Shown here: positions 1-36,271 of the stretch, piece by piece
Position numbering within the stretch: position 1 is the first letter of the stretch
How the letters are laid out: each line of letters opens with the position of its first letter
Source of the DNA: a virus
Taxonomy: Duplodnaviria > Heunggongvirae > Uroviricota > Caudoviricetes
IMG/VR virus record: IMGVR_UViG_2695420676_000012
Direction: 5' to 3' (one strand)
DNA length: 36,271 nucleotides
Notes under the pieces: generated by a model
Database searches by the model: none
What the model was told of the DNA's origin: nothing
What the model saw: the letters and a program-made list of their open reading frames with translations, nothing else
Made by a program: the position numbers and the translations under genes

Positions 1-273
1 ATGAACATCGGTAAAGCAATCATCAACTACGCAGCACGTCGCAACATGGACATTACCTTGATTGGTGATGAGGCCGTGGCGTTCTGGGAAGCGGATAACG
101 ATTGTGAATGGATGTTCTCCTACATGATTGGTAATGATGGTTTCCTCCACTTTAAAGGCAATGTGTATCTGCCGCAGGAGATTAAAGAAGAATTACCGGC
201 GTGCATCGATACAGACAAGAAGCTGAAAGAAGTAATCAACTTTATCGCTAAAGAGTTTATCAGCAAGAAGTAA
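1..273 (+). CDS. hypothetical protein (90 aa); possibly 5'-truncated at the window edge
   Basis: ORF from track; ATG at position 1, so the true start may lie upstream; no recognisable motif. Confidence 0.35.
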   Translation: MNIGKAIINYAARRNMDITLIGDEAVAFWEADNDCEWMFSYMIGNDGFLHFKGNVYLPQEIKEELPACIDTDKKLKEVINFIAKEFISKK

Positions 274-285
274 GGCAGCAAAACA

Positions 286-672
286 ATGTTCAATATCATG
301 ATTCGTAAATTTGGTGAGATGACTTTCGAGAAAGCTGGTGTTGCGCGTACAGAAGAAGAAGCAATGGCCTTAGTTCTGGTAGCACTGAGATCATCACCTG
401 AGATTATCGACGCTGAATATGTTGCGGCTGAGGGTGAGATTAAAGAGATTAAAGCGGTTGCTAAGGAATTAGGTGTTAAAGGTTTCCGTAAGCTGAAACT
501 ATCCCGCGAGACTTATGTCATTGGACAGCAAGGACAATACCTAGATGAGAATAGCGCGATTGTCCTACTGAATAAGATCACCCGCTATGGTTTCCAGATT
601 GAGCAATATAAAACGTGTTTCGAATTATACGAAAAAGGTTTGCTGGATACTCTGACCATCGTTCGTGCTTAA
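286..672 (+). CDS. hypothetical protein (128 aa)
   Basis: ORF from track; weak SD-like AAGGCAG upstream of ATG; followed by a hairpin plus T-run. Confidence 0.45.
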   Translation: MFNIMIRKFGEMTFEKAGVARTEEEAMALVLVALRSSPEIIDAEYVAAEGEIKEIKAVAKELGVKGFRKLKLSRETYVIGQQGQYLDENSAIVLLNKITRYGFQIEQYKTCFELYEKGLLDTLTIVRA

Positions 673-687
673 TTAATTTCTAATTTG

Positions 688-714
688 GTGGGTGTAATTC
701 CCACCGCTTTTTAA
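688..714 (+). terminator. Rho-independent terminator candidate
   Basis: 'ggtggg-tgtaatt-cccacc' stem-loop followed by 'gcttttt' directly after the 286-672 ORF. Confidence 0.5.
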
Positions 715-980
715 ACTGGAGAATCAAACATGTTAGCTTTTATCTCATTCGTGGGAGGTAGTCTCACAACTATGATTAGTCTTTCTTATATTGTCGTTAG
801 TATGGGGTGAGCAATGAAACAATTTCATGATGGCATTTCATCCAAGACATTCAAGAAAGAATATAGCGGATTGTGTATTAACTGGATTGATTTGATTGGT
901 GCGGTTGTGTTTGGTCTGGTAATTAGCATCAATTTTTAACGATATAAATATATCGTAATTCATTCAAAGAGGATTCAATT

Positions 981-1322
981 ATGAAAAAGACTATCTACGC
1001 AATTATTGTTTCTGTGTGTGTTGGTGGCATCGGTGGATTTGTTTGTGGGTATGACTATTCCGATACTCAACATCAAGAGACTATCCGGTCAAATAAGGCC
1101 GAGATTAAGGATCTGAATCAGGAGATTAGCCAGTTAGAAAATGCTCTCTCACTCAAAGACAGTGAATATAGCGAGGTTTATGCAGATAAACAAAAATATT
1201 GGAAAGAGAAAGATAATCTCGTTGTTTACGGGATGAAATTGTGTAAGAGCATGAAGGACGAGCGCAGTTGTTTAATGGAACTTGCCCTTAAAGGTAACGT
1301 GACCATCGACTTCAAAGACTAA
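981..1322 (+). CDS. membrane-anchored coiled-coil protein (113 aa; N-terminal TM then coiled coil, Rz/i-spanin-like topology)
   Basis: Hydrophobic N-terminus 'IYAIIVSVCVGGIGGFV' followed by heptad-like charged region; SD 'AAAGAGGA' 7 nt before ATG; TATAAATA box at 943-950. Confidence 0.5.
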   Translation: MKKTIYAIIVSVCVGGIGGFVCGYDYSDTQHQETIRSNKAEIKDLNQEISQLENALSLKDSEYSEVYADKQKYWKEKDNLVVYGMKLCKSMKDERSCLMELALKGNVTIDFKD

Positions 1323-1351
1323 TTAATTCAAATAACAAAGAGGATTCTATT

Positions 1352-1597
1352 ATGAAAAAGATTATCGCTGGTATCGTTCTTGCTCTGGGTTTGGTTGGTG
1401 CTGCAAATGCCGAACAATATGTACAGGGTGATAGTGTCAAGCGTGCTGCCGTTGCACCTTCTTTAAATCAACTGTGTACTGAATTAGCACAGGTTGCCGG
1501 AGTTGGTGACGATGACGACTTTATTACTGCGTGTGTATGGAGTCATATCGAGGATATTAATAAACGTGATGCAAAACTAACTGGAAAGAAATATTAA
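1352..1597 (+). CDS. small secreted protein with Sec-type signal peptide (81 aa)
   Basis: N-terminus 'MKKIIAGIVLALGLVGAANA-EQ' looks like a cleavable signal peptide (no lipobox Cys); SD 'AAAGAGGA'; leader nearly identical to that of the preceding gene. Confidence 0.5.
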   Translation: MKKIIAGIVLALGLVGAANAEQYVQGDSVKRAAVAPSLNQLCTELAQVAGVGDDDDFITACVWSHIEDINKRDAKLTGKKY

Positions 1598-1613
1598 TGA
1601 CTTACTAACCAAT

Positions 1614-1653
1614 GCCCCTATCGTTATAATACGCGGTAGGGGCGTTTTTGTTT
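1614..1653 (+). terminator. terminator-like hairpin plus T-run
   Basis: 'gcccctA...Taggggc' inverted repeat followed by 'gtttttgttt'; overlaps the TTG-initiated extension of the recombinase ORF. Confidence 0.4.
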
Positions 1654-1662
1654 GGAAATGGT

Positions 1663-3342
1663 ATGAAAACTAAACTGTATTCGTATATTCGCTTCTCGTC
1701 TATGCGTCAGAATGATGGTTCGAGTTATGAACGACAAATCAGGATGGCGAGAGAGGTTGCGGCAAAGTATGACCTTGAACTGGTAAATGATTATCAGGAT
1801 CTGGGTGTATCTGCGTTTAAGGGTGCTAACTCCAAAACAGGGGCGCTATCTCGTTTCCTTGATGCAATAGGTAGATCCGTTCCTGTTGGTAGCTGGCTAT
1901 TCATCGAAAACTTGGACCGTTTATCCCGTGCCGATATTGTCAGTGCGCAGGAGTTATTCCTTTCAATCATCCGTAGGGGGATAACCATTGTTACTGGCAT
2001 GGATAACAAGATCTACTCGCTGGATACTGTTACCGCTAACCCGATGGACCTGATGTTCTCCATCCTTTTATTCATCCGTGGTAATGAGGAAAGCCAGACT
2101 AAGCGCAATCGTACTAACTCAAGCGCACTGATTAAGATTAAAGCCCATCAAGAAAATCCCCAGAATCCGGCAGTGGCAATCGAGGAAGTTGGAAAGAATA
2201 TGTGGTGGACTGATACCACTTCCGGTTATGTGTTGCCTCATCCTACATACTTCCCTGTTGTTCAGGAGATTGTGGAATTACGGAAGAATGGACGTTCAAC
2301 CGCCGAGATACTGGATCACCTTAACGAGACATATACACCGCCACCAGCGGTTAGTAATAAGAAGCATTCAAAATGGTCACGGGCAATGGTTGAAAGGTTG
2401 TTCCATACCCGCGCTTTGATTGGTATCAAGGAGGTCTCTGTCGATGGTGTTAACTATGAGTTAAAGGATTATTACCCTCGTGTTATTGATGATGCTACGT
2501 TCTATCACCTTAAGAAAAATATTGGTGCTAGAGCATGGAACTTTGGAGACAAGGAAGAAGTTAAACCGATCCCCCTGCTTAGTGGTATTGGCCTATTGAA
2601 ATGTGATCATTGCGGTTGCGCTATGGTTAAAGTGAAGGGAACGAACAAACGTTCTGACCAGTATCGTTATACATGTGATGCGACCCGTTCACGTAGACTT
2701 GATTGCGAGCATCCAAACTGGAGTTTTCGAGGTGATCAATTAGAGAAAGCTGTATTGCAATTGCTGGCTGATAAAATCTGGATTGCTGAGGACAAGGCTA
2801 ATCCGGTTCCGGCGTTGAAAGTACAGGTTGATGAAATATCACGCAAGATTGATAACCTGATTGCCCTTTCTGCTATGACAGGAGCAACGAAGGAGTTAGC
2901 CGATCAGATTACTACCCTCAATAGCGAGCGTGAAACACTCTACAATCAGATCAAGATGGCAGAAGAGGAAATGTATTCTGTGGACTCTCAAGGCTGGGAG
3001 AAGCTCGCAGAATTTGATTTAGAAGATGTTTATAACGAGGAACGACTAAAGGTCCGGTTTAAGATTAAGCAAGCTCTAAAGCGGATCGGGTGTAGCAGGA
3101 TTGACAGGAATAAAAACTTGTTTGTACTGGAATACATCGATGGAAAGACCCAGAGAGTTGTAATAGAAAATTCAAGAGGAACGAGGAAAGGACAAATCTT
3201 TGTCGATTTGAAAACTATCAATGATAGGCAGATTCTGGAGAGTAACGGGCTTGTTTTGCATCCATGTTTAGACATGCTGACAGATAAGAACTGGAAACCA
3301 GAAGAGGAAATACCAGGTCCATTACAGGAATTTGGAATTTAA
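1663..3342 (+). CDS. large serine recombinase (integrase/resolvase family)
   Basis: N-terminal resolvase catalytic motifs 'YIRFSSMRQ' and 'GVSAF...LFIENLDRLSR'; downstream Cys cluster 'CDHCGCAM...YRYTCD...LDCEH' (zinc ribbon) and coiled-coil segment; track ORF opens at 1648 with TTG, first ATG at 1663. Confidence 0.8.
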   Translation: MKTKLYSYIRFSSMRQNDGSSYERQIRMAREVAAKYDLELVNDYQDLGVSAFKGANSKTGALSRFLDAIGRSVPVGSWLFIENLDRLSRADIVSAQELFLSIIRRGITIVTGMDNKIYSLDTVTANPMDLMFSILLFIRGNEESQTKRNRTNSSALIKIKAHQENPQNPAVAIEEVGKNMWWTDTTSGYVLPHPTYFPVVQEIVELRKNGRSTAEILDHLNETYTPPPAVSNKKHSKWSRAMVERLFHTRALIGIKEVSVDGVNYELKDYYPRVIDDATFYHLKKNIGARAWNFGDKEEVKPIPLLSGIGLLKCDHCGCAMVKVKGTNKRSDQYRYTCDATRSRRLDCEHPNWSFRGDQLEKAVLQLLADKIWIAEDKANPVPALKVQVDEISRKIDNLIALSAMTGATKELADQITTLNSERETLYNQIKMAEEEMYSVDSQGWEKLAEFDLEDVYNEERLKVRFKIKQALKRIGCSRIDRNKNLFVLEYIDGKTQRVVIENSRGTRKGQIFVDLKTINDRQILESNGLVLHPCLDMLTDKNWKPEEEIPGPLQEFGI

Positions 3343-3379
3343 GCGGCCTAAATCGACGTATAACGAGCTAAACACTTTA

Positions 3380-3404
3380 AGGGGTACATCTGTACCCCTT
3401 TTTA
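3380..3404 (+). terminator. Rho-independent terminator (also candidate att-core palindrome)
   Basis: 'ggggtaca-tc-tgtacccc' perfect 8-bp inverted repeat followed by 'ttttt', directly 3' of the recombinase gene. Confidence 0.5.
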
Positions 3405-3415
3405 ATTTAATTGTA

Positions 3416-4414
3416 TTAAAGAGCCTCTAAAGGGCTTAAATCGAGTTCTAAGTCTTCCGGTGTTAAATCAGCTAACGGTGCATTCATCCACTGCGATAAA
3501 TCTCGTTCTATGTCTTCATCACTAATGTAGTTGTTCAGATTGATTGCGTTGGTATCATCAAAATACATTGGCTTAGATGGGTTGGTGTGGATGTATTCAT
3601 TGATGAATGATTTAACATCTTTCAGCTTGCTAATCGGTAGCGTTTCTGTGAATCCGCTATTCATTACCTTACGTGGGATTTTCTTGCCCTGAATATTCTT
3701 TTTAATCCCCATTTCTAAATCACCAGCTTTCCATCCAATGTTAAACAAATGTGAGCATTCAAAGGTGATTTTCTCGCTGGTGTGCTTCTGGTGTTCTCTT
3801 ACCCGTTGCATCGGATCTTTGCGAGTGGTAATTCCATATTTGAAAAACTTCTCGCCAACACGAATTAGATAAAAGTGCATAGGGCGCTGTGCAAACTTGT
3901 TTCTGATAACCTGTTTTCTACCATTCTGAATTGATTTAAGTACCCCCCTAACCAAAGGGCATGTTAACCCGCCTTGTCTGCGGTTATTGTGTAAATCACC
4001 TTTCTTGTGAATCTTTCCGTGGCACTTACAACGAAGAATTAGTTTAGTGTCAACACCCTGATAAGGTTCAGCCAGACCTAACACATCCCACCCTATCGGC
4101 TTGTAGAACTTGCGAGCGTTTTCTAAGTGTTCTTCTTCGGTAAATCTAAACTTCTTCTTAGGCGGTGATACTCTATCTTTGCCAGTAAACTGACCAGTTA
4201 GAACATGACTAATACATGGCGTTTTAACCTTTCCGTTAACTTCTATGCAAACTTTGGTGTTCTGGAATGGTTTCTTTACAGGAAGCACAAAACCACTGTA
4301 TAACCATCCATGCGCTTGACAAACTTTAATGATTCTGGTTTCATATTCGACCGGAGGGGTCGCACGTTTGCTTTTTGCGGTAAATTCGATATCCTTTGCT
4401 AAAGTAGTATTCAT
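3416..4414 (-). CDS. GIY-YIG-like nuclease domain protein (candidate free-standing homing endonuclease), 332 aa
   Basis: Central segment 'FYLIRVGEKFFKYGIT...RVREH...ITFECSHLF...LEMGIKKNI' resembles the GIY / YIG / Arg / FECS / Glu spacing of I-TevI-type nucleases; Cys/His-rich N-terminal part; SD GAGGA before ATG. Confidence 0.4.
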   Translation of the reverse strand: MNTTLAKDIEFTAKSKRATPPVEYETRIIKVCQAHGWLYSGFVLPVKKPFQNTKVCIEVNGKVKTPCISHVLTGQFTGKDRVSPPKKKFRFTEEEHLENARKFYKPIGWDVLGLAEPYQGVDTKLILRCKCHGKIHKKGDLHNNRRQGGLTCPLVRGVLKSIQNGRKQVIRNKFAQRPMHFYLIRVGEKFFKYGITTRKDPMQRVREHQKHTSEKITFECSHLFNIGWKAGDLEMGIKKNIQGKKIPRKVMNSGFTETLPISKLKDVKSFINEYIHTNPSKPMYFDDTNAINLNNYISDEDIERDLSQWMNAPLADLTPEDLELDLSPLEAL

Positions 4415-4456
4415 AGTAGTGAATCCTCAATAAAATAATATTCACTACTATTTATA
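4414..4456 (-). promoter_or_regulatory. TATAAATA box plus 11-bp hairpin occluding the RBS/start codon of the 3416-4414 gene
   Basis: Minus-strand 'TTATAAATAgtagtgaat[loop with GAGG]attcactactATG'; perfect 11-bp inverted repeat 4414-4424 / 4440-4450. Confidence 0.45.
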
Positions 4457-4460
4457 AGAA

Positions 4461-4832
4461 TTAATTATTGTAGTTTTGGAAACCAGTAAGATCGCAAAAT
4501 GAATCAGTGTCATGTGCTGGGGAACGATGTTCTGCTTCGTCAGAGAAAATGTTGGCTACCGGAGATTCCACTTTAACTTCCGGTGCTTCTTCAACATCTG
4601 ACTTAACTTCTTCGACCACTGGTTCAACTGCTGGAGATTCTTCTTTTGTTTCTTCAATGACGATCTCAGGTTCTTTCATTGCTTCAACCAGAGACGGATC
4701 AACTTCGTCGAATACAACTTTATCATCTGCGGTATATTTGTCTATAATGAAAAAATGGTCAGAAATATAGCTAACGTCGCCAGCATATTCTAACAAAAAA
4801 GCGCCTCTGGTGGGCGCTTTTGTTTTATCCAT
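4461..4832 (-). CDS. acidic hypothetical protein (E/V/P-rich); start uncertain
   Basis: Track ORF 4461-4862 starts with TTG and overlaps the peptidase gene and a hairpin; first in-frame ATG at 4832; codon usage matches neighbours better than the antisense S/T-rich ORF. Confidence 0.35.
   Translation of the reverse strand: MDKTKAPTRGAFLLEYAGDVSYISDHFFIIDKYTADDKVVFDEVDPSLVEAMKEPEIVIEETKEESPAVEPVVEEVKSDVEEAPEVKVESPVANIFSDEAEHRSPAHDTDSFCDLTGFQNYNN
4800..4827. terminator. bidirectional terminator-like hairpin
   Basis: 'agcgcc-tctggtg-ggcgct' flanked by A-run upstream and 'tttgtttt' downstream, at the 3' end of the peptidase gene. Confidence 0.45.
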
Positions 4833-5178
4833 TCCACCGTGATTTTTTTGATCTGGAATCAATATGCGTAAAGGTTTTATATTTTCCTAAGCCGTATTGA
4901 GTAGGATATTTCCCATCAAGATAAGCATGAACAATATCAGGAGAAATTCCTTTCACCGATATGTCAGCCGCGCGGCCTCGAACGTGATAGCTATTGGCTG
5001 CCCCGCCTACATTCTTGTTATGAGTCGGGCAACGGTTGCCACTGTTAATAATCACTGGTTTACCGAAGTGCTCTCGTACATCCTCAAGAATCACCAGTAA
5101 TTCAGCGTCGATTGTATCATAATCACATTTTCCGCATTTACATTTAAATTCCTTGCGAGAAAAATGCTTACTTAACAT
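4825..5178 (-). CDS. peptidase M15 family zinc peptidase (D-Ala-D-Ala carboxypeptidase-like), probable endolysin
   Basis: 'FSRKEFKCKCGKC...' then 'SGNRCPTHNKNVGGAANSYHVRGRAADI', the hallmark SG(Y/N)R..HN...S.H..G.A.D signature; SD 'AAGGGGGT'. Confidence 0.75.
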   Translation of the reverse strand: MLSKHFSRKEFKCKCGKCDYDTIDAELLVILEDVREHFGKPVIINSGNRCPTHNKNVGGAANSYHVRGRAADISVKGISPDIVHAYLDGKYPTQYGLGKYKTFTHIDSRSKKSRWNG

Positions 5179-5187
5179 ATTACCCCC

Positions 5188-5535
5188 TTAGATATATTGC
5201 ATAAGATAGCCGGTAAATCTAAGTCCCTTGATATAATAGTTAGTTGTCCCTACACACACCGCGCGTGTATCGCCAATACAATTGAAGTTGTAAGGATTAA
5301 CTACATCAATCTCCTGCCCTACACGAAAGCGATACTTAGGACGTTTAGCGAGTGTCGCAACACAAAACACTAGCCCGTTACCATCATCGCGGATCATCTG
5401 CTTGAATTGTTTATGTTGGACTCTCTTCGCCTCAAAATCATAGGTCATTGATTCTGGGCTAATGCCATTGATAAAAATACCGGAAAGCTGGTCGACCGGA
5501 TAAGTAGGAAATTCAGTGAAAATATTTTTAGCCAT
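5188..5535 (-). CDS. hypothetical protein (115 aa)
   Basis: ORF with SD 'GGGGGT' 6-7 nt before ATG; no recognisable motif. Confidence 0.5.
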   Translation of the reverse strand: MAKNIFTEFPTYPVDQLSGIFINGISPESMTYDFEAKRVQHKQFKQMIRDDGNGLVFCVATLAKRPKYRFRVGQEIDVVNPYNFNCIGDTRAVCVGTTNYYIKGLRFTGYLMQYI

Positions 5536-5573
5536 GTTATACCCCCATAAGTTTCTATGAGGGTATTTATGGA

Positions 5574-6257
5574 TTAAACGTATTTCATGCGCGATTTAAT
5601 GTGCTTATTGATGTTTTCAAGCATCATTGCTTCGTTGCTTTCCCACGATCCTAGCGTCGAATAACGAGTAGAAATTTTATCCGATTTAACGGCAACAATT
5701 CGCTTGCTCTGTTTCTGTATGCGTTTCTCTAAGCGACGTTTTGCCACCGCCGATCCATTCCTAGCGCGTTTGGTTCGGGATTTCTTAGGCTTGTACTTCT
5801 TCATGATAAAAGTCCCTTCCTTGTTCTCTACCTTGATGAAGTTGCCGTTTTCGAGGTTACGCATCATCTTACCGCCTTTGATGGCCTTAATGTTCCCGTG
5901 GGCGTCTAAGACCTTACCGTTGGCGATTGGAACTAGCTTATTGATTTTGCCCCCATCGAAATAGTGTTTCAGATAGTCGTCCTGACTGCCGATCTTCTTA
6001 TCCTTATCCCTTGCGCCCTTGATGAAGATTTGGTGTCTCGTCCCTGATCGGTTCTTGTAGTTGGTATTACCTACAGCTTGCTGAGTCCAGCGAGTAGGTC
6101 TATCAACATTCTTGTTAATCTTCTTCTGGAGTGCTCTGGAAGCAAAGATCGCCCCTTCCCCTATCGCCCTTTCGAATGTATCGGTTGCCTTTTCAGACCA
6201 TTGCCTCAACGCTTTCTTAGTCCTTAGAGCGTTTCGTTTATTGGTACTGGTTGCCAT
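5574..6257 (-). CDS. highly basic (K/R-rich) hypothetical protein, 227 aa
   Basis: ORF with SD 'AGGGGG'; start ATG overlaps the stop of the upstream small ORF (TAAcATG). Confidence 0.5.
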   Translation of the reverse strand: MATSTNKRNALRTKKALRQWSEKATDTFERAIGEGAIFASRALQKKINKNVDRPTRWTQQAVGNTNYKNRSGTRHQIFIKGARDKDKKIGSQDDYLKHYFDGGKINKLVPIANGKVLDAHGNIKAIKGGKMMRNLENGNFIKVENKEGTFIMKKYKPKKSRTKRARNGSAVAKRRLEKRIQKQSKRIVAVKSDKISTRYSTLGSWESNEAMMLENINKHIKSRMKYV

Positions 6258-6258
6258 G

Positions 6259-6429
6259 TTAGCCCCCTAATAACGAAAAGACCCCCGCCAGTGTCCTTAG
6301 CAATTGTTCATCCACGGTCATAGCCGGGAGTTCAAGCCCAAAGGACGTTAGCAGAGGTCTAATAGCTACGTTATAAGTGAGGGCGACAATCAAGAGATAA
6401 CCAAAATATTTCTTAAGTTTATTCTTCAT
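6259..6429 (-). CDS. small membrane protein (56 aa), not in the ORF track; holin-like size
   Basis: Manual translation 'MKNKLKKYFGYLLIVALTYNVAIRPLLTSFGLELPAMTVDEQLLRTLAGVFSLLGG'; SD 'AAAGGGGTG' upstream. Confidence 0.35.
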   Translation of the reverse strand: MKNKLKKYFGYLLIVALTYNVAIRPLLTSFGLELPAMTVDEQLLRTLAGVFSLLGG

Positions 6430-6447
6430 ATATTCACCCCTTTATTA

Positions 6448-6726
6448 TTATTTTTGTTTGAGTATGTCGAGAACTTGGTCAAATTTGGCGTCCATCGCAA
6501 CCACTTTCTTCTCTATACCGTGTAGTGTTTGTTCCATTTGGTAAACACGTTCAGCAATCTGAGTATGGTTATTCTGCATCGTCTCAAACTTCTGGTTTAA
6601 CAATGCGTCGCTGGATTCCAATTTCGACAATCTATTTTCTGTAGCTAATTGATTTCGGTGAAGTCTCCAAAGCCCACCACAAATTAAGGCGATAACACCG
6701 ATACCGCCATATATAATTTCAGTCAT
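6448..6726 (-). CDS. membrane-anchored coiled-coil protein (92 aa; i-spanin-like topology)
   Basis: N-terminal TM 'IIYGGIGVIALICGGLW' followed by coiled-coil-like region; SD 'GGGGG' before ATG. Confidence 0.5.
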   Translation of the reverse strand: MTEIIYGGIGVIALICGGLWRLHRNQLATENRLSKLESSDALLNQKFETMQNNHTQIAERVYQMEQTLHGIEKKVVAMDAKFDQVLDILKQK

Positions 6727-6771
6727 TACGCCCCCGATATTTTTATATAATTTAATGGCAGAATTATTTAG

Positions 6772-6814
6772 ATAAAAATAATCCCGCCTAACTCAAAAGA
6801 ATTAAGCGGGATTA
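6772..6814 (-). terminator. Rho-independent terminator after the J-like gene
   Basis: ~10-bp stem 'atcccgcCtaa / ttaagcgggat' followed on the minus strand by a T-run. Confidence 0.5.
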
Positions 6815-6831
6815 ATTATTAGAATTAAATT

Positions 6832-9800
6832 TTAAGAAACAGAAATACCAGTAGCGGCTTTCTTAGTTACCATTACCGTTAGATCGCTGATATATGCACT
6901 TGGGTTATAGTTGTTAACGCCCTTACAGTAAACTTCAAAAGTCATTGTTACTGCCCCGTGTCCGGCTGGCATGTCAATAACTCCACTGTACATACAGCCA
7001 GAAGTTGCAGTGCGATCATATAGAACACCACCATTTTTCTTAACGATTAGTCGGCAAGTATCCCAATGATCGCTACTTTCGCCACGACGAACAGACCCGT
7101 TATGATGAATCGCTGGAATCACTATTTGGCGATCGAATGGATGATCATCTTCGACCCTTACAGTGATTGCACCATCAGGCCAGTTTGGTTGGCGATGCGG
7201 GAAACTCCTACCAACCACTTTCACGAAGTCACCACGCACCTGATTAGCATCAAGCATACCCAAAATGCGGCAACTTGAATTAATCGTTACGTTGTTCATT
7301 TCGCCGGAATCAGCCACCAAATGACCACGAATATTAGCGTGTCTAAAATGACAAGTGCCATCTTTGCCGATATACCATCCATCGTTACCATTCCAGTTAT
7401 AAGACTGGATATAGTTACCAATTTTAGCATTATCGATAGAGCCATCAATGATATGACCTGTTCCGATCTGTGCGTGTTGGATGTGAGCGCCGTTAATCTG
7501 GGCTGTGCCGATCTTAGCCGTGGTGATACTAGCATCACTAATCTGGGCTGTGCCAATTGCAGCATTACGAATCATCGCATTATCAAGATAAACTTTGTTA
7601 TCTTCGATGCCAAACGGACAAACTTCTGATCCGTCTTGTGGAGCTACCGCGATTTTATCAGCCGTAAAGATGATTCTTGTCGGTTCTGCCGGATCATTGG
7701 TTGCGCTCATATGAATACCAGCCACGCGACCATCTGCATTAACTGCCAGATTATATTTGCTGTTAATGGTTCCCTTCAAAGCATCGATTTTTACATCTGC
7801 TTCCTGATTCACACCAGCAATCTTGCCATCCATTTCTACCCGAACTTGATCAATCTTACTTGCGCTTGCTGCCTCACTGGTAGCAATTGCTTGTTTCAGG
7901 GTAGTAGCAGATGCGCTAACTTCTTTGGTGATATCGCCTTTCAGTTCAGCTTTAACCTGATCAATCTTAGTTGCGCTGGCTTGCTCACTGGTAGCAATCA
8001 GACTCTTGAGAGTATCGGCTGAGGCTTGGACCGTCTGCCCTGTCTCGGTAGTAATCTGTTTATGCATTGCATCAATCTTAGCATCGGCATTAGCGCCAGC
8101 TTGAGCAATAGCATCCGCGATGGTTTCATCTAAGCGATCTTGTAAACCAATCAGGTCTTCCAGTGCTTCTTTGTCCTGATCGTCCCAGCTAATGGTAGAT
8201 TTCATTTGCATGAAATACGGTTCAGACCAAACAGCATCATCCATACCGAAAATATCATAGTGAGCACCACGGATATAATAATCACCGTCAGCCAAATCAA
8301 AGGAAGTATGACTAACGCTATTGGTAGTCACTGCCCTTGCATCGGAGAAAGTATTATCGGTTGCATACTGGATGATTGACCCTGCATAGTCATGTTCTAC
8401 GTCATCCGCCCAGCTAACAAACGCAGTATTAAAGCCACCACGCGCACTAAAACCTTTCATCGGCTTATGTTGTGGGTTGATAGCCACTAAACGCGCTGGG
8501 GCGCTCTCTGAGTTGTTATAGCCCTTGACTGATACTTCTACCGTCAATTCACGGGAAAGGCCGTTAAACTGGTTCATATCAAGCGTATAAGTCCATGATT
8601 CAGGATCGCGGGTACGGTACTGAATAGACTTACCAGCCTTGTTAGTTACCTTGATAATGTATGCTTCAAACAGGTCACTAAACTTGTTAGCTTCACCGTT
8701 GATCATCACATCTAATTGTTGCTGATTTTCCCATTCGATAATCAGATCATTGCCTTCGAAAGTACCAGGCGTGCTACCCTGATTTTTGATTCGAATAACC
8801 GGAGTCGGCAATTCATAGGTAACAGTAGGATTCTGGTTAACCAGTTCCACCCATTCGGAACGAGCAATAATACCGAAAGCACAAACGCGGTAATCGTAGG
8901 AGCGATCTTTTGCCAGTGCATTGATATTGAAAATTTGCTGTGAAGTCTGCCCCAGCTTAATCCAGTTAGGCGATCCACTTACACGGTAATCAATCTGGAA
9001 ACCGTAGCGGTTAAAATCTTCCGGTGCATCCCATGTCAAAGTAACGTTTTTACCGTGGATTGTCTCACCAGTTGCCTTAATTCTGAAATTAGTCGGTTTC
9101 TGTACTGTCATTGAATCCGGTAAACCAGTAGGTCTATTGTCTGGAGTTGCCGCATAGTTCAGGTCAGTATAAACCTGAGAATTATATTCTGTGGCGGTGA
9201 TAGTCATCATCCCAGCAATACCAGAATCAATAGAACGATCAATTGCAGTAATGCGCCAAAGTGAATTATTCAGTTTCAATTCATCATAGGTTACGCTGAT
9301 AACGTCCCATACTTCGGCGGTGAATGCGTCAGTAGTCATAAAGCTGATAACCTGAGTGATACGAGATTTATTTCGTTCTACACTCGCAAGTTTATCAATC
9401 TGGGCTTTAGACTTAACAAAACGATATTCAATATCTTTAGCGATAATTCGACCATCTTGACGAATAGTAGCATCGTTTTCAGCATCAGCCGGATAACGTA
9501 GCATTTGCTCTGAATAGTCGATTGATGGTTCTTGATACATCGCGTTAATGGTATTGAAATAACCGTTAGTGCCACCTGTTTTCAGTGATACCTTACCCAT
9601 CATGATATTGTCTTCATTGAAGGTATGCTTAACAATATCAGGAGCATCCAGTTTCAGCGTAATACGTCCAAAGGATTCGAACATCACCCCGCCGAAAGTC
9701 TGCATAAGGCTAGTTAAGTTCTCTTTAAAGCTGGCGTTCGGATCACATGCACCGTTGGAATGTAAATCCATCTGGCGTACTTGTTTACGCACTTTCAGGA

Positions 9801-10578
9801 ATGAATCAACGTTAATATTTTCAATCGGTACACTAAGACCATACTTTGTATTTGTCAGATAATGGAAAATCTGGTCCACGCCGTTAGTGCTAGCCTCAAT
9901 AGCATTGGTTTCAAGGTTACGAATCTTTAAGCCCATAACATCGACCGCTACCTGGCTATTAGGCTGGAGAATATCAACACCAGCAGCCAAAGATTTGTCA
10001 TCACGACGTAAAACAATACACATGGTCGCAATGCCGTTACCCTGATACCGATCATCCCAATCAGCGCCCAAATGATGTTTAGCTAAATCCAATGCAGTGT
10101 TAGGATTTTTACCCGTGCGAAACTCGACTTCTAAAACTTTGCGGTATTCGTCTTTAATGTTTCCTTTATCGAGAATGCCATCACGAATTGTCATATTCTG
10201 GCTAATGAGAACGTTTTTATTATCGATGTGCAGTGCTTTAAAGTGATCGATCTCACCTTCGGCAATAGCAAAAATTTGTACCAGCTTGTTATTTTCACGC
10301 TGTGAAATTGCCTTGTAAACGCAGATTGCACCAGTTCGGGTAGTACCGAAAAGAACGGGTAAAACTGTCTTAGGATCGTTTGATGTTCCTAGTGTCACCG
10401 CATTATCTGGGCTTTGTACTTTAGGTGTTTTTGGTGCGCCTACAGTGGAAGCGATCAAGGTCATTGCACCAGCAGCCATACCGATAGCGACTGCGGTCAT
10501 AACAGAAAATGTTGCAGCAGCAGCCATCCCAGCAGACGCACCAGCAATAACCGCGCCTACCAATATTTCAAATCCCAT
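6832..10578 (-). CDS. central tail fibre / host-specificity protein (lambda gpJ-like), 1248 aa
   Basis: Size and position after a K-like gene; C-terminal ~110 aa ('DDHPFDRQIV...VIDMPAG...TGISVS') resemble my recollection of the lambda J receptor-binding end; SD 'GGGGGTG'. Confidence 0.8.
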   Translation of the reverse strand: MGFEILVGAVIAGASAGMAAAATFSVMTAVAIGMAAGAMTLIASTVGAPKTPKVQSPDNAVTLGTSNDPKTVLPVLFGTTRTGAICVYKAISQRENNKLVQIFAIAEGEIDHFKALHIDNKNVLISQNMTIRDGILDKGNIKDEYRKVLEVEFRTGKNPNTALDLAKHHLGADWDDRYQGNGIATMCIVLRRDDKSLAAGVDILQPNSQVAVDVMGLKIRNLETNAIEASTNGVDQIFHYLTNTKYGLSVPIENINVDSFLKVRKQVRQMDLHSNGACDPNASFKENLTSLMQTFGGVMFESFGRITLKLDAPDIVKHTFNEDNIMMGKVSLKTGGTNGYFNTINAMYQEPSIDYSEQMLRYPADAENDATIRQDGRIIAKDIEYRFVKSKAQIDKLASVERNKSRITQVISFMTTDAFTAEVWDVISVTYDELKLNNSLWRITAIDRSIDSGIAGMMTITATEYNSQVYTDLNYAATPDNRPTGLPDSMTVQKPTNFRIKATGETIHGKNVTLTWDAPEDFNRYGFQIDYRVSGSPNWIKLGQTSQQIFNINALAKDRSYDYRVCAFGIIARSEWVELVNQNPTVTYELPTPVIRIKNQGSTPGTFEGNDLIIEWENQQQLDVMINGEANKFSDLFEAYIIKVTNKAGKSIQYRTRDPESWTYTLDMNQFNGLSRELTVEVSVKGYNNSESAPARLVAINPQHKPMKGFSARGGFNTAFVSWADDVEHDYAGSIIQYATDNTFSDARAVTTNSVSHTSFDLADGDYYIRGAHYDIFGMDDAVWSEPYFMQMKSTISWDDQDKEALEDLIGLQDRLDETIADAIAQAGANADAKIDAMHKQITTETGQTVQASADTLKSLIATSEQASATKIDQVKAELKGDITKEVSASATTLKQAIATSEAASASKIDQVRVEMDGKIAGVNQEADVKIDALKGTINSKYNLAVNADGRVAGIHMSATNDPAEPTRIIFTADKIAVAPQDGSEVCPFGIEDNKVYLDNAMIRNAAIGTAQISDASITTAKIGTAQINGAHIQHAQIGTGHIIDGSIDNAKIGNYIQSYNWNGNDGWYIGKDGTCHFRHANIRGHLVADSGEMNNVTINSSCRILGMLDANQVRGDFVKVVGRSFPHRQPNWPDGAITVRVEDDHPFDRQIVIPAIHHNGSVRRGESSDHWDTCRLIVKKNGGVLYDRTATSGCMYSGVIDMPAGHGAVTMTFEVYCKGVNNYNPSAYISDLTVMVTKKAATGISVS

Positions 10579-10997
10579 TATTCACCCCCGAATCTATAAA
10601 CTTGTTCATAGTCAATGTCTGAAACAGGAATGGTCATCCAGATACCATCTTCTTCAACAAGGCCATAACCGGAATAATGAGGAACTACGGAATAATATTT
10701 GCGGTTTCCTAATTTGTGGGCTGTGACCAGTAAGTCGCCGTCCTGTAAATCATCAGTGACTAATTTGAAATGTTTCTTAATTGGTTGAAGGATATTTGAA
10801 TACCCGCTTAATTCTTTGCAGATTTTCAAGCCTTCTTCTTTAGTTGAATATTTTTTATAAAGAGAATTATATAGGTCAGTACCAGCGAGAATATCGATGA
10901 TCTTACATGCAATTAGATTGCAATCATTCTCGCCTTGAACGAACTCCTGACCTATTAAAGAATTGATGTAATCGGTGATAAGCCTAGTTTTTAGCAT
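10578..10997 (-). CDS. tail tip protein with NlpC/P60-like motifs (lambda gpK-like)
   Basis: 'ENDCNLIACKI' (Cys) and later 'VVPHYSGYG' (His); start set at the ATG with SD GGAGGT (track ORF extends to 11153 through a start lacking an SD). Confidence 0.45.
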   Translation of the reverse strand: MLKTRLITDYINSLIGQEFVQGENDCNLIACKIIDILAGTDLYNSLYKKYSTKEEGLKICKELSGYSNILQPIKKHFKLVTDDLQDGDLLVTAHKLGNRKYYSVVPHYSGYGLVEEDGIWMTIPVSDIDYEQVYRFGGE

Positions 10998-11043
10998 GTT
11001 GAATACCTCCATGCTGTTATTTACTAGGCTTAGGGAGAAGGGA

Positions 11044-11697
11044 TTATTTCTTCGATGAATGCCACTTGCTTTCCGATTGCCAGCGCCCGGTCCTTGAGAA
11101 GAATAGATCGTTCTCGTTTCCAACATAGGAACGGTGGATACCATCGGAGGCATGACTACGAGCGTTTTTATCTAGAACTTCCCAGATACTATTAAGCTGA
11201 AATTCTGATTCGTTTTTACACTCATCATCTTCATGTTCGATGTTAATACCGATGGAATCGACTACCCCACGGAAAACAGGGTAAGTGGTTTCAACCTTGC
11301 CCGTGTTGGGGTTAAGGAAAACCATCTCGATTTTCACATCGGATTTATCGAATTGCTTGTTTCGAATGAGAGTAATGTATTCTTCGCGAACGTTAGAAAC
11401 GGTTACGTTAATCCCGTTGTTGTTGATCTCCTTCTCTTCGGTATTCGATGAGATTTGAAGAAAATCACCCGTTGCGAGATACGTAAATCCGTTATAGTCC
11501 AAATCGAAATACCCATCTGTAAGCCGTAGAACGTCCCCTGACGCTGTTATCACTTCGATAATGTGAAACATCGATCCAGTGGAAAAAAGCTGCGGTAGCG
11601 TCAATCTAGACACGTTCTGACCTGTCTGGTCGTTGTAGACCTCGATGAAGTCCAGATTAGTGCATAGTTTGCTGAATGATTCCTGAATAGTTGCCAT
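11044..11697 (-). CDS. minor tail protein (lambda gpL-like by position and size)
   Basis: ~218 aa between the M-like and K-like genes; start ATG overlaps the upstream stop (TAATG); weak resemblance to gpL. Confidence 0.4.
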   Translation of the reverse strand: MATIQESFSKLCTNLDFIEVYNDQTGQNVSRLTLPQLFSTGSMFHIIEVITASGDVLRLTDGYFDLDYNGFTYLATGDFLQISSNTEEKEINNNGINVTVSNVREEYITLIRNKQFDKSDVKIEMVFLNPNTGKVETTYPVFRGVVDSIGINIEHEDDECKNESEFQLNSIWEVLDKNARSHASDGIHRSYVGNENDLFFSRTGRWQSESKWHSSKK

Positions 11698-12257
11698 TAT
11701 ACATTCTCCACTAATTCGAATTTCATCTTGCCAATCTGGGCGATCTTCCAATCGATATTTTCAGTTTTGAGAACAAATTCACCTTCTACGTTCTGATACT
11801 TGATCACCTCACCAGCCAGGACGTTTTGACGCAAGTTAGGGAAGAGTTTCATTTCACCACCTGATTTCACATCTTCGGTGATCGTGTAGATTTTCTTGTG
11901 GTTCTCAAACTGGATGATAGTTCCCGCTTTCAGTGTTCCGGTGAAGTTGGAGAGTCTTACCTTACGCCCACCGCGAGCAGTACCAGCAGCAGCCGTTACC
12001 ATCTGGCGTACATCGCCTGTATATTTTGAAAAGTAAGACAGTGGCACACTAAAAGGACGACCAAAAAGGTGACGTGCTACAAATTCTTTTACTTCGTTAA
12101 TATCCTGAGCCATGAAATTAGCTGTAAATTCTGCTTCATAAAAATGAATACCAGTAAAGCGACGCTGGAACTTACCAGAAATAGATTGCGCCTTGAAGAA
12201 AGGCTGTTTTGATTTAAGAGTAAAATCTGTGATTTTAATATTCTTGGATTTGAACAT
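11697..12257 (-). CDS. minor/distal tail protein (gpM/Dit position), 186 aa
   Basis: First gene after the tape measure; SD 'GGGGG' lies in the 3' arm of the 12263-12302 hairpin. Confidence 0.4.
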   Translation of the reverse strand: MFKSKNIKITDFTLKSKQPFFKAQSISGKFQRRFTGIHFYEAEFTANFMAQDINEVKEFVARHLFGRPFSVPLSYFSKYTGDVRQMVTAAAGTARGGRKVRLSNFTGTLKAGTIIQFENHKKIYTITEDVKSGGEMKLFPNLRQNVLAGEVIKYQNVEGEFVLKTENIDWKIAQIGKMKFELVENV

Positions 12258-12258
12258 A

Positions 12259-12306
12259 GAAAAGCCCCCATAGTTTTATGATTATTTATCACTATGGGGG
12301 CTTTTA
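12259..12306 (-). terminator. intercistronic hairpin (attenuator) between tape-measure and distal tail genes
   Basis: Perfect 11-bp inverted repeat 'agcccccatag / ctatgggggct' with 18-nt loop; on the minus transcript followed by 'UUUUCU' and the ATG; 3' arm contains the SD. Confidence 0.45.
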
Positions 12307-12307
12307 A

Positions 12308-14737
12308 TTACATCTTACGACGCTGAACGTCTTCTATCGCCTGAGCAACAAACTTAGCGTGACGTTTGATAGCATCCATGACCATCTTGTCTGAGCTATT
12401 AACGTTGCCGTTAATGTTCAAAGGCGCATTAACTTCAATCGGCTGAGAGTTACCACCACCTGATTTTTGAGCAGCAAGGAAGTCTTTCAAATCACCGTTA
12501 GTACGCTGATCAACTACTCGTTCACCCTTATCAAGCAACCATGTACCCTCACGAGGGATGTTATCAATACCATCATGAGCCATACCGCTAACGTTAGTAG
12601 ACTTGATGTTTGCGATGTTCCCCATGTTCTGAGAAACAGCCAATGCAGCAGCCGCGATTTTTTGACCTGTGGTGACGTTGGTCGGATCGTTCCATGCATC
12701 GGTAGCAGCCGTCCACATGTTCACCGTCGCTTGTCCGATAGAGAATGCTTTATGAGCATTGAAAGCCATCTGCATAGCTTTAGTGTTTTCCTGCCCGAAG
12801 AGAGTCATTGCAGCAGCAAAACCGCCGTACATATCATCGGCTATTGACTGGCGAGCATCAGCATATTTCTTCTCAATTGCAGCCATTCGTTTTTGATGGT
12901 TTTCATTGAGTTTTTCTAATGCTTCCATCCGTTTAGCCGGATCGGTGATCCCATCAATCTTGAGTTTATCGGTCTTATAATCTTGTTCAGCATCCGATTT
13001 CTCTTTATCGATTGCATTAAATTTAGCAAACGGATTATTTGAGTCCTGATAGTCTAAGCTATTGGTCAATTGATTGGTTTTAAAACCATCCATTCCATGC
13101 AAAGAATCTTCAATCTGTGAATAACTTTGTTCGGTATCATTCACACGACGCATATATTCTTCGTAGGAGATAGCCTTACCATCAAGTAACCGTTTATGGC
13201 TTTCTAACTCGTTGTCCCTGATTTGTTGCAATTGTGTTAAAGCATTCAGAGCATCAACCGGATCAGCACCTAAGACCATTTTGTATACGTTTTCAGTATT
13301 CTGATCGATTAGCGCCTGGCGTTTCGCGGCTGCGTCTTCCTGAGAGATTAAGCCCAGAGCTAAAGCAGTATCCAAATCTTTCAAACTGGCTTCTAACTGC
13401 TTGTTTTGAGAAGCAATAGACGCGGCGACCTGCCCTTGCAATTTAACATCAAGTGCATTCAGTCGCTTGATTGCGTCCTCGCGTTCTTTCTGTGCTTTTT
13501 CTGCGGCTTCCTTAGCCTTTTTAGCTGCCTCTTCCGCTTTCTTGCGTGCTTCTTCTTCGGCTTTCTTCTCGTTGCCAGATTTACCCAATGATTCTGGTCT
13601 TACTGGTTTATTTGGTATAGTCAAATCAGTGTTAGGATCTGCCTTGCGTGTCAGATGTTCCCCGTTATCGACAACAATCAGAGAGCCATTTTTCTTATAA
13701 GAATCACCAAAACGTTTCTTAAATCCTTCAACATCAAAGCCAGCAGTACGAGGATCGACACCAGCACCACGGATCGCGGCCTTTTCCCAATCTGCCAGAT
13801 TATTCCAACGCTTTTCTTTATTGTACTTGTCAATAATTTTTTGAGCGTCTTTATGGTTGGCGTTAAGAATACCGCCAGTTGCGGTCTTGCCTTCTTTATT
13901 CAGTCGATCTAATGCCCTGAATAGAGAACTCTTTTCCCAATCAATATTAAACCAGTCAAATAACCAGTTTAAACTATCAACCAGCGGACCAGAAATGGTC
14001 ATACCGACACCTTTCAGGTTATTTTCCAGCTTATTGATATTTTGAGAAAATTTATCATATTTTTTAGCGTTTTCTTCGGTGACGTTAACAGATTGATTCT
14101 GAATAGCGATCATCGCCTCTTGAGCAGTATTATATTTCTCAAGCTGGCTGGTCATATGGCTTGAATCACTGGCTAAAGATTCCATCATGAACTTGATTTC
14201 AGCCATTGATTTTCCGGCTTTCTTCATGTCATAGAACACTTGGATCGCCGCTTTCATACCACCTTGCGGATCAGTCATGAAGTGAGCATAGTTTTCTAAC
14301 TTAAGGCCAACCGATTCTAAGTCATCGGCAATACCGCCACCGTTAGCCCATGCATCACCCATTTTATCTAAGGTGTCTTTGTTGATATCACCGAATTTTT
14401 CAACTGTTAGGCCAGTACCAGAAAATTCCTTTTCCAGTCTTTGAAGGGATTCAATCGAGAGTCCGGTCGCCCTAGATACTTCTGAATACTGTTTAACGTA
14501 TTCCGCACCAGCTTTAGCGGCTGCAACCACTGCGGTCGCAACTAAACCGATACCACCAGCAGCCAAACCAGCAGAGCCAGCGATCCCACGAAGAGATCCA
14601 GTCAGACCAGACAAGCCACCACCAAAATCAATATTACTTGCCTTTTCAGACAAATCATCGAGCAGGTCAGCGGCTTCACTAGTGCTTCTCTTTAGCCCTT
14701 TATTATCCCCTTCTATTGTTACTATATGTTTTGTCAT
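12308..14737 (-). CDS. tail tape measure protein, 809 aa
   Basis: Long Ala/Gly- and coiled-coil-rich protein between the chaperone pair and the tail-tip genes; SD 'AAAGGGGT'. Confidence 0.8.
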   Translation of the reverse strand: MTKHIVTIEGDNKGLKRSTSEAADLLDDLSEKASNIDFGGGLSGLTGSLRGIAGSAGLAAGGIGLVATAVVAAAKAGAEYVKQYSEVSRATGLSIESLQRLEKEFSGTGLTVEKFGDINKDTLDKMGDAWANGGGIADDLESVGLKLENYAHFMTDPQGGMKAAIQVFYDMKKAGKSMAEIKFMMESLASDSSHMTSQLEKYNTAQEAMIAIQNQSVNVTEENAKKYDKFSQNINKLENNLKGVGMTISGPLVDSLNWLFDWFNIDWEKSSLFRALDRLNKEGKTATGGILNANHKDAQKIIDKYNKEKRWNNLADWEKAAIRGAGVDPRTAGFDVEGFKKRFGDSYKKNGSLIVVDNGEHLTRKADPNTDLTIPNKPVRPESLGKSGNEKKAEEEARKKAEEAAKKAKEAAEKAQKEREDAIKRLNALDVKLQGQVAASIASQNKQLEASLKDLDTALALGLISQEDAAAKRQALIDQNTENVYKMVLGADPVDALNALTQLQQIRDNELESHKRLLDGKAISYEEYMRRVNDTEQSYSQIEDSLHGMDGFKTNQLTNSLDYQDSNNPFAKFNAIDKEKSDAEQDYKTDKLKIDGITDPAKRMEALEKLNENHQKRMAAIEKKYADARQSIADDMYGGFAAAMTLFGQENTKAMQMAFNAHKAFSIGQATVNMWTAATDAWNDPTNVTTGQKIAAAALAVSQNMGNIANIKSTNVSGMAHDGIDNIPREGTWLLDKGERVVDQRTNGDLKDFLAAQKSGGGNSQPIEVNAPLNINGNVNSSDKMVMDAIKRHAKFVAQAIEDVQRRKM

Positions 14738-14748
14738 AAATTACCCCT

Positions 14749-15090
14749 TTAACCGCTTCTGAGTTTCTCAAGCAAAGATGGATCAAACATGTTCAGCATT
14801 GCCGCTTTACGTTCTTCTTCTTTCTTGCGTGCAAGTTCTTCCAGTTCTTCTTTAGTTTTAAAGAGTTTTTCTTCTCTAATTAATTGGAATTGGCTAGGCT
14901 TGAGTTTGCGTGCAGTTTCGCGTGTCATTCCTTGCGACGTCATATACATGGAATATTGCAACATCGCATTCTGCATATCATGAAACGCGGGGCTTTGTGG
15001 TTCTAAGTAGGTGTCGAAAATGTATAATTTCCAAAACAGAGTGATTGGCATATTATCCATTTCATCTTTACTAAGCCCCGATCGCATCAT
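14749..15090 (-). CDS. tail assembly chaperone, T-frame portion (probably expressed as a G-T fusion by -1 frameshift)
   Basis: Frame is open from 15135, overlapping the last 5 codons of the upstream chaperone gene in the -1 frame; lies between major tail protein and tape measure. Confidence 0.5.
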   Translation of the reverse strand: MMRSGLSKDEMDNMPITLFWKLYIFDTYLEPQSPAFHDMQNAMLQYSMYMTSQGMTRETARKLKPSQFQLIREEKLFKTKEELEELARKKEEERKAAMLNMFDPSLLEKLRSG

Positions 15091-15119
15091 TTGCCGGAAA
15101 TAGAAATTCAGAAGCGGGT

Positions 15120-15135
15120 TTACTTTACCTCGTTT
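15120..15135 (-). other. candidate programmed -1 frameshift window (G/GT-type)
   Basis: Overlap between the end of the 15120-15428 ORF and the open -1 frame leading into 14749-15090; no canonical X XXY YYZ heptamer seen. Confidence 0.35.
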
Positions 15136-15428
15136 TCAATTACTGCCGGATCTTGCATCAATGACGCTTGAGCAACCAAACCGATTAATTCACTGCGGAC
15201 GTTAGTATACAGTGCCTTAACTTGTTCCATAGATTCAAATACTGGTTTACCGTCTTCATCTTCAATACAACGAAGAATAGAACGTTCATCACGGTCATCT
15301 TTATCGGTATTGAAAACATGTTCGTTAAATTCTTTTACTGACATAGGGCGAGCATAGAAAGTGAATCCACCGATGGTCAGAGATTCGCGTTTCGGAGAAA
15401 GAGCTTTCAGCATTTCATTAATATTCAT
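15120..15428 (-). CDS. tail assembly chaperone (gpG-like), 102 aa
   Basis: Immediately downstream of the major tail protein gene; SD 'AAGAGGAAA'. Confidence 0.55.
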   Translation of the reverse strand: MNINEMLKALSPKRESLTIGGFTFYARPMSVKEFNEHVFNTDKDDRDERSILRCIEDEDGKPVFESMEQVKALYTNVRSELIGLVAQASLMQDPAVIENEVK

Positions 15429-15473
15429 TCTTGTTTCCTCTTAAGTTAATTCGATATGTTTATTTAGAATTGG

Positions 15474-15503
15474 AAACAAAAAAGCCACCCCGAAGGATGG
15501 CTA
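15474..15503 (-). terminator. Rho-independent terminator after the major tail protein gene
   Basis: Minus transcript 'agccatcc-UUCG-gggtggcu' followed by 'uuuuuu'. Confidence 0.55.
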
Positions 15504-15510
15504 GATAATA

Positions 15511-15981
15511 TTAGAGTTTCTGGAAAACAGCTTGTTTAACCGGAGCACCATCTACTACAAAGGTGAAGGTACGGCCTACTACAGTATCCTCACCACCAGT
15601 CATGGTAGTTTTAGACAGGAAGCCGTTATAAGCGATATGTACACCAGATTTTTTCGTAGCGTCGATGTAGTAAGCAATTTTAAGCTGTACGCGCTTACCG
15701 TCTTCGGTTGCTTTAATCAGTTTTTCGTGTACTTCGTTACCCGGCATGTAGTTGATCGAAAGTTCGATATCCGGTACAGACATACGACCAACCAGCTTAC
15801 GGTTATACGGACCACCGAAGTTAGGAACATCGACAGTAGAACGTTCTACACCAGTTTCCGGGAAAGCCGCACATTCTGGAATTTCCAGATAGCTTTCACT
15901 GTCAAGATCGGTGTTAGTTACTTCTTCATGCAGAAACAGACCAACGAGGCCACCAGAAAAAATATCAAATTTAGTAGTCAT
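15511..15981 (-). CDS. major tail (tube) protein, lambda gpV N-domain-like, 156 aa
   Basis: Position just upstream of the chaperone pair; strongly biased high-expression codons; 'ELSINYMPGNEVHEKLIKATEDGKRVQLKIAYY' resembles the gpV 'MPGEQG...YKIRF' region (recollection); own terminator. Confidence 0.6.
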   Translation of the reverse strand: MTTKFDIFSGGLVGLFLHEEVTNTDLDSESYLEIPECAAFPETGVERSTVDVPNFGGPYNRKLVGRMSVPDIELSINYMPGNEVHEKLIKATEDGKRVQLKIAYYIDATKKSGVHIAYNGFLSKTTMTGGEDTVVGRTFTFVVDGAPVKQAVFQKL

Positions 15982-16035
15982 TATTCTTTTCCTTCTATTT
16001 TAAACAATAGGGCACATACCCGTAATTCTATTTAT

Positions 16036-16338
16036 TTAGCGGTTGCTCAAACGTCTATAACGAAGATGAGCGATCCCCCTATTTGTGCTAACGGTAATTA
16101 CCGCCCCTTGCGGTGCAATACAAGAATGAATCTGTCCCCAATCATGACCCTTATGGCTTCCAGAAACACACAAACCATGAATAAGCAATTCAGAGTCACC
16201 ACCGCCACCACCGGAAGAATGAGCACAGAATGAAATAGTCCCGAAAGCGTCGGCTGTCCAACCGTTAGGAATATCAAACCATCCTTGATTTGCTTTACCC
16301 GCCCTATTCCCCAAAGCGCCATCTACCCAAAATGCCAT
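16036..16338 (-). CDS. small glycine-rich protein, paralog 3 of 3 (100 aa)
   Basis: Shares 'W....FDIPNGW', Gly-run and 'G..WG...V..G..V' with the two upstream paralogs; start overlaps the upstream stop (TAATG). Confidence 0.55.
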   Translation of the reverse strand: MAFWVDGALGNRAGKANQGWFDIPNGWTADAFGTISFCAHSSGGGGGDSELLIHGLCVSGSHKGHDWGQIHSCIAPQGAVITVSTNRGIAHLRYRRLSNR

Positions 16339-16643
16339 TAGTGCATTCTCCTGAATTTAAAATAATGCAAACTACCTTTACCCAATGTAAAGCTAACGGT
16401 AGCACCAGCGCCAACTAAAGAACTAGCGCCCCAACTCCCAGCATCACCAGCATGATGACCTGATTCAATCAATCCATTTACAGCCAATTCAGAATCAAGA
16501 TCACCAGCACCGTTAATGGCTTCCATATGAGCAAAAACAATTCCGCATGAATCAGTAACCCAGCCGTTGGGGATATCAAAATATCCACCATTAGCCCAAA
16601 TACTAATAGCGTTTGACATTCTTTGATTTATCCATCCAGCCAT
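16338..16643 (-). CDS. small glycine-rich protein, paralog 2 of 3 (101 aa)
   Basis: Same conserved motifs (FDIPNGW, ...TVSFTLG...YFKF) as paralog 1. Confidence 0.55.
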   Translation of the reverse strand: MAGWINQRMSNAISIWANGGYFDIPNGWVTDSCGIVFAHMEAINGAGDLDSELAVNGLIESGHHAGDAGSWGASSLVGAGATVSFTLGKGSLHYFKFRRMH

Positions 16644-16645
16644 AA

Positions 16646-16942
16646 TTAAAACTCCATGAATTTAAAATATTCAACACCACCTTCACCCCCTAAACCAAAG
16701 GAGACGGTGCAGCCAGCAGGAACAAACGAATTTATAGTAGATCCCCAATTGGTCCCACCACGACGACGAGCAACGGTCAAACCATCTACGTTAATATGTG
16801 CATCAGACCACCCACCACCAGCATTATGACGCATTACAGCGACACCAGCACGAGCAGTACCATAGCCGTTAGGAATATCAAATACATGCCATTTTAAAGC
16901 ATCGATTTTAGTATTAATTTCACTACTTACCCAATATCCCAT
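16646..16942 (-). CDS. small glycine-rich protein, paralog 1 of 3 (98 aa)
   Basis: Motifs 'FDIPNGY', 'GGGW', 'TVSFGLGGEGGVEYFKF'; SD 'AAGGA' before ATG. Confidence 0.55.
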   Translation of the reverse strand: MGYWVSSEINTKIDALKWHVFDIPNGYGTARAGVAVMRHNAGGGWSDAHINVDGLTVARRRGGTNWGSTINSFVPAGCTVSFGLGGEGGVEYFKFMEF

Positions 16943-16980
16943 ATAAGAATCCTTAGCGGAGATTTCTCCCCGCTTTCCAA

Positions 16981-19900
16981 TTACCCTAATTTAGCTTCAA
17001 TTGCAGCAAGACGTTCACGAAGAAGTTTATTTTCTTCGCTCATTTCTTGGACCGCTTTAATTAAAAGCGCGTTCACTGCGGAGTTTGAAATTGTTAAAAT
17101 TTCTTCTGGGTTATCAAGACCACCAATTTTTGCGGTTTTAACAGCTTCCGGTAATACCTCTTGTAAATCCTGTGCGATAATACCAATCTCATGACCTATA
17201 ACTTCTCGGTCATTAAGAGATTTAACTTTATCGTAGGTTTTAACTTTGAGTTTATTTACCTTATCCACCGCATTTTCTTCGTAATCTTCAACATTAATTT
17301 TCAGACGACCATCGGAACGAATATAAACATCGTTAAAGTTACCATTACCAGGAGAATAGAAAGTACCATCATGATGAAATTCAAACACCGCTTGAGGATG
17401 ACCAGCCGCTGGCGATGCCTCCGCAGATCCAACGCGAATAATTGCTTGCCCCCAATTTTGAGGAACACGACGCATACCAAAATCGACGGCAGTTGTATAC
17501 CCTTGATTGGTGATTAAACTTCTTCCTTTAATAATTGGATAATAGCTATCTGGTCCTACATAACCATGATCGACAAATATCGGCGCTTCTAATCCCCATT
17601 GATCGCCCCAACCTCCAGATTGGCTAGCAGTCCAACGTTCACCATGAACATAGAATCGAACGTTATTGACATGAGTCATTTCGACACCTTTTGGACTTAG
17701 CGCGATATCACCCGCGTTTGTAATATTGATAGCAGCATTAGTAGCATAGCTATAGAACGCTAATCCATTATCAGCACCACCTTTACCGATATACCAGTTG
17801 TTATTATCAGCACAAGTACCCAGCAAATATATAGACGAATCACCCGTTTCGGCATTCATGACGATTGCGTCAGAACCACGATTAACTTTAAGTTTCCCGA
17901 AGAAGGTGTTTTTAATGGTATTATCACCCAATCGTTCAAATTCTGCGAAAAATCCTTTTGAGTCACGAAGACTTAAAACGTTATTTCGACCTGTATTGCT
18001 TGCCCCCCAATGGACGAGTTCCATATAGTCCATAGATTGACGAGAACCAGCTTTAAAGAAAAGGTTGTCTTCAAGACGGGTACTACCATCAATTCCGAGA
18101 TGCAAACAACGAGCGGTTGCAGTACCACCTAAATACAATCCACCGTCCGCAAAATCATAGCTGAATGGTCTGCGATTATTCCAACTACCAAAAGAATCTT
18201 TTAAATCGGTAGTAAGAATATGGAAGCTAGAACCATCATTGCGTAAAATCAAACCATAGTTACCACCTTTGACAGCCAAACGAGCATTTTCAGATAATGC
18301 AACTTCGCTATTCATTACAATTTTCTGGCCTTTACCGCCAGTAATATGCAATTCACCATCTTCAATCAGGTTTATAGAGTTTTGACCGTTATCGTTCCAC
18401 CAAATAAAATCTTTGGTTGTTCCATCACCAAAACCAAACCAACCATTACGAACATCTTGTCCAGTGCGATAATCCATGAAATTAAAATGACTTGATTCGT
18501 TTGGTCCTCGACGAATATCAATACCAGAATTTCCAGTAACACCGCCATCCAATGTTAATTTCTTGACATGTAACCCGGATGTTGCTGTCAGCAATAATTC
18601 CTGATTTGTATCTTCGTATCCAGTAGCAAGACGATATGCGTTATCATCAACTGTCTCATGCCAGATAGTGGCAGGAGCAGAACTACGGAAGCGACGCAAC
18701 ATTTTCTTAGCATTTGTTTGCTGTTCGTTCAAATGCTCAATGTCGTATTGGCCTTGATGGTTTCCAGCAAAATTTAACGTTCCACGGTTGCTAAAGTTAT
18801 TGAACGATGAAATGTTAAGAGCATCAAAAATTTCATCTGCAACAGGTTTTTCACCACCCAGATATTCAGGAGTATCCAACAGGTTTAAAGAAACACCACC
18901 GGAAGAAACTTGATATTCTGCTAAAACAAATCCTGTATGTGCACCGTAGTAAGCGTAAAGATCGTAATTGTCGCCATCGGTTGGAATAGCGCAAAAATGT
19001 TGTTCATGATGCCAAATAGTATAATACGCATTGAATACAACACCTTTCGGGCTATTGTTGCCGCATCGAATCACCAATTCGATAATATTGGCTTGTCCAT
19101 TATGTCCTACGTTATAACCGTTACCACCAACCAAACGGATCTTAGCCGTGCGACCGTGTTGTTGTGGCATTGTCAAAGTGCCTAGTTTAAACCAACCACC
19201 CTCGATACCAAAATTAAGCGTCTTCTGGAACAGTCGGTCAATTTCTGCTTTCGAATATGCGCCAATTTCAGCCGGAGTAGGTTTATCACCTTCATGATAC
19301 ATGCGGTGAGAATATGCCAAATGTCCCAATTCATCATAGCCGTATGTTCTTACCGTATGAACCGGATTAGACCCATAAGTGAACTCAAAACCACGAGCAT
19401 GATTAACGCCGGATGGGTGCGGAACATGCAAGATCATTGCAATATGACCCGCCAGGTCATTCATGCGAAATGCACCAAAGTAATCAAGATTAAGAGCACT
19501 CGGATCATCAAAAGGGTTTGCGGTCTTAGACAGCAAATAGCCATCAGTGCAAGTGTTTACGTGCTTTTTGATGTACTTGCCATCACTTGATCCATCGGCT
19601 GCATCAATACGGCTTTCTAAACGTGCAAGTTCGGAATCAGTGTAAGACTTGTTATTGTCAACTTTGCTATGAATTGCTGAATTTTTGGCTTCAACATCAC
19701 GGGTTAATGCTGCGACGTTATCCGCTGCCTCTTGCTTATTGGCTGCAATCACACCAGTAAGGTTATTGTAGGTGTCAGTTAACTGATTTTCCGCATAGGC
19801 GTGATTTGCTGCGATAGTGCGGTCAGTTTCTGCCTTAATCAAATCAACTTTGTCATTGATTGCTTTGTGATTGCTTACGATGGTTGCATCGGTACGGGAT

Positions 19901-20391
19901 TTAATATCATCAACTTTTTTATTGATGCGGGTGTCCAGTTCCTGAGTTGCTACAGCAGCCGCATTTTTATTAGCGTTGATGGTATCCGACAATTCAGCTT
20001 TAACACCAGCAAGATCGGAAGCAGCTTTATTTTTATTGGCCTCGATTGTCGCGTCGGTTTCGCGTTTAATTACATCAACTTTATTGTTAATTTCTGCGTG
20101 ATTTGCTGCGATGGTTGCATCAGTAGTTTGTTTAATTTCATCTACTTTAGCGTGAATATTGCGGCCATTTACTGCAATTGTGCTATCCAATTCTTGTTTG
20201 TTAGCATCAACTTTAGATTCTAGTGCCGCGTGAGTTTCAGGAGAAACAGAGATTTGAACTACTTCATGATCTCGGTCTTTGGTAAAAATAACATGGTCTT
20301 TAAGGTTGATTGCTACCTCACCGACCTGTAATTGTTCCGGCGTTGGCTTTTTGCCAGAAACATTAGTTCGTTTAAATTGGATTGATTGCAT
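16981..20391 (-). CDS. tail fibre with C-terminal intramolecular chaperone (peptidase S74-type) domain, 1136 aa
   Basis: C-terminal 'SDGRLK...GIIAQDLQEVLPEAV...LLRERLAAIEAKLG' matches the autoproteolytic chaperone module of T5 L-shaped fibre / endosialidase-type fibres; N-terminal ~22-aa 'KVD.IK..TDATI.ANH' repeats; SD 'GAGGTGA'. Confidence 0.8.
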   Translation of the reverse strand: MQSIQFKRTNVSGKKPTPEQLQVGEVAINLKDHVIFTKDRDHEVVQISVSPETHAALESKVDANKQELDSTIAVNGRNIHAKVDEIKQTTDATIAANHAEINNKVDVIKRETDATIEANKNKAASDLAGVKAELSDTINANKNAAAVATQELDTRINKKVDDIKSRTDATIVSNHKAINDKVDLIKAETDRTIAANHAYAENQLTDTYNNLTGVIAANKQEAADNVAALTRDVEAKNSAIHSKVDNNKSYTDSELARLESRIDAADGSSDGKYIKKHVNTCTDGYLLSKTANPFDDPSALNLDYFGAFRMNDLAGHIAMILHVPHPSGVNHARGFEFTYGSNPVHTVRTYGYDELGHLAYSHRMYHEGDKPTPAEIGAYSKAEIDRLFQKTLNFGIEGGWFKLGTLTMPQQHGRTAKIRLVGGNGYNVGHNGQANIIELVIRCGNNSPKGVVFNAYYTIWHHEQHFCAIPTDGDNYDLYAYYGAHTGFVLAEYQVSSGGVSLNLLDTPEYLGGEKPVADEIFDALNISSFNNFSNRGTLNFAGNHQGQYDIEHLNEQQTNAKKMLRRFRSSAPATIWHETVDDNAYRLATGYEDTNQELLLTATSGLHVKKLTLDGGVTGNSGIDIRRGPNESSHFNFMDYRTGQDVRNGWFGFGDGTTKDFIWWNDNGQNSINLIEDGELHITGGKGQKIVMNSEVALSENARLAVKGGNYGLILRNDGSSFHILTTDLKDSFGSWNNRRPFSYDFADGGLYLGGTATARCLHLGIDGSTRLEDNLFFKAGSRQSMDYMELVHWGASNTGRNNVLSLRDSKGFFAEFERLGDNTIKNTFFGKLKVNRGSDAIVMNAETGDSSIYLLGTCADNNNWYIGKGGADNGLAFYSYATNAAINITNAGDIALSPKGVEMTHVNNVRFYVHGERWTASQSGGWGDQWGLEAPIFVDHGYVGPDSYYPIIKGRSLITNQGYTTAVDFGMRRVPQNWGQAIIRVGSAEASPAAGHPQAVFEFHHDGTFYSPGNGNFNDVYIRSDGRLKINVEDYEENAVDKVNKLKVKTYDKVKSLNDREVIGHEIGIIAQDLQEVLPEAVKTAKIGGLDNPEEILTISNSAVNALLIKAVQEMSEENKLLRERLAAIEAKLG

Positions 20392-20411
20392 CTAATCACC
20401 TCACATAAAAC

Positions 20412-20452
20412 AGGAATAAGGGAGGCGTTAACCTCCCCGCGTCATGTTTTAT
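20412..20452 (-). terminator. terminator-like hairpin upstream of the tail fibre gene
   Basis: 'gggagg-cgttaa-cctccc' stem-loop followed on the minus strand by a T-rich run. Confidence 0.35.
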
Positions 20453-20464
20453 TTAGAGAAGCAA

Positions 20465-21298
20465 TCAGTATTCCCCGAAGTCGATCCGGTCATGGATAGA
20501 AACGGCTTCAATCTCGGCTGGTGTCGGTTTTTCTTCCGTGGAATACACTTTCACCCATCCAGAATTACCGTCTTTCTGGACTGTGCGAACTCGTAAACGT
20601 GGTGCGCCGGAAGCGGTGCAAGTTAATTGCCATCCTCCATCTTCATTAGGTTGAACGTGAATTAGTGAAGTATCAGCACTAAATGGGTTAGATGCGCTCG
20701 ATCCCTGATAGGTTACGAAACGGTTTCCGGCTAATGCTTCGCTATCAATCGGACCCGTGAATGGATTTACACCAGCACCCAAACCAAAATCACCTTGACG
20801 TAAGATCCGGCCTTCGGTGGCAATACCACGGTCGAGAATCCCACCATCAGGATCTAATTTAAATTCGATGGTAGTAACTTTGTTATCGCTACCACGGGTT
20901 TTGTGTGATGTGACGTATGCATCAAAAATGACGTAGTATCCTGTGTTAGCAGCACTATAGCCAGAGTTCACAACATAGAACATACGGAAGCGTAAAGGGG
21001 TTTTATCCTCTACCGCTTTCATCAACATTGCTTGATGTTCATCATCCAGAACACGGTTTACTGTGAGTGTTGTTGATTCAAGTTTACGATAGCCAGCCAA
21101 CTTACCAGTAACATCATGGTCATATTCTTCTAACGTCTGGATCTCTGTGGATTCGGTTATCGTCGGAAATGCTGCGATGTTCTCGATAGGACTAAATGCA
21201 GGATCGAAAAAGTCCGGCTGGTTATCCACCATAGTAGACACGGAGACTTCAACATGCGACCCCGTGAAAATGTCTAAGTTATCTTGTGTAATATTCAT
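20465..21298 (-). CDS. tail tube-like / neck structural protein, 277 aa
   Basis: Weak gpV-like pattern ('TLTVNRV...LRFRMFY...YVIFDAYVTS...TTIEFKL'); C-terminal 'KPTPAEIEAVS..DRIDF' also found in the tail fibre; SD 'AAGGGGT'. Confidence 0.4.
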   Translation of the reverse strand: MNITQDNLDIFTGSHVEVSVSTMVDNQPDFFDPAFSPIENIAAFPTITESTEIQTLEEYDHDVTGKLAGYRKLESTTLTVNRVLDDEHQAMLMKAVEDKTPLRFRMFYVVNSGYSAANTGYYVIFDAYVTSHKTRGSDNKVTTIEFKLDPDGGILDRGIATEGRILRQGDFGLGAGVNPFTGPIDSEALAGNRFVTYQGSSASNPFSADTSLIHVQPNEDGGWQLTCTASGAPRLRVRTVQKDGNSGWVKVYSTEEKPTPAEIEAVSIHDRIDFGEY

Positions 21299-21307
21299 TA
21301 TTACCCC

Positions 21308-21730
21308 TTAAAAACGCGCTAGATAAGAAAATTTAAGGCTAAGTGTCCCAACGATACCCCCATCACTAGAATCATCGTCATAATCGGTATTAGAGGCTAC
21401 TGGAGTGATATCTGAAATAGAGAATCCCATATCTTTAAAACGTGGGTTATCCGGCTGAATCTGGATTATCTGGCAAATACCCTCATGGATTTTGGTTTCA
21501 TGAATTTGGGAATATAATTGCATTTCGATAACACACTCAGCTTGCATTGCATTACCGCCACGGACCCTAGTGTAAGTCTCATTCATGCCAGTAATCCAAC
21601 AAACCACGTCATTACTAAAACCTTGCTGAGTTTGTTCTACGTTTAAAGCCAGACCTAAATCTTGTTCGATAATATCTTGCAAGGCGCGTTTGATTTTCAG
21701 TCTCGGCATATTATTAACGGTAGCGAGCAT
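21308..21730 (-). CDS. hypothetical head-tail joining region protein, 140 aa
   Basis: Position between capsid and tail genes; SD 'AGGGGGT'; overlaps the upstream gene by 17 nt. Confidence 0.45.
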   Translation of the reverse strand: MLATVNNMPRLKIKRALQDIIEQDLGLALNVEQTQQGFSNDVVCWITGMNETYTRVRGGNAMQAECVIEMQLYSQIHETKIHEGICQIIQIQPDNPRFKDMGFSISDITPVASNTDYDDDSSDGGIVGTLSLKFSYLARF

Positions 21731-22004
21731 GTGTACCCCCTGCTAAAGTGATAAAGCAATCACAAGTATTATCACCATTGCGCTTAATATATTGAACTTT
21801 GAAACGCTGATTTTCTACAATGACAATATCACCCTGCTTTAAGTCTCCCTCACGACAGAATAGAAATTCTGTTTCTGTCATTACCCCTTGTTCGTCGGTA
21901 GTAGTAATTTCATGATAAGCACGAATTGATTTACCACCTTCCACCGAAAATACAGGAGCACTTCGGAACATTCTTGATAATTGTGATTCTGATAATTTGA
22001 ACAT
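21714..22004 (-). CDS. hypothetical head completion / connector-region protein, 96 aa
   Basis: Position after the capsid gene; SD 'AAAGGGGGGT'. Confidence 0.45.
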   Translation of the reverse strand: MFKLSESQLSRMFRSAPVFSVEGGKSIRAYHEITTTDEQGVMTETEFLFCREGDLKQGDIVIVENQRFKVQYIKRNGDNTCDCFITLAGGTHARYR

Positions 22005-22036
22005 AGTTACCCCCCTTTATGGAGTATTTACATACA

Positions 22037-22062
22037 AAAAAGCCCCACCATTAAGGCAGGGC
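22037..22062 (-). terminator. Rho-independent terminator after the capsid gene extension
   Basis: Minus transcript 'agcccugcc-uuaau-gguggggcu' followed by 'uuuuuu'. Confidence 0.45.
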
Positions 22063-22068
22063 TAATTA

Positions 22069-22200
22069 TTATTTTGCTTTAGTCTTACGTTCTTTTTTAA
22101 CTGTGGCTTTCGCCGTAACCTCTTGAACTTCTTCTTCCTGAGATGGAATCAGATTTTCTTCCCCCAAATCGGGGGAAGGTTCAGAAGGTTCTACAGGAGT
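22069..22200 (-). other. in-frame 43-codon open extension after the capsid gene UGA stop (possible readthrough product)
   Basis: Manual translation after TGA: 'TPVEPSEPSPDLGEENLIPSQEEEVQEVTAKATVKKERKTKAK' then TAA TAA; no ATG/GTG start or SD inside. Confidence 0.3.
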
Positions 22201-24201
22201 TCATTCAGCGGAGATGTGAAGAACTTTCAGGGCTTCCGGCTGTGCTACAACGTAGTCCAAATCTACAAAGATACGAGGCACTACCGCACCACGATCCCTA
22301 TATGTAGTTAGATCCATGTCGAGTTCCAGACCTCCCCACTCACCGATAGTAATACCGGAGAAGTCACCCAGAACGATGTGGTCTGCCGGGATAACGCCAG
22401 AAGTAACTACTTCGTAACCAGCCAGTTTGCCGTTTTCGATGATATAACCGGAAACGCCGTTATCTTTCAGGGTAGATTCCAGTTCAGCAGCAGTTGCACC
22501 GCTCATTGCAAACTTGATCGCCTGAGCAGGAACGCCAGCGTCGGTCAGTGCTGCAATTTCTTTCAGGAAGTCTTTATAAGAGAAAGCAGCTTTCTTGGTA
22601 ACGCGGCTAGCGTCTACCAGTTGCTTAACCAGACCAGCCGGACCACGAGCATTTTCTTTATCAGACAGAATCAGTTGTTCCAGTTTGATACGAACAGCTT
22701 TGTTAATGTGATCAGTGATCAGGGTAGCGATGCCCGGAACGGTTTTCAGCGACTGACGGCTGATCGGGTTGCCACCAGCAAAAGTTTTCGGAGACAGTTT
22801 CACGTTCGCAAATTCAGCTTTGCTTTCCGGTGCAGCACCGTTTTCATCAACGAAGCCGAAAGCGTCAACGCTGGAAGCGGTCATTTTTGGAATAGCGGTC
22901 GGGGAGTTCAAGCCACTGTAAACAGTCACACCCAGACGACCCAGAACAGATTCCGGCATCAGCATTTCGATGTAGGATTCAGTCATCAGTTTTTCGTCAG
23001 TTACAGCGGTCAGAGTAGTTTTGGTGTTACCATCAGCAGCAGCACGCAGAGCAGCAGCCGGAACGAATACAGAGCCACCACGAGCAGCACGACCACGCTG
23101 CATCGCAGCACCAGCAGCCATAGAGGAATATTCAGCTTCGTTAGCACCCAGAGCAGCACCATCTACCAGAGAGCGAATTACGTTGTTCAGGTCAAAAGTT
23201 TTTTCCATTTTAGAGTCCTTAATTTGTTCGTTATTACGTTGAGCATTGACGAGATTATTTAGTGCCTTAGTGCGGAATGCTTCCGGCGTCATGTCTTTAA
23301 TTGCCAATGCGCGTTTCAATTCTTCGTCATCAATATTTAGTTCGCGTGCAATTTCGCGAATTTCTAATTCGTCTTCTTCGGAACGTTCAGCCACTTCTTC
23401 GATTTTTTCTTCTTCAACCGGAGCAGCTTCACGTTCTTCTTTTATTTCTTCTTCCCGAACAGTTGAACTATCATCATCAACACTTTCAGGATGTTCAGCG
23501 TCTTTTCCGTCTTCGAGATTTTCATCTTCTTTATTCTCTTCAACTTGGCGCTCTTGAGTTTCTTCAACTTCCGATTCTTTAATTTCTTCTACCGGAGTTT
23601 CTTCAACCTGAGCGGATTCTTGTTCTTCTTTGATTTCTTCAATTTGTTCTTTAGTCATATCGCGTTTAGCCTCCAAATTAACTGTGATAGTATTTAGAGA
23701 GCGATTTAAACCGACCGTATCGTCAGCAGGAACGGTGACAAATGAGAGTTCATAGGGCGCCCACTTAGTAACAATCAATTGCCCTTTGGCGTAATCGATG
23801 TGATATTCTTTAATGTCATAGCCGACAGAAATTTTTTCCATCGTACCTTCAATGACTTTATTGCGAATATCATTAGCCAAAGTGCCATGCTTAGAGAATT
23901 TAACCAGAGCACGACCTACGTTATCCGCATCGATTCGAGCGTCGCAGACTACACCTAAATGATTATCGAAATTATGATTGAACAGCAACGGAGCGTTATT
24001 ATTCAGACGAGACAGATCAACCGCTTCCGGTGTATGTACCAGAATTTCATCTAGTACCACCATCTCTTGATTTTGCTCATCCCAGAATTGGCGCTGATAC
24101 GGCTGTTCACTGGAGAAAGCAATTTCAAATTCGTATTGATCGTTATGCCCTTCGTTAATAACTCCACCGTAACCGTTAAGATCGCGGCGAAATTTAAGCA
24201 T
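22201..24201 (-). CDS. prohead protease (HK97/S78-like) - acidic scaffold-like linker - major capsid protein fusion, 666 aa
   Basis: N-terminal ~160 aa ends with protease-like 'ELSFVTVPAD'; E/D-rich linker (~residues 180-290); C-terminal ~350 aa Ala/Gly-rich capsid-like domain; between portal and connector genes. Confidence 0.7.
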   Translation of the reverse strand: MLKFRRDLNGYGGVINEGHNDQYEFEIAFSSEQPYQRQFWDEQNQEMVVLDEILVHTPEAVDLSRLNNNAPLLFNHNFDNHLGVVCDARIDADNVGRALVKFSKHGTLANDIRNKVIEGTMEKISVGYDIKEYHIDYAKGQLIVTKWAPYELSFVTVPADDTVGLNRSLNTITVNLEAKRDMTKEQIEEIKEEQESAQVEETPVEEIKESEVEETQERQVEENKEDENLEDGKDAEHPESVDDDSSTVREEEIKEEREAAPVEEEKIEEVAERSEEDELEIREIARELNIDDEELKRALAIKDMTPEAFRTKALNNLVNAQRNNEQIKDSKMEKTFDLNNVIRSLVDGAALGANEAEYSSMAAGAAMQRGRAARGGSVFVPAAALRAAADGNTKTTLTAVTDEKLMTESYIEMLMPESVLGRLGVTVYSGLNSPTAIPKMTASSVDAFGFVDENGAAPESKAEFANVKLSPKTFAGGNPISRQSLKTVPGIATLITDHINKAVRIKLEQLILSDKENARGPAGLVKQLVDASRVTKKAAFSYKDFLKEIAALTDAGVPAQAIKFAMSGATAAELESTLKDNGVSGYIIENGKLAGYEVVTSGVIPADHIVLGDFSGITIGEWGGLELDMDLTTYRDRGAVVPRIFVDLDYVVAQPEALKVLHISAE

Positions 24202-24246
24202 TTAATCACCTTTAATTAATTGGGGACATTGCGCCCCCGTTGGTTA

Positions 24247-25758
24247 TTAGGGATCGGCTGGGGAATTTTTTTCTTCACCCTCGCCATTAACGATAATATT
24301 TAGTGCGCTCTTTTCGGCTTGAATCTCTGAGAATACTTTTTCAGGATCATCACCACGTTCAAGAATAACGGCAGTACGTGATTTAAGTCCGTTATCAATT
24401 AAAGCAATCTCGGCGCTTACGTCTTTAAATGGATCGACGGATTCAAAACGCGGACGAATAATAGTAGTGTTATCGATAATATGCGGAATTGCAGTAATAC
24501 GAATCGGAACAATACCACGCGCGGAATAATGGCGTAGATATGCTTCGAAAATTGGCAATACCACTGTTTCAATCAATTTGTTTTGCAGTGCTTTAACGCG
24601 GTGTCGTTGCATTAAATCACCGAATCTACTGGCGCTGTAATTTATTTGGCTAGTGTCACCAGTCAAGCCCTGTTTAAACACGCCTAAGCCCATCGCGACG
24701 CTACCATACATCGCATCGTTAAAGGATTTGAAATCATCACCGCTTTGCGTCGCCTGGATGCTCTTGATCGTTGCCCCTTCCGGTAATTCCTGAATAGTAC
24801 CAGGTGCAAAATCCTGTACTACTTCCGGCGCTTGATATTGTTCATCATCTTCACCAGTATCAAAATCGTCACCAGAATCTTTCGGACGCTCGATAAAGCC
24901 CATAGAGCTAGCTGCAATGCGTTTCTGGATAATTGCAGTTTCGCGGAATGCGTCTTGATGTGCGATATCCTTAATCACTGGCAGGAAGTCAGTCACACCA
25001 CGCAGGGATTCGGCGGTAAGTGGTTGATAGTAATGGCATACTTGCGATGCTTCTACACGATAGTTATCACCTGTGTAAGTCTGAGTCAGTAGGTTGACTT
25101 TACGAAACCAGTATGCTACGGGCTTCATTGTTTCTACGTCATACTCGATCCCCTGATAGATCGCACGTTCTTTGCTTACTTCACGGTTGAGCGTCCAGTC
25201 GCACTTATCAGCAGACAGGATAGAAACATTTAACTCATTGTTTTCTTTGGTTAAAACTATGAAGCACTCACCACCCATAACGCGCTCACGTTCAGCCATT
25301 ACCAGCAATTCACGGAAGTTAAAACGACCATTGCGAGAGAAGCGTTTAGCATTCTGCGCCCACTTCCAGAAAGCATTCTCGATCTGCTTATTCAGTGCGC
25401 TATCAAGTTTTCCATTTGGTTTAACAACTGACGGCTTCGGATCTAGGCCAGTACCTACCACCATATCGGTGATGTATTGCGTGTAGCGACTGCCTACGGA
25501 AGTGTTTAAGGCCAGAGTACGACCCTGATCATAAAGGCGCTTACCATTCGATTTGAGAGCCTTATTGAAGGTTCCTGTAATGGTGTCTTGTTGAAGTGAT
25601 CCATCAATACGATCACCAACCAGTCCTAAACTACGAGTCGCCAGAGATTTCTGGAATTTTTCTACTTGCTTATCGATGAAAATTTTTGGTTGTTGCTGGC
25701 GGTGATTAGTTTTAACTGGAGTTTCTACCGCCTTTTTGCGTCGAAAAAGATTAAACAT
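24247..25758 (-). CDS. portal protein, 503 aa
   Basis: Size and position between terminase and the protease/capsid gene; SD 'AAGGGGT'; no motif independently verified. Confidence 0.65.
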   Translation of the reverse strand: MFNLFRRKKAVETPVKTNHRQQQPKIFIDKQVEKFQKSLATRSLGLVGDRIDGSLQQDTITGTFNKALKSNGKRLYDQGRTLALNTSVGSRYTQYITDMVVGTGLDPKPSVVKPNGKLDSALNKQIENAFWKWAQNAKRFSRNGRFNFRELLVMAERERVMGGECFIVLTKENNELNVSILSADKCDWTLNREVSKERAIYQGIEYDVETMKPVAYWFRKVNLLTQTYTGDNYRVEASQVCHYYQPLTAESLRGVTDFLPVIKDIAHQDAFRETAIIQKRIAASSMGFIERPKDSGDDFDTGEDDEQYQAPEVVQDFAPGTIQELPEGATIKSIQATQSGDDFKSFNDAMYGSVAMGLGVFKQGLTGDTSQINYSASRFGDLMQRHRVKALQNKLIETVVLPIFEAYLRHYSARGIVPIRITAIPHIIDNTTIIRPRFESVDPFKDVSAEIALIDNGLKSRTAVILERGDDPEKVFSEIQAEKSALNIIVNGEGEEKNSPADP

Positions 25759-25768
25759 GATTTACCCC

Positions 25769-26266
25769 TTATCGCGTAAGACGTAATTTGATATTTTTAA
25801 TCGGGCTAATTCCCTGTTTACGTCGTTCGGCTTGAATTAATTTAGACAGTTGACGTTCATAATCGACTTTTAGAGTCTGGAGAACAGCCAATGACTCATA
25901 GGCGAAAGTATTCCCTTTCACTGTCATTGCTGATAATGCGGCTTCGTCCCCAGATAAACGGGCGAAAATAACTTGCTCGATTAAGGCGATAGTTTCCCGC
26001 AGATATTCTTTTTTGGATTGTTTGGCGAATACTGGTAAAACAGTTAATTCCTGCATTGATATCAGTTCTTCTTCCAAAGTTATTACGATGGTATATTTAC
26101 CTTCGGCAAAATCTAAGGTTTTAATCTCGTGATTAGCCGGAGTATCATCAACCTGATAAATGATACCTTTATTATTATTTCCTACCTGAATTGTTACACC
26201 CTCTTCATTCGCCAGCGTGATTTTTTCGCCTTTACGAATTACTAAGGGAATTAGTTCTAAATTCAT
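25769..26266 (-). CDS. hypothetical protein between terminase and portal, 165 aa
   Basis: ORF with SD 'AAGGGGT'. Confidence 0.5.
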   Translation of the reverse strand: MNLELIPLVIRKGEKITLANEEGVTIQVGNNNKGIIYQVDDTPANHEIKTLDFAEGKYTIVITLEEELISMQELTVLPVFAKQSKKEYLRETIALIEQVIFARLSGDEAALSAMTVKGNTFAYESLAVLQTLKVDYERQLSKLIQAERRKQGISPIKNIKLRLTR

Positions 26267-26314
26267 AATTACCCCTTATTTAATTGTTATTGGATTAACA
26301 ATATTTAGGAGTAA

Positions 26315-26332
26315 GCCGCCCCGAAGGACGGC
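26315..26332 (-). promoter_or_regulatory. intercistronic hairpin (RNA processing/stability element candidate)
   Basis: 'gccgcc-ccgaag-gacggc' equivalent to a 'ccUUCGgg'-type hairpin on the minus transcript; no T-run. Confidence 0.35.
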
Positions 26333-26338
26333 GAGTTA

Positions 26339-28246
26339 TTAGAACGATGTTACCCAGCTACGGCCTCTATTTGGGCGTCTGGCGATGTTTTGACGTTGCG
26401 GTCGTGTGATTGGCTTAGTTTCTTCGATTTGCTCGTCAGATTGCGATTCAGGAGCTTTTACGGGTTCTTCTTTAACGCTGTTTAAGCTGTCTTTCATTGC
26501 AATGAGTTTATCCCATGACATTTTTGAAAGGACGTAGCGAGAAGCAGCATAGCTATAAACCAGACAGTCGAGAGCCTCGTTTCGGGTACTACCTGGATTT
26601 TTCACCCAACGAACACCAGTAGTAGTACGCTTGATGGATTCACTCAAAAGCTGATCGAGATAATCATCAGGAACGGTTTCTGATATTTCTAAGCCAATAT
26701 GAGGATTATCTTTCAGGTTTCTAACCAGCATTTCACGAACAGCGGATTTACCAACGTTAACGCCCAGCATAAGCAATTCATGACCACCTGTGCGGGTAGG
26801 TTTAACCGGAATCACTGGAGCATTACCAGATGAACTACCTTTAATAGCGTGTAGGTTCTTCCACTTACCACAAATACGGTATCCGGCTTGAGTGAATCGA
26901 CCGTTTGATGTATCGAGGAAGCTGGCGAGCATTGGCACACGTTCACCATTAACGTTATAGAATTTGGTTTTCTTGAAGTTAACCAGACGATCCCATACAG
27001 GTGATTCGTATCGTTCACAGTTATGATCGTAAAAGCTACGGTGATCCAGAATGTAAACCTTATCTTTCGCTACACCTAAGATGGTAGATTCTGCGCGATC
27101 CAATTGCTGGTCAATTCCTGAGCACAAGAAAATCACGTCATCAGGGATATTCTCGATAGAAACATCTGTTTTGAGTTGTTCCAGTTCATTTGCTTCTACT
27201 GCCGTGTCCTGATCATCGTATACCTTGCCTAACACGGTGTTATAAAATGATTGTAAATCAAAGGATTGCCACGCATGACTAAAATCAACCACACAAGCGC
27301 GGATCGTGCTGAAAGGTGAATACAGACGGCTAATCCAGAATCCTGCTACTTCACTTTCACGGGTTGCTCTCCACTCGCCTTGCGCTACTGCCCTGATTCG
27401 TTCCCCTTCTGTCCATGCGTTCTTACAGTGGGGGCAAATATAACGAGCGGTATCAGGATCGGGTAAGTTCTTACCATCGATGTTACGCCATTCAAATTGA
27501 ACGTTTTCCCACTCGATCACCTGGTGTTCCCCGCAATGAGGACACGGAACAAAAAACATACGCATATCGCTTGATAACCATTGCTGGTTAATGCTTCCGA
27601 GCTTACTGGTCGGGGTACTGGATACGACTAATCGGCCTTCATCGCCAAAGGTAGTTAAACGGTTAGCAGCCAGTGCCACCGGATCACCTTCTTCTGAGGC
27701 TGTAGCAGCATCGATTTCGTCTAGTAGTCCGACCTTTGCGGTCTTACCACGTAGGGTCGATGGACTGGTTAGCGATACCATGTACAGGAAGTGATTCGTT
27801 TTTAGCTGTAGCTGGTTATTGTTGTTAACCGCATTGCGATCATTCTTGTCTGTAACCACGTCTTTTAATGCATCACATGCTTCGATAGACGGTCGGATCT
27901 TACCAGCGAGATATTGAGACATTTCTTTAGCGGTTGATTGTCCGATAATCATATTGCATGGATCGTTAGCCATCTGGTTAAACAGGATGCCGTTCAAGAT
28001 GGTAGTCTTTCCGATCTGCGCACTGGTCATCAGAACATACTTTTTCTTGTTCTCAAGGAAAGGAGCATCAATCATACCTTTCTGGAATGACAGCAATTTA
28101 ACTTTATCCCCAGCTTGAGGACCATCTACCAGCACCATATTAGCTTCGCACCATTCAGAAGGAAGGAGTTTAGGCGGTGGCGTAATATATTTGGCTGCAT
28201 TTCTGAGAATCTTTTTTAATTTGGCCTTATTAGAAATTAGTTTCAT
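26339..28246 (-). CDS. terminase large subunit, lambda gpA family, 635 aa
   Basis: Walker-A-like 'AQIGKTT'; 'PCPHCGEHQ' and 'YICPHCK' zinc-finger-like motifs; 'GIDQQLDR'; '[14 protein letters not shown]'; order and spacing match gpA as I recall it. Confidence 0.9.
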
Positions 28247-28289
28247 GTAATTACCCTCATTACGAAATATGAAGGTATTTATTAAATTG

Positions 28290-28317
28290 TTGATTTTTTG
28301 ATAAATACGGGTATTAA
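28290..28317 (+). promoter_or_regulatory. sigma70-like promoter candidate for the plus-strand gene at 28334
   Basis: 'TTGATT'-16 nt-'TATTAA' in the divergent region between the terminase and 28334 genes. Confidence 0.3.
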
Positions 28318-28333
28318 GATTTAAGGGGGTTGT

Positions 28334-28936
28334 ATGCTAATTAATCAGCAACAAAGAGATGAATTAGAATTAGCCTTGTCTTGTACCGATCATGAATATC
28401 GTTTGCCAGTAAAACATAAGCACTTAAGGACTGATTACACAACATCCGGTTTTAGCCGTGAGGAAGCGAAAGAGATTTTAATAGAATTTTACCGTGATAA
28501 TGGTTATACAGACGTTCACAACTTCTTTAAGAAGCATAGAACATCACATACAGAGTTTCGGAGAGTCCGAGATTGGTTTGATTTTGATATCAAGCGTTAT
28601 TATCGCATTGATGACGGTCCTATCTATCGGTTGCAGTGGAAGCCGATCCGAGAAGTGTTGAAACAGAAGAGATTGAATCACGCTATTACACGCTATCGTA
28701 ACGAGGCTTTTAAGAAAGGCTATGGTGATACAAGGGAATTGTTTGTAGAACTCGCTAACGTGCGATATAGCCACTATTACAACGATCCTAAGTCCTTCTT
28801 CGAAGTGCTGCGCAAGGTTGATATAAGTCGGGGTACATACTATTCACGGTTGAAGAAGTACGGGATTAAGGCAGAGTTCTTTATGTCGGTTGACGATGGA
28901 GAACTTTTTCCTATAAAATGTAAGTCCTCTAAATAA
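28334..28936 (+). CDS. basic Tyr/Arg-rich protein with C-terminal HTH-like module, 200 aa
   Basis: C-terminus '[25 protein letters not shown]' resembles the two small HTH proteins at 28966 and 32781; SD 'AAGGGGG'. Confidence 0.5.
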
Positions 28937-28965
28937 AGGTGAACATTCACTTTAATTTGGAGAAA

Positions 28966-29196
28966 ATGACTATGACTACTAAAGCTACTCGCGGTCGCCC
29001 TGCCCGTTTTAATCGTGAACAACTGGCAGCGATTGTAAAAGCGTACTATCAAGCACCGAAAGGTAAAGAGAACAAAGAACGGGTATTAAATGAGCATGGC
29101 TTATCTATAGCCCAGCTATACAAATCCCTACATAAAGTTGATTTGAAATTCTTTGTTCAGGTTGACGGTGAAATGGTAGAAGCAACAGGAATTTGA
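28966..29196 (+). CDS. small HTH DNA-binding protein (RP.KF.RE...HTH module), ~76 aa
   Basis: 'GRPARFNREQLAAIVKAYY...HGLSIAQLYKSLHK...VQV'; start at ATG with SD 'GGAGAAA' (track ORF opens with GTG at 28939); paralog of 32781-32960. Confidence 0.5.
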   Translation: MTMTTKATRGRPARFNREQLAAIVKAYYQAPKGKENKERVLNEHGLSIAQLYKSLHKVDLKFFVQVDGEMVEATGI

Positions 29197-29202
29197 TTCT
29201 CT

Positions 29203-29233
29203 AGGCCAATCCTTCGGGGTTGGCCTTTTTTAT
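29203..29233 (+). terminator. Rho-independent terminator
   Basis: 'aggccaa-tccttcgggg-ttggcct' followed by 'tttttat' immediately after the 28966-29196 gene. Confidence 0.6.
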
Positions 29234-29237
29234 ATCC

Positions 29238-29453
29238 GCTCAAAACTGAGCACATCTCTAAGTCATTGATTCTTCCGATGAGTCCAGATTTGGACTGATC
29301 TATAGATGCCCTCAAAACTGAGGAGATGTGCTTAAAGTTCAGCGTATCTATCTAAGTGGTTGATTCTTTCGAGAAATTCAAACTTGAATCAATCGGCGCA
29401 AAACTGCGCTCATCTCTAACCTATTGATTCTTCCGATAAATCCAAATCTGGAT
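29238..29453. repeat. three tandem ~65-85-nt units each carrying two conserved hairpins with compensatory substitutions (candidate structured RNA / protein-binding array)
   Basis: Hairpin 1: GCTCA-AAAC-TGAGC (29238), CCTCA-AAAC-TGAGG (29310), GCGCA-AAAC-TGCGC (29396). Hairpin 2: AGTCCA-GATT-TGGACT (29281), ATTCA-AACT-TGAAT (29376), ATCCA-AATC-TGGAT (29440). Conserved 'ttgattcttccgat' between them. Confidence 0.6.
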
Positions 29454-29465
29454 GCATCAGATACA

Positions 29466-29497
29466 AAAAAGCCCAGCGCAATTATGCGCCGGGCGAT
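29466..29497 (-). terminator. Rho-independent terminator for the minus-strand Rha-like operon
   Basis: Minus transcript 'gcccggcgc-auaau-gcgcugggc' followed by 'uuuuuu', directly after the 29501 stop. Confidence 0.5.
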
Positions 29498-29500
29498 TAA

Positions 29501-30334
29501 TCAGATCCCAAAATCAACAAGGGAAATTACGTTACCTGATTCACGAATCTGTTTAGCAGCTTTGTTTTGAATCAGAATAGTGTTATTTGGCTGCGGCAGT
29601 TTAAGAGTTGCTTTCTGTTCTTCTTCCAAAACGCCCAATTCAACCAGCACCGGAAGAACATCAACAGTAAACTCAAGCTGGTAATGAGCATTCATGCGGC
29701 AGAAAGACAGAGAAGAGTCATTAGCAACATACCCACACGGCTTGTTATTTTCATCATAGACGCGCTCAATGTAGCCAGCAGTACGTAAGGCCGTCAGTGC
29801 TTGTTTAACCTTCGTAGCGCCCTTTTTAGCGCCTAACAGACGTGTCATAGAATGGCTATCTACGGATTTGCGAATGTGTAGCTCAATCAGTTTTTTATTT
29901 TTGCGTTTTTCATCTAATGCCAGTTCGATCCAGTCGGTTTCTTCAAAGTCCGCATACGGGTTAACAGGAGTATTATTGGCGGTTTTCAGTTTCTCTTCCA
30001 GATAATTCCAACGGTCAACCAGTTGGCGAGTAAATTCCGGTACGTTTTGAGCAATCAAGACAATCGAATCTAAGCGACCTTGCTCACCCTCAAACACATA
30101 ATCTTTAACAGTAACAGCAAACCCTAAGTTATTGATTTTTTCGAAATTCTGCGTTGCAGGTTTTCGGATAACTTGGCGTTCAACCAGTCGGTTCATAGAA
30201 GTTTCAAGGTTTGAAAAACGAACTCCAATAAGGTCGGCAATTTCACGAAGAGTCATTTTTGCAACTTCGTTATCAACAACCAGAGACACGGAAGCAGTTT
30301 TAACAGCAGTATTCATAGTAGTAACAGTATTCAT
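29501..30334 (-). CDS. Rha-like phage regulatory protein (antirepressor-like), 277 aa
   Basis: N-terminal 'MTLREIADLIGVRFSNLETSMNRLVERQVI' resembles the Rha N-terminal DNA-binding motif; SD 'AAGGGG'. Confidence 0.45.
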   Translation of the reverse strand: MNTVTTMNTAVKTASVSLVVDNEVAKMTLREIADLIGVRFSNLETSMNRLVERQVIRKPATQNFEKINNLGFAVTVKDYVFEGEQGRLDSIVLIAQNVPEFTRQLVDRWNYLEEKLKTANNTPVNPYADFEETDWIELALDEKRKNKKLIELHIRKSVDSHSMTRLLGAKKGATKVKQALTALRTAGYIERVYDENNKPCGYVANDSSLSFCRMNAHYQLEFTVDVLPVLVELGVLEEEQKATLKLPQPNNTILIQNKAAKQIRESGNVISLVDFGI

Positions 30335-30423
30335 AGTAAAATTCCCCTTAAACGGTTTAGTGATATTGATCCTCCTAGTTCCGGCATCACCACCGGAACA
30401 TTTTTATTTATGATAGAAATTTA

Positions 30424-30756
30424 TTACCAATCGATTTCTACTTGGTCTTCTTCATAATAAGGAATCGCATATTCATAACGCCAATTTTCGATGATTTCAC
30501 GTTCTTCATTAGTAAGAAGGTGATTGTTAACTGGAGTCGCATTGTGATTACCAGCTTCGAATTGCTCGCGAACTTCCAGCATTGCATGAATACCAGTTAA
30601 GGTCATCAGATCAAACGGAACATGCATACTACGGGAGATAGTTTCACGGGATACACCCCAATCATTTTCTACATGGCTAGGGGTTACAGAAACGGTTTTG
30701 CCGGAGATTTTAACAGTCCAGTCATACAGGGATTTAGTGATGGTAAATTCTTTCAT
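30424..30756 (-). CDS. hypothetical protein, 110 aa
   Basis: ORF with SD 'AAGAGGA'. Confidence 0.5.
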   Translation of the reverse strand: MKEFTITKSLYDWTVKISGKTVSVTPSHVENDWGVSRETISRSMHVPFDLMTLTGIHAMLEVREQFEAGNHNATPVNNHLLTNEEREIIENWRYEYAIPYYEEDQVEIDW

Positions 30757-30802
30757 GTTACATCCTCTTTACAAATCTAGGTCAAATAGATTCAAAGTTG
30801 TC

Positions 30803-30830
30803 AAGTGCGATAATCATAAAAAAGTCAGAA
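30803..30830 (-). promoter_or_regulatory. sigma70-like promoter candidate (minus strand) inside an inverted TTGTCAA/TTGACAA pair
   Basis: Minus-strand 'TTGACA'-17 nt-'TATGAT'; plus strand shows 'ttgtcaa-tacccc-ttgacaa' inverted repeat at 30825-30847. Confidence 0.3.
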
Positions 30831-30876
30831 ATTTTTGTCAATACCCCTTGACAAGACGCCAAAGGGTTGACCTAAC

Positions 30877-31335
30877 TTACAGCATATCTAAGCCTTCATC
30901 GTAACCGTAGAAGCCACCGTGAGAAGAGAAACAGATTGGTGTGTAGTCGTCGTCATCTTCGTCTTGTTCATCTTCTTCTGGGGCTTCCTGAGCGGTTTCT
31001 TTACCATAATCAGCCATAATCTGGTCAAGATCGGCGATCCCATAGTAAGAGCCTAAATCAACGTCATATTCACGAACATCAAAAGGCAGGTCATCACGAA
31101 CAATAATTGCTGGAATATCGTTGTATTGAAGACGACCCTCATCAGTAAAACAGTCGATGATCACAGTAGGACGACCATTTCGTTTTAAAGCGTAGAAAGC
31201 AGTTGAGTAGTTGGAGTCTTCGGAATGACGAATGATGTTATAACCACGATGAGCGAAAACTTCTAGCATATGGAAGTTACCATAGTTTTCAGAGTCCAGA
31301 CCCAGAAGTACGAAAGGAGTTTTAGTATTGATCAT
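30877..31335 (-). CDS. hypothetical protein with strongly acidic C-terminal tract, ~152 aa
   Basis: Start placed at ATG with SD 'AGAGGA' (track ORF extends to 31365); C-terminal 'EEDEQDEDDDDY'. Confidence 0.5.
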   Translation of the reverse strand: MINTKTPFVLLGLDSENYGNFHMLEVFAHRGYNIIRHSEDSNYSTAFYALKRNGRPTVIIDCFTDEGRLQYNDIPAIIVRDDLPFDVREYDVDLGSYYGIADLDQIMADYGKETAQEAPEEDEQDEDDDDYTPICFSSHGGFYGYDEGLDML

Positions 31336-31355
31336 AGTGGTATCCTCTAAAAGAA

Positions 31356-31386
31356 AGTGAATCAAGTAAGTTCACTATTATTTATA
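31356..31386 (-). promoter_or_regulatory. TATAAATA box followed by GTGAA/TTCAC hairpin upstream of the 30877-31335 gene
   Basis: Minus-strand 'TTATAAATAatAGTGAActtacttgaTTCACT...AGAGGA...ATG'; same architecture as 4414-4456 and 32508-32537. Confidence 0.4.
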
Positions 31387-31588
31387 AAGAGAAAATTCTT
31401 GTTATTATGAAAGGTGATTGTATTCAGTCGGGCAAAGCCCTCCTTCATGATTTGATTAAATTATGATCAAAACGAAGAAGTATCTTTAGAATATAATAAT
31501 CTTTCTTTTGGAGAAATAATAATCAGGAAGTAATTTAGCAACCGAAGGTTGCAATCCCGAAGGGATACCAATACCTTTCATGATCATT

Positions 31589-31846
31589 AAAGTGATCTAG
31601 AATCATCTAGTAACCAGTTAACTACTATTATCTTCAAAGTGATTATTACTATCTTTCTAGAATCAGTTAGTAACTAGTATTAAATCCCTTTCGAGAAAAT
31701 CCTTTCAGAAGTGATTCTCGATGCCACGCAGTGGCGTCGCAGACGTTTGAGAGTGAGCGAAGCGAGCGAGCAAACTAGTTAATTCCTTCTAAGACCATCT
31801 AGTATCATCTAGTTTAAATTAGTTGTTACTAGAAGTAATTGGTTAG
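31589..31846. repeat. CTAG-rich imperfect direct/palindromic repeats in an ORF-free region
   Basis: 'aaagtgat' x3 (31589, 31636, 31708); 'tctagaatca(t/g)(c/t)tagtaac(c/t)agt' x2 plus variant 'tctaagaccatctagtatcatctag'; palindromes 'agttaact', 'actagt'. Confidence 0.45.
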
Positions 31847-32017
31847 CGCTTCGCGCAGTCGGGCTACGCCCTCCTAATTATCTTTTTGGTTATTTGTTGT
31901 TTTTAGTTTTACACATGAGCGTAGCGAATGTGTTATATAATATCTATGCACGCCCGATCCCCCGCTTTTACCCCTCGCTAAGTTAATGTTTTATAAAGAG
32001 TTTTTATCACCAATCCT

Positions 32018-32216
32018 TTTCAGGGGCAAAAATGAGGGGCAAAAATTAGATTTTCAGGGGCAATTATTGGCATTTCAGGGGCAAAAATGAGGGGCAAAAT
32101 CACTGTTTCCCAGAATTTCAGGGGCAAAAATAGTAGGTTTCAGGGGCAAAAATGGGATAGTAGAATCTTGGGGATTTTATTCGGGGGCAAAAATTCAGAA
32201 TTTCAGGGGCAATTCC
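32018..32216. repeat. direct-repeat (iteron-like) array: 9 copies of (T)TCAGGGGCAA(A)AAT core
   Basis: 'GGGGCAA' at 32023, 32036, 32057, 32078, 32091, 32121, 32143, 32184, 32206; exact 27-nt duplicate 'tttcaggggcaaaaatgaggggcaaaa' at 32018 and 32073; spacings 13/21/21/13/30/22/41/22 nt. Confidence 0.8.
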
Positions 32217-32408
32217 CATCAAATATTTTGATAGAAAATTCTTGTATATTATTTAATCAAAAAATCACCAAAAAGTGGCGTAAGTTAATGATTTAAAAAG
32301 AATTGTCAAAAGGTCTCCGTGCTATAATAGGTTATAAAGGTTGATAATCCTGATCTACAATTTTCAAACAAAAATTTTGATAGTCATTTCTCGCTTAGGT
32401 CAAGTGCA

Positions 32409-32437
32409 TTGACAACTGTCAAGGATTATTTTATACT
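32409..32437 (+). promoter_or_regulatory. consensus sigma70 promoter with palindromic -35 (TTGACA-AC-TGTCAA)
   Basis: 'TTGACA' (32409-32414), 17-nt spacer, 'TATACT' (32432-32437); -35 lies in a perfect inverted repeat. Confidence 0.55.
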
Positions 32438-32507
32438 TTTTCTCACTGGTGGGGGTTGAAATTTTCTAAACAGTCCCCATATAGATGATAAGCAAGAATT
32501 TCCACGT

Positions 32508-32537
32508 TATAAATACATGTGTGAAATGATTGTTCAC
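32508..32537 (+). promoter_or_regulatory. TATAAATA box followed by GTGAA/TTCAC hairpin
   Basis: 'TATAAATA' 32508-32515, hairpin 'gtgaa-atgattg-ttcac' 32521-32537. Confidence 0.4.
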
Positions 32538-32574
32538 TTCTGAAAATCTCCTGATTCACTGCTAATTCATACAT

Positions 32575-32600
32575 CACTGGTTAGATATACAGTGCTTTTT
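32575..32600 (+). terminator. terminator-like hairpin plus T-run in the leader region
   Basis: 'cactg-gttagatata-cagtg' followed by 'cttttt'. Confidence 0.4.
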
Positions 32601-32658
32601 CGGTTGAATATTGTACGAATTGATTAATAATTAATCTTCTCTTTAGCAATTCGTGCTC

Positions 32659-32686
32659 CCACTGATCGGATATACAGTGGTTTTAC
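32659..32686 (+). terminator. terminator-like hairpin plus T-run
   Basis: 'ccactg-atcggatata-cagtgg' followed by 'tttta...gggttttc'. Confidence 0.4.
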
Positions 32687-32707
32687 AGGGTTTTCTGACA
32701 ATCATTT

Positions 32708-32747
32708 TATAAATACAAGTGTTCAGAGCGAAATGCTCTTTTTTTAA
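32708..32747 (+). promoter_or_regulatory. TATAAATA box followed by hairpin plus T7 run (attenuator-like) before the 32781 gene
   Basis: 'TATAAATA' 32708-32715; 'agagc-gaaat-gctct' 32725-32739; 'ttttttt' 32740-32746. Confidence 0.4.
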
Positions 32748-32780
32748 GAAATTATTAATCCACATGTGAGGAATCGACTG

Positions 32781-32960
32781 ATGGCTAGACCTGTTAAGTT
32801 CACTCGTGAAATGATTGTTGATATTGCTAAACGCTTTTACAGCGACACTGAGCGAGGCGGGGAAAACTTCTTTAAGAAGGAAGGAATTGATAGAAGCGGA
32901 TTCTACAAGCTAATGAAGAAATACGAAATTCAGGTAAAGATTAACGTTCAAGTTTGTTAA
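32781..32960 (+). CDS. small HTH DNA-binding protein, paralog of 28966-29196 (~59 aa)
   Basis: 'ARPVKFTREMIVDIAKRFY...GIDRSGFYKLMKKYEIQVKINVQV'; start at ATG with SD 'GAGGA' (track ORF opens with GTG at 32766). Confidence 0.5.
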   Translation: MARPVKFTREMIVDIAKRFYSDTERGGENFFKKEGIDRSGFYKLMKKYEIQVKINVQVC

Positions 32961-33074
32961 TCCACTTTCACTGAGAATTATATGATGGCTTTAAAAAAGA
33001 AAAAGCCTCCCTTGTTGCAGCAAAGGAGGCTTGAAATGAACAATTAAAACTAACTTTCCACAGGAGTATTTATA

Positions 33075-34037
33075 ATGTTATTTTCCGCTAACTTTTTCAC
33101 TAACGAAGTAACCAACGCTAAAGCAGTTATCAAATTTGGCACCGAAGCAAACAAGAAGATTCAGCCGAAAGTTGTTGCTCATGTTTCCTTTGCGCAGCAG
33201 AAATCCGCTTTCGCTGGCTTTAAAGCACATCGTGAAGCACTGATCGCGGCTGGCTTTGGTGTTGACGGTAAACTGCCTAACGGCATTCGTAAAGCAATCG
33301 ACCGCGTTAAACCTGCTAAAGACGTTGCAGTAGACCACATCGTTACTTTCACCGTTAAGAACTCTTCTGAACTGTTCCACCTAGTGATTGCTGGTGATAC
33401 TGCTATCGTTTCCGCTCCTAACATGGATTTTCAGGATACCGCTGATTGCAACATTACCTTTGGTCGTCGTAAAGAAGTTACCGGAAAAGCTAAACTGAAC
33501 TTCACCAAATCCGGCAATCCTTACTTTGCTGTATTCTTTAACAGCCACGCTACTGAGAAAGAAGTAGTAGAACTGGTTGCATATGAAGGTGAAGAAAAAG
33601 CACGTATTGAATCTTGCGACGCTTTCGTAGAACTGGAAGCACAGGTTAATGCTGTTTCTCCGGTTGCTGTTGAAGATCGTTTCTCTGCACTGGAAGCACA
33701 GATCGCAGAACTGAAAGCTGCACTGAAAGAAAAAGACCAGATCATCGAAGCACAGAAAGCTGAGATTGAAGAACTGAAAGCTAAAGAAGTTGCTCCGGTT
33801 GCTGTTGAAGCAGATCAGGAAGTTGAATCTAAAGACTTCTTTACTCAAGCGGTTGAATCTAAAGACAAACAAGCTCTTTGGATTCTGCTTAACGAAAAGC
33901 GTACTGTTGCAGACGTTGCAGAATGGAACAAATACCTGATTAAGAAAAATGGTTCTTCCGTTCAATTCATCGATTTAATGACAGTTAAAGTTTTTGATGC
34001 GTTCGAAAATGTGTTCGACGTTCGCAAAGCAGCTTAA
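33075..34037 (+). CDS. hypothetical abundant protein with coiled-coil and internal 'SPVAVE/APVAVE' repeat, 320 aa
   Basis: Strong high-expression codon bias (ctg, cgt, gct, gaa, aaa); SD 'GGAG'; downstream of the consensus promoter. Confidence 0.6.
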   Translation: MLFSANFFTNEVTNAKAVIKFGTEANKKIQPKVVAHVSFAQQKSAFAGFKAHREALIAAGFGVDGKLPNGIRKAIDRVKPAKDVAVDHIVTFTVKNSSELFHLVIAGDTAIVSAPNMDFQDTADCNITFGRRKEVTGKAKLNFTKSGNPYFAVFFNSHATEKEVVELVAYEGEEKARIESCDAFVELEAQVNAVSPVAVEDRFSALEAQIAELKAALKEKDQIIEAQKAEIEELKAKEVAPVAVEADQEVESKDFFTQAVESKDKQALWILLNEKRTVADVAEWNKYLIKKNGSSVQFIDLMTVKVFDAFENVFDVRKAA

Positions 34038-34063
34038 TTTTTAATTTAATTGGAGACCCTACT

Positions 34064-34405
34064 ATGGCAACTTTAAACGAAAAAGCACTGTCCCGTAAAA
34101 CTCTGAAAGAGAAAAACATGATTCTTTCTGAAACGCTAAAACAGACTAATGCTGAGTGTGAATTTTTGACCATTAAACTTTCGATTAAAGAGAAAGAATG
34201 CAATGAGCTAATGGAAAAGTACAAATCCTTACATGATAATTACGTGAAACTTGGTGAAGGATTTAAAGCCATGCAAGAAGACTACAAGAAATCATTGAGG
34301 GAACAGATTAAACTACTTGAAGAATTGAAAGGGTATAGAGAAAAGTCCGTTAAAGAAAAGAAAATACAGAAGATGAAAAACAAAGGATTGCGTCTTGTTG
34401 CTTAA
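34064..34405 (+). CDS. Lys/Glu-rich coiled-coil protein, 113 aa
   Basis: ORF with SD 'GGAGA'; heptad-like charged sequence. Confidence 0.55.
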   Translation: MATLNEKALSRKTLKEKNMILSETLKQTNAECEFLTIKLSIKEKECNELMEKYKSLHDNYVKLGEGFKAMQEDYKKSLREQIKLLEELKGYREKSVKEKKIQKMKNKGLRLVA

Positions 34406-34410
34406 GACAA

Positions 34411-34437
34411 TAAAAAAAGGGACTCCGAAGAGTCCCT
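34411..34437. terminator. hairpin with A-run/T-run flanks (bidirectional terminator candidate)
   Basis: 'gggactc-cgaag-agtccc' preceded by 'aaaaaaa' (T-run on the minus strand). Confidence 0.4.
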
Positions 34438-34502
34438 AGTAAGTTTAGGTTAGGTTTGCACAACAAAGATGAGGTTATAATGAACATAATGCTACATTAT
34501 TC

Positions 34503-34541
34503 TTTAAAGCCAGAAAAATAACCGCCCCGAAGGGCGGGAGG
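34503..34541 (-). terminator. Rho-independent terminator for minus-strand transcripts from the terS-like block
   Basis: Minus transcript 'cccgccc-UUCG-gggcgg' followed by 'uuauuuuucu'. Confidence 0.5.
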
Positions 34542-34695
34542 ATTAACACTCAATCTATACTTGTTATGTTTTTATGTTGTATAGATCACTGACTATGAAA
34601 ACACTGTACTGGAGTGTGTTTTATGGCTTTTAATCGGGAATCCTCAAAGAAGATCCCCTGTTAATAACCATAAGGAGAAAAGGCAGATTACACTA

Positions 34696-34869
34696 TTATT
34701 TAGTATCCTTTTTACAGCAACTAAAAAGAATAAACAAAAAGAAGCATACCCAGCCGTAAGGCGTACCGATTAGAAATTTGAAAAACACCACCAGCGATAT
34801 AAAAATCAATTTAATGCCAGCGACGATAGTCAAAAACAGCAGAGTAGCAAAGTAGACAAAAAGATCCAT
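34696..34869 (-). CDS. small hydrophobic membrane protein (57 aa), not in the ORF track
   Basis: Manual translation 'MDLFVYFATLLFLTIVAGIKLIFISLVVFFKFLIGTPYGWVCFFLFILFSCCKKDTK'; SD 'AGAGGA' 7 nt before ATG. Confidence 0.4.
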   Translation of the reverse strand: MDLFVYFATLLFLTIVAGIKLIFISLVVFFKFLIGTPYGWVCFFLFILFSCCKKDTK

Positions 34870-34922
34870 AGATAATCCTCTTTGAAAACGACCATCATCT
34901 ATAGTTCAATTCATCGATTTAA

Positions 34923-35024
34923 TTAATGATACTTGAAAGCGTTACACACAGCAGAAATGCCAATATGTGCCAGTGAAAATACGATAGTTAGCCCTACAGC
35001 CAGATAAATTAAAAATTCAACCAT
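34923..35024 (-). CDS. small hydrophobic peptide (33 aa), not in the ORF track
   Basis: Manual translation 'MVEFLIYLAVGLTIVFSLAHIGISAVCNAFKYH'; SD 'GAGGA' before ATG. Confidence 0.3.
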   Translation of the reverse strand: MVEFLIYLAVGLTIVFSLAHIGISAVCNAFKYH

Positions 35025-35121
35025 AGGTAAATCCTCAAATAAGAAAAAGGTTAGCGGGGGGTGATTCCCCCGTAGACGTTGACCATCAACATCTTTCACA
35101 TATGTATTTAGTATCTAATTT

Positions 35122-35673
35122 TTAAGACACATCAAATTCATCGTCTTCTTCTGGTTCTTGTTCCGGTTCATCGATTAATGGTAATTCTTCTTCCTCGTCA
35201 TCGCCTAAATCCGCATTTTCGAACAAGTCCCCTACTTCATTTAAACGACGCTCGATGATCTCCCTTAGCTTATTCTTCAATGTTTTCTGATCAGTGGCAG
35301 ATTCGAGAATTTCTAAAGCGTCGATTGTGGCGATCTGCAAAATAGTCTGTTTCACCTTTCCGCAATATTCCGCTAGCTCCTGCTCAACATACCCGACCGG
35401 AATCAGGAGATTCATTGCTTCCTGGTTCTCTCGTTCGATAGCGTCAGCCTCGCCTCGCGCCTTGCGTAGTTTCTCTTGTTGGATTTGGGCTTGTACATCC
35501 ACTTCCCGCAAAGGATTGATTATGTTGGTGAGTATCCACTTAATGGCTAGATCGCGAGGACAACGGCGGGTATTAGAATTGAATGGCAAACCGCGTTCTT
35601 TCCATTTAGTGACAGCCGGAAGTGAATAACCATACATTTTCGATAATTCTGTTAGTGTAATTTCTGCGGACAC
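35122..35673 (-). CDS. Nu1-like small terminase subunit candidate (winged-HTH N-terminus, acidic C-terminus), 183 aa
   Basis: N-terminal 'LTELSKMYGYSLPAVTKWKERGLPF...LAIKWIL' resembles my recollection of lambda Nu1 'KKQLADIFGASIRTIQNWQEQGMPV...VIKWY'; size matches Nu1 (~181 aa); GTG start with SD 'GGAGGA'. Confidence 0.45.
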   Translation of the reverse strand: MSAEITLTELSKMYGYSLPAVTKWKERGLPFNSNTRRCPRDLAIKWILTNIINPLREVDVQAQIQQEKLRKARGEADAIERENQEAMNLLIPVGYVEQELAEYCGKVKQTILQIATIDALEILESATDQKTLKNKLREIIERRLNEVGDLFENADLGDDEEEELPLIDEPEQEPEEDDEFDVS

Positions 35674-35698
35674 TTTTTAATCCTCCATATTAGAAAAT

Positions 35699-35729
35699 TT
35701 GCGTAATGGTATTTAGATGAATTACGCAA
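35699..35729. promoter_or_regulatory. perfect 9-bp inverted repeat with 13-bp spacer (operator or packaging-site candidate)
   Basis: 'TTGCGTAAT-ggtatttagatga-ATTACGCAA' 26-56 nt upstream of the terS-like start. Confidence 0.35.
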
Positions 35730-35905
35730 TAAAACGCGCTGTAATGAGATGAGAGAGATCGGCGTGTGATAAGGCGTTGAAGGGTGTTTTAGCTCGTTGT
35801 GGAGTGTGCTGGAGGGCTTAACTAAACCGTTTTGAAAAATGCTCACGCACATCAAAAACCGGGGTGCCGAAAACTCGCTTTATTTCACTCGTGGAACAGT
35901 ACCTT

Positions 35906-35934
35906 TTGATTTTGTCAAGTCTTTTTTATAAATA
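35906..35934 (+). promoter_or_regulatory. sigma70-like promoter candidate with TATAAATA -10 region
   Basis: 'TTGATT' (35906-35911), 15-16 nt spacer, 'TATAAATA' (35927-35934); ATG at 35966. Confidence 0.4.
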
Positions 35935-35965
35935 ATCGAAAATATTTTTCACACGAGGGCAAATC

Positions 35966-36271
35966 ATGAAGACTAAAGATATTAAGATTGACTTTGAAAC
36001 TGTTGATGACGTTCGGGAACATCGCATTGATTCTACTGGCTGCATCTTCCAGCTTACTAACTCCCCTATTGGATTGATTATCTATGTAGCAGAAGATGAC
36101 GTGTACGCTATATGGGATGGACAGGATGAGTTTAAAGGCGGGAATAGCCATCTGATCAATACTCATGAGGGATTTGATCCGACTCCTGTCTGTATGCTTG
36201 CTTATCACGTAACACTGGATGAACTACCGGAAGCAAGCGCGCGTATCCGTAGAATGAAAGACATTAAGTGA
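35966..36271 (+). CDS. hypothetical protein, 101 aa
   Basis: ORF with SD 'GAGGG'; stop TGA at the window end. Confidence 0.55.
   Translation: MKTKDIKIDFETVDDVREHRIDSTGCIFQLTNSPIGLIIYVAEDDVYAIWDGQDEFKGGNSHLINTHEGFDPTPVCMLAYHVTLDELPEASARIRRMKDIK

Follow-up and report, generated by a model that had tools for sequence, protein, structure and literature searches.

Does translation of a capsid gene end at its UGA codon when the same frame stays open behind it, or do some ribosomes continue into that frame and add a tail to the capsid subunit? The question is raised by a locus in IMG/VR virus record IMGVR_UViG_2695420676_000012 (Caudoviricetes), hereafter the window, which is the whole stretch of 36,271 nucleotides that was analyzed and which has a G+C content of 41.5%. 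On the basis of its gene content, NCBI names, and matches to the chromosomes of 54 of 5,426 complete E. coli genomes, the window is a temperate siphovirus-like E. coli prophage; these matches, all chromosomal, were obtained with a 431-nt query made up of the capsid gene end, the extension, and the terminator, over which the match in E. coli CE0007a (NZ_CP119011.1), for example, is 95% identical. Proteins identical to the capsid protein carry the name "phage major capsid protein" at NCBI and come from Escherichia coli, Shigella, E. albertii, and Salmonella, and the element seems to be confined to prophages of these hosts. A megablast of the capsid region against 50,697 phage records gave no match, and a capsid profile search of the GTDB species representatives gave no relative.

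The genes around the capsid region lie on the minus strand, as do the features described below unless stated otherwise. The capsid gene (22201-24201 including the stop; sense codons 22204..24201) encodes a 666-aa protein in which a prohead protease (Peptidase_S78), an acidic scaffold-like linker, and an HK97-fold major capsid protein are fused, with the protease at the N terminus and the HK97-type capsid domain at the C terminus (Pfam matches, PF04586 and PF05065). The solved chain nearest to it is 8gta_A. Upstream are genes for a terminase, a head-tail joining protein, and a lambda-family portal, and downstream are those for a head-tail attachment-like protein, tail proteins, a tape-measure protein, and fibres. 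The gene next to the capsid gene (21714..22004) encodes the 96-aa head-tail attachment-like protein and starts 28 nt past the U tract of an intrinsic terminator; this 28-nt spacer is nearly invariant among relatives.

The capsid open reading frame (ORF) ends in ...VLHISAE-TGA, and the residues that follow the stop are TPVE. Behind the UGA (22201..22203, read directly from the sequence), which is the proposed read-through site, the frame remains open for 43 codons (22072..22200; translation, TPVEPSEPSPDLGEENLIPSQEEEVQEVTAKATVKKERKTKAK) and is closed by the tandem stops UAA UAA (22066..22071), 2 nt ahead of the stem of the terminator (22033..22063; a 9-bp G+C-rich stem at 22041-22063, then a U tract). 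An earlier sequence-only reading had described the open frame, its TAA TAA end, and the terminator hairpin, and all three were confirmed; its range of 22069-22200 takes in the first TAA, the sense codons being 22072-22200. The predicted tail, which includes the peptide segment TPVEPSEPSPDLGEENLIPSQEEEVQEVTAK, is acidic and proline rich in its first part and basic in its last, and it would make the subunit about 4.9 kDa heavier if the UGA is read as Trp.

That reading had also found no internal ATG, GTG, or Shine-Dalgarno sequence in the extension, which proved correct: the sole start-like codon in frame is a TTG at codon 12 (32-aa ORF), which has no Shine-Dalgarno sequence, lies inside a hairpin, and is missing from the short tail forms of relatives. 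ARAGORN found no tRNA gene in the window, and with neither an Rfam family nor a usable internal start, there is no independent translation route into the stretch. An independent small gene was rejected on the lack of an in-frame ATG or GTG, on the lone TTG without a Shine-Dalgarno sequence and without conservation, and on 0 matches among 5.8 billion proteins. The ATGA overlap at the stop yields an ORF of only 4 codons and is absent where the last capsid codon is GAC, GAG, or GAT, and the antisense ORFs at 22123-22311 and 22143-22307 are lost in short forms; both were set aside.

Stop usage across the 37 phage genes is 33 TAA versus 4 TGA, and the other three TGA-ending genes have T after the stop. 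The base at +4 after the capsid UGA is A, not the classically leakiest C. Because a frame of 43 codons stays open in 6 to 10% of shuffles of this single sequence (5.8% of mononucleotide and 10.2% of dinucleotide shuffles), the window sequence by itself proves little, and the open frame is not significant. Scored against a codon table derived from 23 window genes, the stretch had log-odds of 0.40 bit/codon in frame 0, about -0.6 in frame +1, and about -1.2 in frame +2; real coding windows of the phage have medians of 0.35, -0.68, and -1.11 in the same three frames. Shuffles that were still open scored -0.20 ± 0.15, with 0 of 3,000 reaching the observed value, and the 99th percentile of antisense open windows (n = 565) was 0.255. 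Synonymous-codon preference, which is independent of amino acid composition, was 0.206, compared with a coding median of 0.18, a value reached by 0 of 3,000 shuffles, by 1.6% of the antisense open windows, and by no off-frame window. The earlier impression that the stretch looks coding is thus borne out quantitatively by codon log-odds and synonymous-codon preference in frame 0.

Relatives were collected from IMG/VR, metagenomes, Logan/NCBI assemblies (via the downstream gene), and complete E. coli genomes, giving 106 loci with 56 distinct 626-nt sequences and 32 distinct post-stop haplotypes. The capsid stop is TGA in all 106 loci and all 32 haplotypes, and in the 56 distinct sequences its context is always GAN-UGA-A(C/A)U, in which GAN encodes Glu or Asp and the codon after the stop is ACT or AAT. 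Frame 0 is open in 32 of 32 haplotypes, while frames +1 and +2 hold one to seven stops. The tails are 81, 84, 99, 126, 129, 132, or 135 nt long, all of them multiples of 3 (27 to 45 codons), and their indels, which represent at least five to six separate events (the 48 nt that separate long from short forms, one deletion of 27 nt, and several changes of 3 nt), all preserve the frame. Indels in the adjoining 67- to 71-nt noncoding spacer, located in the terminator loop and in runs of A and of G, are mostly of 1 to 2 nt, and the excess of multiples of 3 in the tail over this flanking spacer is significant (Fisher's exact test, P = 0.005). In all relatives the stretch ends in TAATAA, TGATAA, or TAATAATAA (three UAA) right before the terminator, which is itself kept, with loop indels of 1 to 2 nt. 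Poor conservation of the region, or stops interrupting it in related genomes, had been named as grounds for abandoning the proposal; the opposite was seen, with TGA universal, the frame open, and the indels in multiples of 3.

The same TGA, followed by the same stretch in the same frame, is also present behind a second capsid allele whose protein is only 37% identical to that of the window, and nucleotide similarity between loci with the two alleles resumes at the last codon before the stop. The mosaic junction thus falls exactly at the stop, and the stretch could be part of the module downstream and not of the capsid gene.

A search with the tail alone against 5.8 billion proteins gave no hit; the stop has therefore never been a sense codon in any of them, nor has the stretch ever been called a gene. 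RefSeq annotation of the stretch in the complete E. coli genomes was checked and nothing was found, tblastn of the tail against 50,697 phage records gave no match, a 19-mer from the tail gave 3 chance matches only among GTDB species representatives, and a tail 27-mer search of IMG/VR gave no contigs beyond the set already found. These results also bear on whether the stretch is a fossil, that is, an ancestral fused C-terminal tail that a nonsense mutation cut off by creating the TGA and that now decays neutrally. Gene-like codon usage would last for some time after such an event, relatives with fused tails do exist (see below), and the ratio of nonsynonymous to synonymous divergence (pN/pS) is near 1. 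Decay of this kind is nevertheless very improbable, because the frame is unbroken across 32 haplotypes; no frameshift or stop has arisen despite a synonymous divergence (pS) of about 0.20 and several indels. Further evidence against it is that the TGA is common to two capsid alleles that are 37% identical, that the RNA structure described below is under selection, and that the 5.8 billion proteins include no relative in which a sense codon takes the place of the stop.

The amino acid sequence of the tail is weakly constrained. Its pN/pS is 0.74, compared with 0.28 for the capsid domain, at a similar pS (0.20 in the tail and 0.27 in the capsid), and the minimum numbers of changes at the three codon positions are 18, 21, and 21. 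As there is no third-position excess, a codon-position or dN/dS test was dropped as proof of coding; this lack of bias is attributed to RNA structure, which constrains the nucleotides. The tail's basic end coincides in part with the A-rich tract that precedes the terminator, from which it could have arisen as a by-product. Weak sequence constraint fits a disordered appendage, and it also fits a situation in which only the passage of the ribosome matters.

The RNA behind the stop folds into a stable structure. An extended, branched stem-loop, HP1 (22117..22190), spans +14 to +87 from the U of the UGA with a predicted energy of -32.3 kcal/mol and contains the 8-bp hairpin P1a (22158-22178; CUUCCCCC-GAUUU-GGGGGAAG) and, from the fold, the hairpin P1b (22130-22153). 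A small hairpin, HP2 (GGC-GAAA-GCC; 22105..22114), is found in every tail form, with a compensatory variant (GGA-GAAA-UCC) in relative L215, and some forms have a third hairpin. With the terminator excluded, the fold z-scores against dinucleotide shuffles for the four length forms were -4.2, -5.3, -3.7, and -2.8, the value of -4.2 being that of the window's own form. The 10-nt spacer between the UGA and the base of HP1 (ACUCCUGUAG; 22191..22200) varies in sequence and is constant in length, placing the base at +14 in 32 of 32 haplotypes. In the long forms this base consists of AACC/GGUU plus UCUG/CAGA or UGAAC/GUUCA, and HP1 carries P1a and a second hairpin, which the 27-nt deletion takes out exactly; in the short form HP1 is a single 11-bp hairpin with a GAAA loop. 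Since the stem base is homologous in long and short forms, its fixed position at +14 reflects conservation, not convergence or independent recurrence.

Variation across the 22 long-form sequences affects 3 of 52 paired columns, compared with 22 of 48 unpaired columns (P = 4e-6), and the same holds for third codon positions, of which 1 of 18 paired and 8 of 15 unpaired are variable (P = 0.004). Covariation was not found in the long forms, because the stems never vary there. The short forms (six sequences) have one compensatory double change in each of the three helices, with 98% of cells paired, and three compensatory pairs were reached in 1 of 500 shuffles. The nucleotide sequence is thus constrained mainly by RNA structure, and the reading frame is kept as well. 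The stretch also has what is seen in read-through signals, a conserved stable structure that begins about 8 to 12 nt after the stop; viral read-through stimulators start at +12 to +16 (PMC13517186). RNase III processing was considered and rejected, the short-form stem having just 11 bp.

Such a structure might also be expected of an untranslated 3′ UTR, in which the hairpins and terminator would stabilize or process the capsid mRNA, block Rho loading, or give rise to a 3′ UTR-derived small RNA, with the frame as a leftover or a chance occurrence. This explanation accords with RNA structure, whose function could have nothing to do with translation, as the strongest constraint on the sequence, with the lack of third-position bias and a pN/pS near 1, with the movement of the stretch together with the downstream module across capsid alleles, and with the absence of RefSeq annotation. 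Structure and terminator are indeed present, yet a constraint on the reading frame is present too, and an untranslated region would leave several observations unexplained: five to six indels that are all multiples of 3 next to noncoding DNA with 1-nt indels, the absence of a frame-0 stop from all 32 haplotypes despite a pS of 0.20, similar to that of the capsid, and gene-like codon and synonymous usage in frame 0 only. Rfam searches at E ≤ 10 gave subthreshold noise only and no family, which is a further point against it. We consider this alternative unlikely.

A hairpin close behind a UGA inside an ORF is also the arrangement of the bacterial SECIS (PMC7026636), and dedicated decoding of the UGA, through selenocysteine, a suppressor tRNA, or a genetic code in which TGA is sense, was weighed for this reason. 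This locus differs from a SECIS in that no model matched, the loops vary between forms, and there is no selenoprotein context. E. coli has selenocysteine machinery, but at E ≤ 10 neither SECIS nor any other Rfam family was matched, and the apical loops differ by form (GAUUU or GAAA) and seem to be without the features bound by SelB. A suppressor tRNA is not encoded in the window. An alternative code would have to accommodate three other genes that end in TGA, long ORFs that are intact under code 11, and E. coli as the host. We give dedicated decoding almost no credence.

A sister clade, with capsids 42 to 44% identical to that of the window, was found in IMG/VR, metagenomes, 7 E. coli genomes, and the record of phage DCP80. 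Its capsid stop is TAA, and it does not have the stretch found in the window. Where members have a spacer ahead of the terminator, the -1 frame opens a few codons upstream of the TAA and codes for related basic tails, for example, KDGSLTDTGAQAAPVRKPRALKVTK, KDGSLIDTGVQKTPIKKARAQKSVK, KNGSLINTGEQASPAKVKKPRALKVK, and SLRKAKAKAKAKAETAE; its stop lies 3 to 7 nt ahead of the terminator stem (28 nt in DCP80), and coding log-odds are positive solely in this frame. Just upstream, in frame 0, are the sites GA[A AAA AAG], GA[A AAA AAA], GT[A AAA A], or GA[A AAG], and stem-loops follow these slippery sites; the relative in E. coli PSS-15 (NZ_AP027709.1), for example, has GAA_AAG. The heptamer A_AAA_AAG is that of dnaX. 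It looks as if the sister clade obtains an equivalent tail via a predicted -1 frameshift. Capsids of yet another group carry a short Ala/Glu/Lys tail by direct fusion in frame 0, e.g., ...EKGTPAEAKAAKQ*. Taking together the -1-frame tails, the fused tails, and the in-frame UGA, one capsid family therefore appears to gain a tail in three ways; because the tails are short and of low complexity, homology among those of the different clades is not demonstrable. A slippery heptamer combined with an open -1 frame was looked for in the window clade and not found, the -1 and +1 frames there carrying one to seven stops. Slippage of the prfB type into +1 was rejected, as GAA-UGA is unable to re-pair.

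For an untranslated 3′ UTR, the sister clade counts on both sides: some of the TAA relatives likewise have hairpins between the capsid stop and the terminator, but the -1-frame ORF behind slippery heptamers would be left without an explanation. The sequence-only reading had included neither the stem-loop at +14 nor the frameshift in the sister clade, both of which strengthen the case for read-through.

The position of the final stops suggests another role, in which read-through would tune the terminator: ribosomes that pass the UGA would melt the hairpins, stop 2 nt from the terminator stem, and block the terminator, letting RNA polymerase read on into the head-completion and tail genes in an attenuation-like coupling that would set the ratio of capsid to tail expression. 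In the window clade, and in every -1 relative except one, 2 to 7 nt separate the end of the recoded ORF from the stem, so a terminating ribosome could block the stem, and the fused-tail relatives, in which every ribosome stops at the end of the tail, end 12 to 19 nt from it. That the amino acid sequence of the tail is barely constrained while its frame and length phase are constrained would also agree with such a role. However, read-through of a few per cent would shift termination little, unless a nearly perfect terminator is combined with tight coupling between the polymerase and the leading ribosome. The terminator is retained in both the minimum-energy and the centroid fold of the region as a whole, with no predicted antiterminator pairing, and the -1 ORF of DCP80 ends 28 nt away. 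The idea is a speculation for which the ends of structural genes offer no direct precedent, and we regard it as distinctly improbable. Leader-peptide attenuators, which it resembles in that a ribosome stopped beside a terminator stem (here at 2 nt) could block that stem, differ from this locus, where the 3′ end of a structural gene, not a 5′ leader, is involved, no antiterminator pairing is found, and Rfam leader matches are far below threshold. An attenuator of the leader-peptide type was rejected, since no mutually exclusive terminator and antiterminator pairing is predicted.

The reading that we favor, and think probable, is that programmed read-through of the UGA yields a minor, C-terminally extended capsid subunit. 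This had been the central suggestion of the sequence-only reading, and the comparative evidence from stop identity, frame, and codon usage supports it: a leaky UGA at the end of the coat ORF is kept in relatives, and an open ORF with coding signatures follows it in the same frame. Most ribosomes would stop at the UGA and release the normal protease-scaffold-capsid fusion, and a minority would decode it, near-cognate tRNA-Trp presumably inserting Trp. This decoding is probably aided by the weak UGA-A context and by the stable stem-loop; the base of the stem-loop, 10 nt past the stop, would lie at the mouth of the mRNA channel when the UGA is in the A site. Read-through ribosomes would then add 43 codons and end at UAAUAA, and the resulting capsid subunit, of which the shell would contain a few copies, would bear a flexible tail of about 5 kDa that is acidic and proline rich at first and basic at its end. 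Both the occurrence of read-through and its stimulation by the stem-loop are predictions that we infer from the sequence comparisons.

Programmed read-through is textbook knowledge for RNA viruses and for phage Qbeta. Searching the literature, we found no report of stop codon read-through at a capsid gene of tailed phages or prophages and no bacterial read-through signal with a 3′ structure, and as far as we could establish, frameshifting is the only recoding known for capsid genes in bacteria and their DNA phages. We know of no precedent for a hairpin that stimulates read-through on bacterial ribosomes. The locus would then hold the first read-through signal made of a UGA and a 3′ stem-loop to act on bacterial ribosomes in a tailed dsDNA phage, producing a minor tailed subunit and being interchangeable, within one E. 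coli prophage capsid family, with a dnaX-type -1 frameshift (sister clade) and a fused tail (third clade); for this fuller claim we would put the chances a little short of even. If true, it offers a tractable E. coli prophage model in which a downstream RNA structure competes with RF2, and a single capsid family in which read-through, -1 frameshifting, and direct fusion are swapped for the same kind of tail. It would also expose a class of virion proteins overlooked by annotation pipelines, no database protein having the tail, and provide a natural permissive display site at the capsid C terminus.

A close likeness is to Qbeta, a single-stranded RNA phage with an unrelated coat fold, whose A1 extension forms a folded domain of some 200 aa and for which, to our knowledge, no downstream stimulatory structure is known. 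In contrast, the present locus belongs to a temperate tailed dsDNA phage, its tail is a probably disordered 27 to 45 aa, and a conserved stem-loop stands at +14. Shared by the two is a coat gene that ends in a single leaky UGA, which in Qbeta is read by a normal tRNA to give a minor extended coat subunit in the particle (PMC7026636; PMC13517186). Qbeta A1 is made by about 3 to 5% read-through of UGA, the leakiest stop, in E. coli, and according to reviews it is needed for infectious particles (PMC7026636; PMC13517186).

Recoding near the end of an HK97-fold capsid gene that yields an extended minor subunit is known from T7 and T3 (10A/10B), Lactobacillus phage A2, and the Listeria phages PSA, A118, and A500 (PMC5009743). 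All of these use -1 or +1 frameshifting, whereas the extension in the window is in frame 0 and the other frames are closed; it is the sister clade that seems to follow the T7-type route. In T7, gp10A has 344 aa and gp10B has 397 aa, and the exposed C terminus of gp10B is used for display (PMC3444042; PMC5009743). The tail proposed here is probably likewise flexible and exposed on the outside of the capsid.

The architecture of the signal itself resembles those of the alphaviruses VEEV and SINV, of MoMLV, and of coltivirus, in which a leaky stop and a spacer of about 8 to 12 nt are followed by a conserved, stable structure, an extended stem-loop or a pseudoknot, at +12 to +16 (PMC13517186), here at +14. 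Those signals act on eukaryotic ribosomes with eRF1, while for the window, stimulation is a prediction about bacterial ribosomes. A last parallel is with retroviral gag-pol, which differs in that a polymerase is fused and the hosts are eukaryotic, and in that the frameshift of our sister clade is only predicted. Related retroviruses arrive at one extended product by in-frame read-through in MuLV and by -1 frameshifting in HIV and RSV (PMC5009743), and in this capsid family the TGA clade and the TAA clade seem to divide along the same line.

The capsid stop codon (22201 to 22203) is the exact site of a mosaic junction, which was also found at the corresponding loci of relatives (L042 to L044, L176 to L179, and L193 to L194). 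The same downstream DNA, approximately 90% identical, lies behind two capsid alleles that are only 37% identical, and it is shared from the last codon on. Within the predicted read-through tail that follows the stop codon, the basic end (22072 to 22104 and the equivalent positions in relatives) was observed to consist of interchangeable cassettes, namely, KKERKTKAK, KKQRKTKE, KKVGRPPKAK, and KRGRKPKE. The cassettes that contain GRP or RGR resemble AT-hook cores. These same cassettes coincide with a third hairpin, in which a compensatory change from GGUGG/CCACC to GGCGG/CCGCC was found.

In the sister clade of relatives, whose capsid genes end in TAA, a −1 frameshift cassette is predicted from the sequences. 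This putative cassette extends from approximately 12 nt upstream of the capsid TAA to the terminator (L190, L192, and L217, as well as L034, L036, L232, and L196) and consists of GAA_AAA_AAG or a similar A-run, a downstream stem-loop, and a −1 frame that is open for 12 to 31 codons, is coding-like, and encodes a basic tail. GAA_AAA_AAG corresponds to the dnaX heptamer. No annotation of the −1 cassette was found in the E. coli genome records retrieved for the sister clade.

Between the U tract of the terminator and the next start codon is a spacer of approximately 35 nt (GUAUGUAAAUACUCCAUAAAGGGGGUAACUAUG; 22005 to 22040) that is almost invariant in all relatives and exceeds the flanking coding DNA in conservation. 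Such a sequence may contain a regulatory site.

Two other genes in the window also end in TGA, an Ant-like anti-repressor gene (29501 to 30334, minus strand) and an 85-amino-acid open reading frame (28939 to 29196, plus strand), after which 40 and 33 in-frame codons, respectively, remain open. In both genes, the base following the TGA is T.

A gene for a protease-capsid fusion belonging to this prophage family is also present in the record of Escherichia phage DCP80 (PQ671644.1, positions 5789 to 7789; L196), a 141-kb record classified as Straboviridae/Tevenvirinae, and is unexpected in a T4-like genome. The genes on both sides of it are annotated as hypothetical proteins only. It is possible that the record is a chimera or has been assigned to the wrong group.

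Parts of the tail-fibre gene of the window (16981 to 20391, minus strand; 1,136 amino acids) are 79 to 97% identical at the DNA level to the genes that encode the distal subunit of the long tail fibre in T-even phages, including KFS-EC, MIZ4, and G37-3, with matches within approximately 16675 to 19528. This identity implies that a temperate prophage and lytic phages of the T4-like type have recently exchanged sequences. The tail-fibre gene, together with four small open reading frames, lies between two genes with similarity to major tail proteins (PHROG 158; 20465 to 21298 and 15511 to 15981, both minus strand), a gene order that is unusual for a siphovirus tail module.

Follow-up and report, generated by a model that had tools for sequence, protein, structure and literature searches.

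The HK97 and RcGTA systems encode the prohead protease and the capsid protein as separate genes (HK97 gp4/gp5, RcGTA g4/g5); the scaffold forms the N-terminal part of the capsid protein and is removed by the protease, and the HK97 protease reportedly (Duda et al. 2013) enters the shell via a non-covalent C-terminal targeting signal. Nested, in-frame, co-terminal genes for protease and scaffold are known from lambda (C/Nu3), Mu (I/Z) and herpes simplex virus (UL26/UL26.5), and P2 keeps its capsid protein, gpN, separate from gpO, in which protease and scaffold form one self-processing polypeptide. Nested starts were shown by ribosome profiling for HFTV1 gp17/gp17.5, and P2 gpO is made solely as a full-length protein (bioRxiv 10.64898/2026.09.13.751334). 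In lambda, Mu, herpes simplex virus and HFTV1, the long form comprises protease plus scaffold and the short form arises in excess from an internal in-frame site; the ratio is therefore set by initiation, not by gene fusion. The capsid protein is a separate gene in each of these four.

The fusion of protease and capsid protein in one open reading frame (ORF) is already known and catalogued, and is ordinary (PHROG 617 and 4523, NF045541, PAJU2 gp03, Nocturne116 ORF18, phiHAP-1, R4C, ep3, FoX and PPpW-3). All share one order, comprising an S78 protease, a variable linker and scaffold, and an HK97-fold capsid protein; internal translation starts are absent from the descriptions of these families and phages. 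PAJU2 gp03, from a Pseudomonas phage, is labelled 'prohead protease fused capsid protein', the SEA-PHAGES label is 'major capsid and protease fusion protein', and Nocturne116 is a phage of Lactococcus. The mature capsid protein of Nocturne116 begins at residue 243 of the fusion (PMC13595954). The R4C structure paper contains no discussion of the protease part or its processing.

The gene described here belongs to an E. coli prophage and lies on the minus strand of a window of 36,271 nucleotides, this being the whole stretch of DNA analysed. It has the same one-ORF order as the known fusions and the same genomic position, after terminase, a W-like protein and portal; compared with them, its acidic disordered stretch is unusually long. 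Unlike the situation in HK97 and RcGTA, no stop codon closes the protease ORF, which runs on into a complete capsid subunit as one covalent chain. The joining of protease and scaffold in one polypeptide is shared with P2 gpO. The protease families of the nested systems are different ones, S49-like in lambda and assemblin in herpesviruses, compared with S78 here.

Domain order within a single reading frame

The principal features of the gene, with the evidence for each, were as follows.

22201..24201 (-): whole ORF, protease, acidic spacer, helical scaffold and HK97-fold capsid protein (ORF list, sequence, PHROG 617)
24206..24213 (-): Shine-Dalgarno (SD)-like AAAGGTGA of the full-length start (sequence)
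23704..24141 (-): prohead serine protease domain, S78 family, aa 21-166 (Pfam Peptidase_S78)
23974..23976, 23827..23829 and 23749..23751 (-): protease domain residues H76, S125 and E151, respectively
23392..23691 (-): acidic, predicted disordered spacer, aa 171-270 (composition, pLDDT, indels)
23020..23391 (-): helical, delta-domain-like scaffold segment, aa 271-394 (AF2, profile alignment)
22204..23019 (-): HK97-fold major capsid domain, aa ~395-666 (Pfam PF05065, Foldseek)

The ORF list and the sequence gave a single ORF of 666 aa, beginning with an ATG at 24199-24201, 5 nt downstream of AAAGGTGA, and ending with TGA. A reading made previously from the sequence alone had proposed a single polypeptide of protease, acidic linker and capsid protein, and this architecture was borne out. 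The protein matched PHROG 617 along its full length (aa 21-661, E = 2e-94), as well as PHROG 4523, and was 100% identical to an NCBI protein named 'phage major capsid protein [Escherichia coli]'. It resembles the 'prohead protease/major capsid protein fusion protein' model of NCBIfam (NF045541, scaf_prot_MCP2), but the match scored 131 bits against a cut-off of 525 with only aa 22-349 aligned, and the protein is therefore not a member of that model.

Close copies occurred in ~1% of complete E. coli genomes. The ORF is not an assembly artefact: a single frame of 662-672 aa, with every linker indel in frame, was present in each of the 11 homologous copies retrieved (10 alleles from E. coli prophages, and phage DCP80). 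One frame was also kept in 78 related loci; 569 relatives were confirmed in IMG/VR, and almost all of the best 150 cluster representatives were 565-760 aa in length. A megablast search of the phage collection with the gene produced no match, relatives there being found at protein level only, the best of which was DCP80 (43% identity). The gene belongs to a widespread family in which the frame of an HK97-type (S78) protease gene continues without a break into that of a capsid gene with its own N-terminal scaffold (delta) domain.

That two genes had been joined by sequencing error, or that the frame belonged to a decaying prophage, is scarcely credible. Some E. coli genome copies are IS-disrupted, as this explanation would have it; however, no fewer than 44 complete E. 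coli genomes carried intact fused ORFs, which also occurred in cultured phages with studied virions (R4C, phiHAP-1, ep3 and FoX) and in 486 protein clusters (E <= 1e-30), while both the protease part (dN/dS = 0.16) and the capsid part (dN/dS = 0.17-0.23) were under purifying selection. These conservation data effectively refute it. Close relatives were also searched for a natural split version with separate protease and capsid genes; the sole candidate, P0144 (297 aa), was an IS3-truncated copy, and the copies in C325 and FXCREC043 were likewise IS-disrupted.

The N-terminal domain had the assemblin/prohead-protease fold and matched Peptidase_S78 (PF04586) over aa 40-162 with 40.0 bits against a cut-off of 21, in agreement with the HK97-type prohead protease that had been read into the first ~160 residues; its proposed final motif, WAPYELSFVTVPAD, was located at aa 147-160. 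No variation was seen at H76, S125 or E151 in either of two alignments, of 47 and 48 diverse homologues. The HK97 gp4 equivalog model (TIGR01543) scored 35.1 bits, below its threshold of 59, which points to family-level similarity with HK97 gp4, not an equivalog match. The Glu/Asp-rich linker expected after the protease was also evident, since aa 181-300 contained 52 Asp and Glu among 120 residues (43%), with a net charge of -37. The spacer had pLDDT below 50 (AF2), short tandem DNA repeats, a dN/dS of 0.75 and a very low dS (0.034).

Downstream of the spacer, AF2 predicted helices at ~aa 275-389 (pLDDT 82-94) and, behind them, a flexible segment at 392-406. In a family profile the helical region aligned with the RcGTA major capsid protein from its residue 45 on, ahead of the HK97 fold of that protein; hence an N-terminal helical delta/scaffold domain precedes the HK97 fold. 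The capsid-like C-terminal domain anticipated from the sequence was substantiated by Phage_capsid (PF05065; 93 bits against a cut-off of 24, aa 407-662) and by the top Foldseek matches, which were 8gta (R4C), HK97, D3 and GTA capsids (E = 1e-18 to 8gta, and ~1e-11 to 1e-12 to HK97 entries including 1ohg). Residue 1 of the R4C capsid chain (PDB 8gta_A) is equivalent to aa 397, and the mature N-terminus is probably at ~aa 395. Both domains were therefore found in one uninterrupted, conserved ORF.

Candidate internal start sites

Beyond the protease domain, two in-frame candidate start codons, each with a putative ribosome-binding site, were identified at codons 182 and 332.

23656..23676 (-): candidate internal ribosome-binding site 1, TTGGAGGC at 23669-23676 with ATG codon 182 at 23656-23658 (SD energy, conservation)
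23206..23222 (-): candidate internal ribosome-binding site 2, TTAAGGAC at 23215-23222, then 7 nt, with ATG codon 332 at 23206-23208 (SD, codon step)

The predicted product from codon 182 is a scaffold-capsid protein of 485 aa, and that from codon 332 would have 335 aa. The anti-SD duplex at the full-length start was only -4.3 kcal/mol, with average local mRNA folding (45th percentile). Corresponding values were -9.3 kcal/mol at codon 182, where spacing was above optimal (11 nt after GGAGG), and -5.8 kcal/mol at codon 332, where it was near-optimal; both sites were in the least structured mRNA (92nd and 97th percentiles, respectively).

An in-frame ATG with a strong SD directly after the protease domain was present in all seven relatives examined first, at 24-41% identity. 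Among 44 relatives of less than 70% identity, 34 had an equivalent SD and ATG, compared with four and none in the other two frames and 1-12 in control windows; in the remaining 10, a strong SD and ATG was absent from the scored window. A strong SD accompanied 74% of first post-protease ATGs against 12% of 1354 other ATGs (Fisher p = 3e-19). SD energy after the protease was -5.3 kcal/mol, against -3.1 kcal/mol for synonymous redraws of the same peptide (p = 8e-6), and control ATGs showed no SD excess over such redraws. The peptide around the start site was not conserved among relatives, and alleles with a different protease module had GGAG, 8 nt and GTG at the place of codon 182. Like sites were found in independent fusion lineages, in PAJU2 gp03 (AGGAGG, codon 197) and Nocturne116 ORF18 (codon 145).

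These observations bear on the sequence-only reading of the gene as a polyprotein, in which every subunit would be made from codon 1, protease, scaffold and capsid would be delivered 1:1, and the N-terminal ~394 residues would be self-cleaved; the internal SD and ATG would then be relics of an ancestral separate capsid gene, or pause sites. The frame is unbroken in every allele and relative, which fits that reading, and the literature on PAJU2 (as quoted in PMC8306868) and on Nocturne116 ORF18 (PMC13595954) treats such genes as self-cleaving fusions. However, a relic within an unconserved linker should decay, whereas the site persists among relatives of 24-41% identity, recurs in three fusion lineages that are distinct from one another, and is maintained in synonymous codon choice. 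Moreover, by our own estimate, ~415 copies of the 44-kDa N-terminal part would put ~18 MDa into a T=7 shell, which is dense, although not impossible. A pure polyprotein is, on this evidence, a doubtful explanation. So, while the proposed order of domains stands, the fixed stoichiometry proposed along with it is probably wrong, given the candidate internal starts conserved in these relatives.

At codon 332, TAAGGA, 7 nt and ATG were retained across alleles with differing peptides there (KDSK or NKEQI). That the whole family has a second internal start, ahead of the conserved F/Y-S/D-L...R-A-L motif, was considered and rejected, as only 6 of 19 relatives scored carried one; the codon 332 site is therefore clade-specific, limited to the closest clade. 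By comparison with the known fusions, this candidate start and the sharp codon step described below are specific to the E. coli lineage and its nearest relatives.

Codon usage along the frame

Codon optimisation rose from ~0.3-0.5 to 0.8 at the codon 332 site. Excluding Glu and Lys, the optimal-codon fraction was 0.31 at aa 270-331 and 0.82 at aa 332-394; the maximum likelihood change point fell after codon 328 (support 321-351), and therefore inside the folded helical prodomain. Selection for accuracy would place such a step at the order/disorder boundary (~270) or at the mature N-terminus (~395); with the step at ~329, this was rejected. In DCP80, the step occurred at codon 189 (support 175-224), an interval that includes Met180. 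Across the relatives, codon bias, used as a proxy for the level of translation, was weaker in the protease part than in the capsid part in 37 of 44 cases (Nc = 41.9 versus 36.8, p ~ 1e-6). Uniform translation from codon 1, as a pure polyprotein would have, leaves unexplained both this weaker bias and the steps at internal ATGs.

The step could be partly due to recombination. An explanation wholly in these terms would make position ~329 a recombination scar, left when a phage better adapted to the host donated its capsid module, with the SD of codon 332 arriving together with the former start of that module. Alleles are visibly mosaic, with the protease module swapped in two (L003 and L011), and dS varies sharply by segment, from 0.034 to 0.60. 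C-terminal patches also differ in CAI: over its final 60 codons the allele studied here falls back to low optimisation, with 0.33-0.45 compared with 0.76 in allele L008 (with weights after the E. coli table of Sharp and Li 1987). Against this, the step was at the same place in all six alleles, including those with different protease modules, and coincided with an ATG preceded by a well-spaced SD that was kept although two differing peptides are encoded there. The donor would, moreover, have to possess a capsid gene that begins at that Met, in effect the same functional start. We consider a scar very unlikely.

A proposed nested-gene model

The gene is probably, if by no means surely, a nested set and not a single polyprotein; it would be comparable to lambda C/Nu3, with the capsid protein taken into the nested frame as well. 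The conserved internal ribosome-binding sites suggest that shorter, protease-free forms are also made, in which case the parts would not be delivered one-to-one. This differs from lambda, Mu, herpes simplex virus and HFTV1 in that the nested frame would include the capsid protein itself, possibly with two internal starts.

Under the nested-gene model, initiation at codon 1 would give a 74-kDa protease-spacer-scaffold-capsid form, which would co-assemble like an ordinary capsid subunit and so carry the protease, on its long acidic tether, into the procapsid. Initiation at codon 182 would give a protease-free scaffold-capsid protein, the predicted counterpart of HK97 gp5 and RcGTA g5, and initiation at codon 332, in the E. 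coli lineage, a still shorter capsid precursor. The bulk of subunits would be the shorter products, and relative ribosome-binding-site strengths would set the protease:scaffold:capsid ratio, as in lambda C/Nu3, Mu I/Z, UL26/UL26.5 and HFTV1 gp17/17.5. Once the shell has assembled, the protease (H76/S125) would cut off everything N-terminal to ~aa 395, leaving an HK97-fold shell protein of ~29 kDa. While the order and folds of the domains, the conserved catalytic residues, the conservation of the internal SD and ATG and the step in codon bias are shown by the analysis, we infer that codons 182 and 332 initiate translation, and likewise the product ratios, the sites of cleavage and the use of the acidic stretch as a tether.

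We also considered a promoter within the gene, of the kind that herpesvirus UL26.5 has for itself. On both strands, however, no sigma-70-like site was found inside the gene, where chance alone would give 3.7; translation, and not a separate transcript, would therefore be the source of any short products.

Whether the model applies to tailed-phage protease-capsid 'fusions' generally is, in our estimation, an even question. They would then be nested sets that keep the capsid gene's own ribosome-binding site, in which a minority of full-length subunits carries the protease and protease-free subunits are in excess. The three co-terminal products here (from codons 1, 182 and 332) would correspond to lambda C, Nu3 and E in one frame, and initiation rates alone would determine the stoichiometry. 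The literature searched contained no report of protease-capsid fusions with internal initiation; a prior description is possible, as the survey of Liu and Mushegian (2004) lay outside the search.

If ribosomes do use the conserved internal starts, phage "capsid polyproteins" would in hundreds of cases be nested genes, the protease-scaffold scheme of lambda, herpesviruses and HFTV1 would extend to the capsid protein itself, and the avoidance of one protease per subunit would be explained. For annotation, the corresponding rule would be to seek an SD and ATG just past the S78 domain. An inducible E. coli prophage would provide a clean experimental test system. For engineering of HK97-type shells, the long form would offer natural cargo targeting, with cargo fused upstream of a minority of subunits.

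Two hairpins were observed past the stop codon of the ORF, by inspection of the sequence and a terminator scan.

22036..22178 (-): two hairpins past the stop codon

The first, at 22158-22178, consists of CTTCCCCC-GATT-TGGGGGAAG; the second, at 22036-22063, is a terminator-like stem followed by a T-run.

Domain architecture and genomic context of the fusion gene

The window represents an E. coli prophage, in which the head module around the fusion gene is lambda-like. The fusion gene, a single open reading frame of 666 aa, begins with ATG, with AAAGGTGA upstream of it, and two hairpins lie 3' of the gene, the second of them terminator-like.

Head module of the window
26339..28246, large terminase
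25769..26266, W-like head-tail joining protein
24247..25758, portal
22201..24201 (-), fusion gene

Past the fusion gene came genes for an FII-like protein, the tail, a tape measure and a gpJ-like tip protein, and the window had no stand-alone gene for protease, scaffold or capsid. Of 5426 complete E. coli genomes, 64 contained related prophage DNA and 55 the fusion gene, the latter at ~88–96% nucleotide identity. NCBI already holds a protein 100% identical to the product; the PGAP label is 'phage major capsid protein'.

The sequence-only reading had proposed an N-terminal prohead protease, a Glu/Asp-rich linker and a C-terminal capsid domain, to be given up if no protease-like fold was detected; such a fold was found, and all three parts were borne out. 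Pfam placed Peptidase_S78 at aa 40–162 and Phage_capsid at aa 407–662, both above gathering score, while Asp and Glu made up 43% of aa 181–300. The protein was modelled with AlphaFold on an alignment that included 46 diverse homologues (Met1 absent, numbering +1), at a mean pLDDT of 78.5.

Segments of the AlphaFold model
aa ~21–166, confident beta-rich domain
aa ~169–270, disordered stretch
aa ~275–389, confident helices
aa ~392–406, floppy stretch
aa ~407 to end, confident C-terminal domain

The C-terminal domain matched solved HK97-fold capsids, first that of R4C (8gta, E = 1e-18) and then those of HK97, D3 and RcGTA. H76, S125 and E151 were invariant in alignments of 47–48 homologues. The helical region is interpreted as a delta-domain homologue, because the family profile aligned it to RcGTA capsid protein sequence lying N-terminal to the HK97 fold.

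This protease-scaffold-capsid architecture is already known and catalogued, and is found here in a common E. coli prophage. The protein matched PHROG 617 ('major head protein') end to end (E = 2e-94) and scored below the cut-off of an NCBIfam model called 'prohead protease/major capsid protein fusion protein'; PHROG 4523 carries the name 'major head and protease protein'. The same fused gene was found by tblastn in 94 phage records, including phiHAP-1, R4C, RcCronus, FoX1-5, S-CBS1/3, ep3 and PPpW-3, the last annotated 'putative major capsid protein and peptidase U35'. An exhaustive search returned 486 clusters at E <= 1e-30, nearly all of 565–760 aa. The PAJU2 protein is called a 'capsid polyprotein' in literature quoted in PMC8306868, and Nocturne116 ORF18 is described as comprising protease, putative scaffold and capsid protein, the mature form of which begins at residue 243 (PMC13595954).

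Candidate internal start sites and codon usage

All in-frame start codons of fusion genes were scanned. In 7 of 7 relatives (24–41% identity), an ATG with a strong Shine-Dalgarno (SD) sequence lay directly 3' of the protease domain, in a linker that was otherwise unconserved.

Candidate internal starts after the protease domain
Window, codon 182, SD GGAGG
DCP80, codon 180, SD TAAGGA
ep3, codon 216, SD GAGGA
KA2-1, codon 212, SD AGAGGA
PPpW-3, codon 224, SD GAGGG
phiHAP-1, codon 152, SD GAGGA
R4C, codon 189, SD GGAGGA

The spacing between SD and ATG at codon 182 is long, at 11 nt. A further 80 IMG/VR loci were reduced to 44 representatives of <70% identity, and each was scored as positive if, 25–75 codons past the W-x-P-x-E-x-S motif, it had an in-frame ATG whose SD paired with the anti-SD at -5 kcal/mol or lower. 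There were 34 positives, and the remaining 10 had no strong SD with ATG within those 25–75 codons. The other two frames produced 4/44 and 0/44, and equal-sized in-frame control intervals 1–12/44. A strong SD preceded 31 of 42 first post-protease ATGs (74%); among 1354 other ATGs the share was 12% (Fisher p = 3e-19). Synonymous redrawing, with the upstream peptide unchanged, weakened the SD from -5.3 to -3.1 kcal/mol (p = 8e-6); this effect was absent at downstream Met codons. Since the flanking peptides are not conserved, the conserved object was taken to be the ribosome-binding site. At the same position, alleles whose protease module had been swapped carried GGAG-8 nt-GTG, and the feature recurred in two independent fusion lineages: PAJU2 gp03 (AGGAGG, codon 197) and Nocturne116 ORF18 (AAGGA, codon 145).

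Codon bias agrees with an internal start after the protease domain. Across equal 160-codon segments, bias was weaker in the protease than in the capsid part for 37 of the 44 representatives (median Nc 41.9 vs 36.8, p ~ 1e-6), and no difference was found between the two capsid halves in the same comparison. The step in DCP80 fell at codon 189, with a support interval (175–224) that contains Met180.

Within the window's fusion gene, codon usage shifts abruptly. CTG supplied 25/30 Leu codons in the capsid part and 5/23 upstream, and AAC 11/12 and 6/24 Asn codons respectively. With E. coli weights (Sharp & Li 1987), CAI was 0.32 for aa 1–170, 0.41 for aa 171–331 and 0.69 for aa 332–666; other window genes ranged from 0.21 to 0.50, except a major tail protein (0.61) and one orphan gene (0.66).

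Fraction of optimal codons by segment, Glu and Lys excluded
aa 1–181, 0.41
aa 182–269, 0.49
aa 270–331, 0.31
aa 332–394, 0.82
aa 395–600, 0.77

The maximum-likelihood change point fell after codon 328 (support 321–351). Codon 332 is an ATG with TAAGGA 7 nt upstream, where the mRNA is least structured. Two alleles had NKEQI in place of KDSK at this site, yet retained TAAGGA-7 nt-ATG, and the step occupied the same position in 6 of 6 alleles.

The alleles were mosaic. In the window allele, the final ~60 codons (aa 601–666, 22204..22401, -) differed from those of other alleles and dropped back to low CAI, so that recombination contributes to the heterogeneity in codon usage. In two E. coli prophage alleles, L003 and L011, the protease module (aa 1–190) was replaced by a divergent one while linker and capsid remained ~88% identical, the breakpoint being the protease/linker joint; the upstream genes also differed in L003, for which the flank was fetched. 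Among nine E. coli alleles, dS in the acidic linker (aa 171–270, 23392..23691, -) was 0.034, compared with 0.20–0.60 in flanking segments. The acidic stretch tolerated in-frame indels, with dN/dS of 0.75 and slippage-type repeats. Low dS with weak protein constraint could reflect a recent recombinational sweep of the module or RNA-level constraint. IS3- or IS1-family insertions split the gene in L002 (E. coli C325), H78 (E. coli FXCREC043) and L098 (GCA_020887765.2), leaving a stand-alone 'HK97 family prohead protease' pseudogene; pipelines name the halves differently.

A proposed nested-gene model

The earlier proposal that one polypeptide delivers protease, scaffold and capsid in fixed 1:1:1 proportion is probably wrong, as the conserved internal SD with ATG and the codon-bias step point to nested starts. 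The simplest history would be that an HK97-like protease gene lost its stop codon and came to read into a downstream delta-capsid gene, whose own ribosome-binding site would have been retained. Retention of the site across deep divergence argues for its use. The full-length, protease-bearing subunit would then be the minority product and protease-free subunits the majority. In HK97 the protease is targeted through a C-terminal targeting peptide, whereas here covalent continuity with a capsid subunit would serve instead. Lambda C/Nu3, Mu I/Z, HSV UL26/UL26.5 and HFTV1 gp17/17.5 follow the same logic; ribosome profiling showed it for HFTV1 (bioRxiv 10.64898/2026.09.13.751334), and the fusion gene would extend it to the capsid protein itself.

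In this E. coli lineage, a further start at codon 332 may produce a 335-aa precursor with only the last three prodomain helices, and the codon-usage step suggests that this form is translated the most. Instead of being the scaffold itself, the acidic stretch would act as a flexible tether and spacer with negative charge. The cut that frees the mature protein may lie near aa 392–406, to judge from three indirect observations: the floppy stretch of the model, the residue at which the R4C capsid chain begins (corresponding to aa 397) and analogy with the Nocturne116 mature N-terminus. What goes beyond the known architecture is the statistically strong and testable proposal, drawn from sequence comparison, that such 'fusions' would be nested genes.

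Other features of the window and its relatives

Further open reading frames in the window
1648..3342 (+), 564-aa large serine recombinase (Resolvase, Recombinase and Zn_ribbon_recom domains)
15511..15981 (-), 156 aa, match to PHROG 158 (major tail protein family)
16981..20391 (-), 1136-aa tail fibre protein, T4-type 'long tail fiber distal subunit' family match
20465..21298 (-), 277 aa, match to PHROG 158 (major tail protein family)
22378..23262 (+), 294 aa, antisense
23246..23557 (+), 103 aa, antisense
23301..23582 (+), 93 aa, antisense
33075..34037 (+), 320 aa, no Pfam or PHROG match

The tail fibre gene is unusually placed, between head-completion and tail genes, and separates the two PHROG 158 genes, of which only the shorter had high codon adaptation (0.61 vs 0.31). 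About 2.1 kb of the fibre gene (~16675–18795, a stretch that overlaps the small ORFs directly downstream) was 97% DNA-identical to the virulent T-even-like phage KFS-EC, which implies that receptor-binding modules were recently exchanged between T4-like phages and a temperate prophage of siphovirus type. The closest relative in phage collections was Escherichia phage DCP80 (PQ671644.1, 858–12786), a 141-kb Straboviridae (T4-like) record with a lambda-like head module at its left end (terminase, W-like protein, portal and protease-capsid fusion); it may be a chimeric assembly of T4-like phage and prophage DNA.

The 320-aa ORF, on the strand opposite the structural genes, had the highest CAI in the window after the capsid domain (0.66) and may be a 'moron' or lysogenic-conversion gene with high expression. 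The antisense ORFs oppose the capsid gene and acidic linker, and look like by-products of strong codon bias and GAA-rich repeats, not genes. Lambdoid E. coli prophages mostly use tyrosine integrases; the large serine recombinase is probably the prophage integrase, which would be unusual.

Follow-up and report, generated by a model that had tools for sequence, protein, structure and literature searches.

The window analysed here, a stretch of 36,271 nucleotides, is, judged from its sequence, a complete temperate phage of about 36 kb with 41% G+C and a large serine integrase, carried as a prophage by E. coli. The family integrates at ycdX or hicB: homologous elements are bounded by both halves of hicB or by a truncated PHP-domain ycdX gene, and the homologous integrase, recorded as a "recombinase family protein", adjoins the split hicB gene. 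TerL is the first gene of a late array of about 25 kb that encodes head, tail and lysis functions, and no promoter for this array was identified in the window. A sequence-only reading of this DNA had placed a Nu1-like terS on the same strand as a gpA-type terL but about 6.9 kb away, and these positions hold (Table 1). Within the gap, 28247-35121 (6,875 bp), plus-strand genes form two groups (28334-29196 and 32766-34405) and three minus-strand genes form another (29501-31365); there are also terminators, repeats and an ORF-free stretch of 1.4 kb. All these kinds of feature figure in that reading. Its three repeat families are likewise real, consisting of three units of ~44-61 nt (29231-29460), TCTAGAATCATCTAGTA repeated four times (31596-31814) and nine copies of GGGGCAAWW; a CACTG-N10-CAGTG palindrome pair (32575-32594 and 32660-32679) is also present. 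Terminator-like hairpins number 12 in the gap versus 5.8 +/- 2.9 in shuffled sequence. Because at least four of those between terS and TerL are on the minus strand, and two antisense gene groups also intervene, TerS probably has its own transcription unit, separate from that of TerL.

Table 1. Features of the prophage discussed in the text (position 1 is the first letter of the window)
Feature	Coordinates	Strand	Remarks
Large serine recombinase (integrase)	1648..3342	+	phrog_95 1.1e-63; far end of prophage
TerL, gpA type, 635 aa	26339..28246	-	PF05876 1.9e-56; PF20454 2.6e-44; phrog_15 6e-138
Divergent intergenic region TerL/200-aa gene, 87 bp	28247..28333		presumed late-array control region
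200-aa protein	28334..28936	+	two tandem copies of ~55-aa domain; candidate DNA-binding regulator
85-aa protein	28939..29196	+	paralogue of 64-aa protein (BLASTP 3e-7); two allele groups among relatives
Convergent terminator zone	29203..29494		hairpins on both strands; three repeat units
277-aa Rha/Ant-type regulator	29501..30334	-	phrog_63 2.3e-15
110-aa protein	30424..30756	-	in about half of relatives
162-aa protein	30877..31365	-	acidic C-terminus; homologue in nearly all E. coli relatives spanning the position
ORF-free region, 1.4 kb	31366..32765		hairpins, repeats, iteron array, A+T-rich stretch, promoter-like site, palindromes
75-nt non-coding segment	31451..31525	+	common with Krischvirus (RB49-like) phages; 84% identity to 54 phage records
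Iteron array	32018..32215	+	nine direct GGGGCAAWW repeats; probable replication origin
64-aa protein	32766..32960	+	paralogue of 85-aa protein and of the repeated domain of the 200-aa protein
320-aa protein	33075..34037	+	N-terminal ~190 residues co-vary with iteron type; then central coiled coil
113-aa coiled-coil protein	34064..34405	+	swapped jointly with C-terminal part of 320-aa gene
Conserved non-coding segment	34408..34704		end of TerS transcription unit; alternative cos candidate
Cargo slot downstream of terS	34696..35099	-	two ORFs: 57 aa (34696-34869) and 58 aa (34923-35099)
TerS, Nu1-like, 183 aa	35122..35673	-	phrog_57; PDB profile; Foldseek; hhalign
TerS leader and upstream region	35674..35850	-	palindrome, then allele-specific stretch; candidate operator and cosB-like site
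Element conserved across TerS alleles	35851..35925		CTTGACA...GGTACTGT...GTTTTCGGCACCCCGGTTTT; candidate cosN and/or promoter
101-aa ORF	35966..36271	+	divergent from terS; last gene before prophage-host junction

Three genes of the block encode paralogous small proteins that look DNA-binding. The ~55-aa domain of the 200-aa protein recurs in the 85-aa and 64-aa proteins, and BLASTP of the 200-aa against the 64-aa protein returns two matches (3e-6 and 7e-4). The 200-aa protein is present in all relatives at 88-98% amino acid identity and has no match in Pfam, PHROG or NCBIfam. The convergent terminator zone, with one terminator-like hairpin on the plus strand (29203-29226) and one on the minus strand (29471-29494), is alignable in only 18-37% of relatives. 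Beyond it lies the 277-aa regulator, whose homologues in relatives carry PF09669 (Phage_pRha) on record and the PGAP name "Rha family transcriptional regulator". A promoter-like TTGACA-17-TATGAT sequence is found at 30841-30813, downstream of the 162-aa gene. The 320-aa protein has no family match in searches including Pfam, PHROG and NCBIfam, and no detectable relation to known initiators; it falls in only 12 clusters among 1.84 billion representatives, and its AlphaFold model is unusable (pLDDT 38). In the cargo slot, the two ORFs, absent from the list given in the sequence-only reading, encode proteins that are hydrophobic as judged by eye from their translations, and in relatives this slot holds a 94-aa ORF, AbiTii or ISApl1-mcr-1.1-pap2 instead.

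The longest ORF in the ORF-free region has 69 aa and lies within the repeat array. Short G+C-rich hairpins are present; no tRNA and no Rfam match were found there, and folding z-scores at 31350-31650 reach only -2 to -3.3. The 75-nt segment is conserved in ~94% of relatives, and its Krischvirus matches fall in unannotated DNA, the motif occurring twice in one RB49 intergenic region. The nine GGGGCAAWW copies (32023-32214) are spaced by 13 or 21-22 bp, with gaps of 30 and 41 bp; the whole window contains 11 copies versus 1.2 expected, and none of 100 shuffles reached that number. An A+T-rich stretch and promoter-like sites, including a strong one at 32409-32437 (+), flank the array. This array and the N-terminal domain of the neighbouring 320-aa protein are present together or absent together in 27/27 loci, and a AAACCTAC array, the alternative type, is paired with another protein, of 339 aa, in 19/19. 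On the strength of this perfect co-variation, the array is a probable replication origin and the 320-aa protein a probable iteron-binding initiator, although the iterons could instead be operators or a partition site. Together with the Rha-type regulator, the paralogous small proteins and the flanking A+T-rich stretch and promoter-like sites, this iteron/protein association makes the block look like the early region of the phage, with control and probable replication functions.

The best explanation, given a probability of roughly 0.7, is that the window is a complete prophage in which the 183-aa protein is TerS, TerS and TerL lie at opposite ends of the early region in a fixed order, and cos lies upstream of terS. 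Under this explanation, cos would be found within ~290 bp upstream of terS in a lambda-like layout. A perfect 9-bp palindrome, TTGCGTAAT-N13-ATTACGCAA (35699-35729), flanks TAAATA; E. coli, Salmonella and Providencia all retain this palindrome. The rest of the leader region falls into four types, which track four types of the TerS DNA-binding domain: across 35451-35850 (TerS codons 1-74 and 177 bp upstream), identity to relatives is 54-71%, versus 85-95% in the flanks. The conserved element beyond it has a G+C-rich core (35860-35869) that lies 187 bp away from the terS start and forms no clear palindrome. A blastn search did not pick up this element in Salmonella, where it can be recognised only in its general form; the layout as a whole is found in three genera. 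By analogy, this arrangement resembles the cosN-cosB-Nu1 order of lambda and is a candidate cos only. The core would be the cosN-like site cut by TerL, and the allele-specific stretch between core and terS a cosB-like site bound by the equally allele-specific winged-helix domain of TerS. The co-variation of that domain with the upstream DNA could, however, reflect physical linkage in one recombination segment and not binding.

Alternatively, the same genes and the same split may be combined with a cos located elsewhere, TerS being encoded far from its site; this has a minor but appreciable share of the probability. Candidates are the segment 34408-34704, a stretch of G+C-rich DNA next to the iterons (about 31940-31985) and the 87 conserved base pairs that precede TerL. 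The first can be aligned in ~85% of relatives, with 89-98% identity between flanks that vary on both sides, and it is partly kept in Salmonella (positions 34388-34546, 73% conserved), but it is largely explained by two minus-strand terminator-like hairpins (34418-34437 and 34522-34537). The iteron-side stretch occurs only in relatives with that iteron type. All 34 relatives align over the 87 bp (28247-28333) with 95-97% identity, including those whose TerL body is only 59% identical, and Salmonella is 76% identical there. No such site co-varies with the TerS DNA-binding domain, whereas the stretch upstream of terS does.

The identification of the 183-aa protein as a small terminase is credible from sequence profiles and a structural model. 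Pfam by itself supports its Nu1-like label only weakly (PF07471, E 0.01, 15.9 bits over residues 8-75, missing the cut-off of 30), and PGAP calls the protein mostly hypothetical. Both facts would suit a winged-helix regulator or recombination directionality factor beside the attachment site, with the true TerS unrecognised or absent, as would the position of the gene 0.4-0.6 kb from the prophage-host junction and an N-terminal fold also seen in excisionases and in regulators of the MerR/BldC type, both of which rank further down the fold hit lists. This reading is improbable, since homology extends beyond the DNA-binding domain. The "terminase small subunit" family phrog_57 matches residues 2-165 (1.1e-14), and hhalign pairs the protein with Persinger gp1 at 97.2% (E 3.4e-11, 144/173 columns) and with lambda Nu1 at 96.6% (E 5.6e-10). 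Persinger gp1 is annotated as TerS, and its gene runs into the start of the TerL that ranks second in closeness in the phage collection, and first once the suspect DCP80 record is set aside. A 14-member family profile against the PDB gives TerS/Nu1 chains as its three best matches (6hn7_B 1.9e-4, 1j9i 7e-4), and the top three Foldseek hits in the PDB are TerS/Nu1 domains (probabilities 0.98, 0.99 and 0.90), these structural matches being confined to the N-terminal domain. The predicted architecture (AlphaFold pLDDT 74) begins with a winged helix-turn-helix at the N-terminus, continues with three long helices and ends in an acidic, disordered tail; size, coiled-coil middle and tail are all as in Nu1. 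Among the window ORFs scanned, no other TerS candidate was found for the gpA-type TerL. The relationship to small terminases proposed by the sequence-only reading is thus upheld.

That reading had offered two interpretations of the gap, accessory DNA inserted into the packaging operon or an unusual genome organisation. Relatives examined comprise ~45 IMG/VR and assembly loci, 64 complete E. coli genomes, and loci from Salmonella and Providencia. The split occurs in the same order in all of them, with no case of adjacency and with TerS not encoded elsewhere, the two genes lying about 6-8 kb apart, and the start-to-start distance is 6.3-9.1 kb across ~45 loci. In the Salmonella and Providencia relatives, TerS is 63-65% identical and gene order is unchanged; the 200-aa, 85-aa, Rha-type, 162-aa and 64-aa proteins are common to all. 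TerL itself has two alleles, 59% identical apart from identical first 14 and last ~37 residues, and a 100% identical TerS is found with either. Because the split is kept in every relative with the early region in between, the comparison indicates a fixed gene order of the lineage and not inserted accessory DNA: the unusual organisation stands, TerS never lying directly upstream of TerL. An insertion into a once-contiguous Nu1-A operon would fit the partly mosaic block, which differs between relatives, the true cargo slot directly downstream of terS with its hydrophobic ORFs, AbiTii or mcr-1, and the adjacency of the two genes in the closest cultured phages. Against it, the variable parts are allelic replacements and not presence/absence differences, no candidate regulatory or replication functions of the phage lie outside the block, and even the distant DCP80 element (TerS 33% identical) has both genes apart. 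Insertion is largely refuted by these comparisons, very unlikely as it stands, and could be revived only as an ancient event. It is equally hard to credit that decaying, non-functional prophages have acquired this order by rearrangement and that it is irrelevant to working packaging: no isolated phage of the lineage was found in the phage collection and some copies carry IS elements, but the late and packaging ORFs are all intact in the window, elements at both integration sites and in three genera share the order, and frequent whole-module allelic exchange suggests an actively recombining phage population.

In lambda (cosQ-cosN-cosB-Nu1-A), a gene of ~175-180 aa lies directly upstream of the TerL gene, as the sequence-only reading had assumed, and overlaps its start. 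The present system shares with lambda a gpA-type TerL with both Pfam domains and a TerS with the size, winged helix-turn-helix, helical middle and acidic tail of Nu1. In the lambda record the Nu1 start codon is 190 bp away from the left (cos) end; here the conserved element lies ~187 bp upstream of terS, which is a resemblance and not a mapped site. Unlike the overlapping, co-transcribed Nu1 and A, the two genes here are 6.9 kb apart, with early genes on both strands and several terminators in the interval. The packaging specificity that distinguishes lambda from phage 21 resides in cosB and the N-terminus of Nu1/gp1. As in that pair, the TerS DNA-binding domain varies together with the DNA just upstream, and the nearby element and the remainder of TerS are conserved, but here linkage alone could explain the pattern.

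The closest cultured TerL relatives (~30% identity) are Pseudomonas phage Persinger, Salmonella phage PT1 (Jilinvirus) and Acinetobacter phage Alexa. Their head gene order after TerL is similar, and the homology between Persinger gp1 and the 183-aa protein is nearly full-length. They differ in having lysis genes and then a ~175-180-aa gene directly upstream of TerL, overlapping its start; this overlapping gene is annotated as TerS in Persinger and in lambda, a "DNA packaging protein" in Alexa and hypothetical in PT1. Non-adjacent terminase genes are known from P2/186, where terS (gene M) and terL (gene P) are in divergent operons, and from T7, where small genes separate genes 18 and 19. In both cases the genes are only a short distance apart, within the late or structural region, whereas here a whole early region intervenes and the terminase is of Nu1/gpA type. 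A TerS homologue (33% identity) is detectable in just one phage-database record, which also gives the best TerL match (43%): the first 26 kb of "Escherichia phage DCP80" (PQ671644). There too TerS does not adjoin TerL; it comes after the endolysin, at the late array's far end. The record goes on with T4-like genes, however, and probably represents a chimeric assembly.

Under the preferred explanation, the excised circle would read in late-strand order terS, cargo slot, terminators, early region, TerL, heads, tails, lysis, integrase module and attP. Because TerS and TerL sit at opposite ends of the early region, TerS would be made from its own short transcription unit and join TerL in trans, its conserved C-terminal two-thirds probably contacting the conserved TerL N-terminus. 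Packaging would begin at cos and run through terS and then the early region. The prophage family concerned, found in 64/5,426 complete E. coli genomes, is widespread in E. coli, Salmonella and Providencia yet unstudied.

The 183-aa and 635-aa ORFs, read as terS and the TerL gene, are both on the minus strand with 6,875 bp between them, so the coordinates, shared strand and gap reported in the sequence-only reading are exact. The arrangement can be interpreted as a working split design of an uncharacterised, widespread Enterobacterales temperate lineage, in which a cos site and an exchangeable cassette, composed of a cosB-like site and the TerS DNA-binding domain, would lie at the prophage edge under a palindrome-controlled promoter of their own. 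This reading is tentative, with a probability of roughly 0.35.

Features of the prophage and of the block between the two terminase genes
Feature	Coordinates	Strand	Description
Large serine recombinase	1648-3342		phrog_95, 1.1e-63
TerL	26339-28246	-	635-aa ORF, gpA type
200-aa gene	28334-28936	+	
85-aa gene	28939-29196	+	
Rha/Ant-type regulator	29501-30334	-	277 aa; phrog_63, 2.3e-15; Pfam pRha on homologues
110-aa gene	30424-30756	-	
162-aa gene	30877-31365	-	
ORF-free stretch	31366-32765		
64-aa gene	32766-32960	+	
320-aa gene	33075-34037	+	
113-aa gene	34064-34405	+	
Two small ORFs	34696-34869, 34923-35099	-	hydrophobic proteins
TerS	35122-35673	-	183-aa ORF, Nu1-like

At least four minus-strand terminator-like hairpins lie between terS and TerL (34537-34522, 34437-34418, 33032-33003 and 29494-29471), and a hypothetical terS-to-TerL transcript would run antisense to five genes. 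For these reasons, TerS is most likely made from its own transcription unit, consisting of terS and the cargo slot, and acts with TerL in trans. The DNA around the start of terS is variable: across 35451-35850, which covers TerS codons 1-74 (the DNA-binding domain) and 177 bp upstream, identity to relatives falls to 54-71%, whereas both flanks remain at 85-95%. The upstream DNA occurs in four types that track four types of DNA-binding domain, a co-variation that linkage alone could also produce. Beyond the variable segment, an element at 35851-35925 is conserved across TerS alleles, although blastn did not detect it in Salmonella. The G+C-rich core of this element (35860-35869) and the terS start codon are 187 bp apart; in the lambda record, 190 bp separate the left (cos) end from the Nu1 start codon. 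E. coli, Salmonella and Providencia all keep a perfect 9-bp palindrome that flanks TAAATA 26-56 bp before the terS start, and a repeat search of the terS-upstream region gave no clear R-site-like set. TerL itself exists as two alleles that are 59% identical overall and share their first 14 and last ~37 residues exactly (26339-28246 in the window versus 17233-19137 in the related locus L047), and a 100% identical TerS is paired with either allele in different relatives. The N- and C-terminal ends of lambda gpA are known as its contact regions for Nu1 and the prohead. The variable 5' module, the conserved element beyond it and the pairing of one TerS with two TerL alleles fit a lambda-like cos layout, in which a conserved candidate cosN would be followed by a specific candidate cosB and then by terS. 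Such a layout would parallel the classical specificity module of lambda and phage 21. A smaller, still appreciable chance is left for cos lying elsewhere than upstream of terS, and two other conserved non-coding segments, 34408-34704 and 28247-28333, offer alternative positions.

The 635-aa protein is clearly a gpA-type large terminase, carrying both the GpA ATPase and the GpA nuclease domains far over the cut-offs (PF05876, 191.9 bits, 1.9e-56; PF20454, 152 bits, 2.6e-44). The Pfam match of the 183-aa protein is weak by itself: PF07471 covers the N-terminus only (E 0.01, 15.9 bits, against a gathering cut-off of 30), and the family member P0066 has a precomputed match to the same model. The Nu1-like label is nevertheless upheld by several other comparisons. 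PHROG 57 ('terminase small subunit') matches residues 2-165 at 1.1e-14, in a collection that has no curated cut-offs. A PDB search with a 14-member TerS family profile gives as its best three matches the small-terminase chains 6hn7_B (1.9e-4), 1j9i (7e-4; the Nu1 DNA-binding domain) and 7lw0. The AlphaFold model of TerS (pLDDT 74) begins with a winged helix-turn-helix, continues with three long helices and ends in a disordered acidic tail, and Foldseek against PDB again ranks the same three chains on top, with probabilities of 0.98, 0.99 and 0.90. By hhalign, TerS aligns with lambda Nu1 (96.6%, E 5.6e-10) and with gp1 of Pseudomonas phage Persinger (97.2%, E 3.4e-11, 144 columns), an annotated TerS whose gene overlaps the start of a TerL among the closest cultured relatives. 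A winged helix-turn-helix of the Nu1 DNA-binding-domain type is thus found at the N-terminus by PDB profile, Foldseek and hhalign, and the PHROG 57 and Persinger matches extend the homology past it. No second small-terminase-like ORF was present among the window ORFs scanned. The 183-aa protein is very probably TerS; that it acts instead as a regulator or directionality factor is improbable, since it is homologous to TerS proteins over nearly its whole length. Searching PDB with the TerS sequence alone produced spurious epimerase matches only, making the family profile necessary, and Foldseek against viral predicted structures yielded nothing informative past the N-terminal domain.

The sequence-only reading had offered two explanations for the gap, an insertion of accessory DNA into the packaging operon or an unusual genome organisation, and the synteny comparison favours the second. 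In all 45 related loci aligned to the window, with genes placed by tblastn, terS is separated from TerL by 5.7-8.5 kb and gene order is identical; in the block, assembly GCA_001284985.1 matches the window at 100%. Salmonella and Providencia relatives keep this order with a TerS of only 63-65% identity. TerS and TerL do not adjoin in the distant DCP80 element either, where the TerS gene comes after that of the endolysin, at the far end of the late array. Contiguity of terS and TerL as in a lambda-type operon is found neither in the window, with its gap, antisense genes and terminators, nor in any relative. The block also lacks the presence/absence pattern with contiguous flanks that is typical of morons, being present in every relative; this universal presence makes accessory insertion very unlikely. 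The split is a fixed architecture of one lineage, and it departs from the norm for gpA-type terminases: in PT1, Alexa, Persinger and lambda, a ~175-180-aa gene lies immediately upstream of TerL and overlaps its start, as Nu1 does with A in lambda.

The sole part of the block that behaves as accessory DNA is a ~0.4-kb slot just downstream of terS. It contains two hydrophobic ORFs in the window, a 94-aa ORF in strain L3Cip3, an AbiTii gene in Providencia and ISApl1-mcr-1.1-pap2 in HeN100; among the small cargo genes, PADLOC turned up no credible defence matches. The AbiTii-domain gene, at 10652-11554 of locus L063 (Providencia sp. JUb39), suggests that defence or cargo genes accumulate in this slot. 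In HeN100 (locus L064, 9951-13552; NZ_CP044443), the colistin-resistance segment is situated between terS and the 320-aa-type gene, and the same prophage has two ISKpn26 copies elsewhere in the block.

Exact-match look-ups place terS on E. coli chromosomal contigs, beside ghrA and the truncated PHP-domain gene ycdX; a TerL scan of genome contigs returned zero, and the host was found from the TerS-encoding contigs instead. A close relative of about 38.8 kb lies between two hicB halves in the complete genome NZ_CP062211. Based on the serine recombinase and on a continuous minus-strand late array running from TerL through portal, protease-capsid fusion and tail genes to endolysin, the window amounts to an essentially complete prophage whose opposite edges carry terS and the integrase. 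Excision would bring the 101-aa ORF, the integrase and three small plus-strand ORFs together on one strand across attP. Integration splits a host gene (loci L050, L055, L061 and L063), the sites being ycdX in E. coli, its PHP-domain homologue in Providencia, a position beside ghrA in Salmonella, or hicB. The Providencia element also abuts a truncated PHP-domain gene, and the idea that lysis genes lie directly upstream of its terS was rejected, as this ycdX-like host gene intervenes and the cassette belongs elsewhere. Megablast detects the family in 64 of the 5,426 complete E. coli genomes (about 1.2%). In the genomes inspected, PGAP labels terS 'hypothetical', and this is also the only name of most copies in the protein collection. 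Literature searches turned up neither an account of the prophage family nor one of a split Nu1/gpA pair. A rearranged dead prophage is a very unlikely explanation, given intact ORFs, two integration sites, a spread over three genera and active allele exchange. The copy in strain L3Cip3 is probably defective, with an IS3-family element splitting the long tail-fibre gene (L055, 24376-25604).

No cultured phage is related to the family, save for the first 26 kb of the 'Escherichia phage DCP80' record (PQ671644). This segment (L001, 1-26300) is a siphophage-like late region with a gpA TerL, a tail tip protein, an endolysin and a TerS-like gene. The record as a whole is a 141-kb 'Gaprivervirus' in which the T4-like early genes motA, ndd and rIIA directly follow the first ~26 kb, and it is probably a chimeric assembly.

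Within the block, the parts kept in nearly all E. coli relatives are the 87-bp spacer between TerL and the 200-aa gene, the 200-aa, 85-aa and 64-aa genes, the start of the Rha-type gene, the 162-aa gene with ~250 bp upstream, and the non-coding segment 34408-34704; the remainder is swapped for alternative alleles among relatives. The 277-aa protein is assigned to the Rha/Ant-type regulators by its profile matches. A ~55-aa domain is present in four copies (28334-29196 and 32766-32960), one each in the 85-aa and 64-aa proteins, which are paralogues, and two in tandem in the 200-aa protein. It follows the pattern F-[ST]-R-E ... F-Y ... F-F-K-K ... Y ... K-K-Y and has no match in Pfam or PHROG searches. 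Terminator-like hairpins number 12, roughly double the count in shuffled sequence (5.8 +/- 2.9). A structured RNA in the ORF-free region was considered and dropped, since tRNA and Rfam scans of window and block gave zero matches at gathering and at E<=1 thresholds and sliding-window folding reached modest z-scores only. The interval 29231-29460, between the convergent 85-aa and Rha-type genes, contains three repeat units of ~44-61 nt that each include small palindromes of GCTCAAAACTGAGC type and TCCAGATTTGGA type; it is present in only 18-37% of relatives. The T4 late-promoter consensus TATAAATA occurs 7 times in the window (943, 4449(-), 31379(-), 32508, 32708, 33067(-) and 35927) against 2.8 expected, a small excess whose count 2 of 100 shuffles reach, and five copies fall within about 60 nt upstream of a same-strand ORF. 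These copies may be sigma-70 -10-like boxes in A+T-rich spacers rather than T4 late promoters.

The repeat families listed in the earlier reading are real, the most striking being nine GGGGCAAWW direct repeats at 32023-32214, spaced 13 or 21-22 bp apart with two larger gaps. Across the window, this motif has 11 matches against 1.2 expected, a number that none of 100 shuffles reached. The array adjoins an A+T-rich stretch (G+C 0.345 over 32001-33000), so direct repeats roughly in helical phase lie beside A+T-rich DNA, as in iteron-type origins. In type A loci (27/27), it co-occurs with the first ~190 residues of the 320-aa protein. Type B loci (19/19) have a AAACCTACAC repeat array in its place, together with another protein, of 339 aa and similarly built. 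There are zero exceptions, and the independent count is lower than these totals because some contigs were counted under two loci. The direct repeats, the A+T-rich stretch and the co-varying neighbour protein suggest a candidate iteron-type origin with its cognate initiator, and no other recognisable replication gene was found in the phage. The pair is called a candidate, and is not placed in an initiator family, because the 320-aa protein matches nothing in Pfam, PHROG, NCBIfam or PADLOC, its family is tiny in an exhaustive representative search, and its AlphaFold model is unusable (pLDDT 38). Pfam scans of distant family members returned coiled-coil noise only.

A 75-nt non-coding segment at 31451-31525 is 84% identical to unannotated intergenic DNA in 54 Krischvirus (RB49-like) records. 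It also occurs at 1501-1575 of the related locus L057, with a second copy about 150 nt downstream, and its core motif GATTAAATTATGATCAAAACGAAGA is found twice within one RB49 spacer. About 94% of prophage relatives keep the segment; in Salmonella, its orientation with respect to the flanking DNA seems to be reversed. It is bracketed by an inverted repeat of 29 nt with 76% complementarity (31404-31432 / 31556-31584), where the plus-strand folding z is about -3. Mobile promoter/stem-loop cassettes termed PeSLs are known from the hyperplastic regions of RB49 (PMC2839356). A second link to T4-like phages, in this E. coli element of 41% G+C, comes from a gene midway along the late array (16981-20391): its 1,136-aa product matches distal subunit families of T4-type long tail fibres (phrog_1699, 1.4e-126).

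As parts of this system, a Nu1-like TerS, a gpA TerL and a temperate phage with a serine integrase are all of known kinds. The novelty lies in the terminase genes being fixed apart by a whole early region, in a widespread lineage without a cultured member. Non-adjacency as a principle is not surprising, because genes M and P of P2 and genes 18 and 19 of T7 are not adjacent either, and the current understanding of terminases is not overturned. The arrangement indicates that linkage of its two genes is not needed for a Nu1/gpA terminase to work, and annotation tools that expect terS beside terL would miss such genes, TerS being mostly 'hypothetical' in this family. The natural swaps of TerL, and of the TerS DNA-binding domain together with its upstream DNA, provide ready material for studies of packaging specificity and subunit contacts. 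The lineage also carries a previously unrecognised candidate origin-initiator pair. As one strain carries mcr-1, the cos site and the packaging mode bear on resistance-gene mobility. If the split design is true, regulation and exchange of packaging specificity would not depend on the TerL motor, with two divergent alleles serving one TerS via their conserved termini.

Follow-up and report, generated by a model that had tools for sequence, protein, structure and literature searches.

Introduction

Small DNA-binding proteins are common in phages. In phage lambda, Cro and CII are small helix-turn-helix (HTH) regulators whose genes lie just before that of the iteron-binding initiator O. Several of the directionality factors that work with serine integrases are small basic proteins, and small terminase subunits often carry an N-terminal HTH of the GRP type. 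Domains with two HTHs, as they occur in the paired domain, in the N-termini of Tc1/mariner and IS630 transposases and in the N-terminal domain of CENP-B, read two adjacent major grooves.

In the present study, we analysed a window of 36,271 nucleotides from a Caudoviricetes record of IMG/VR (IMGVR_UViG_2695420676_000012), which carries three genes, here called A, B and C, whose products make up a subfamily outside Pfam, with a predicted beta-hairpin and with one tandem-fused member. The first-pass annotation of this DNA had proposed that the three proteins share an HTH-like segment and are paralogous, and had named a promoter palindrome and several nearby repeats as their possible targets.

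Results

Genomic context of the three genes

The window is essentially one prophage of ~35 kb. Copies of the region 28200-33100 with 88-96% identity are present in 58 of 5,426 complete Escherichia coli genomes, and in E. coli PD23 the prophage splits hicB. A large serine recombinase gene (1648-3342) lies at the left end of the prophage, the stretch from 3.4 to 28.2 kb is filled by lysis, tail, head and portal genes and by the gene of a gpA-type large terminase, TerL (26339-28246, minus strand), and the remaining genes are found in 28.3-36.3 kb. Among the latter is the gene of a Nu1-like small terminase, TerS (35122-35673, minus strand; phrog_57, E=1e-14), which is located 7 kb from TerL and encodes an N-terminal sequence of the Nu1 winged-helix type. 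No deposited phage shows similarity in its DNA, and for TerL the closest match has 43% identity. A tblastn search of 50,697 deposited phage genomes with A, B, a C-like protein (P0090) and two proteins of the X type described below gave no match, Rfam returned no family for 28.0-36.3 kb, and a literature search found nothing about this prophage. Among 17 ORFs outside the structural block, no Cro/CI-type regulator was detected, and the only other DNA-binding candidates were a Rha-like protein and the Nu1-like TerS; the structural block itself (3.4-26 kb) holds a further ~17 small ORFs.

Gene A (28334..28936, plus strand) was defined from its ORF, alignment and AlphaFold model and encodes a protein of 200 aa with a pI of 9.45. 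A distance of 88 bp separates its start from the divergent TerL gene, and it has 42 homologues with identities of 41-99%, every one of them annotated as hypothetical. The protein opens with a conserved helix (M followed by 16 further residues), after which come two predicted modules of HTH plus beta-hairpin that are joined by a basic linker of ~25 aa. Module 1 (28445..28645, plus strand) covers approximately aa 38-104 (36-104 in hhalign) and module 2 (28709..28924, plus strand) approximately aa 126-197 (126-200 in hhalign), both delimited by BLASTP, hhalign, HMM and secondary structure. AlphaFold predicts helices at residues 42-56, 61-67 and 72-82 and strands at 86-92 and 97-99 for the former, and helices at 134-147, 152-161 and 166-175 with a strand at 180-186 for the latter. 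Module 2 is the segment of A that the first-pass annotation had noticed.

Gene B (28972..29196, plus strand) encodes 74 aa with a pI of 9.75, or 76 aa if translation starts at 28966. The shorter form is the likelier one, as all 13 homologues in the databases are called at 74-75 aa and begin at the second ATG (28972). The protein is predicted to consist of a basic N-terminal arm (T-R-G-R-P-A-R-F), three helices (15-27, 32-41 and 46-55) and a beta-hairpin (60-64 and 67-71). A and B are probably co-transcribed. A terminator scan places a terminator-like hairpin of the intrinsic type with a run of T at the end of the A-B unit (29203..29226, plus strand), and this element stands directly 3' of B in every locus examined, including the divergent loci L003 and L005.

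Gene C (32781..32960, plus strand), supported as an ORF and by alignments, encodes 59 aa with a pI of 9.61 and heads a unit in which it is followed by a gene for 320 aa, called X hereafter, and a gene for 113 aa. The C protein is a single module with the arm M-A-R-P-V-K-F-T-R-E and one predicted C-terminal strand, and 25 homologues were collected. All three proteins are hence basic (pI 9.45-9.75), and all three are under purifying selection, with dN/dS values of 0.14-0.18 for A, 0.12-0.19 for B and 0.04-0.26 for C (0.04-0.26 overall).

The homologues stem from E. coli, Shigella, Salmonella, Proteus and gut metagenomes and are all described as hypothetical. The genes A, B and C belong to the core set of a mosaic prophage lineage and keep their synteny across E. 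coli, Salmonella, Proteus and metagenome prophages, and the present analysis gives names and domain boundaries to three such hypothetical core genes. The order in the lineage of the window is TerL (minus strand), A-B (plus), an optional Rha-like gene with small genes, an acidic protein of 152-163 aa (minus), ~1.4 kb of non-coding DNA, C with the gene for ~320 aa and sometimes a coiled-coil gene for ~100 aa (plus), and TerS (minus). In the more distant prophage L044, where gene A appears as two genes owing to either a frameshift or a wrong gene call, the iteron array, A, B, C and a 377-aa homologue of X follow each other on one strand. This single-strand order indicates that A-B and C belong to one early block that was rearranged in the lineage of the window: the order iterons, A, B, C, X is present in one lineage, and A-B would have moved next to TerL in the other.

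Four copies of one module

The claim that B and C align end to end is borne out by BLASTP (28% identity over 57 aa, E=2e-7), and the C-terminal half of A does share the module, with 33% identity to C over 54 aa (A 133-186, E=3e-6) and a further match of residues 148-192 to B (E=0.01). What had not been foreseen is a second copy at residues 40-93 of A, of which residues 40-87 match C with E=6e-4; as A carries two, there are four copies of the module in three proteins.

For the profile-profile comparison with hhalign, B, C, A-module 1 and A-module 2 were each represented by a family alignment of their homologues. Six of the six comparisons were significant (85-97% probability, E 1e-10 to 6e-6), with module 1 matching B at E=2.7e-9 and C at E=1.7e-9, and module 2 matching C at E=8e-10 and module 1 at E=5e-6. 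The four modules are paralogous, and so are A, B and C, as the first-pass annotation had proposed.

The joint alignment of the four sub-families is clean. Its common pattern begins with (R)RP-x-(K/R)-F-(T/N)-R-E, continues with a helix 1 that ends in Y-Y, a loop and F-F-K-x-x-G-I-S, and closes with helix 3 (F-Y-K-x-x-K-K) and a beta strand of the K-F-F-V-Q-V-D-G-E type. The RP arm itself occurs in B and C only and is absent from both modules of A. In 24 sequences of B and C its R, P and F do not vary, and conservation in these two proteins is highest in the RP-x-x-F arm and in helix 3 (F-Y-K-x-x-K-K). A module HMM, applied to the window translated in all six frames, returned the four copies (domain i-E 1.2e-25 for A module 1) and no fifth, the next best hit having E=1. 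Judged by these sequence comparisons, A, B and C are a lineage-specific family that was previously unannotated and that belongs to no curated family.

Predicted fold and family assignment

AlphaFold predicts three helices followed by a beta-hairpin for B (pLDDT 84.3) and for each of the two modules of A (pLDDT 75.7 and pTM 0.65 for the whole chain, 85-91 within the modules, with low confidence in the first 31 residues and in the linker). Searches of Pfam and PHROG with A, B and C gave nothing above threshold, and no member of the family reaches a Pfam gathering threshold. B scores 13.5 bits (E=0.089) against HTH_Tnp_1 (PF01527), for which the gathering threshold is 24.1 bits, and relatives score 12.9-15.8 bits, likewise below 24.1; A and C have no match to this family. 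Four proteins (P0074, P0090, the B-like protein of L044 and B itself) give sub-threshold alignments of ~46 positions that each begin at profile position 1-3. For HTH_7 (PF02796), there is no match in A, B or C and one relative at 14.9 bits, and with E values up to 1, neither the three proteins nor eight relatives matched an XRE-type HTH or HTH_3 in Pfam or PHROG.

The module profile yielded only 29 matches when it was searched against 1.84 billion representative proteins. Those outside the family are proteins of 4 to 8 tandem repeats (P0083, P0084, P0086-P0089 and P0095; E 1e-15 to 1e-5 in hmmsearch), and these tandem-repeat proteins score in Pfam as HTH_Tnp_1, HTH_23, HTH_28 and HTH_7 with E values of 1e-23 to 1e-40. 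In hhalign, the module matches the repeat units of three tandem-HTH proteins with 93-96% probability and HTH_7-positive repeat units with 93% probability.

Structure searches were less informative. Foldseek found nothing significant for the models of B and A in PDB and BFVD (best E=0.2-1). For B against PDB, the best E value was 1.1 and the top 50 contained HigA antitoxins and, as the most frequent neighbours, homeodomains, all at non-significant scores, the domain being very small; sequence and profile searches of the PDB with the family gave spurious matches only. The similarity to HTH domains that the first-pass annotation had expected thus comes from sequence profiles and not from the structure search, while its description of the shared segment as an HTH is upheld by the AlphaFold models and by the profile link to the HTH_Tnp_1, HTH_23, HTH_28 and HTH_7 proteins. 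Taken together, the profile matches, the hhalign results and the recurring sub-threshold HTH_Tnp_1 alignments show the HTH class of the module at the level of sequence: it is a predicted three-helix HTH of the transposase/resolvase type (homeodomain-like) with an added beta-hairpin.

Candidate DNA sites for A, B and C

Which DNA the three proteins might bind was addressed by co-variation in 34 IMG/VR loci, a highly mosaic set in which A, B, C and the N-terminal 150 aa of X were clustered and the upstream array was typed. None of the targets that the first-pass annotation had put forward follows the alleles of the family. The three repeats of ~65 bp after B (29230-29460) vary from 0 to 3 copies beside a single B allele and are lacking from L003 and L005; they were rejected as operators. 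The CTAG repeats are partly deleted in loci in which A, B and C are unchanged.

Upstream of C, a sigma-70-type promoter (32409..32437, plus strand; TTGACA, 17 nt, TATACT, with 11 of 12 positions matching in a promoter scan) opens a leader of ~370 nt; the -35 element of this promoter doubles as an arm of the palindrome TTGACA-AC-TGTCAA (32409-32422). In loci of 'class I' the arms of the palindrome are conserved and the centre is variable. The palindrome is found together with all three C alleles and is missing in some loci with the same C allele, and in L008, L013 and L025 the leader is wholly replaced without a change of the C allele, which is that of L036. TTGACA-NN-TGTCAA is unlinked to the C allele and finds no support as an operator of C.

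Two further elements are conserved. The box GATAAATACGGGTATTA (28300..28316, plus strand), just upstream of the ribosome-binding site of A, is kept in all aligned lineages, among them that of the Salmonella locus L003, whose A shares just 47% identity. This box, which is one of the TATAAATA type, probably forms the core of the A-B promoter. The TATAAATA box of the window, 74 nt upstream of the start codon of C, forms one stretch (32708..32745, plus strand) with the hairpin AGAGC-GAAAT-GCTCT and a T7 run (32725-32745). It is the only 10-mer common to the early regions of four divergent lineages, and in three of these it stands 73-74 nt from the C start. The motif ATCAAAAAATCA, present in the A promoter and at 32255, is not conserved among loci and was dropped. 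Overall, the co-variation and conservation analysis of the loci yielded no operator for A, B or C.

The iterons follow the 320-aa protein X

A GGGGCAA iteron array of ~10 units, phased at 11 or 21-22 bp, is located at 32018..32212 (plus strand). Gene X (33075..34037, plus strand), directly after C, encodes 320 aa with a variable N-terminal domain and a coiled coil, and has no family in Pfam or PHROG. Among the co-variation loci, which are related and hence not independent samples, the iteron type matches the N-terminal cluster of X in 33 of 33 cases without exception. Cluster X1 goes with GGGGCAA (19 loci), X2 with GTGTAGG (12 loci), X3 with ACTAGWAA (2 loci) and X4 with CGGGGA (2 loci), and the Salmonella locus L003 has a further array, TAGGGAT at 11-bp phase, with a further X protein. 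The array that accompanies the X2 allele reads TAGTGTAGG.

The B clusters and the three C clusters, in contrast, each occur with several iteron types, and C1 and C2 are each seen with X1 as well as with X2. Since C sits between the array and X, the match between the latter two is not due to adjacency alone. From the match to the X cluster and the independence from the B and C clusters, it follows that the iterons belong to X and not to the HTH family; the GGGGCAA array, also suggested as a target, was accordingly set aside as a specificity partner of A, B or C. As to which protein binds the repeats, attention thereby shifts to the 320-aa protein, which, on this co-variation, is the probable iteron-binding protein of the cassette.

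A similar arrangement on a T4-like contig

A C-like protein of 64 aa (P0090), 43% identical to C, is encoded on a T4-like metagenome contig of 168 kb (L042), between the homologues of gene 3 and gene 2. Its gene is followed by those of a 204-aa homologue of X (E=1e-16 against the X of L003, with the X of L005 also homologous) and of an 80-aa coiled-coil protein, Y. Upstream of P0090, the contig carries GC-rich hairpins, ~14 AGCGATTA repeats at ~11-bp phase, a promoter and a hairpin with a T run; GC-rich hairpins are also present in the window, at 31.5-31.9 kb. The protein after C in L044 is homologous to X as well (E=2e-11). The arrangement in the T4-like contig indicates that C, X, Y and the iterons travel together. 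When IMG/VR was scanned for further T4-like contigs with C, nothing but the same prophage family came up.

In T4, the iteron-bearing origin oriE is located in gene 5 and is poorly understood. The L042 cassette lies a few kb from the position of T4 oriE. The T4 genes repEA and repEB, considered as equivalents, are ORFs of 50 and 45 aa antisense to gene 5 and are not homologues.

Discussion

We are inclined, with modest confidence, to regard A, B and C as sequence-specific DNA-binding proteins that act as early transcription regulators of an iteron-cassette phage, where the part of transcription regulator is drawn solely from analogy and from the order of the genes. If the modules work like Hin-type domains, the R-P-x-K/R-F arm of B and C would occupy the minor groove, and the major groove would be read by helix 3. 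With its two modules, A would be a covalent pseudo-dimer or a bipartite reader of two adjacent half-sites, whereas B and C would need pairing, possibly via the hairpin. The three proteins would most likely control the early, replication and late units at the level of transcription, in the manner in which Cro and CII precede O in lambda, and the recognition of the iterons would belong to X and not to A, B or C.

The T4-like contig allows a wider speculation. GC-rich hairpins, 11-bp-phased iterons, a promoter with a proximal hairpin, a C-type HTH protein, X and the coiled-coil protein Y might form a portable 'iteron cassette' that moves between temperate enterobacterial prophages and virulent T4-like phages, with C, A and B as the generic component for any pair of iteron and X. 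The N-terminal domain of X would then match the iterons, and the C-type protein could be, for example, an activator or antiterminator that licenses the expression of X, or transcription at the origin, regardless of the allele. We consider this proposal doubtful as it stands; if true, the cassette would be a novel type of module for origin function and control that phages can exchange. The cassette that a T4-like phage also carries could be relevant to phage origins of the iteron type, and from our point of view it is a more interesting lead than the HTH family itself.

A different reading gives A, B and C an accessory function in replication initiation: they would bind or bend the origin DNA beside the iterons or help X to assemble, with, for example, the CTAG repeats or the GC-rich hairpins at 31.5-31.9 kb as their sites. 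Consistent with this, C always sits between the iteron array and X, immediately before the latter, the T4-like phage included, the array of L044 directly precedes A-B-C-X, and the prophage ORFs that were scanned contain no other recognisable replication genes. However, the C and B alleles assort freely against both the iteron type and the X type, which speaks against an allele-specific partnership, the CTAG repeats can be partly deleted while A, B and C stay unchanged, and the role of X as replication initiator is itself only putative. We hence regard a function of this kind as unlikely.

Decidedly less probable is that the modules are degenerate HTHs that have ceased to bind DNA and act as protein-protein adaptors, for instance like an anti-repressor or as binders of RNA polymerase. 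One could cite for it that the operator search came out empty, that Foldseek placed no DNA-binding protein close to the models and that the RP arm was lost from both modules of A. Against it, the proteins are basic, B and C are best conserved in the R-P-x-x-F arm and in helix 3, and the nearest sequence relatives are canonical DNA-binding HTH repeats.

The large serine recombinase (1648-3342) of a prophage that splits hicB in E. coli PD23 raises the question whether B or C is its recombination directionality factor (excisionase), all the more as such small basic proteins serve several serine integrases and as the HTH and hairpin resemble the layout of Xis and HTH_17, in the latter case through one weak match (E=0.034) of the B-like protein of L044. 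This assignment is very improbable: a C-like gene is present in a virulent T4-like phage that shows no visible integration function in the stretch examined, ~25 kb of the prophage map separate the genes from the integrase, which is adjoined by three small ORFs with no assigned function, and three paralogues exceed the needs of excision. Least credible of all is that A and B are cos-binding terminase partners that confer DNA-packaging specificity, a thought suggested by the 88 bp between the A start and the divergent gpA-type TerL gene and by the frequency of N-terminal GRP-type HTHs in small terminases, but countered by the transcription of A and B away from TerL, by their position upstream of C and X and not beside TerL in L044, and by the separate Nu1-like TerS (35122-35673; phrog_57, E=1e-14), which matches the module profile with 0.05% probability in hhalign. 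An identity of A or B as the small terminase itself was rejected on account of this unrelated TerS.

For the early regulators that we take A, B and C to be, the comparison with known systems can be drawn at the level of the fold and at that of gene order. HTH_Tnp_1, the HTH of IS3-family transposases of the OrfA type, is the sole Pfam family that recurs among the weak matches of the module proteins, and it shares with them the basic N-terminal stretch, the F-(S/T)-x-E motif and a three-helix HTH of ~50 aa. The module proteins differ in that they stand alone, carry an extra C-terminal beta-hairpin and, for A, are tandemly duplicated, and their scores of 13-16 bits stay below the threshold of 24.1. 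The insertion-sequence context is missing too, as A, B and C adjoin TerL, a Rha-like gene and the 320-aa gene, with no transposase in loci of the window type. With the Resolvase/Hin-type HTH (HTH_7) and the homeodomain-like domains HTH_23/HTH_28, the modules have in common a G-R-P arm before helix 1 (R-G-R-P in B) and a recognition helix of the type G-I-S-x-x-T-x-Y-(K/R), but they lack a recombinase catalytic domain, remain sub-threshold in Pfam and possess the additional beta-hairpin.

The winged helices of the Xis/AlpA/MerR group (HTH_17, PF12728) likewise have a recognition helix followed by a hairpin, with the sequence hydrophobic-x-V-x-G-x-hydrophobic, but two helices precede the wing there and three precede the hairpin here. 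A resembles the bipartite two-HTH domains in having two three-helix HTH modules per chain, and one distant match of the family, P0088, scores for CENP-B_N and HTH_Tnp_IS630. It differs from them in that A itself has no significant match in sequence or fold and that its modules end in a beta-hairpin. With respect to gene order, finally, the closest likeness is to lambda Cro and CII. Although the HTH class is another one, and although the iterons lie upstream of the operon here and inside the initiator gene in lambda, in both cases small basic HTH proteins stand at the head of an early operon, before a gene whose product matches the iterons.

Iteron type and the 320-aa protein family

The gene for C, a small basic protein with a helix-turn-helix (HTH) and β-hairpin module, is preceded in the window by an iteron array with an 11-bp phase (32018-32212) and followed by a gene for a protein of ~320 aa (33075-34037). 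Four types of these 11-bp-phased arrays lie upstream of C, namely GGGGCAA, GTGTAGG, CGGGGA and ACTAGWAA, and a fifth type, TAGGGAT, is present in the Salmonella locus L003. When loci L001 and L005-L040 plus the window were compared, the iteron type and the allele found at the N-terminal end of the ~320-aa gene agreed in 33 of 33 loci, while the C gene, which is located between the two, assorted independently of both. From our point of view, this pattern of sequence variation points to the 320-aa family as the probable iteron-binding, initiator-like protein.

A cassette in L042, a 168-kb T4-like metagenome contig, is inserted between the homologues of gene 3 and gene 2 (4900-6625). Its DNA comprises GC-rich hairpins, ~14 AGCGATTA repeats and a promoter, and it encodes a C-like HTH protein of 64 aa, a 204-aa homologue of the ~320-aa protein and a coiled-coil protein of 80 aa. 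The cassette and the 31.5-34.4 kb region of the window are one and the same module.

Promoter-like sequences and the leader of C

A stretch of 75 bp in the window (31451-31525) shares 84% identity with DNA located between genes in RB49-like (Krischvirus) phages, and in RB49 a similar sequence comes again ~150 bp beyond the matching one. The stretch contains a TATAAT and is oriented toward the iteron region. Every locus of this prophage lineage has kept it, and it probably represents a shared early promoter.

The leader of C (32409-32780, ~370 nt) has a consensus-like promoter at its head and is retained in most loci. It harbors several hairpins, two of them of the CACTG...CAGTG form, as well as a terminator-like hairpin with T7 just 5' of the ribosome-binding site of C; no Rfam match to this leader was found. 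In some loci it is swapped for an alternative with two perfect tandem TTGACA/TATAAT promoters.

Boxes of the form TATAAATA, an 8-mer identical to the T4 late-promoter consensus, occur in the window at 943(+), 4456(-), 28300(+), 31386(-), 32508(+), 32708(+) and 35927(+), with a variant at 28276(-) upstream of the large terminase gene. They are positioned 15-75 nt before the start of a gene and lack a matching -35 element; in many cases AGTG and a hairpin come next. The box ~74 nt before C is the sole 10-mer kept across four divergent lineages. Although the genome-wide count with up to one mismatch is not above chance (24 observed versus 22 expected), the placement and conservation of the boxes are non-random.

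Repeats and other proteins

Between the convergent terminators of the gene for B, another small protein with the module, and a Rha-like gene, the window carries three repeats of ~65 bp (29230-29460), each with a GC hairpin, TTGATTCTTCCGAT and a small palindrome. Their copy number varies from 0 to 3 among otherwise near-identical loci, and they behave like small insertable repeat elements.

A protein of 152-205 aa, for which no family match was found, is encoded in the window (30877-31365, -) and in the more distant prophage L044 (3877-4494, -). Its C-terminal tail is extremely acidic, with a D/E run that leads into Y-x-P-I and then an end rich in aromatic residues. The protein is a conserved feature of the left border of the non-coding region. 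L044 also carries a retron-like or defence-like reverse transcriptase-TIR gene at its end (10543-12174).

The module profile further matched proteins of 270-980 aa in which a similar HTH unit is repeated in tandem, with four to eight copies per protein (P0083, P0084, P0086-P0089, P0092, P0095, P0098 and P0101), several of which have the common N-terminus M-N-I-L-T-x-N-F-L-T-N-x-N-K-I-Y-F-S-G.

Terminase gene arrangement

The whole 7-kb early block lies between the Nu1-like small terminase gene (35122-35673, -), which has its own terminators, and the gene for the gpA-type large terminase (26339-28246, -). For lambda-type packaging genes, such a separation of the small and large terminase is unusual.

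Follow-up and report, generated by a model that had tools for sequence, protein, structure and literature searches.

Tandem hairpins in an E. coli prophage appear to be paralogues of a palindromic segment inside Rha-family genes

A cluster of small, non-coding hairpins in an E. coli prophage is, as judged from sequence, built of paralogues of a hairpin-centred segment that lies inside Rha-family (PF09669) genes, with matches to different alleles. The window, that is, the whole stretch of DNA analysed, is 36,271 nt long (Caudoviricetes; IMG/VR record IMGVR_UViG_2695420676_000012). On balance, we lean towards seeing the cluster as a recombination-built, fast-changing and non-essential tandem stack of Rha-gene-derived palindromes that resembles a BIME.

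The original prediction had described, at 29238-29453, three tandem non-coding units of two hairpins each, in a convergent intergenic region bounded by two terminators. All the sequences that it quoted lie where it placed them, and the array is indeed set between convergent ORFs and two convergent intrinsic terminators. The left terminator (29203-29232, + strand; 10-bp stem with 6 GC pairs, and a T-run) ends the operon of the 200-aa and 74/85-aa genes and is kept in relatives; the right one (29494-29465, - strand; 10-bp stem with 8 GC pairs) belongs to the Rha-like operon. The interval holds three linker copies and seven hairpins; six of these are perfect, with 5-bp stems and 4-nt loops, and the seventh is imperfect. 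Shuffling the window 100 times yielded at most four perfect hairpins of this kind per 220-nt stretch (mean 2.6), compared with six in 216 nt here, and a chance origin of the cluster is excluded. Folding z-scores of the array are about -4.5. The only ORFs across it are mechanical TTG ORFs of 48-52 aa.

Read on the + strand, the array starts with element H1 (29237-29257), formed by the hairpin GCTCA-AAAC-TGAGC (29238-29251) and the 3' flank ACATCT. Next come linker 1 (TCTAAGTCATTGATTCTTCCGAT, 29257-29279) and element B1 (CCGATGAGTCCAGATTTGGACTGATCT, 29275-29301), whose inner hairpin AGTCCA-GATT-TGGACT (29281-29296) carries an outer GAT/ATC helix. Element X (CCTCA-AAAC-TGAGG, 29310-29323), with an AGATG direct repeat on both sides, is an extra hairpin between units 1 and 2. 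It is followed by element H4 (29325-29348), an imperfect extended hairpin (GATGTGCT-TAAAGTTC-AGCGTATC) with the core GCTTA-AAGT-TCAGC at 29330-29343. H4 repeats an H1-type element in inverted orientation, as seen from the 28-nt inverted repeat I2 and a ViennaRNA local fold, and its counterpart is perfect in relatives L010 and L183 (GATGCGCT...AGCGCATC). I2 also includes both the gagatgtgct (29323-29332) and its reverse complement agcacatctc (29249-29258), a relationship that had been correctly recognised. Linker 2 (TATCTAAGTGGTTGATTCTTTCGAGAA, 29349-29375) leads to element B2 (ATTCA-AACT-TGAAT, 29376-29389; outer CGA/TCG helix 29370-29395), and the module that they form (29351-29395) has a covariance-model score of 62.9 bits. 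The array ends with element H6 (29395-29416; hairpin GCGCA-AAAC-TGCGC at 29396-29409 with the flank TCATCTC), linker 3 (TCTAACCTATTGATTCTTCCGATAA, 29415-29439) and element B3 (ATCCA-AATC-TGGAT, 29440-29453; outer GAT/ATC helix 29435-29458). The 'ccgataaatcc' of unit 3 is similar to the H-NS motif tCGATAAATT.

The plan of three two-hairpin units thus needs one correction: the hairpins described are all present, but CCTCA...TGAGG is an extra, and the 'first' register of unit 2 is held by the seventh hairpin (29330-29343), the counterpart of the 'first hairpin' of units 1 and 3 in the register set by the direct repeat families D1-D3. The hairpins (14-26 nt) all differ from one another and have flanks of the form AT(G/C)N ... 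N(G/C)AT(C/G)T, with an outer 3-bp helix (GAT/ATC or CGA/TCG) on the second hairpins. Spacings between hairpin centres, calculated from the hairpin coordinates, are 44, 28, 21, 45, 20 and 44 bp, most of them near whole helical turns.

A linker conserved between the two hairpins had also been proposed. Its sequence, TTGATTCTTYCGA, does occur three times in the array (four matches in the whole window versus 0.23 expected), but it is not free-standing: it is homologous to the stretch of Rha-family genes that codes for E-K/R-I-N-N-L-G, as seen for linker 1 (E(K/R)INNLG). All three linkers contain the IHF consensus WATCAANNNNTTR on the - strand (AATCAATGACTTA, 29259-29271; AATCAACCACTTA, 29353-29365; AATCAATAGGTTA, 29417-29429). 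The window has nine matches to this consensus versus 3.7 expected, and the motif coincides with the I-N-N-L coding of the parent gene. The linker copies vary at the four N positions of the IHF consensus but at none of its fixed positions. The array may still bind IHF, and a protein-binding array, one of the original candidates, is possible in this form.

The stems differ between units yet remain paired, as had been reported. Across 26 array hairpins, 91.5% of the cells are paired and 31 cells have changed on both sides, a result reached by 0 of 500 shuffles, and the pattern extends to relatives. In the second-hairpin modules (11 sequences), the inner five pairs are 100% paired.

Where do these stems come from? 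The gene to the right of the array (29501-30334, - strand) encodes a 277-aa Rha/Ant-like protein (PHROG 63 'anti-repressor Ant', 2.3e-15). Its homologues are Rha family transcriptional regulators in RefSeq, and those of the relatives carry PF09669. Temperate phages commonly encode Rha proteins, of which little is understood and whose link to IHF dates from the 1980s. H1 is identical at 21/21 nt to a segment within the Rha-family genes of L195 and L010 (gene-strand peptide D-V-L-S-F-E-R). H6 is identical at 21/22 nt to a segment within those of L005, L006, L012 and L014 (D-E-R-N-F-A-P), and B1 at 26/27 nt to a segment within that of Salmonella L197 (D-Q-S-K-T-G-L-I-G). The three matches fall at one common position of the Rha protein and in the orientation of the resident gene. 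The linkers also match on the strand that has this orientation, H4 being the inverted exception. The stem type of element X recurs in the Rha gene of Salmonella phage PK1 (CCTCA-AATT-TGAGG) and that of B3 in the Rha gene of L016 (AATCCA-ATTT-TGGATT, gene strand).

A covariance model built from array modules only (R1) gave the same picture. A search of other phage genomes with such a model had been suggested; ours returned full-length matches inside Rha genes: L016 (51.2 bits), L004/L008/L020 (43.6) and L018 (37.5). In the resident gene, R1 detected 30123-30150 (32.7 bits, E 2.5e-7). The intragenic element here (30123-30167 in + strand coordinates) consists of cctaagttattgattttttcga (30123-30150, coding for F-E-K-I-N-N-L-G on the - strand) and then the hairpin aattctgcgttgcaggttttcgg, with an IHF consensus at 30125-30137 (-). 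Over 44 nt, this resident segment shares 88.6% identity with the end of the L017 array. The resident gene's own hairpin allele is absent among the array hairpins.

The intragenic hairpin is itself kept paired. Eleven Rha alleles, Jerseyvirus and P1-like phage genes among them, preserve it with covarying stems. On the gene strand of nine alleles, 95.6% of the cells are paired with 10 both-sided changes (0/500 shuffles reach this), while slid controls gave 13-47%; phages PK1, FSL SP-101 and D6 have the hairpin as well. The covarying codon pairs are CTC/GAG (L-E), TCC/GGA (S-G) and CGC/GCG (R-A). Every hairpin of the array has its match in the intragenic hairpin of another Rha allele. The compensatory changes in the array are therefore inherited: the stem differences reflect the allelic diversity of a palindrome that is kept paired in the Rha genes of unrelated phages.

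We compared the spacer in 31 copies of the locus. These have 25 distinct spacers of 14 nt (empty) to 247 nt; six are empty, and so are the spacers of most of the divergent relatives. Many prophages that are otherwise nearly identical lack the array. The linker module is present in 0 to 3 copies, and the spacers of relatives differ by indels whose lengths are not divisible by three. Five prophages with a TerL 99% identical to that of the window (L001-L004 and L020) have spacers of 14, 61, 64 and 171 nt that are unlike in content. Several arrays bear the marks of exchange between units: in L181, a crossover of U1 with U3 has left a chimeric, mismatched hairpin, L012 joins the U2 linker to the U3 hairpin, and in L024 the U1 position is occupied by a U3-type hairpin, a gene conversion between units. 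Chimeric or mismatched hairpins persist in L181, L182 and L187. The empty spacers of L013 and L003 are reverse complements of each other, so the empty form exists in both orientations; relative to empty L013, the insert of L005 has a TAGG direct repeat (4 nt) on either side. Thus, the array grows, shrinks and rearranges through unequal crossing-over and gene conversion between units. The Rha alleles are themselves strongly mosaic, with a right-hand homology break versus relatives at ~30269.

Similar arrays were found in the Salmonella prophages L191 and L192, where the flanking protein is only 53-60% identical, so the feature is old or recurrent. In a blastn search against 5426 complete E. coli genomes, array-like sequence was found in 21 genomes, at one or two places each; the second places are probably off-register self-matches. 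All eight matches inspected sit at this prophage locus, and 21 of 55 prophage-carrying genomes have array-like sequence. E. coli L3Cip3, 266917_2 and PD23 have an array identical to this one. Apart from this phage group, three pattern scans of IMG/VR (ATCTATAGATGCNNNCAAA, TCTAAGTNNTTGATTCTT, CCCTCAAAACTGAGGG) turned up isolated chance matches and ordinary terminators only. None of 50,697 phage records matched the region in megablast, distant blastn gave chance matches only, and a TerL search of GTDB representative genomes found no relative.

Taken together, these results point to the stack of palindromes that we favour. Its source would be the small Rha hairpin, followed in many alleles by E-(K/R)-I-N-N-L-G-coding DNA that matches the IHF consensus. 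Fragments of this stretch would arise as by-products when Rha cassettes are exchanged again and again, the joins falling at or close to the palindromes, and would pile up in the transcription-free gap between the convergent terminators. On the assumption that array-free prophages are viable, the array is presumably dispensable for phage growth. Any action of it would then be at the DNA level: as an IHF-bound palindromic spacer like E. coli BIME-1 or, alternatively, as a homology patch where Rha cassettes recombine.

Some observations fit this explanation less well. The decay of old genes should not spare, in tandem, only the hairpin-centred 20-45 nt of at least five alleles; the retention of these segments alone suggests a palindrome-targeting mechanism or selection on the copies. 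That the IHF-consensus positions do not change in non-coding copies whose N positions drift is a hint of function. The inverted H4, the position of the ~30269 homology break away from the intragenic hairpin and the similar arrays of L191 and L192 also speak against it.

Could the units instead be functional? A tentative alternative, to which we give about one chance in four, is that they are working extra copies of an intragenic Rha cis-regulatory module (hairpin plus predicted IHF site), acting as decoys that titrate IHF, a hairpin-binding protein or an RNase, or as an IHF-bent barrier between convergent operons. The hairpin module is kept in the Rha genes of unrelated phages against amino-acid conservation, and this reading would also account for the invariant IHF-consensus positions of the non-coding copies, the recurrence of arrays in divergent Salmonella prophages and the near-helical spacing of the hairpin centres. 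Rha is moreover reported to be under IHF control and to harm the growth of phages in hosts deficient in IHF (PMC4936722, citing Henthorn and Friedman 1995). However, six of the 31 close relatives and most of the divergent ones do without any spacer content, module copies range from 0 to 3, mismatched chimeras persist, and the array hairpins are not those of the resident allele. The IHF site, predicted from a 13-nt consensus only, could also be a by-product of I-N-N-L coding. We regard as comparably tentative a reading that centres on the gene: the hairpin and IHF-consensus stretch would be a regulatory nucleic-acid element within the coding sequence of a widespread Rha/antirepressor-like subfamily (these prophages, Jerseyvirus and the P1-like D6), perhaps a control site for IHF or an RNA-binding factor; it would be under a constraint strong enough to force the codon-complementary L-E, S-G and R-A covariation of amino acids. 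The array would then be a functional bank of copies that titrates the factor or donates sequence by conversion.

The original prediction had put forward a repeated small RNA or riboregulator. A small-RNA gene is unsupported because promoter, unit terminator, Rfam match and strand asymmetry are all absent and the array is polymorphic. A consensus scan of 29233-29462 found no sigma-70-type promoter. The two terminators, both strong, point inwards from the borders of the array, which leaves every unit without a 3' end of its own. Rfam gave no match in the window at the gathering threshold and, at E<=1, only the flanking terminators, weakly; no tRNAs were found. The two strands fold equally well, wobble-type mismatches are balanced between them (2 G-T, 2 A-C), and the array is missing or very different in near-identical prophages, where a small-RNA gene should be conserved. 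The Pas sRNAs of pathogenic E. coli (bioRxiv 10.64898/2026.05.13.724894) occur in an unrelated context. A broader version, in which the units are small RNAs or 3'-UTR stem-loops, the + strand antisense to Rha mRNA (compare P22 sar and P1 c4 on ant) and the - strand giving read-through sponges or stabilisers, has some points in its favour and is in our view improbable. The linker's + strand is complementary to ~24 nt of Rha mRNA, although this complementarity to the resident allele is imperfect and limited to the linker; the intragenic hairpin has two G.U pairs when read on the gene-sense strand; and in Salmonella L191 no terminator separates the array from the stop codon of the 200-aa gene that it follows, so that it would be transcribed as a 3' UTR.

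Equally improbable to us is a bank of silent partial cassettes, from which gene conversion, using the linker and the GATG/CATC flanks as homology, would switch the hairpin-encoded Rha peptide. The matched fragments do share the gene's orientation, the array holds hairpins of several non-resident alleles with conserved flanks, conversion between units is seen in L024, and the Rha alleles are highly mosaic. Yet the fragments are only 20-45 nt long, many lack either the reading frame or the linker, and one element is inverted; neither a recombinase nor a target site was identified, and among the relatives there was no pair whose sole difference was a conversion tract in the gene.

We consider it very unlikely that the hairpins are mobile palindromes of the REP/BIME type, spread by an HUH (Y1) transposase that acts on single-stranded DNA hairpins. 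Short palindromes clustered in both orientations with linkers, a variable copy number at the locus, an IHF-type linker as in BIME-1 (PMC3333891) and the TAGG repeat around the L005 insert are what such elements would leave. The distribution largely refutes this: the family is confined to 21 of 5426 E. coli genomes, to this locus in 8/8 inspected cases and, in IMG/VR, to this phage group, which rules out a host-wide REP family. The GTAG tag is also absent, and Pfam and PHROGs scans detected no HUH, relaxase or Y1 domain in the prophage ORFs that they covered.

Just as remote is a role in packaging (cosB-like) or in replication (iteron), with a protein of the phage, for example the 200-aa or 74-aa product encoded nearby, binding to the array. 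The array lies ~1 kb from a lambda-type TerL (GpA_ATPase, GpA_nuclease) that has no small-terminase gene upstream, its predicted IHF sites beside repeats recall lambda cosB, and CCCTCAAAAC(T)GAGGG is similar to the lambda ori iterons ATCCCTCAAAACGAGGGA, but phages that share a 99%-identical TerL have empty or unrelated spacers where a lambda-type cosB should be conserved, no two hairpins of this polymorphic array are alike, typical iterons form a separate array at 32014-32217, and no other IMG/VR phage has CCCTCAAAACTGAGGG arrays. The 200-aa protein had no sequence match in Pfam, PHROG, NCBIfam or PDB, and hhalign against lambda O gave a probability of 0.04. In its AlphaFold model (pLDDT 74), a unit of three helices plus a beta-hairpin occurs twice.

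These results carry a caution: tandem covarying hairpins can come from a gene-internal palindrome shuffled by recombination and do not imply an RNA gene. The parent element is the more useful outcome, a stem-loop, often followed by an IHF consensus, that is kept in the Rha coding sequence of unrelated phages at the expense of amino-acid identity. Being defined and intragenic, it offers a concrete target for mutation in the question of rha control, and the polymorphic array provides natural variants of 0 to 7 copies for a dosage effect.

Among known systems, the lambda ori iterons (O-protein sites) share palindromes centred on CAAAAC (for example ATCCCTCAAAACGAGGGA) at ~20-24 bp spacing. However, the arm spacing is off by 1-3 nt, the array hairpins are all different and their site is presumably dispensable; further tests gave the resemblance no support. 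The array is also like the gene remnants at mosaic junctions of temperate phages, where fragments of earlier alleles lie beside an often-exchanged cassette in the gene's orientation, but it keeps only hairpin-centred 20-45 nt of several alleles, in tandem and with pairing preserved. The rha genes of phi80 and P22 belong to the same family, PF09669, and have the reported link to IHF (PMC4936722); here, the IHF consensus lies inside the gene. That published work concerns the gene and its phenotype, and the portions of the literature examined mention no extragenic tandem copies. In T4-type phages, PeSL stem-loop motifs at the borders of variable genes have been proposed to mediate modular exchange (PMC2839356, PMC4122927). 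The array likewise has repeated stem-loops where the homology of close relatives breaks, but a PeSL is an early promoter and terminator flanking each variable ORF, whereas the array is promoterless, stacked at one site and of gene-internal origin.

E. coli BIME-1 (RIB/RIP) elements, in which paired REP palindromes flank an IHF-binding linker, are a further known system. BIME-1 has an IHF site in its linker, its variant palindromes keep their complementarity, and its copy number per locus varies between strains (PMC3333891). The array, too, has palindromes in both orientations with linkers, complementary stem variants, an IHF-consensus linker, an intergenic position and a strain-variable copy number. 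Unlike BIME-1, it is not dispersed and has a single known locus, in one prophage group; its hairpins are 14 nt and AT-rich, whereas REPs are 30-40 nt and GC-rich; it lacks a GTAG tag and a RAYT; and its elements appear to derive from the coding sequence of the neighbouring gene family.

The window is a temperate phage genome of roughly 36 kb. It encodes a large serine integrase (1648-3342) and, on the minus strand, a tail and head module that includes a lambda-family portal and starts with a lambda-type large terminase gene, TerL (26339-28246; GpA_ATPase and GpA_nuclease). In the TerL neighborhood (26339-28333), a small-terminase gene is absent upstream of TerL on the same strand, and neither a small terminase subunit nor cos was identified. 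No near relative of the region was found among 50,697 deposited phage genomes. Of 5426 complete E. coli genomes, 55 carry it as a chromosomal prophage, and 22 related IMG/VR contigs have TerL identities of 77-99%. The closest TerL of an isolated phage is 43% identical (PQ671644.1, Escherichia phage DCP80, 1734-3716); this 141-kb record is classified as Straboviridae (T4-like), where a block of terminase (lambda-type gpA), portal, and capsid is unexpected and may come from a chimeric assembly.

The hairpin array (29238-29453) is located in the gap where two transcription units converge. To its left, an unannotated plus-strand gene pair encoding proteins of 200 aa (28334-28936) and 74/85 aa ends in a strong terminator (29203-29232, plus strand). 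To its right lies a minus-strand Rha/antirepressor-like gene (29501-30334) with its own terminator (29494-29465, minus strand). Transcription of the gap is expected from neither operon. An unlisted plus-strand 59-aa ORF (MARPVKFTREMIVDIAKRFYSD..., 32781-32960) is a paralogue of the 74/76-aa protein beside the array (28966-29196, plus strand; BLASTP E 2e-7). The 200-aa protein carries this module of roughly 50 aa twice more, and its AlphaFold model has two repeats of three helices plus a beta-hairpin. Pfam, PHROG, and NCBIfam gave no match to this family, whose known members are all hypothetical proteins of E. coli, Salmonella, and Proteus prophages.

All sequences quoted in the original prediction were found in place. 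The array holds six perfect hairpins (5-bp stem, 4-nt loop) in 216 nt, whereas no 220-nt stretch of the window, shuffled 100 times, held more than four. It also has three copies of the linker TTGATTCTTYCGA, versus 0.23 expected for the whole window, and the stretch folds ~4.5 SD better than shuffles. The proposed layout of three two-hairpin units missed a seventh hairpin, which is imperfect, has its core at 29330-29343 and an extended stem at 29325-29348, and repeats the first array element in inverted form (inverted repeat I2). It is this hairpin that stands in register with the 'first hairpin' of unit 1 and of unit 3, and CCTCA-AAAC-TGAGG is an extra element between units.

The predicted conservation of pairing despite differing stems is real and extends to relatives. 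In 26 array hairpins picked by their 3' flank, not by pairing, 91.5% of cells were paired and 31 cells carried both-sided changes; none of 500 shuffles paired as well, and slid controls reached 20-48%. Eleven modules of linker plus second hairpin kept all of their inner five pairs, three of which showed both-sided changes.

We found the source of these elements in the Rha genes. Besides its three array copies, the linker pattern has a fourth match in the window, within the resident Rha-like gene (30132-30144); 30123-30167 reads cctaagttattgattttttcgaaattctgcgttgcaggttttcgg, and the gene strand encodes ...P-A-T-Q-N-F-E-K-I-N-N-L-G. A covariance model built from array modules only scored 32.7 bits (E 2.5e-7) at this site and gave full-length matches of 37.5-51.2 bits in Rha genes of relatives. 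Short-word BLAST of the array against related loci (L-numbers), with all arrays masked, returned three groups of matches: 29237-29257 is identical (21/21) to L195 and L010, 29395-29416 matches L005, L006, L012, and L014 at 21/22 positions, and 29275-29301 matches L197 at 26/27. Every match sits within a Rha-family gene, in gene orientation and at one protein position, directly after the RDIxxM helix. Thus, each array hairpin has its counterpart in the hairpin inside another Rha allele; the resident allele's own hairpin is the counterpart of none. The array consists of short copies of a hairpin-centered part of several Rha-family alleles, the matched fragments being oriented as the resident gene, and what had been taken for a single-stranded linker is the part of these genes that encodes E(K/R)INNLG.

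The parent hairpin is itself conserved. Across nine alleles, a small sample counted formally (two more were checked by eye), pairing on the gene strand reached 95.6%, and ten changes were both-sided; none of 500 shuffles, a null that is not codon-aware, did as well, and slid controls gave 13-47%. Stem-loops lie at L195 4057-4077, L006 4215-4236, L197 5082-5108, L004 4263-4307, L016 3574-3618, L234 ~1570-1640, and L236 ~1555-1600. The encoded peptides vary (VLSFER, ERNFAP, QSKTGL, ESKFGR, QLKTEF, ESNFGF) and covary through complementary codons: CTC/GAG (L-E), TCC/GGA (S-G), and CGC/GCG (R-A). The same hairpin, with GA(A/G)(G/A)AAATCAATAACTTAGG after it, occurs in Rha-family genes of the Salmonella Jerseyvirus phages PK1 and FSL SP-101 and of the P1-like coliphage D6; in D6, the stem is displaced one base relative to the codons. 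The complementary codons and these phage hairpins point to selection on the hairpin as nucleic acid rather than as protein.

The conserved AATCAATAACTTA fits the IHF core consensus. The window contains nine such sites (versus 3.7 expected), including one in each of the three linkers, another within the resident gene, and a further one (28283-28295, minus strand) in the divergent promoter region of 87 bp between TerL and the 200-aa gene; these sites are predicted from a 13-nt consensus overlapping a conserved peptide. Non-coding copies in the array keep the consensus positions invariant, while their four N positions vary. According to PMC4936722, which cites Henthorn and Friedman 1995, rha is regulated by IHF and impairs phage growth when the host is IHF-deficient.

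The array turns over rapidly by recombination between units and is lacking in many close relatives. The inter-terminator spacers of the window and 30 relatives comprised 25 versions of 14-247 nt, and six loci had a 14-nt spacer without a hairpin. Prophages with TerL 99% identical to the window's had spacers of 14, 61, 64, and 171 nt with differing content. Homology to relatives ends at ~29231-29260 and restarts inside or past the Rha-like gene. In L181, the first hairpin of unit 1 has crossed over with that of unit 3, leaving a chimeric, mismatched hairpin; L012 fuses the unit-2 linker to the unit-3 second hairpin; in L024, a unit-3 hairpin occupies the unit-1 position, a replacement that is gene conversion; and L182 and L187 carry a stem mutation without compensation. 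The empty spacer atacctacagatac of L003 and L020 is the exact reverse complement of gtatctgtaggtat in L013 and is bordered by the terminators' T-run and A-run, mutually inverted repeats (I5), which suggests that the whole inter-terminator segment was inverted. Relative to the empty L013 spacer, the 56-nt insert of L005 is flanked by the 4-nt direct repeat TAGG, a possible target duplication or else microhomology where an illegitimate join took place.

Array-like sequence was present in only 21 of the 55 prophage-carrying E. coli genomes, and all eight matches inspected lay at this prophage locus, so the array is not a genome-wide repeat family. IMG/VR pattern scans found the hairpin family in no phages but this group. 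Gene order is retained in more distant relatives from Salmonella and Proteus, mostly with an empty spacer; two Salmonella prophages (L191 and L192, flanking protein 53-60% identical) have the same kind of arrays.

Other repeats occur elsewhere in the window. At least nine copies of an iteron-like (TTTC)AGGGGCAAAAAT, mostly 21-22 bp apart, lie at 32014-32217 in a 1.7-kb low-GC, ORF-poor region and are likely an origin or operator array. In many relatives, but not in the window, the same motif (TTCAGGGGCAAAAAT) makes up the 3' arm and the tail of the terminator that ends the Rha gene beside the array (aaaaaagcccctgaaattcaggggcaaaaatta). Four TCTAGAATCATCTAGTAAC-like 23-mers (family D4) and several GC-rich hairpins at 31596-31820, upstream of minus-strand early genes, are possible operators.

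Taken together, these results make it somewhat probable that the array is a dispensable stack built by recombination. Copies would have piled up as by-products of repeated exchange of the Rha cassette, with joins at or near palindromes. The phage would then not require the array, assuming that prophages without it are viable. A doubtful alternative is that the array is a functional decoy or barrier built from the same hairpin and IHF-consensus module: the surviving pieces, from at least five alleles, are exclusively hairpin-centered, the non-coding copies retain the IHF-consensus positions, and divergent Salmonella prophages have similar arrays, all of which argue for more than a scar.

The proposed small-RNA gene found no support and carries less weight still. 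A consensus scan detected no promoter inside the array, and both flanking terminators point inward from its borders, which leaves the units without 3' ends of their own. Rfam returned nothing at the gathering threshold and, at E<=1, weak matches to the flanking terminators only. Folding was equal on both strands (z -4.66 and -4.34), as were wobble-type mismatches (2 G-T versus 2 A-C). In L191 (3600-3745), the 74-aa gene and left terminator are missing and three linker-plus-hairpin units begin where the 200-aa gene has its stop codon; the array there would thus be a 3' UTR. We give similarly small weight to silent-cassette, mobile-palindrome, and packaging or origin readings.

Among known systems, the array is organized much like E. 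coli BIME-1, with palindromes both ways round, a linker matching the IHF consensus, variants that remain complementary, and a strain-variable copy number (PMC3333891). It is not dispersed, lacks GTAG, and has no RAYT among the ORFs scanned, which sets it outside the BIME family.

Follow-up and report, generated by a model that had tools for sequence, protein, structure and literature searches.

The prophage and its divergent intergenic region

The window, that is, the whole stretch of 36,271 nucleotides analysed here, is an uncharacterised E. coli prophage inserted at hicB. Its genes include those for a serine integrase and for a terminase with a gpA-type large and a Nu1-like small subunit. 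About 1% of complete E. coli genomes contain a member of its family, in which no replication or immunity genes can be recognised. One copy of the prophage family carries mcr-1.

The literature on hicB prophages holds nothing on this prophage, and a plasmid collection searched with it returned no match. In the phage collection, no relative was found apart from a 75-nt segment of RB49, and the nearest TerL there is only 43% identical. No tRNA or tmRNA was found in the window.

Pfam, PHROG, NCBIfam and PDB sequence searches gave no informative family for the 320-, 153-, 110-, 113-, 59-, 76- and 200-aa proteins. An exact-protein look-up gave no record for the 153-aa protein. Its AF2 model has a generic alpha/beta fold, which matched nothing in PDB at E <0.02. 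Alignment of p59 against genome contigs gave, among the matches listed, one distant match and none outside Escherichia/Shigella.

The 1.4-kb intergenic region separates a leftward operon (153-aa, 110-aa and Rha-like proteins) from a rightward operon (59-aa HTH-like and 320-aa proteins). The first-pass annotation had described it as free of ORFs, and indeed 31366–32780 contains no ORF of at least 60 aa except 32087–32296 (69 aa), which is a translated iteron array. The region is modular, in the order of hairpins with a 75-nt motif, CTAG/AAAGTGAT repeats, a GC hairpin island, a 17%-GC tract, about ten iterons and a conserved promoter/operator block. We typed 34 loci, 15 as type A, 1 as B, 15 as C and 3 as D. 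The features in the window are listed below.

31425–31444, + strand: H1 motif CAGTC-GGGC-AAA-GCCC-TCCT, a direct repeat of 31856–31875 with 90% identity
31451–31526, + strand: 75-nt motif (TTGATTAAATTATGATCAAAACGAAGA...), of which RB49-like (Krischvirus) T4-type phages have two copies in tandem in an intergenic region, at 84% identity overall and 95% over a 41-nt core
31538–31566, + strand: two adjacent C-GAA-G triloop hairpins, gcaaccGAAggttgc and atcccGAAgggat; DNA fold -8.5 kcal/mol, z = -4.85
31589–31714, no strand assigned: CTAG/AAAGTGAT repeat block with AAAGTGAT three times and TCTAGAATCAnnTAGTAACnAGT twice; 29% GC
31715–31775, + strand: GC-rich island of type-specific sequence, 59% GC, with the hairpins gccacGCAgtggc and cgtcGCAgacg and the mini-hairpin motif GCGAAGC
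31735–31745, + strand: hairpin cgtcGCAgacg, within the GC island
31757–31763, + strand: mini-hairpin motif GCGAAGC, within the GC island
31751–31860, no strand assigned: imperfect inverted repeat of about 110–115 nt, with outer arms 31751–31764 and 31847–31860, inner arms 31781–31810 and 31811–31840, and the CTAG palindrome 31798–31833 as its centre
31846–31871, - strand: adjacent hairpins gcgcTTCgcgc and gggcTACgccc, which are C-GAA-G and C-GTA-G triloops on the - strand; the second repeats H1
31876–31910, + strand: T-rich tract (TAATTATCTTTTTGGTTATTTGTTGTTTTTAG), 17% GC, candidate unwinding element or U-tract
31911–31941, + strand: hairpin acacat-GAGCGTAGCGA-atgtgt, which contains GCGTAGC and is followed by TATAAT; DNA fold -4.2 kcal/mol
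31966–31976, - strand: inverted iteron-like copy (GAGGGGTAAAA), single
32014–32217, + strand: iteron array (TTTCAGGGGCAAAAAT), about ten direct copies at a spacing of about 21–22 bp or multiples of it
33075–34037, + strand: gene of the 320-aa ORFan protein, with an N-terminal part of about 240 aa matching the iteron type one-to-one, a coiled coil in the centre and a C-terminal domain that can be exchanged separately

Repeats, hairpins and their neighbours

The repeats and the GC island are real and far from random, and make up a conserved cluster of small DNA hairpins and repeats. Every element reported by the first-pass annotation is present where it had been placed. The sequence described as heading three imperfect repeats occurs as AAAGTGAT at 31589 and 31636 and as GAAGTGAT at 31709. 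The longer repeat, reported twice with a third variant, is found as TCTAGAATCAnCTAGTAACnAGT at 31596 and 31656 with 87% identity, and weaker copies lie at 31788 and 31798.

The CTAG richness is also borne out, as 8 of the 50 sites in the window fall within 31597–31832 (236 nt), where about 0.3 are expected. CTAG is scarce window-wide, where the 50 observed sites fall short of the 82 that a Markov model predicts and of the 133 that base composition predicts. It is enriched about 25-fold here despite a genome-wide counter-selection. The CTAG/AAAGTGAT block is common to several iteron types, its copy number differs among the relatives, and indels in them fall at the repeat boundaries. A toxI-like type III antitoxin array was considered and rejected, since the repeats are neither tandem nor near-identical.

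The island at 31715–31775 is GC-rich as had been noted, with 59% against 41.5% for the window and 34.8% for the intergenic region, a level reached by 0.55% of 61-nt windows. The hairpin seen inside it is gccacGCAgtggc at 31723–31735. In types B and C, the island has another sequence with the same kind of hairpins, and one hairpin is left in type D. The motif GCGAAGC is not specific by itself, being found elsewhere too and missing from type D.

GC-rich triloop hairpins are concentrated here. Five of the seven in the window lie inside 31430–31871. Of the C-GNA-G triloop hairpins with a stem of at least 4 bp, six of eight lie in 31538–31871 (334 nt), four on the + strand and two on the - strand, when about 3.2 are expected per 36 kb. 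Such C-GNA-G and GCGNAGC mini-hairpins are known from the phage G4 complementary-strand origin, RSF1010 ssiA and the N4 early promoters (PMC13037366).

The hairpins persist across sequence-divergent versions of the region, with compensatory changes. The pair gcaaccGAAggttgc and atcccGAAgggat is identical in types A, C and D, and other hairpins take its place in the relatives L032 and L035. In the pair at 31846–31871 the stems are kept and the loops vary among relatives; the TTC to TAC loop change in type C leaves a GNA loop on the - strand. The type C counterpart of the 31911–31941 hairpin has a compensatory CG to TA change in L035. Within a type, the conservation of the block is extreme, and nucleotide diversity is 0–0.03 across 31727–31927 as against 0.1–0.26 in the flanking gene.

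The island had also been said to pair with a GC-rich segment downstream. Such complementarity exists, GAGTGAGCGAAGCG (31751–31764) being 86% complementary to CGCTTCGCGCAGTC (31847–31860) and enclosing the CTAG palindrome 31798–31833, but the pairing is not the conserved feature. Counterparts of the inverted repeat were found in L033 (21 nt, 81%) and L032 (10 nt, perfect), and none in L036. The type C change from TTC to TAC breaks the pairing without compensation while the local hairpin is kept, so we rejected the long-range duplex as what is conserved.

To the left, the H1 stem changes compensatorily among relatives (GGGC/GCCC, GGC/GCC and TGGC/GCCA) and its loop is variable. Small ORFs around H1 were rejected because their reading frame is not kept between alleles. 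A promoter inside the 75-nt motif was rejected as well, because its candidate -10 (TATGAT) is lost in most relatives.

The RB49 intergenic region that has the 75-nt motif also has C-GNA-G hairpins, in + and then - orientation. This recalls the PeSL cassettes of RB49 and phi1 (PMC2839356, PMC4122927), which are likewise intergenic and combine stem-loops with AT-rich DNA, and the prophage has 75 nt at 84% identity in common with the RB49 region. PeSLs, however, have a consensus sigma-70 promoter and GGGG...CCCC stems, and neither was found in 31589–31870. There is no promoter of at least 10/12 in 31400–32300, the stems are not GGGG/CCCC and just the 75-nt sequence is in common. Moreover, the element that has the sequence here is a temperate siphovirus-like prophage.

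To the right, the ATCTTT after the last hairpin is kept in all four types, and further AT-rich blocks of 20% GC lie at 31979–32013 and 32218–32300. The oriC 13-mer consensus is not enriched in the AT-rich blocks and stays at chance level. A search for DnaA boxes gave a single one-mismatch box at 32756 and no cluster, with a window-wide count equal to chance.

Iteron-type origins have at least three direct repeats of about 17–22 bp in helical phase; the array has about ten, and it adjoins the CTAG/GC block and is not inside it. The array is about 100–250 nt away from the GC island, with AT-rich blocks of 17–20% GC in between. In the conserved block, the promoters have separate palindromic operators on either side (AAAWATTTTGATAG, twice), which are the same in all types.

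Co-variation of island, iterons and 320-aa protein

Iteron type, GC-island type and the type of the 320-aa N-terminal domain associate perfectly in the 34 loci. There are four iteron types, four island types and four unrelated N-terminal domains. The GC island and the iterons are inherited together, as a single type-specific block.

Among the relatives, the region is a mosaic of alleles. The DNA between the iterons and the 320-aa gene recombines freely, as the 59-aa gene and the promoter block have two alleles each and both are seen with types A and C. The window and L033 are 99% identical in TerL, 99.6% in Rha and 97% in p59; their iterons and islands differ, and their 320-aa proteins are without similarity.

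The 320-aa protein is rare, with only 12 relatives among 1.84 billion representative proteins, and has no match in Pfam, NCBIfam, PHROG or PDB. Its AF2 model, made without an alignment, has a pLDDT of 44 and is unusable.

A candidate origin and the rival readings

The first-pass annotation had offered two options, structured RNA or a site that a protein recognises, for instance an origin. The iterons, the AT blocks, the type association and the conserved hairpins fit both options and give no choice between them, and there is neither a convincing promoter nor an Rfam family. Tentatively, we take the iterons to be an origin and the 320-aa protein to be its initiator, the likeliest of the readings but somewhat less probable than not. 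The CTAG/GC block would then be a type-specific hairpin flank plus shared protein-binding repeats, that is, the left-hand accessory part of a replicon control region.

The iteron/320-aa pair is the sole candidate replicon, because no polymerase, helicase, primase, RNA polymerase or Rep domain was found among the approximately 25 prophage ORFs scanned. The 320-aa protein would bind the iterons via its N-terminal domain, act as a replication initiator like lambda O or the plasmid Rep proteins and open the adjoining AT-rich tracts. Since it has no homology to any known family, we infer this function.

The hairpin cluster would serve as a GC clamp limiting the opened region, or its hairpins would form on separated or supercoiled strands. 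Such hairpins could tell host replication proteins where to enter or prime, in both directions, and host DnaG or PriA might conceivably use them. The CTAG repeats would be bound by a conserved DNA-binding protein of the phage or the host. Candidate binders are the paralogous 59-, 76- and 200-aa proteins, which would modulate origin use or the divergent promoters. Only a single hairpin and a single CTAG unit are present in type D, which means that the iteron/protein pair can do without the elaborate island.

The layout resembles the iteron origins (lambda ori with O, P1 oriR with RepA, and F, pSC101 and RK2) in its phased direct repeats by AT-rich tracts and a GC-rich segment, with an initiator-like gene adjacent. 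In both, the N-terminal DNA-binding domain, putative in the 320-aa protein, changes together with the repeats, and the C-terminal part is exchanged independently as in the lambdoid O proteins. The prophage differs in that no similarity was detected between its 320-aa protein and any Rep or O family. Its iterons also lie 860 bp ahead of the gene, from which a promoter block and another gene separate them, and DnaA boxes are absent.

The hairpins resemble those of RSF1010/R1162 oriV, which has iterons, GC- and AT-rich segments and the inverted ssiA/ssiB hairpins, as well as the G4-type single-strand initiation signals and the DNA mini-hairpins d(GCGNAGC)/C-GNA-G (PMC13037366). The likeness lies in GNA-loop GC hairpins on both strands and an inverted repeat beside iterons. 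Among the motifs of the window are CCGAAGG, which has been reported in ssiA (PMC13037366), and also GCGAAGC and GCGTAGC. The prophage, however, has no RepB'-like primase or helicase, and its block has many more hairpins.

A bolder version, which we regard as quite unlikely, takes the C-GNA-G cluster as a DNA-level signal. The hairpins of both strands would extrude from supercoiled or initiator-opened duplex and recruit the host priming/loading machinery or RNA polymerase at a temperate dsDNA phage origin. The related hairpin sets by the 75-nt motif in RB49-like T4-type phages would be the same kind of element, and unrelated coliphages would exchange this hairpin-based origin or initiation module among themselves. 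Its driver would be a new family of initiators, with unrelated N-terminal domains that swap together with the iterons.

Several points weigh against the origin reading. The 320-aa protein is without detectable homology to any initiator, DnaA boxes do not cluster, the oriC-type 13-mer is not enriched, and the prophage encodes no primase to use ssi-type hairpins. Island and iterons are 150–250 bp apart and without homology between types, so that their link could be mere physical proximity, and the low diversity of the block could reflect a young haplotype block. Type variation of the iteron/protein pair in near-identical phages would be equally expected for an immunity system. The one-sided type C stem changes and the type C terminator favour an RNA-level reading over the origin reading.

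That RNA-level reading, the main rival though doubtful on balance, is a rightward, highly structured non-coding RNA of about 200–470 nt. It would start near 31415 or in the CTAG repeats (TAGAAT as -10) and end at the double hairpin and T-rich tract around 31846–31890. The hairpins could then be RNA stem-loops, and the RNA could regulate replication, immunity or the neighbour operons or insulate the iterons from transcription. The RNA fold is more stable than shuffles, with z = -4.5 for 31415–31905 and z = -2.6 for 31700–31905. No match at the gathering score was found in Rfam for the whole window, the best sub-threshold E-value being 1.2 in a search to E 5.

The last hairpin in type C, followed by ATTCTTTTT, scores as a canonical + strand terminator, but in the window and type A the T-tract begins 9–10 nt past the stem and the scan calls no terminator at 31846–31905. 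In RB49, a terminator-like stem-loop immediately precedes the related 75-nt motif, and hairpins and a T-rich tract come after it (PMC2839356). The best promoter within 31366–32300 scores only 9/12, and the -10 of the candidate at 31381–31408 is not conserved.

Six type C sequences have three one-sided stem changes in all, each of them (3/3) G-U compatible on the + strand, which has a chance p of about 0.125, and one pair is compensatory. However, the GNA triloops are on both strands, and the TTC to TAC change is meaningful on the - strand alone.

A lysis/lysogeny switch is unlikely. Here the iterons would be operators bound by the 320-aa protein, as immunity repressor or as some other regulator. 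The CTAG palindromes and repeats would be operators too, for a further regulator (Rha or one of the 59-, 76- and 200-aa paralogues), and the four types would be heteroimmune. The region does lie between divergent operons, specificity types that differ in otherwise near-identical phages are typical of immunity regions, and the CTAG-containing dyads are operator-like. No CI-like repressor was recognised elsewhere in the prophage. But six to fifteen helically phased direct repeats are typical of Rep or centromere binding and not of repressor operators, and the separate type-invariant palindromic operators already flank the promoters. Such a switch would leave the GC hairpins unexplained and the phage without any replication function.

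It is very unlikely that the block has no function of its own and consists of recombination scars or remnants of mobile promoter/stem-loop cassettes, like the RB49-type PeSLs, in a tolerant intergenic region. The segment in common with the RB49-like phages, the variable repeat copy number with indels at the repeat boundaries and the allele mosaic could all be so explained. Against it, the hairpin architecture is kept in four divergent types with compensatory stem changes, within-type conservation is extreme, and the block is rich in a CTAG that is counter-selected elsewhere.

We give hardly any credence to the GC island as the cos packaging site of a lambda-type terminase with the CTAG repeats as small-terminase binding sites. 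The phage should have a cos site because its terminase is of the gpA type. In lambda, GC-rich cohesive ends are flanked by repeats, and the island resembles lambda cos (cosQ-cosN-cosB) in being GC-rich, in having repeats at its sides and in belonging to a phage whose terminase subunits are of the gpA and Nu1 types. However, the island does not co-vary with the terminase: the GC islands differ between the window and L033 (TerL 99%, TerS 80% identical) and between the window and L032 (TerS 93% identical). Nor is the island beside the Nu1-like TerS gene (35122–35673), which is 3.3 kb off. Upstream of that gene lies another GC-rich region, which includes an inverted repeat, at 35674–35965, and cos would be expected near 35.7–35.9 kb.

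If the block is an ordinary non-coding RNA or terminator block, it is of merely local interest. If confirmed, the origin reading would establish a new initiator family with exchangeable, unrelated DNA-binding domains and an origin layout with an unusual density of DNA mini-hairpins. It would also connect, at the sequence level, the intergenic regions of temperate phages with those of T4-type phages. Four specificity types occur naturally in phages that are otherwise nearly identical, so that a swap experiment is ready to hand.

Layout of the intergenic region

The pattern at 31589–31870 is not chance, and the repeats, palindromes and GC-rich segment listed in the first-pass annotation were all found where it placed them. 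CTAG is depleted across the window as a whole, and 8 of its 50 sites fall within 31597–31832 against about 0.3 expected. The GC-rich segment (31715–31775) has 59% GC versus 41.5% for the window, a level reached by only 0.55% of 61-nt windows. The claim that 31366–32780 is ORF-free holds, as its sole ORF of at least 60 aa is a translation of the iteron array. Hairpins are clustered as well: five of the window's seven GC-rich triloop hairpins lie within 31430–31871, and six of its eight C-GNA-G triloop hairpins within 31538–31871 (3.2 expected per 36 kb).

Features of the intergenic region
31366–31420 (M1): leftward promoter region of the 153-aa gene
31420–31590 (M2): hairpin H1 (31425–31444, +) in the motif CAGTC-GGGC-loop-GCCC-TCCT; 75-nt motif; two C-GAA-G hairpins
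31589–31714 (M3): AAAGTGAT and CTAG repeats; 29% GC
31715–31875 (M4): island of GC hairpins with an inverted repeat; at its end two hairpins, C-GAA-G and C-GTA-G on the − strand, the final one repeating the H1 motif
31876–31910: T-rich tract, 17% GC
31911–31941: hairpin containing GCGTAGC, then TATAAT
31966–31976: single iteron-like copy, inverted
31979–32013: AT-rich tract, 20% GC
32014–32217 (M5): about 10 direct, phased iterons (TTTCAGGGGCAAAAAT), spaced 21–22 bp or multiples
32217–32780 (M6): conserved promoter/operator/leader block directly upstream of the 59-aa gene
32320, in M6: extended −10 promoter TGcTATAAT between two AAAWATTTTGATAG dyads
32409–32437, in M6: near-consensus promoter TTGACA-17-TATACT
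Within M6: leader of ~300 nt with two CACTG...CAGTG hairpins (CACTGnnnnGATATACAGTG)
32725–32745, in M6: terminator just ahead of the 59-aa gene
32756, in M6: DnaA-box-like TAATCCACA

Covariation of the iterons with the 320-aa protein

We compared relatives from IMG/VR (L002–L016, L038–L063) and from E. coli chromosomes (L030–L036), whose iterons are of four types.

Iteron types
Type A (the window): TTTCAGGGGCAAAAAT
Type B: GGAATCTTGGGGATTT
Type C: AGTGTAGGTTT
Type D: ~15 copies of CGGGGAT and similar, on either side of an AT-rich 45-nt spacer

The ORFan 320-aa protein likewise has four versions of its N-terminal ~240 aa, with undetectable mutual similarity. The window and the relative L033 have unrelated versions, despite sharing TerL (99%), Rha (99.6%) and the 59-aa HTH-like protein p59 (97%). 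The iteron, N-domain and GC-island types are perfectly associated in 34 loci (15 A, 1 B, 15 C and 3 D). The p59 gene and M6, with two alleles each, separate the iterons from the 320-aa gene, and both alleles occur with both A and C; M6 has a wholly different allele in other relatives, such as L045 and L034. These alleles are shuffled between types A and C, and therefore recombination has taken place between the co-varying segments. Since mismatched iteron/N-domain combinations are never seen in the 34 loci despite this recombination, the covariation, our strongest result, shows, by comparison of sequences, a functional coupling of the iterons to the N-terminal domain.

Neither the C-terminal 76 aa of the protein nor the downstream gene follows the N-terminal type in its variation. 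This is the modular pattern of the lambdoid O proteins, whose C-terminal part is likewise exchanged on its own. A lone type B iteron (GAATCTTGGGGATTT) sits at 32155–32180 inside the type A array, and in type A relatives whose right-hand block is the alternative one, the array is followed by a few GTGTAGG copies resembling type C. Such stray copies may be traces of past between-type exchanges.

The GC island is part of the type-specific block, and the CTAG repeats are in the shared part. Between types, the island's sequence is swapped but its architecture is kept in A, B and C: several short GC hairpins, an inverted repeat, one or more terminal hairpins, then T-rich DNA containing ATCTTT. The stems change in compensation (GGGC/GCCC to CGGC/GCCG or TGGC/GCCA; in L035, one CG pair to TA), and the loops are variable. 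The elaborate island is not indispensable, because type D has just one hairpin and one CTAG unit. Its linkage to the iterons may be passive, as it lies 150–250 bp from them and there is no homology there between types. Within type A, nucleotide diversity is 0–0.03 over 31727–31927 versus 0.1–0.26 in the adjacent 153-aa gene; the low value may be due to a haplotype block and not to selection site by site.

Possible DNA-level and RNA-level roles of the hairpins

The first-pass annotation proposed a structured RNA or an origin-like site, and evidence for both is present and points both ways, singling out neither. A role at the DNA level is favoured by the loops, which belong overwhelmingly to the C-GNA-G class; those with stems of at least 4 bp are on both strands (four +, two −). 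This class gives exceptionally stable DNA mini-hairpins. The long-range pairing proposed by the annotation is genuine as complementarity: 31751–31764 and 31847–31860 are the outer arms of an imperfect ~110-nt inverted repeat around the CTAG palindrome 31798–31833. In type C, however, a TTC to TAC change breaks the pairing with GCGAAGCG and preserves the − strand GNA loop, which also counts for the DNA level. So do the C-GNA-G-type motifs known from the complementary-strand origin of phage G4, from RSF1010 ssiA (CCGAAGG) and from N4 early promoters (PMC13037366); CCGAAGG is present in the window at 31542–31548.

A rightward structured ncRNA or terminator ranks second and is doubtful. The + strand folds unusually well (z = −4.5). 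In type C, each of the three one-sided substitutions in stems is G-U compatible on that strand (chance p ~0.125), and the terminal hairpin is a canonical terminator on it. However, the type A terminal hairpin is not such a terminator, a promoter scan gave no convincing conserved promoter, and an Rfam search gave no family match.

The 75-nt motif (31451–31526) matches two tandem copies in RB49 at 84% identity, rising to 95% over a 41-nt core. These copies lie in the unannotated intergenic region between ORF165c and ORF164c and are found also in ~58 related Krischvirus genomes (~59 records in all), which are T4-type phages. In L001 they lie at 1501–1575 and 1652–1724. As in the window, C-GNA-G hairpins follow the motif: C-GTA-G and C-GAA-G on the + strand, and later C-GTA-G on the − strand. 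The RB49 copies lie in a part of that genome noted for its mobile cassettes of promoters and stem-loops, PeSLs (PMC2839356); the window segment falls outside the PeSL definition.

The prophage and the reading of the region

Neither the 50,697 phage records nor the 72,556 plasmids searched include a close relative of the window, and its intergenic region is matched in the chromosomes of 57–58 of 5,426 complete E. coli genomes. The prophage right end interrupts hicB in strains PE15 and DEC5A. Relatives share the order TerL, 200-aa, 76-aa, Rha-like, small ORF, ~150-aa, non-coding 1.3–1.5 kb, 59-aa and ~320-aa.

Prophage genes
1648–3342: large serine recombinase
Structural block, leftward: J-like tail tip and tail fibre in the window; portal and capsid genes named from the PE15 relative's annotation
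26339–28246: large terminase, gpA-type
28334–28936, 28966–29196 and 32781–32960: paralogous small proteins of 200 aa (domain twice), 76 aa and 59 aa (BLASTP E 1e-7 to 6e-4)
35122–35673: Nu1-like small terminase (PHROG 57 match; N-terminus lambda Nu1-like)
About 8 kb: small ORFan genes

The three paralogues have no family matches; the motif (G)RPxxF(T/N)RE is found at the N-terminus of the 76-aa and 59-aa members. Each of the three is a candidate DNA-binding protein that may recognise the repeats.

Between the convergent 76-aa and Rha-like genes lies another non-coding region rich in repeats (29197–29500), the densest hairpin bin of the window (11 per 500 nt). It opens with a clear terminator (~29203–29233), followed by three units of ~70–90 nt, each containing a first hairpin (cTCAAAACTGAg or gcgcAAAACTgcgc), the sequences CATCTCTAA and TTGATTCTTCCGAT, and another hairpin (TCCAnATnTGGA). 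In PE15 (L031 23096–27749), an ISApl1-mcr-1-pap2-ISApl1 composite transposon lies in the prophage directly downstream of the 320-aa gene homologue. In E. coli rl0044 (L030 18476–24600), a ~6-kb remnant from the Rha-like gene to hicB still has the entire non-coding region and iterons, the array being called a 69-aa hypothetical protein by PGAP.

The window ORFs scanned gave no recognisable polymerase, helicase, primase, Rep or CI-like protein. An immunity or operator region is an unlikely reading, and non-functional mosaic DNA is somewhat less likely still. A cos site at 31589–31870 is very improbable, because phages with 99% identical TerL have different islands and the Nu1-like gene has its own GC-rich upstream region (35674–35965; inverted repeat GCGTAAT...ATTACGC), which is more likely to be cos. 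The Nu1-like gene is 7 kb from the gpA-type gene, with the putative replication/regulatory genes in between.

In the most coherent reading, a tentative one, the iterons would be the phage origin and the 320-aa protein its initiator, with the CTAG repeats and GC island as the origin flank. M3 would then be an array of putative binding sites for a conserved DNA-binding protein, and M4 a type-specific hairpin cluster that might bound the AT-rich tract or supply strand-specific structural signals. Among these readings, the covariation is the sole demonstrated step. The iteron array (32014–32217) and the 320-aa protein (33075–34037, +) are a candidate new initiator/origin pair.

Follow-up and report, generated by a model that had tools for sequence, protein, structure and literature searches.

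A direct-repeat array that switches together with the N-terminal domain of the ORFan protein p320 in an E. coli prophage lineage: a candidate replication origin

The prophage and its early control region

The window, which is the whole stretch of 36,271 nucleotides that was analyzed, is a 36-kb temperate siphovirus-like Escherichia coli prophage. A large serine integrase gene is located at positions 1648 to 3342 on the plus strand, and the lysis, tail, head, portal, and gpA-type large terminase (TerL) genes occupy 4.4 to 28.2 kb on the minus strand, with TerL itself at 26339 to 28246. At the end of this late operon, a minus-strand gene (3416 to 4414) encodes a GIY-YIG-like protein of 332 amino acids, which contains the segment FYLIRV...FKYGIT, has a partial match to a PHROG "endonuclease" family, and is possibly a homing endonuclease. 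The Nu1-like small terminase (TerS) gene (35122 to 35673, minus strand) lies 7 kb from TerL and adjoins the right end of the prophage and attP; the gap between the two terminase genes holds three differently oriented operons. Nothing diagnostic of a cos-like structure was found upstream of TerS (35674 to 35965). The other genes of the genome encode HTH proteins and small ORFans; no CI-like repressor was identified among them, and no recognizable replication gene was found in the 36 kb beyond the candidate p320 described below.

The repeat array under study is located in a 1.4-kb non-coding region (31366 to 32765) between divergent early operons. The leftward operon beside it encodes a 152-aa protein (p152), a 110-aa HTH protein (p110), and a Rha-like protein. 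The rightward operon begins with the gene for a 59-aa HTH protein (p59, MARPVKFTRE...; 32781 to 32960, plus strand), followed by that for a 320-aa ORFan (p320; 33075 to 34037, plus strand), about 850 bp downstream of the array, and that for a 113-aa coiled-coil protein (p113; 34064 to 34405, plus strand), whose position is variable in relatives (77 to 305 aa). The left half of the intergenic region (31366 to 31900) contains many closely packed small GC hairpins whose loops resemble tetraloops (GCAACCGAAGGTTGC, ATCCCGAAGGGAT, GCCACGCAGTGGC, GCGCTTCGCGC, and two copies of CAGTCGGGCnAnGCCCTCCT) and also carries TCTAGAATCAnnTAGTAAC-type repeats. This hairpin-rich stretch is conserved in outline in the related loci L123, L125, and L128 and could represent a structured RNA or additional sites for protein binding. 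Further short hairpins (GCTCAAAACTGAGC, CCTCAAAACTGAGG, GCGCAAAACTGCGC, GTCCAGATTTGGAC, TTCAAACTTGAA, and TCCAAATCTGGA), spaced by repeated ATCTCTAAG..TTGATTCTT segments, are present in the non-coding stretch from 29231 to 29500, between the gene for a 76-aa protein (p76; 28966 to 29196) and the Rha-like gene. In locus L058, a palindromic terminator, CCCCTGAAATTCAGGGGCAAAAAT, in which the array motif occurs, takes the place of this region.

The region surrounding the array was matched in 55 of 5426 complete E. coli genomes, chromosomal every time. Array-region queries matched 74 complete E. coli genomes, comprising 55 with the type 1 array or the cassette, 1 with type 2, and 18 with type 3 (types and cassette are described below); in all 74 the element was chromosomal, and in none was it on a plasmid. 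Wherever the host flank was read, the integration site was ycdX or hicB, as in the case of a complete prophage inside ycdX. A 6-kb remnant in E. coli rl0044 (NZ_CP121356, 2776280 to 2782400; locus L121), flanked by truncated patD-like and hicB genes, extends from the Rha gene to TerS and includes the array, p59, and p320.

No relative of the array region was found in the phage (INPHARED) and plasmid databases; plasmids gave zero matches, and the sole phage match was a 75-nt AT-rich segment (31451 to 31525) with 84% identity to an unannotated intergenic stretch in RB49-like (Krischvirus) T-even phages. Among cultured phages there was no close relative, and apart from the tail-fiber gene no cultured phage or plasmid matched. 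About 2.1 kb of that gene (16981 to 20391) is 97% identical to the long tail fiber distal subunit gene of the lytic RB49-like phage KFS-EC, and this level of sequence identity indicates that T-even-like phages and a temperate siphovirus-like prophage have recently exchanged DNA. Literature searches on ycdX prophages or iteron prophages returned no description of this element, and a search with the repeat motif returned unrelated primers only.

The repeat array, its variants, and its surroundings

The array (32018 to 32216, plus strand) is composed of nine direct repeats with the consensus (T)TCAGGGGCAAAAAT, the units lying at 32020 to 32033, 32033 to 32046, 32054 to 32067, 32075 to 32088, 32088 to 32101, 32118 to 32131, 32140 to 32153, 32181 to 32194, and 32203 to 32216. 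An earlier note, made from this sequence by itself, had described a nine-copy array in about 200 bp, and this is confirmed: nine GGGGCAA cores, all on the plus strand, start at 32023, 32036, 32057, 32078, 32091, 32121, 32143, 32184, and 32206, within 190 bp and against an expectation of about 0.01. Over both strands of the whole window, GGGGCAA occurs 14 times, compared with 3.0 ± 1.8 in dinucleotide-preserving shuffles (n = 100), none of which reached 14. The exact 27-nt duplicate reported in the note also holds, as TTTCAGGGGCAAAAATGAGGGGCAAAA is present in two identical copies at 32018 to 32044 and 32073 to 32099. The start-to-start spacings of the cores are 13, 21, 21, 13, 30, 22, 41, and 22 bp; four of the eight are 21 to 22 bp, in line with the note's remark that spacings are often near two turns, and the sum 13 + 30 bp and the 41-bp spacing are each about four helical turns. 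With 10.6 bp per turn, the nine copies fall mainly on the same side of the helix (R = 0.81). The note had also set the array apart from CRISPR, which is borne out by units of 12 to 15 nt separated by irregular gaps of 0 to 27 nt, as opposed to the regular 23- to 50-nt repeats of CRISPR, whose unique spacers are about as long as the repeats. Its suggestion that A-tracts should bend the DNA is supported by two measures that both peak at the array. A wedge model with Bolshoy/Trifonov parameters gives the array as the most curved 160-bp stretch in the 36-kb window (end-to-end/contour, 0.605; z = −7.8), and the 10.6-bp periodicity of A-tracts, which is parameter-free, is also maximal there (0.10 versus 0.012 ± 0.012).

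The 41-bp gap in the array is filled by a single degenerate or heterologous (type 2) repeat copy, GAATCTTGGGGATTTTAT (32163 to 32180, plus strand), a motif that makes up the entire array in L125, L128, and L144 to L151. An ORF across the repeats (32087 to 32296), which PGAP calls in a related genome as a 69-aa "hypothetical protein" (WP_024189125), was rejected as non-coding, its "protein" being an artifact of the repeat translated in shifting frames. RNA folding was weaker than in shuffles. An Rfam scan of the window and the intergenic region gave no match at gathering thresholds and only chance-level ones at E ≤ 10, and a tRNA scan of the window and the intergenic region found none.

The same spacing is kept in at least 17 related loci. 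In 16 fetched loci the array has essentially the same spacing pattern, and its copy number, a comparison also raised in the note, is six to nine among close relatives. Relatives retain the core AGGGGCAAAAAT even when the flanks have diverged beyond alignment, and in the alignment of close relatives core positions change about half as often as spacer positions (1.3 to 1.6% versus 3.0 to 3.4% of cells). In the distant relative L123, whose neighboring proteins are 40 to 68% identical and whose flanks are unalignable, seven exact copies of AGGGGCAAAAAT and one inverted copy are kept, with spacings of 22, 23, 19, 55, 20, and 33 bp. Because the cores of L123 are exact despite unalignable spacers, the repeats are probably sequence-specific recognition sites. 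As judged from sequence comparison, the array is a genuine, selected repeat array and a putative protein-binding site.

Three array sequence versions occupy the same position; the alternative versions were found through the genomic contexts of remote p320 homologues. Type 1, GGGGCAAAAAT, is present in the window and in at least 17 loci. Type 2, GGAATCT(A/T)GGGGATTT, is present in four to five copies at 22, 23, and 21 bp in L125, L128, and L144 to L151, including Salmonella. L125 and L128 (E. coli STEC1575) have five direct type 2 copies and an upstream inverted type 2 copy and contain no GGGGCAAAAAT, and eight more loci, one of them from Salmonella enterica, show this arrangement. Type 3, GTGTAGG, is present in L011, L066, L072, L089, and L108 in 6 to 10 direct copies, which are irregularly spaced and without two-turn phasing. 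Strong predicted curvature is seen in type 1, and type 2 arrays are only mildly curved. Sites of one type also occur at loci of another: type 1 arrays carry one type 2 copy, and two or three GTGTAGG sites are found around the promoter of cassette version B and in L123.

About 45 bp upstream of the direct array, the repeat is present in inverted orientation (31957 to 31976, minus strand) as GAGGGGTAAAA (31964 to 31976) plus GCGGGGGATC. In most relatives the inverted copy is an exact GAGGGGCAAAA, and in type 2 loci it carries the type 2 motif, CCGAATCCCCTTA. Between the inverted copy and the direct array lies a 32-bp AT-rich block (31979 to 32010; about 78% A+T), a candidate unwinding element, of which a 24-nt part (31979 to 32002) is repeated on the other side of the array at 32281 to 32304. 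A similar AT-rich block, AAGTTAnTGTnTTATAAAGAGTTTTTAT, is found at the equivalent place in type 2 modules, and no counterpart was seen in type 3 modules. The stretch from 32220 to 32260 is 85% A+T but is located inside the exchangeable cassette described below. Further upstream, a promoter-like element on the plus strand (31908 to 31941) points into the array, with an extended −10 sequence, TGtTATATAAT, at 31931 to 31941; it was read from the sequence and went undetected in a consensus promoter scan. The element contains the palindrome ACACAT/ATGTGT (31911 to 31916 and 31928 to 31933), coincides with a relaxed DnaA-box-like sequence, TTTTACACA, at 31907 to 31915, and is kept in type 1 modules only, not in types 2 and 3. 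A scan for DnaA boxes, IHF sites, and GATC gave no consistent pattern: DnaA-like sequences were relaxed or matched at 8 of 9 positions and were confined to type 1 loci (31907 and 32756), none were present in type 2 and type 3 arrays, and no IHF consensus sites were found.

The right end of the array runs into an exchangeable non-coding cassette of about 500 bp (32198 to 32708, plus strand), which is type A in the window. It carries rightward promoters (TGcTATAAT at 32320 to 32328 and TTGACA-17-TATACT at 32409 to 32437) and palindromes of the form ATCAAA-N3-TTTGAT. The cassette has at least two unrelated versions, A and B, followed in each case by the conserved p59 and p320 genes, and cassette A is found downstream of all three array types, between the matched array and the N-terminal domain (NTD) of p320. 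A conserved intrinsic terminator (32725 to 32745, plus strand) lies just upstream of the p59 gene, and its stem and loop vary among relatives with the pairing preserved. Operator-like repeats differ by cassette version (ATCAAA-N3-TTTGAT in type A, three copies of GTGTAGG in type B, and four copies of GCGGGGA in L147). The cassette also includes a leader or ncRNA of roughly 290 nt that ends at the terminator before the p59 gene, and a minus-strand terminator is present within the cassette region at 32266 to 32280. As a whole, the stretch from 32198 to 32765 looks like an immunity or attenuation module without a protein gene of its own.

Association of array type with the p320 N-terminal domain

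p320 is laid out as an NTD of about 190 residues (33075 to 33644), a coiled coil (about residues 199 to 237), an acidic linker, and a swappable C-terminal domain (CTD) that ends ...RKAA. The NTD of close type 1 loci is 96 to 98% identical to that of the window, and that of the type 1 locus L123 is 51% identical. In type 2 loci, the NTD was undetectable by tblastn and is a distant homologue (MKNVKIWFYDN...); in type 3 loci, an unrelated domain (MKNSKRITFNL...) is carried on the same architecture of coiled coil, acidic linker, and CTD. Among the neighboring proteins compared, only this domain tracks the array type. Array and NTD types were matched in at least 11 distinct haplotypes in which the intervening DNA is exchanged, and the association between them is perfect. 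TerL (whose identity within type 1 ranges from 55 to 100%), the TerS N terminus, Rha, p200, p76, p110, p152, the p59 alleles, the cassette, and the p320 CTD, which occurs in two forms independent of NTD type, all reassort independently of the array.

Since the repeat sequence and the p320 NTD switch together in three versions, p320 is the probable partner of the array. The most economical reading is that the NTD would be a specificity determinant recognizing the repeats, and the array is most likely a docking site for p320. Genetic linkage and cassette replacement at conserved flanks could explain part of the association. The earlier note had proposed that such an array binds multimers of one protein; the kept core, the diverging spacers, the copy number of six to nine, and the co-switching domain support this proposal well, with the identity of the binder being predicted by comparison.

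p320 is an ORFan for which 12 clusters were found among 1.8 billion representatives. Searches with p320, its type 2 and type 3 counterparts, and all neighbors against Pfam, PHROG, NCBIfam, and PDB sequences gave no informative match, structure models of p320 were of low confidence, and fold searches returned noise. As there is neither a family match nor a confident fold, the prediction that p320 binds DNA draws on covariation alone. The p320 C termini read ...RKAA, ...REAA, or ...YAYAA, and the variable downstream proteins (77 to 305 aa) all end in P(T/V)LR(L/I)VA or GLRLVA. These ssrA-like tails suggest, from their sequence, stability that may be controlled by ClpXP or a shared docking peptide, and p113 is a possible partner of p320. 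The idea that p320 might be an unconventional small terminase was set aside, as its CTD type is independent of TerL type.

Candidate functions of the array

We tentatively interpret the array as a set of p320 iterons and, most likely, as the phage replication origin, with p320 as the putative initiator. The iterons would be phased, same-orientation sites bound by the p320 NTD. p320 would oligomerize through its central coiled coil and assemble on six to nine sites that are mostly two helical turns apart on curved DNA, and it may also bind the upstream inverted copy; the result would be a nucleoprotein complex with wrapped DNA at the early control region. p320 would act as a lambda-O-like initiator whose NTD reads the iterons, recruitment of the host replication machinery would fall to its exchangeable CTD, possibly helped by the variable protein encoded downstream, and the adjacent AT-rich block would be the opening site. 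Direct binding by p320, its oligomerization on DNA, and origin activity are what we infer from the comparisons above. An origin is favored because the genome contains no other recognizable replication gene, because p59, p320, and p113 occupy the cro-O-P position of a lambdoid early rightward operon, and because the division of p320 into a specificity NTD and an exchangeable CTD parallels that of lambda O. It is further favored by the iteron traits of the array, namely, two-turn spacing, a G-run with an A-tract, a predicted bend, copy-number variation, an inverted copy, and an AT-rich flank. Iteron origins are expected to have at least three direct repeats at integral helical turns, and these are present in the nine-copy array and in type 2 arrays at 22, 23, and 21 bp; of the host-factor sites that plasmid iteron origins have (DnaA boxes and IHF sites), nothing was found beyond the relaxed or 8-of-9 DnaA-like sequences of type 1 loci. 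The lambda origin is not known to need such sites either. A replication initiator was one of the binders that the earlier note had listed, and on sequence grounds an origin, although unproven, is the most plausible of the candidate functions, with p320, which the note did not name, as the likely binder.

The O/ori iterons of lambdoid phages (lambda and Stx phages) are likewise directly repeated sites about two turns apart, numbering four to six compared with six to nine here, and their repeats similarly combine G-tracks (G-runs) with A-tracts in intrinsically bent DNA with AT-rich flanks (PMC7466680). By analogy with lambda O, the putative initiator p320 appears to pair a specificity NTD with a separately exchangeable CTD. 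The genes of both proteins are located in an early rightward operon after a small HTH gene, and lambdoid origins too have specificity types that are exchanged as mosaic modules. In contrast, each lambda iteron is a palindrome within the O gene, whereas those described here are non-coding, asymmetric, and about 850 bp upstream of the p320 gene. p320 has a long coiled coil and shares no sequence similarity with lambda O (no Pfam or PHROG match), and unlike the lambdoid gene order, no homologue of P, DnaC, or a helicase loader follows it. Iteron plasmid origins (P1 oriR, F oriS, pSC101, R6K gamma, RK2 oriV; Rep_3 type) resemble the locus in their direct repeats at 21 to 23 bp upstream of the gene for the cognate protein (here a putative one), in an extra inverted copy near a promoter, which is the classical autoregulatory operator arrangement, and in copy-number variation. 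They differ in that p320 has no Rep_3 or winged-helix Rep match, that neither DnaA boxes in a consistent pattern nor IHF consensus sites were found at the locus, that the element is a phage that integrates, and that the iterons are separated from the putative rep gene by a promoter cassette of 500 bp and another gene.

The main rival to the origin reading is a regulatory role, in which p320 would be a Mu-repressor-like switch regulator that coats the array and represses or activates the early promoters, so that the motif types would be immunity types. We consider this possible but doubtful. The Mu repressor acts at many sites and has an N-terminal DNA-binding domain, a coiled-coil oligomerizer, and a protease-sensitive C terminus. 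From what is generally known of Mu and its O1 to O3 operators, the likeness lies in many short sites between divergent early transcription units and in a protein with an N-terminal DNA-binding domain (putative in p320), a coiled coil, and a C-terminal tail that is possibly a ClpXP signal. The array is indeed flanked by divergent early operons, with strong rightward promoters just downstream of it, in type 1 modules the inverted copy is just downstream of the promoter-like element, p320 has a domain-coiled coil-tail architecture with an ssrA-like end (...RKAA or ...YAA), and the genome has no identified CI-like repressor. However, the promoter cassette beside the array is exchangeable and common to all three array/NTD types, and because of this p320 specificity appears uncoupled from the cassette promoters; this argues against control of those promoters by the array and weakens the operator interpretation. 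In addition, with the type A cassette the sites are 100 to 300 bp upstream of the promoters rather than over them, and the types do not share the promoter-like element found upstream of the array. p320 also shares no sequence similarity with the Mu repressor, whose sites, unlike those here, overlap the main promoters, and its gene, rather than being a divergent repressor gene, belongs to the rightward operon, where strong promoters and a terminator precede it. The earlier note had named a partition or regulatory protein as a further candidate; the regulatory half of that suggestion stands as the rival just described, and the partition half fares poorly, as set out below.

It is improbable that another phage protein (p59, p76, p200, the 110-aa HTH protein, or the Rha-like protein) binds the array and that the link to p320 merely reflects genetic linkage. 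p59, p76, and both halves of p200 (28334 to 28936) are paralogues (BLASTP E values, 2e-7 to 6e-4) made of a small HTH domain whose N terminus bears an (A/G)RP arm, and none of the three proteins matches Pfam or PHROG. They presumably resemble minor-groove-arm HTH domains of the Hin/Sf6-gp1 type, a design that would fit a site in which an A-tract follows GGGGC, and p59 is the gene nearest to the array. Nevertheless, both p59 allele classes are found with each of the three array types, so that covariation argues against p59 as the binder; p200 is 87% identical in a type 2 phage but 46% in the type 1 locus L123, p110 is absent from several type 1 loci, and Rha varies between 46 and 100% identity among type 1 loci. 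The small HTH proteins, which the earlier note had singled out for binding assays, are therefore disfavored, as their alleles do not follow the motif type. A packaging site (cosB- or pac-like) for the Nu1-like small terminase, another of its suggestions, is very unlikely. The phage does have gpA-type large and Nu1-like small terminases, bent and repeated sites are typical of terminase recognition regions, and the repeated units and DNA bending here recall the lambda cosB R-sites bound by Nu1. The array, however, adjoins neither terminase gene: TerS is 3 kb away and TerL 4 kb away, operons of opposite orientation intervene, and the sites number nine compared with three in cosB. Furthermore, the TerS winged-HTH region (residues 1 to 70) does not track the repeat type, being 87% identical in the type 2 locus L128 but 54 to 64% in type 1 relatives, and the p320 CTD does not follow TerL. 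We give equally little weight to the possibility that the repeats act as RNA, in the form of an unstructured multi-site transcript of the CsrB/TRAP/HutP type that binds or titrates a protein. Rfam gave no match, shuffles folded more strongly, types 2 and 3 do not retain the upstream promoter, a match to HutP was within noise (model pLDDT, 55), and helical phasing, predicted curvature, and the co-switching inverted copy are features of DNA. The least probable of these functions is partition, with the array as a centromere-like site of a prophage kept outside the chromosome. In its favor, plasmid centromeres of type Ib/II consist of short direct repeats arrayed upstream of the par operon, and the capsid has distant relatives in VP882 and phiHAP-1, which are linear-plasmid prophages. 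Against this, all 74 matched complete E. coli genomes carry the element in the chromosome, a large serine integrase is present and the element is integrated in ycdX or hicB wherever the flank was read, and no family search found a Walker-type ATPase adjoining the array.

What is new here is the three-way modular pairing of an array sequence with an uncharacterized protein family, a variant of the iteron/initiator (or operator/regulator) theme. A bolder and rather unlikely extension is that p320 and its two alternative forms constitute an unrecognized family of phage initiators (or master switches) with interchangeable DNA-specificity domains mounted on one shared coiled-coil/CTD scaffold, for which the heterologous sites would serve as decoys or in cross-talk. 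If so, at least three orthogonal origin or "incompatibility" types would exist in one E. coli/Salmonella prophage lineage, and the heterologous sites would not be relics but would let co-resident or superinfecting relatives sense, titrate, or repress one another. If p320 is only a regulator, the array would be an ordinary operator array of unusual size. Roughly 1% of complete E. coli genomes carry the lineage, which also occurs in Salmonella and has no characterized member. It lacks recognizable replication or immunity genes, and the array-ORFan pair would provide a first testable handle on where its replication starts or how it is switched. Three natural site/protein pairs, orthogonal to one another and built on a common scaffold, would also offer a compact system for studying the exchange of DNA-binding specificity by mosaic recombination, and such pairs may be usable as orthogonal origins or regulators in engineering.
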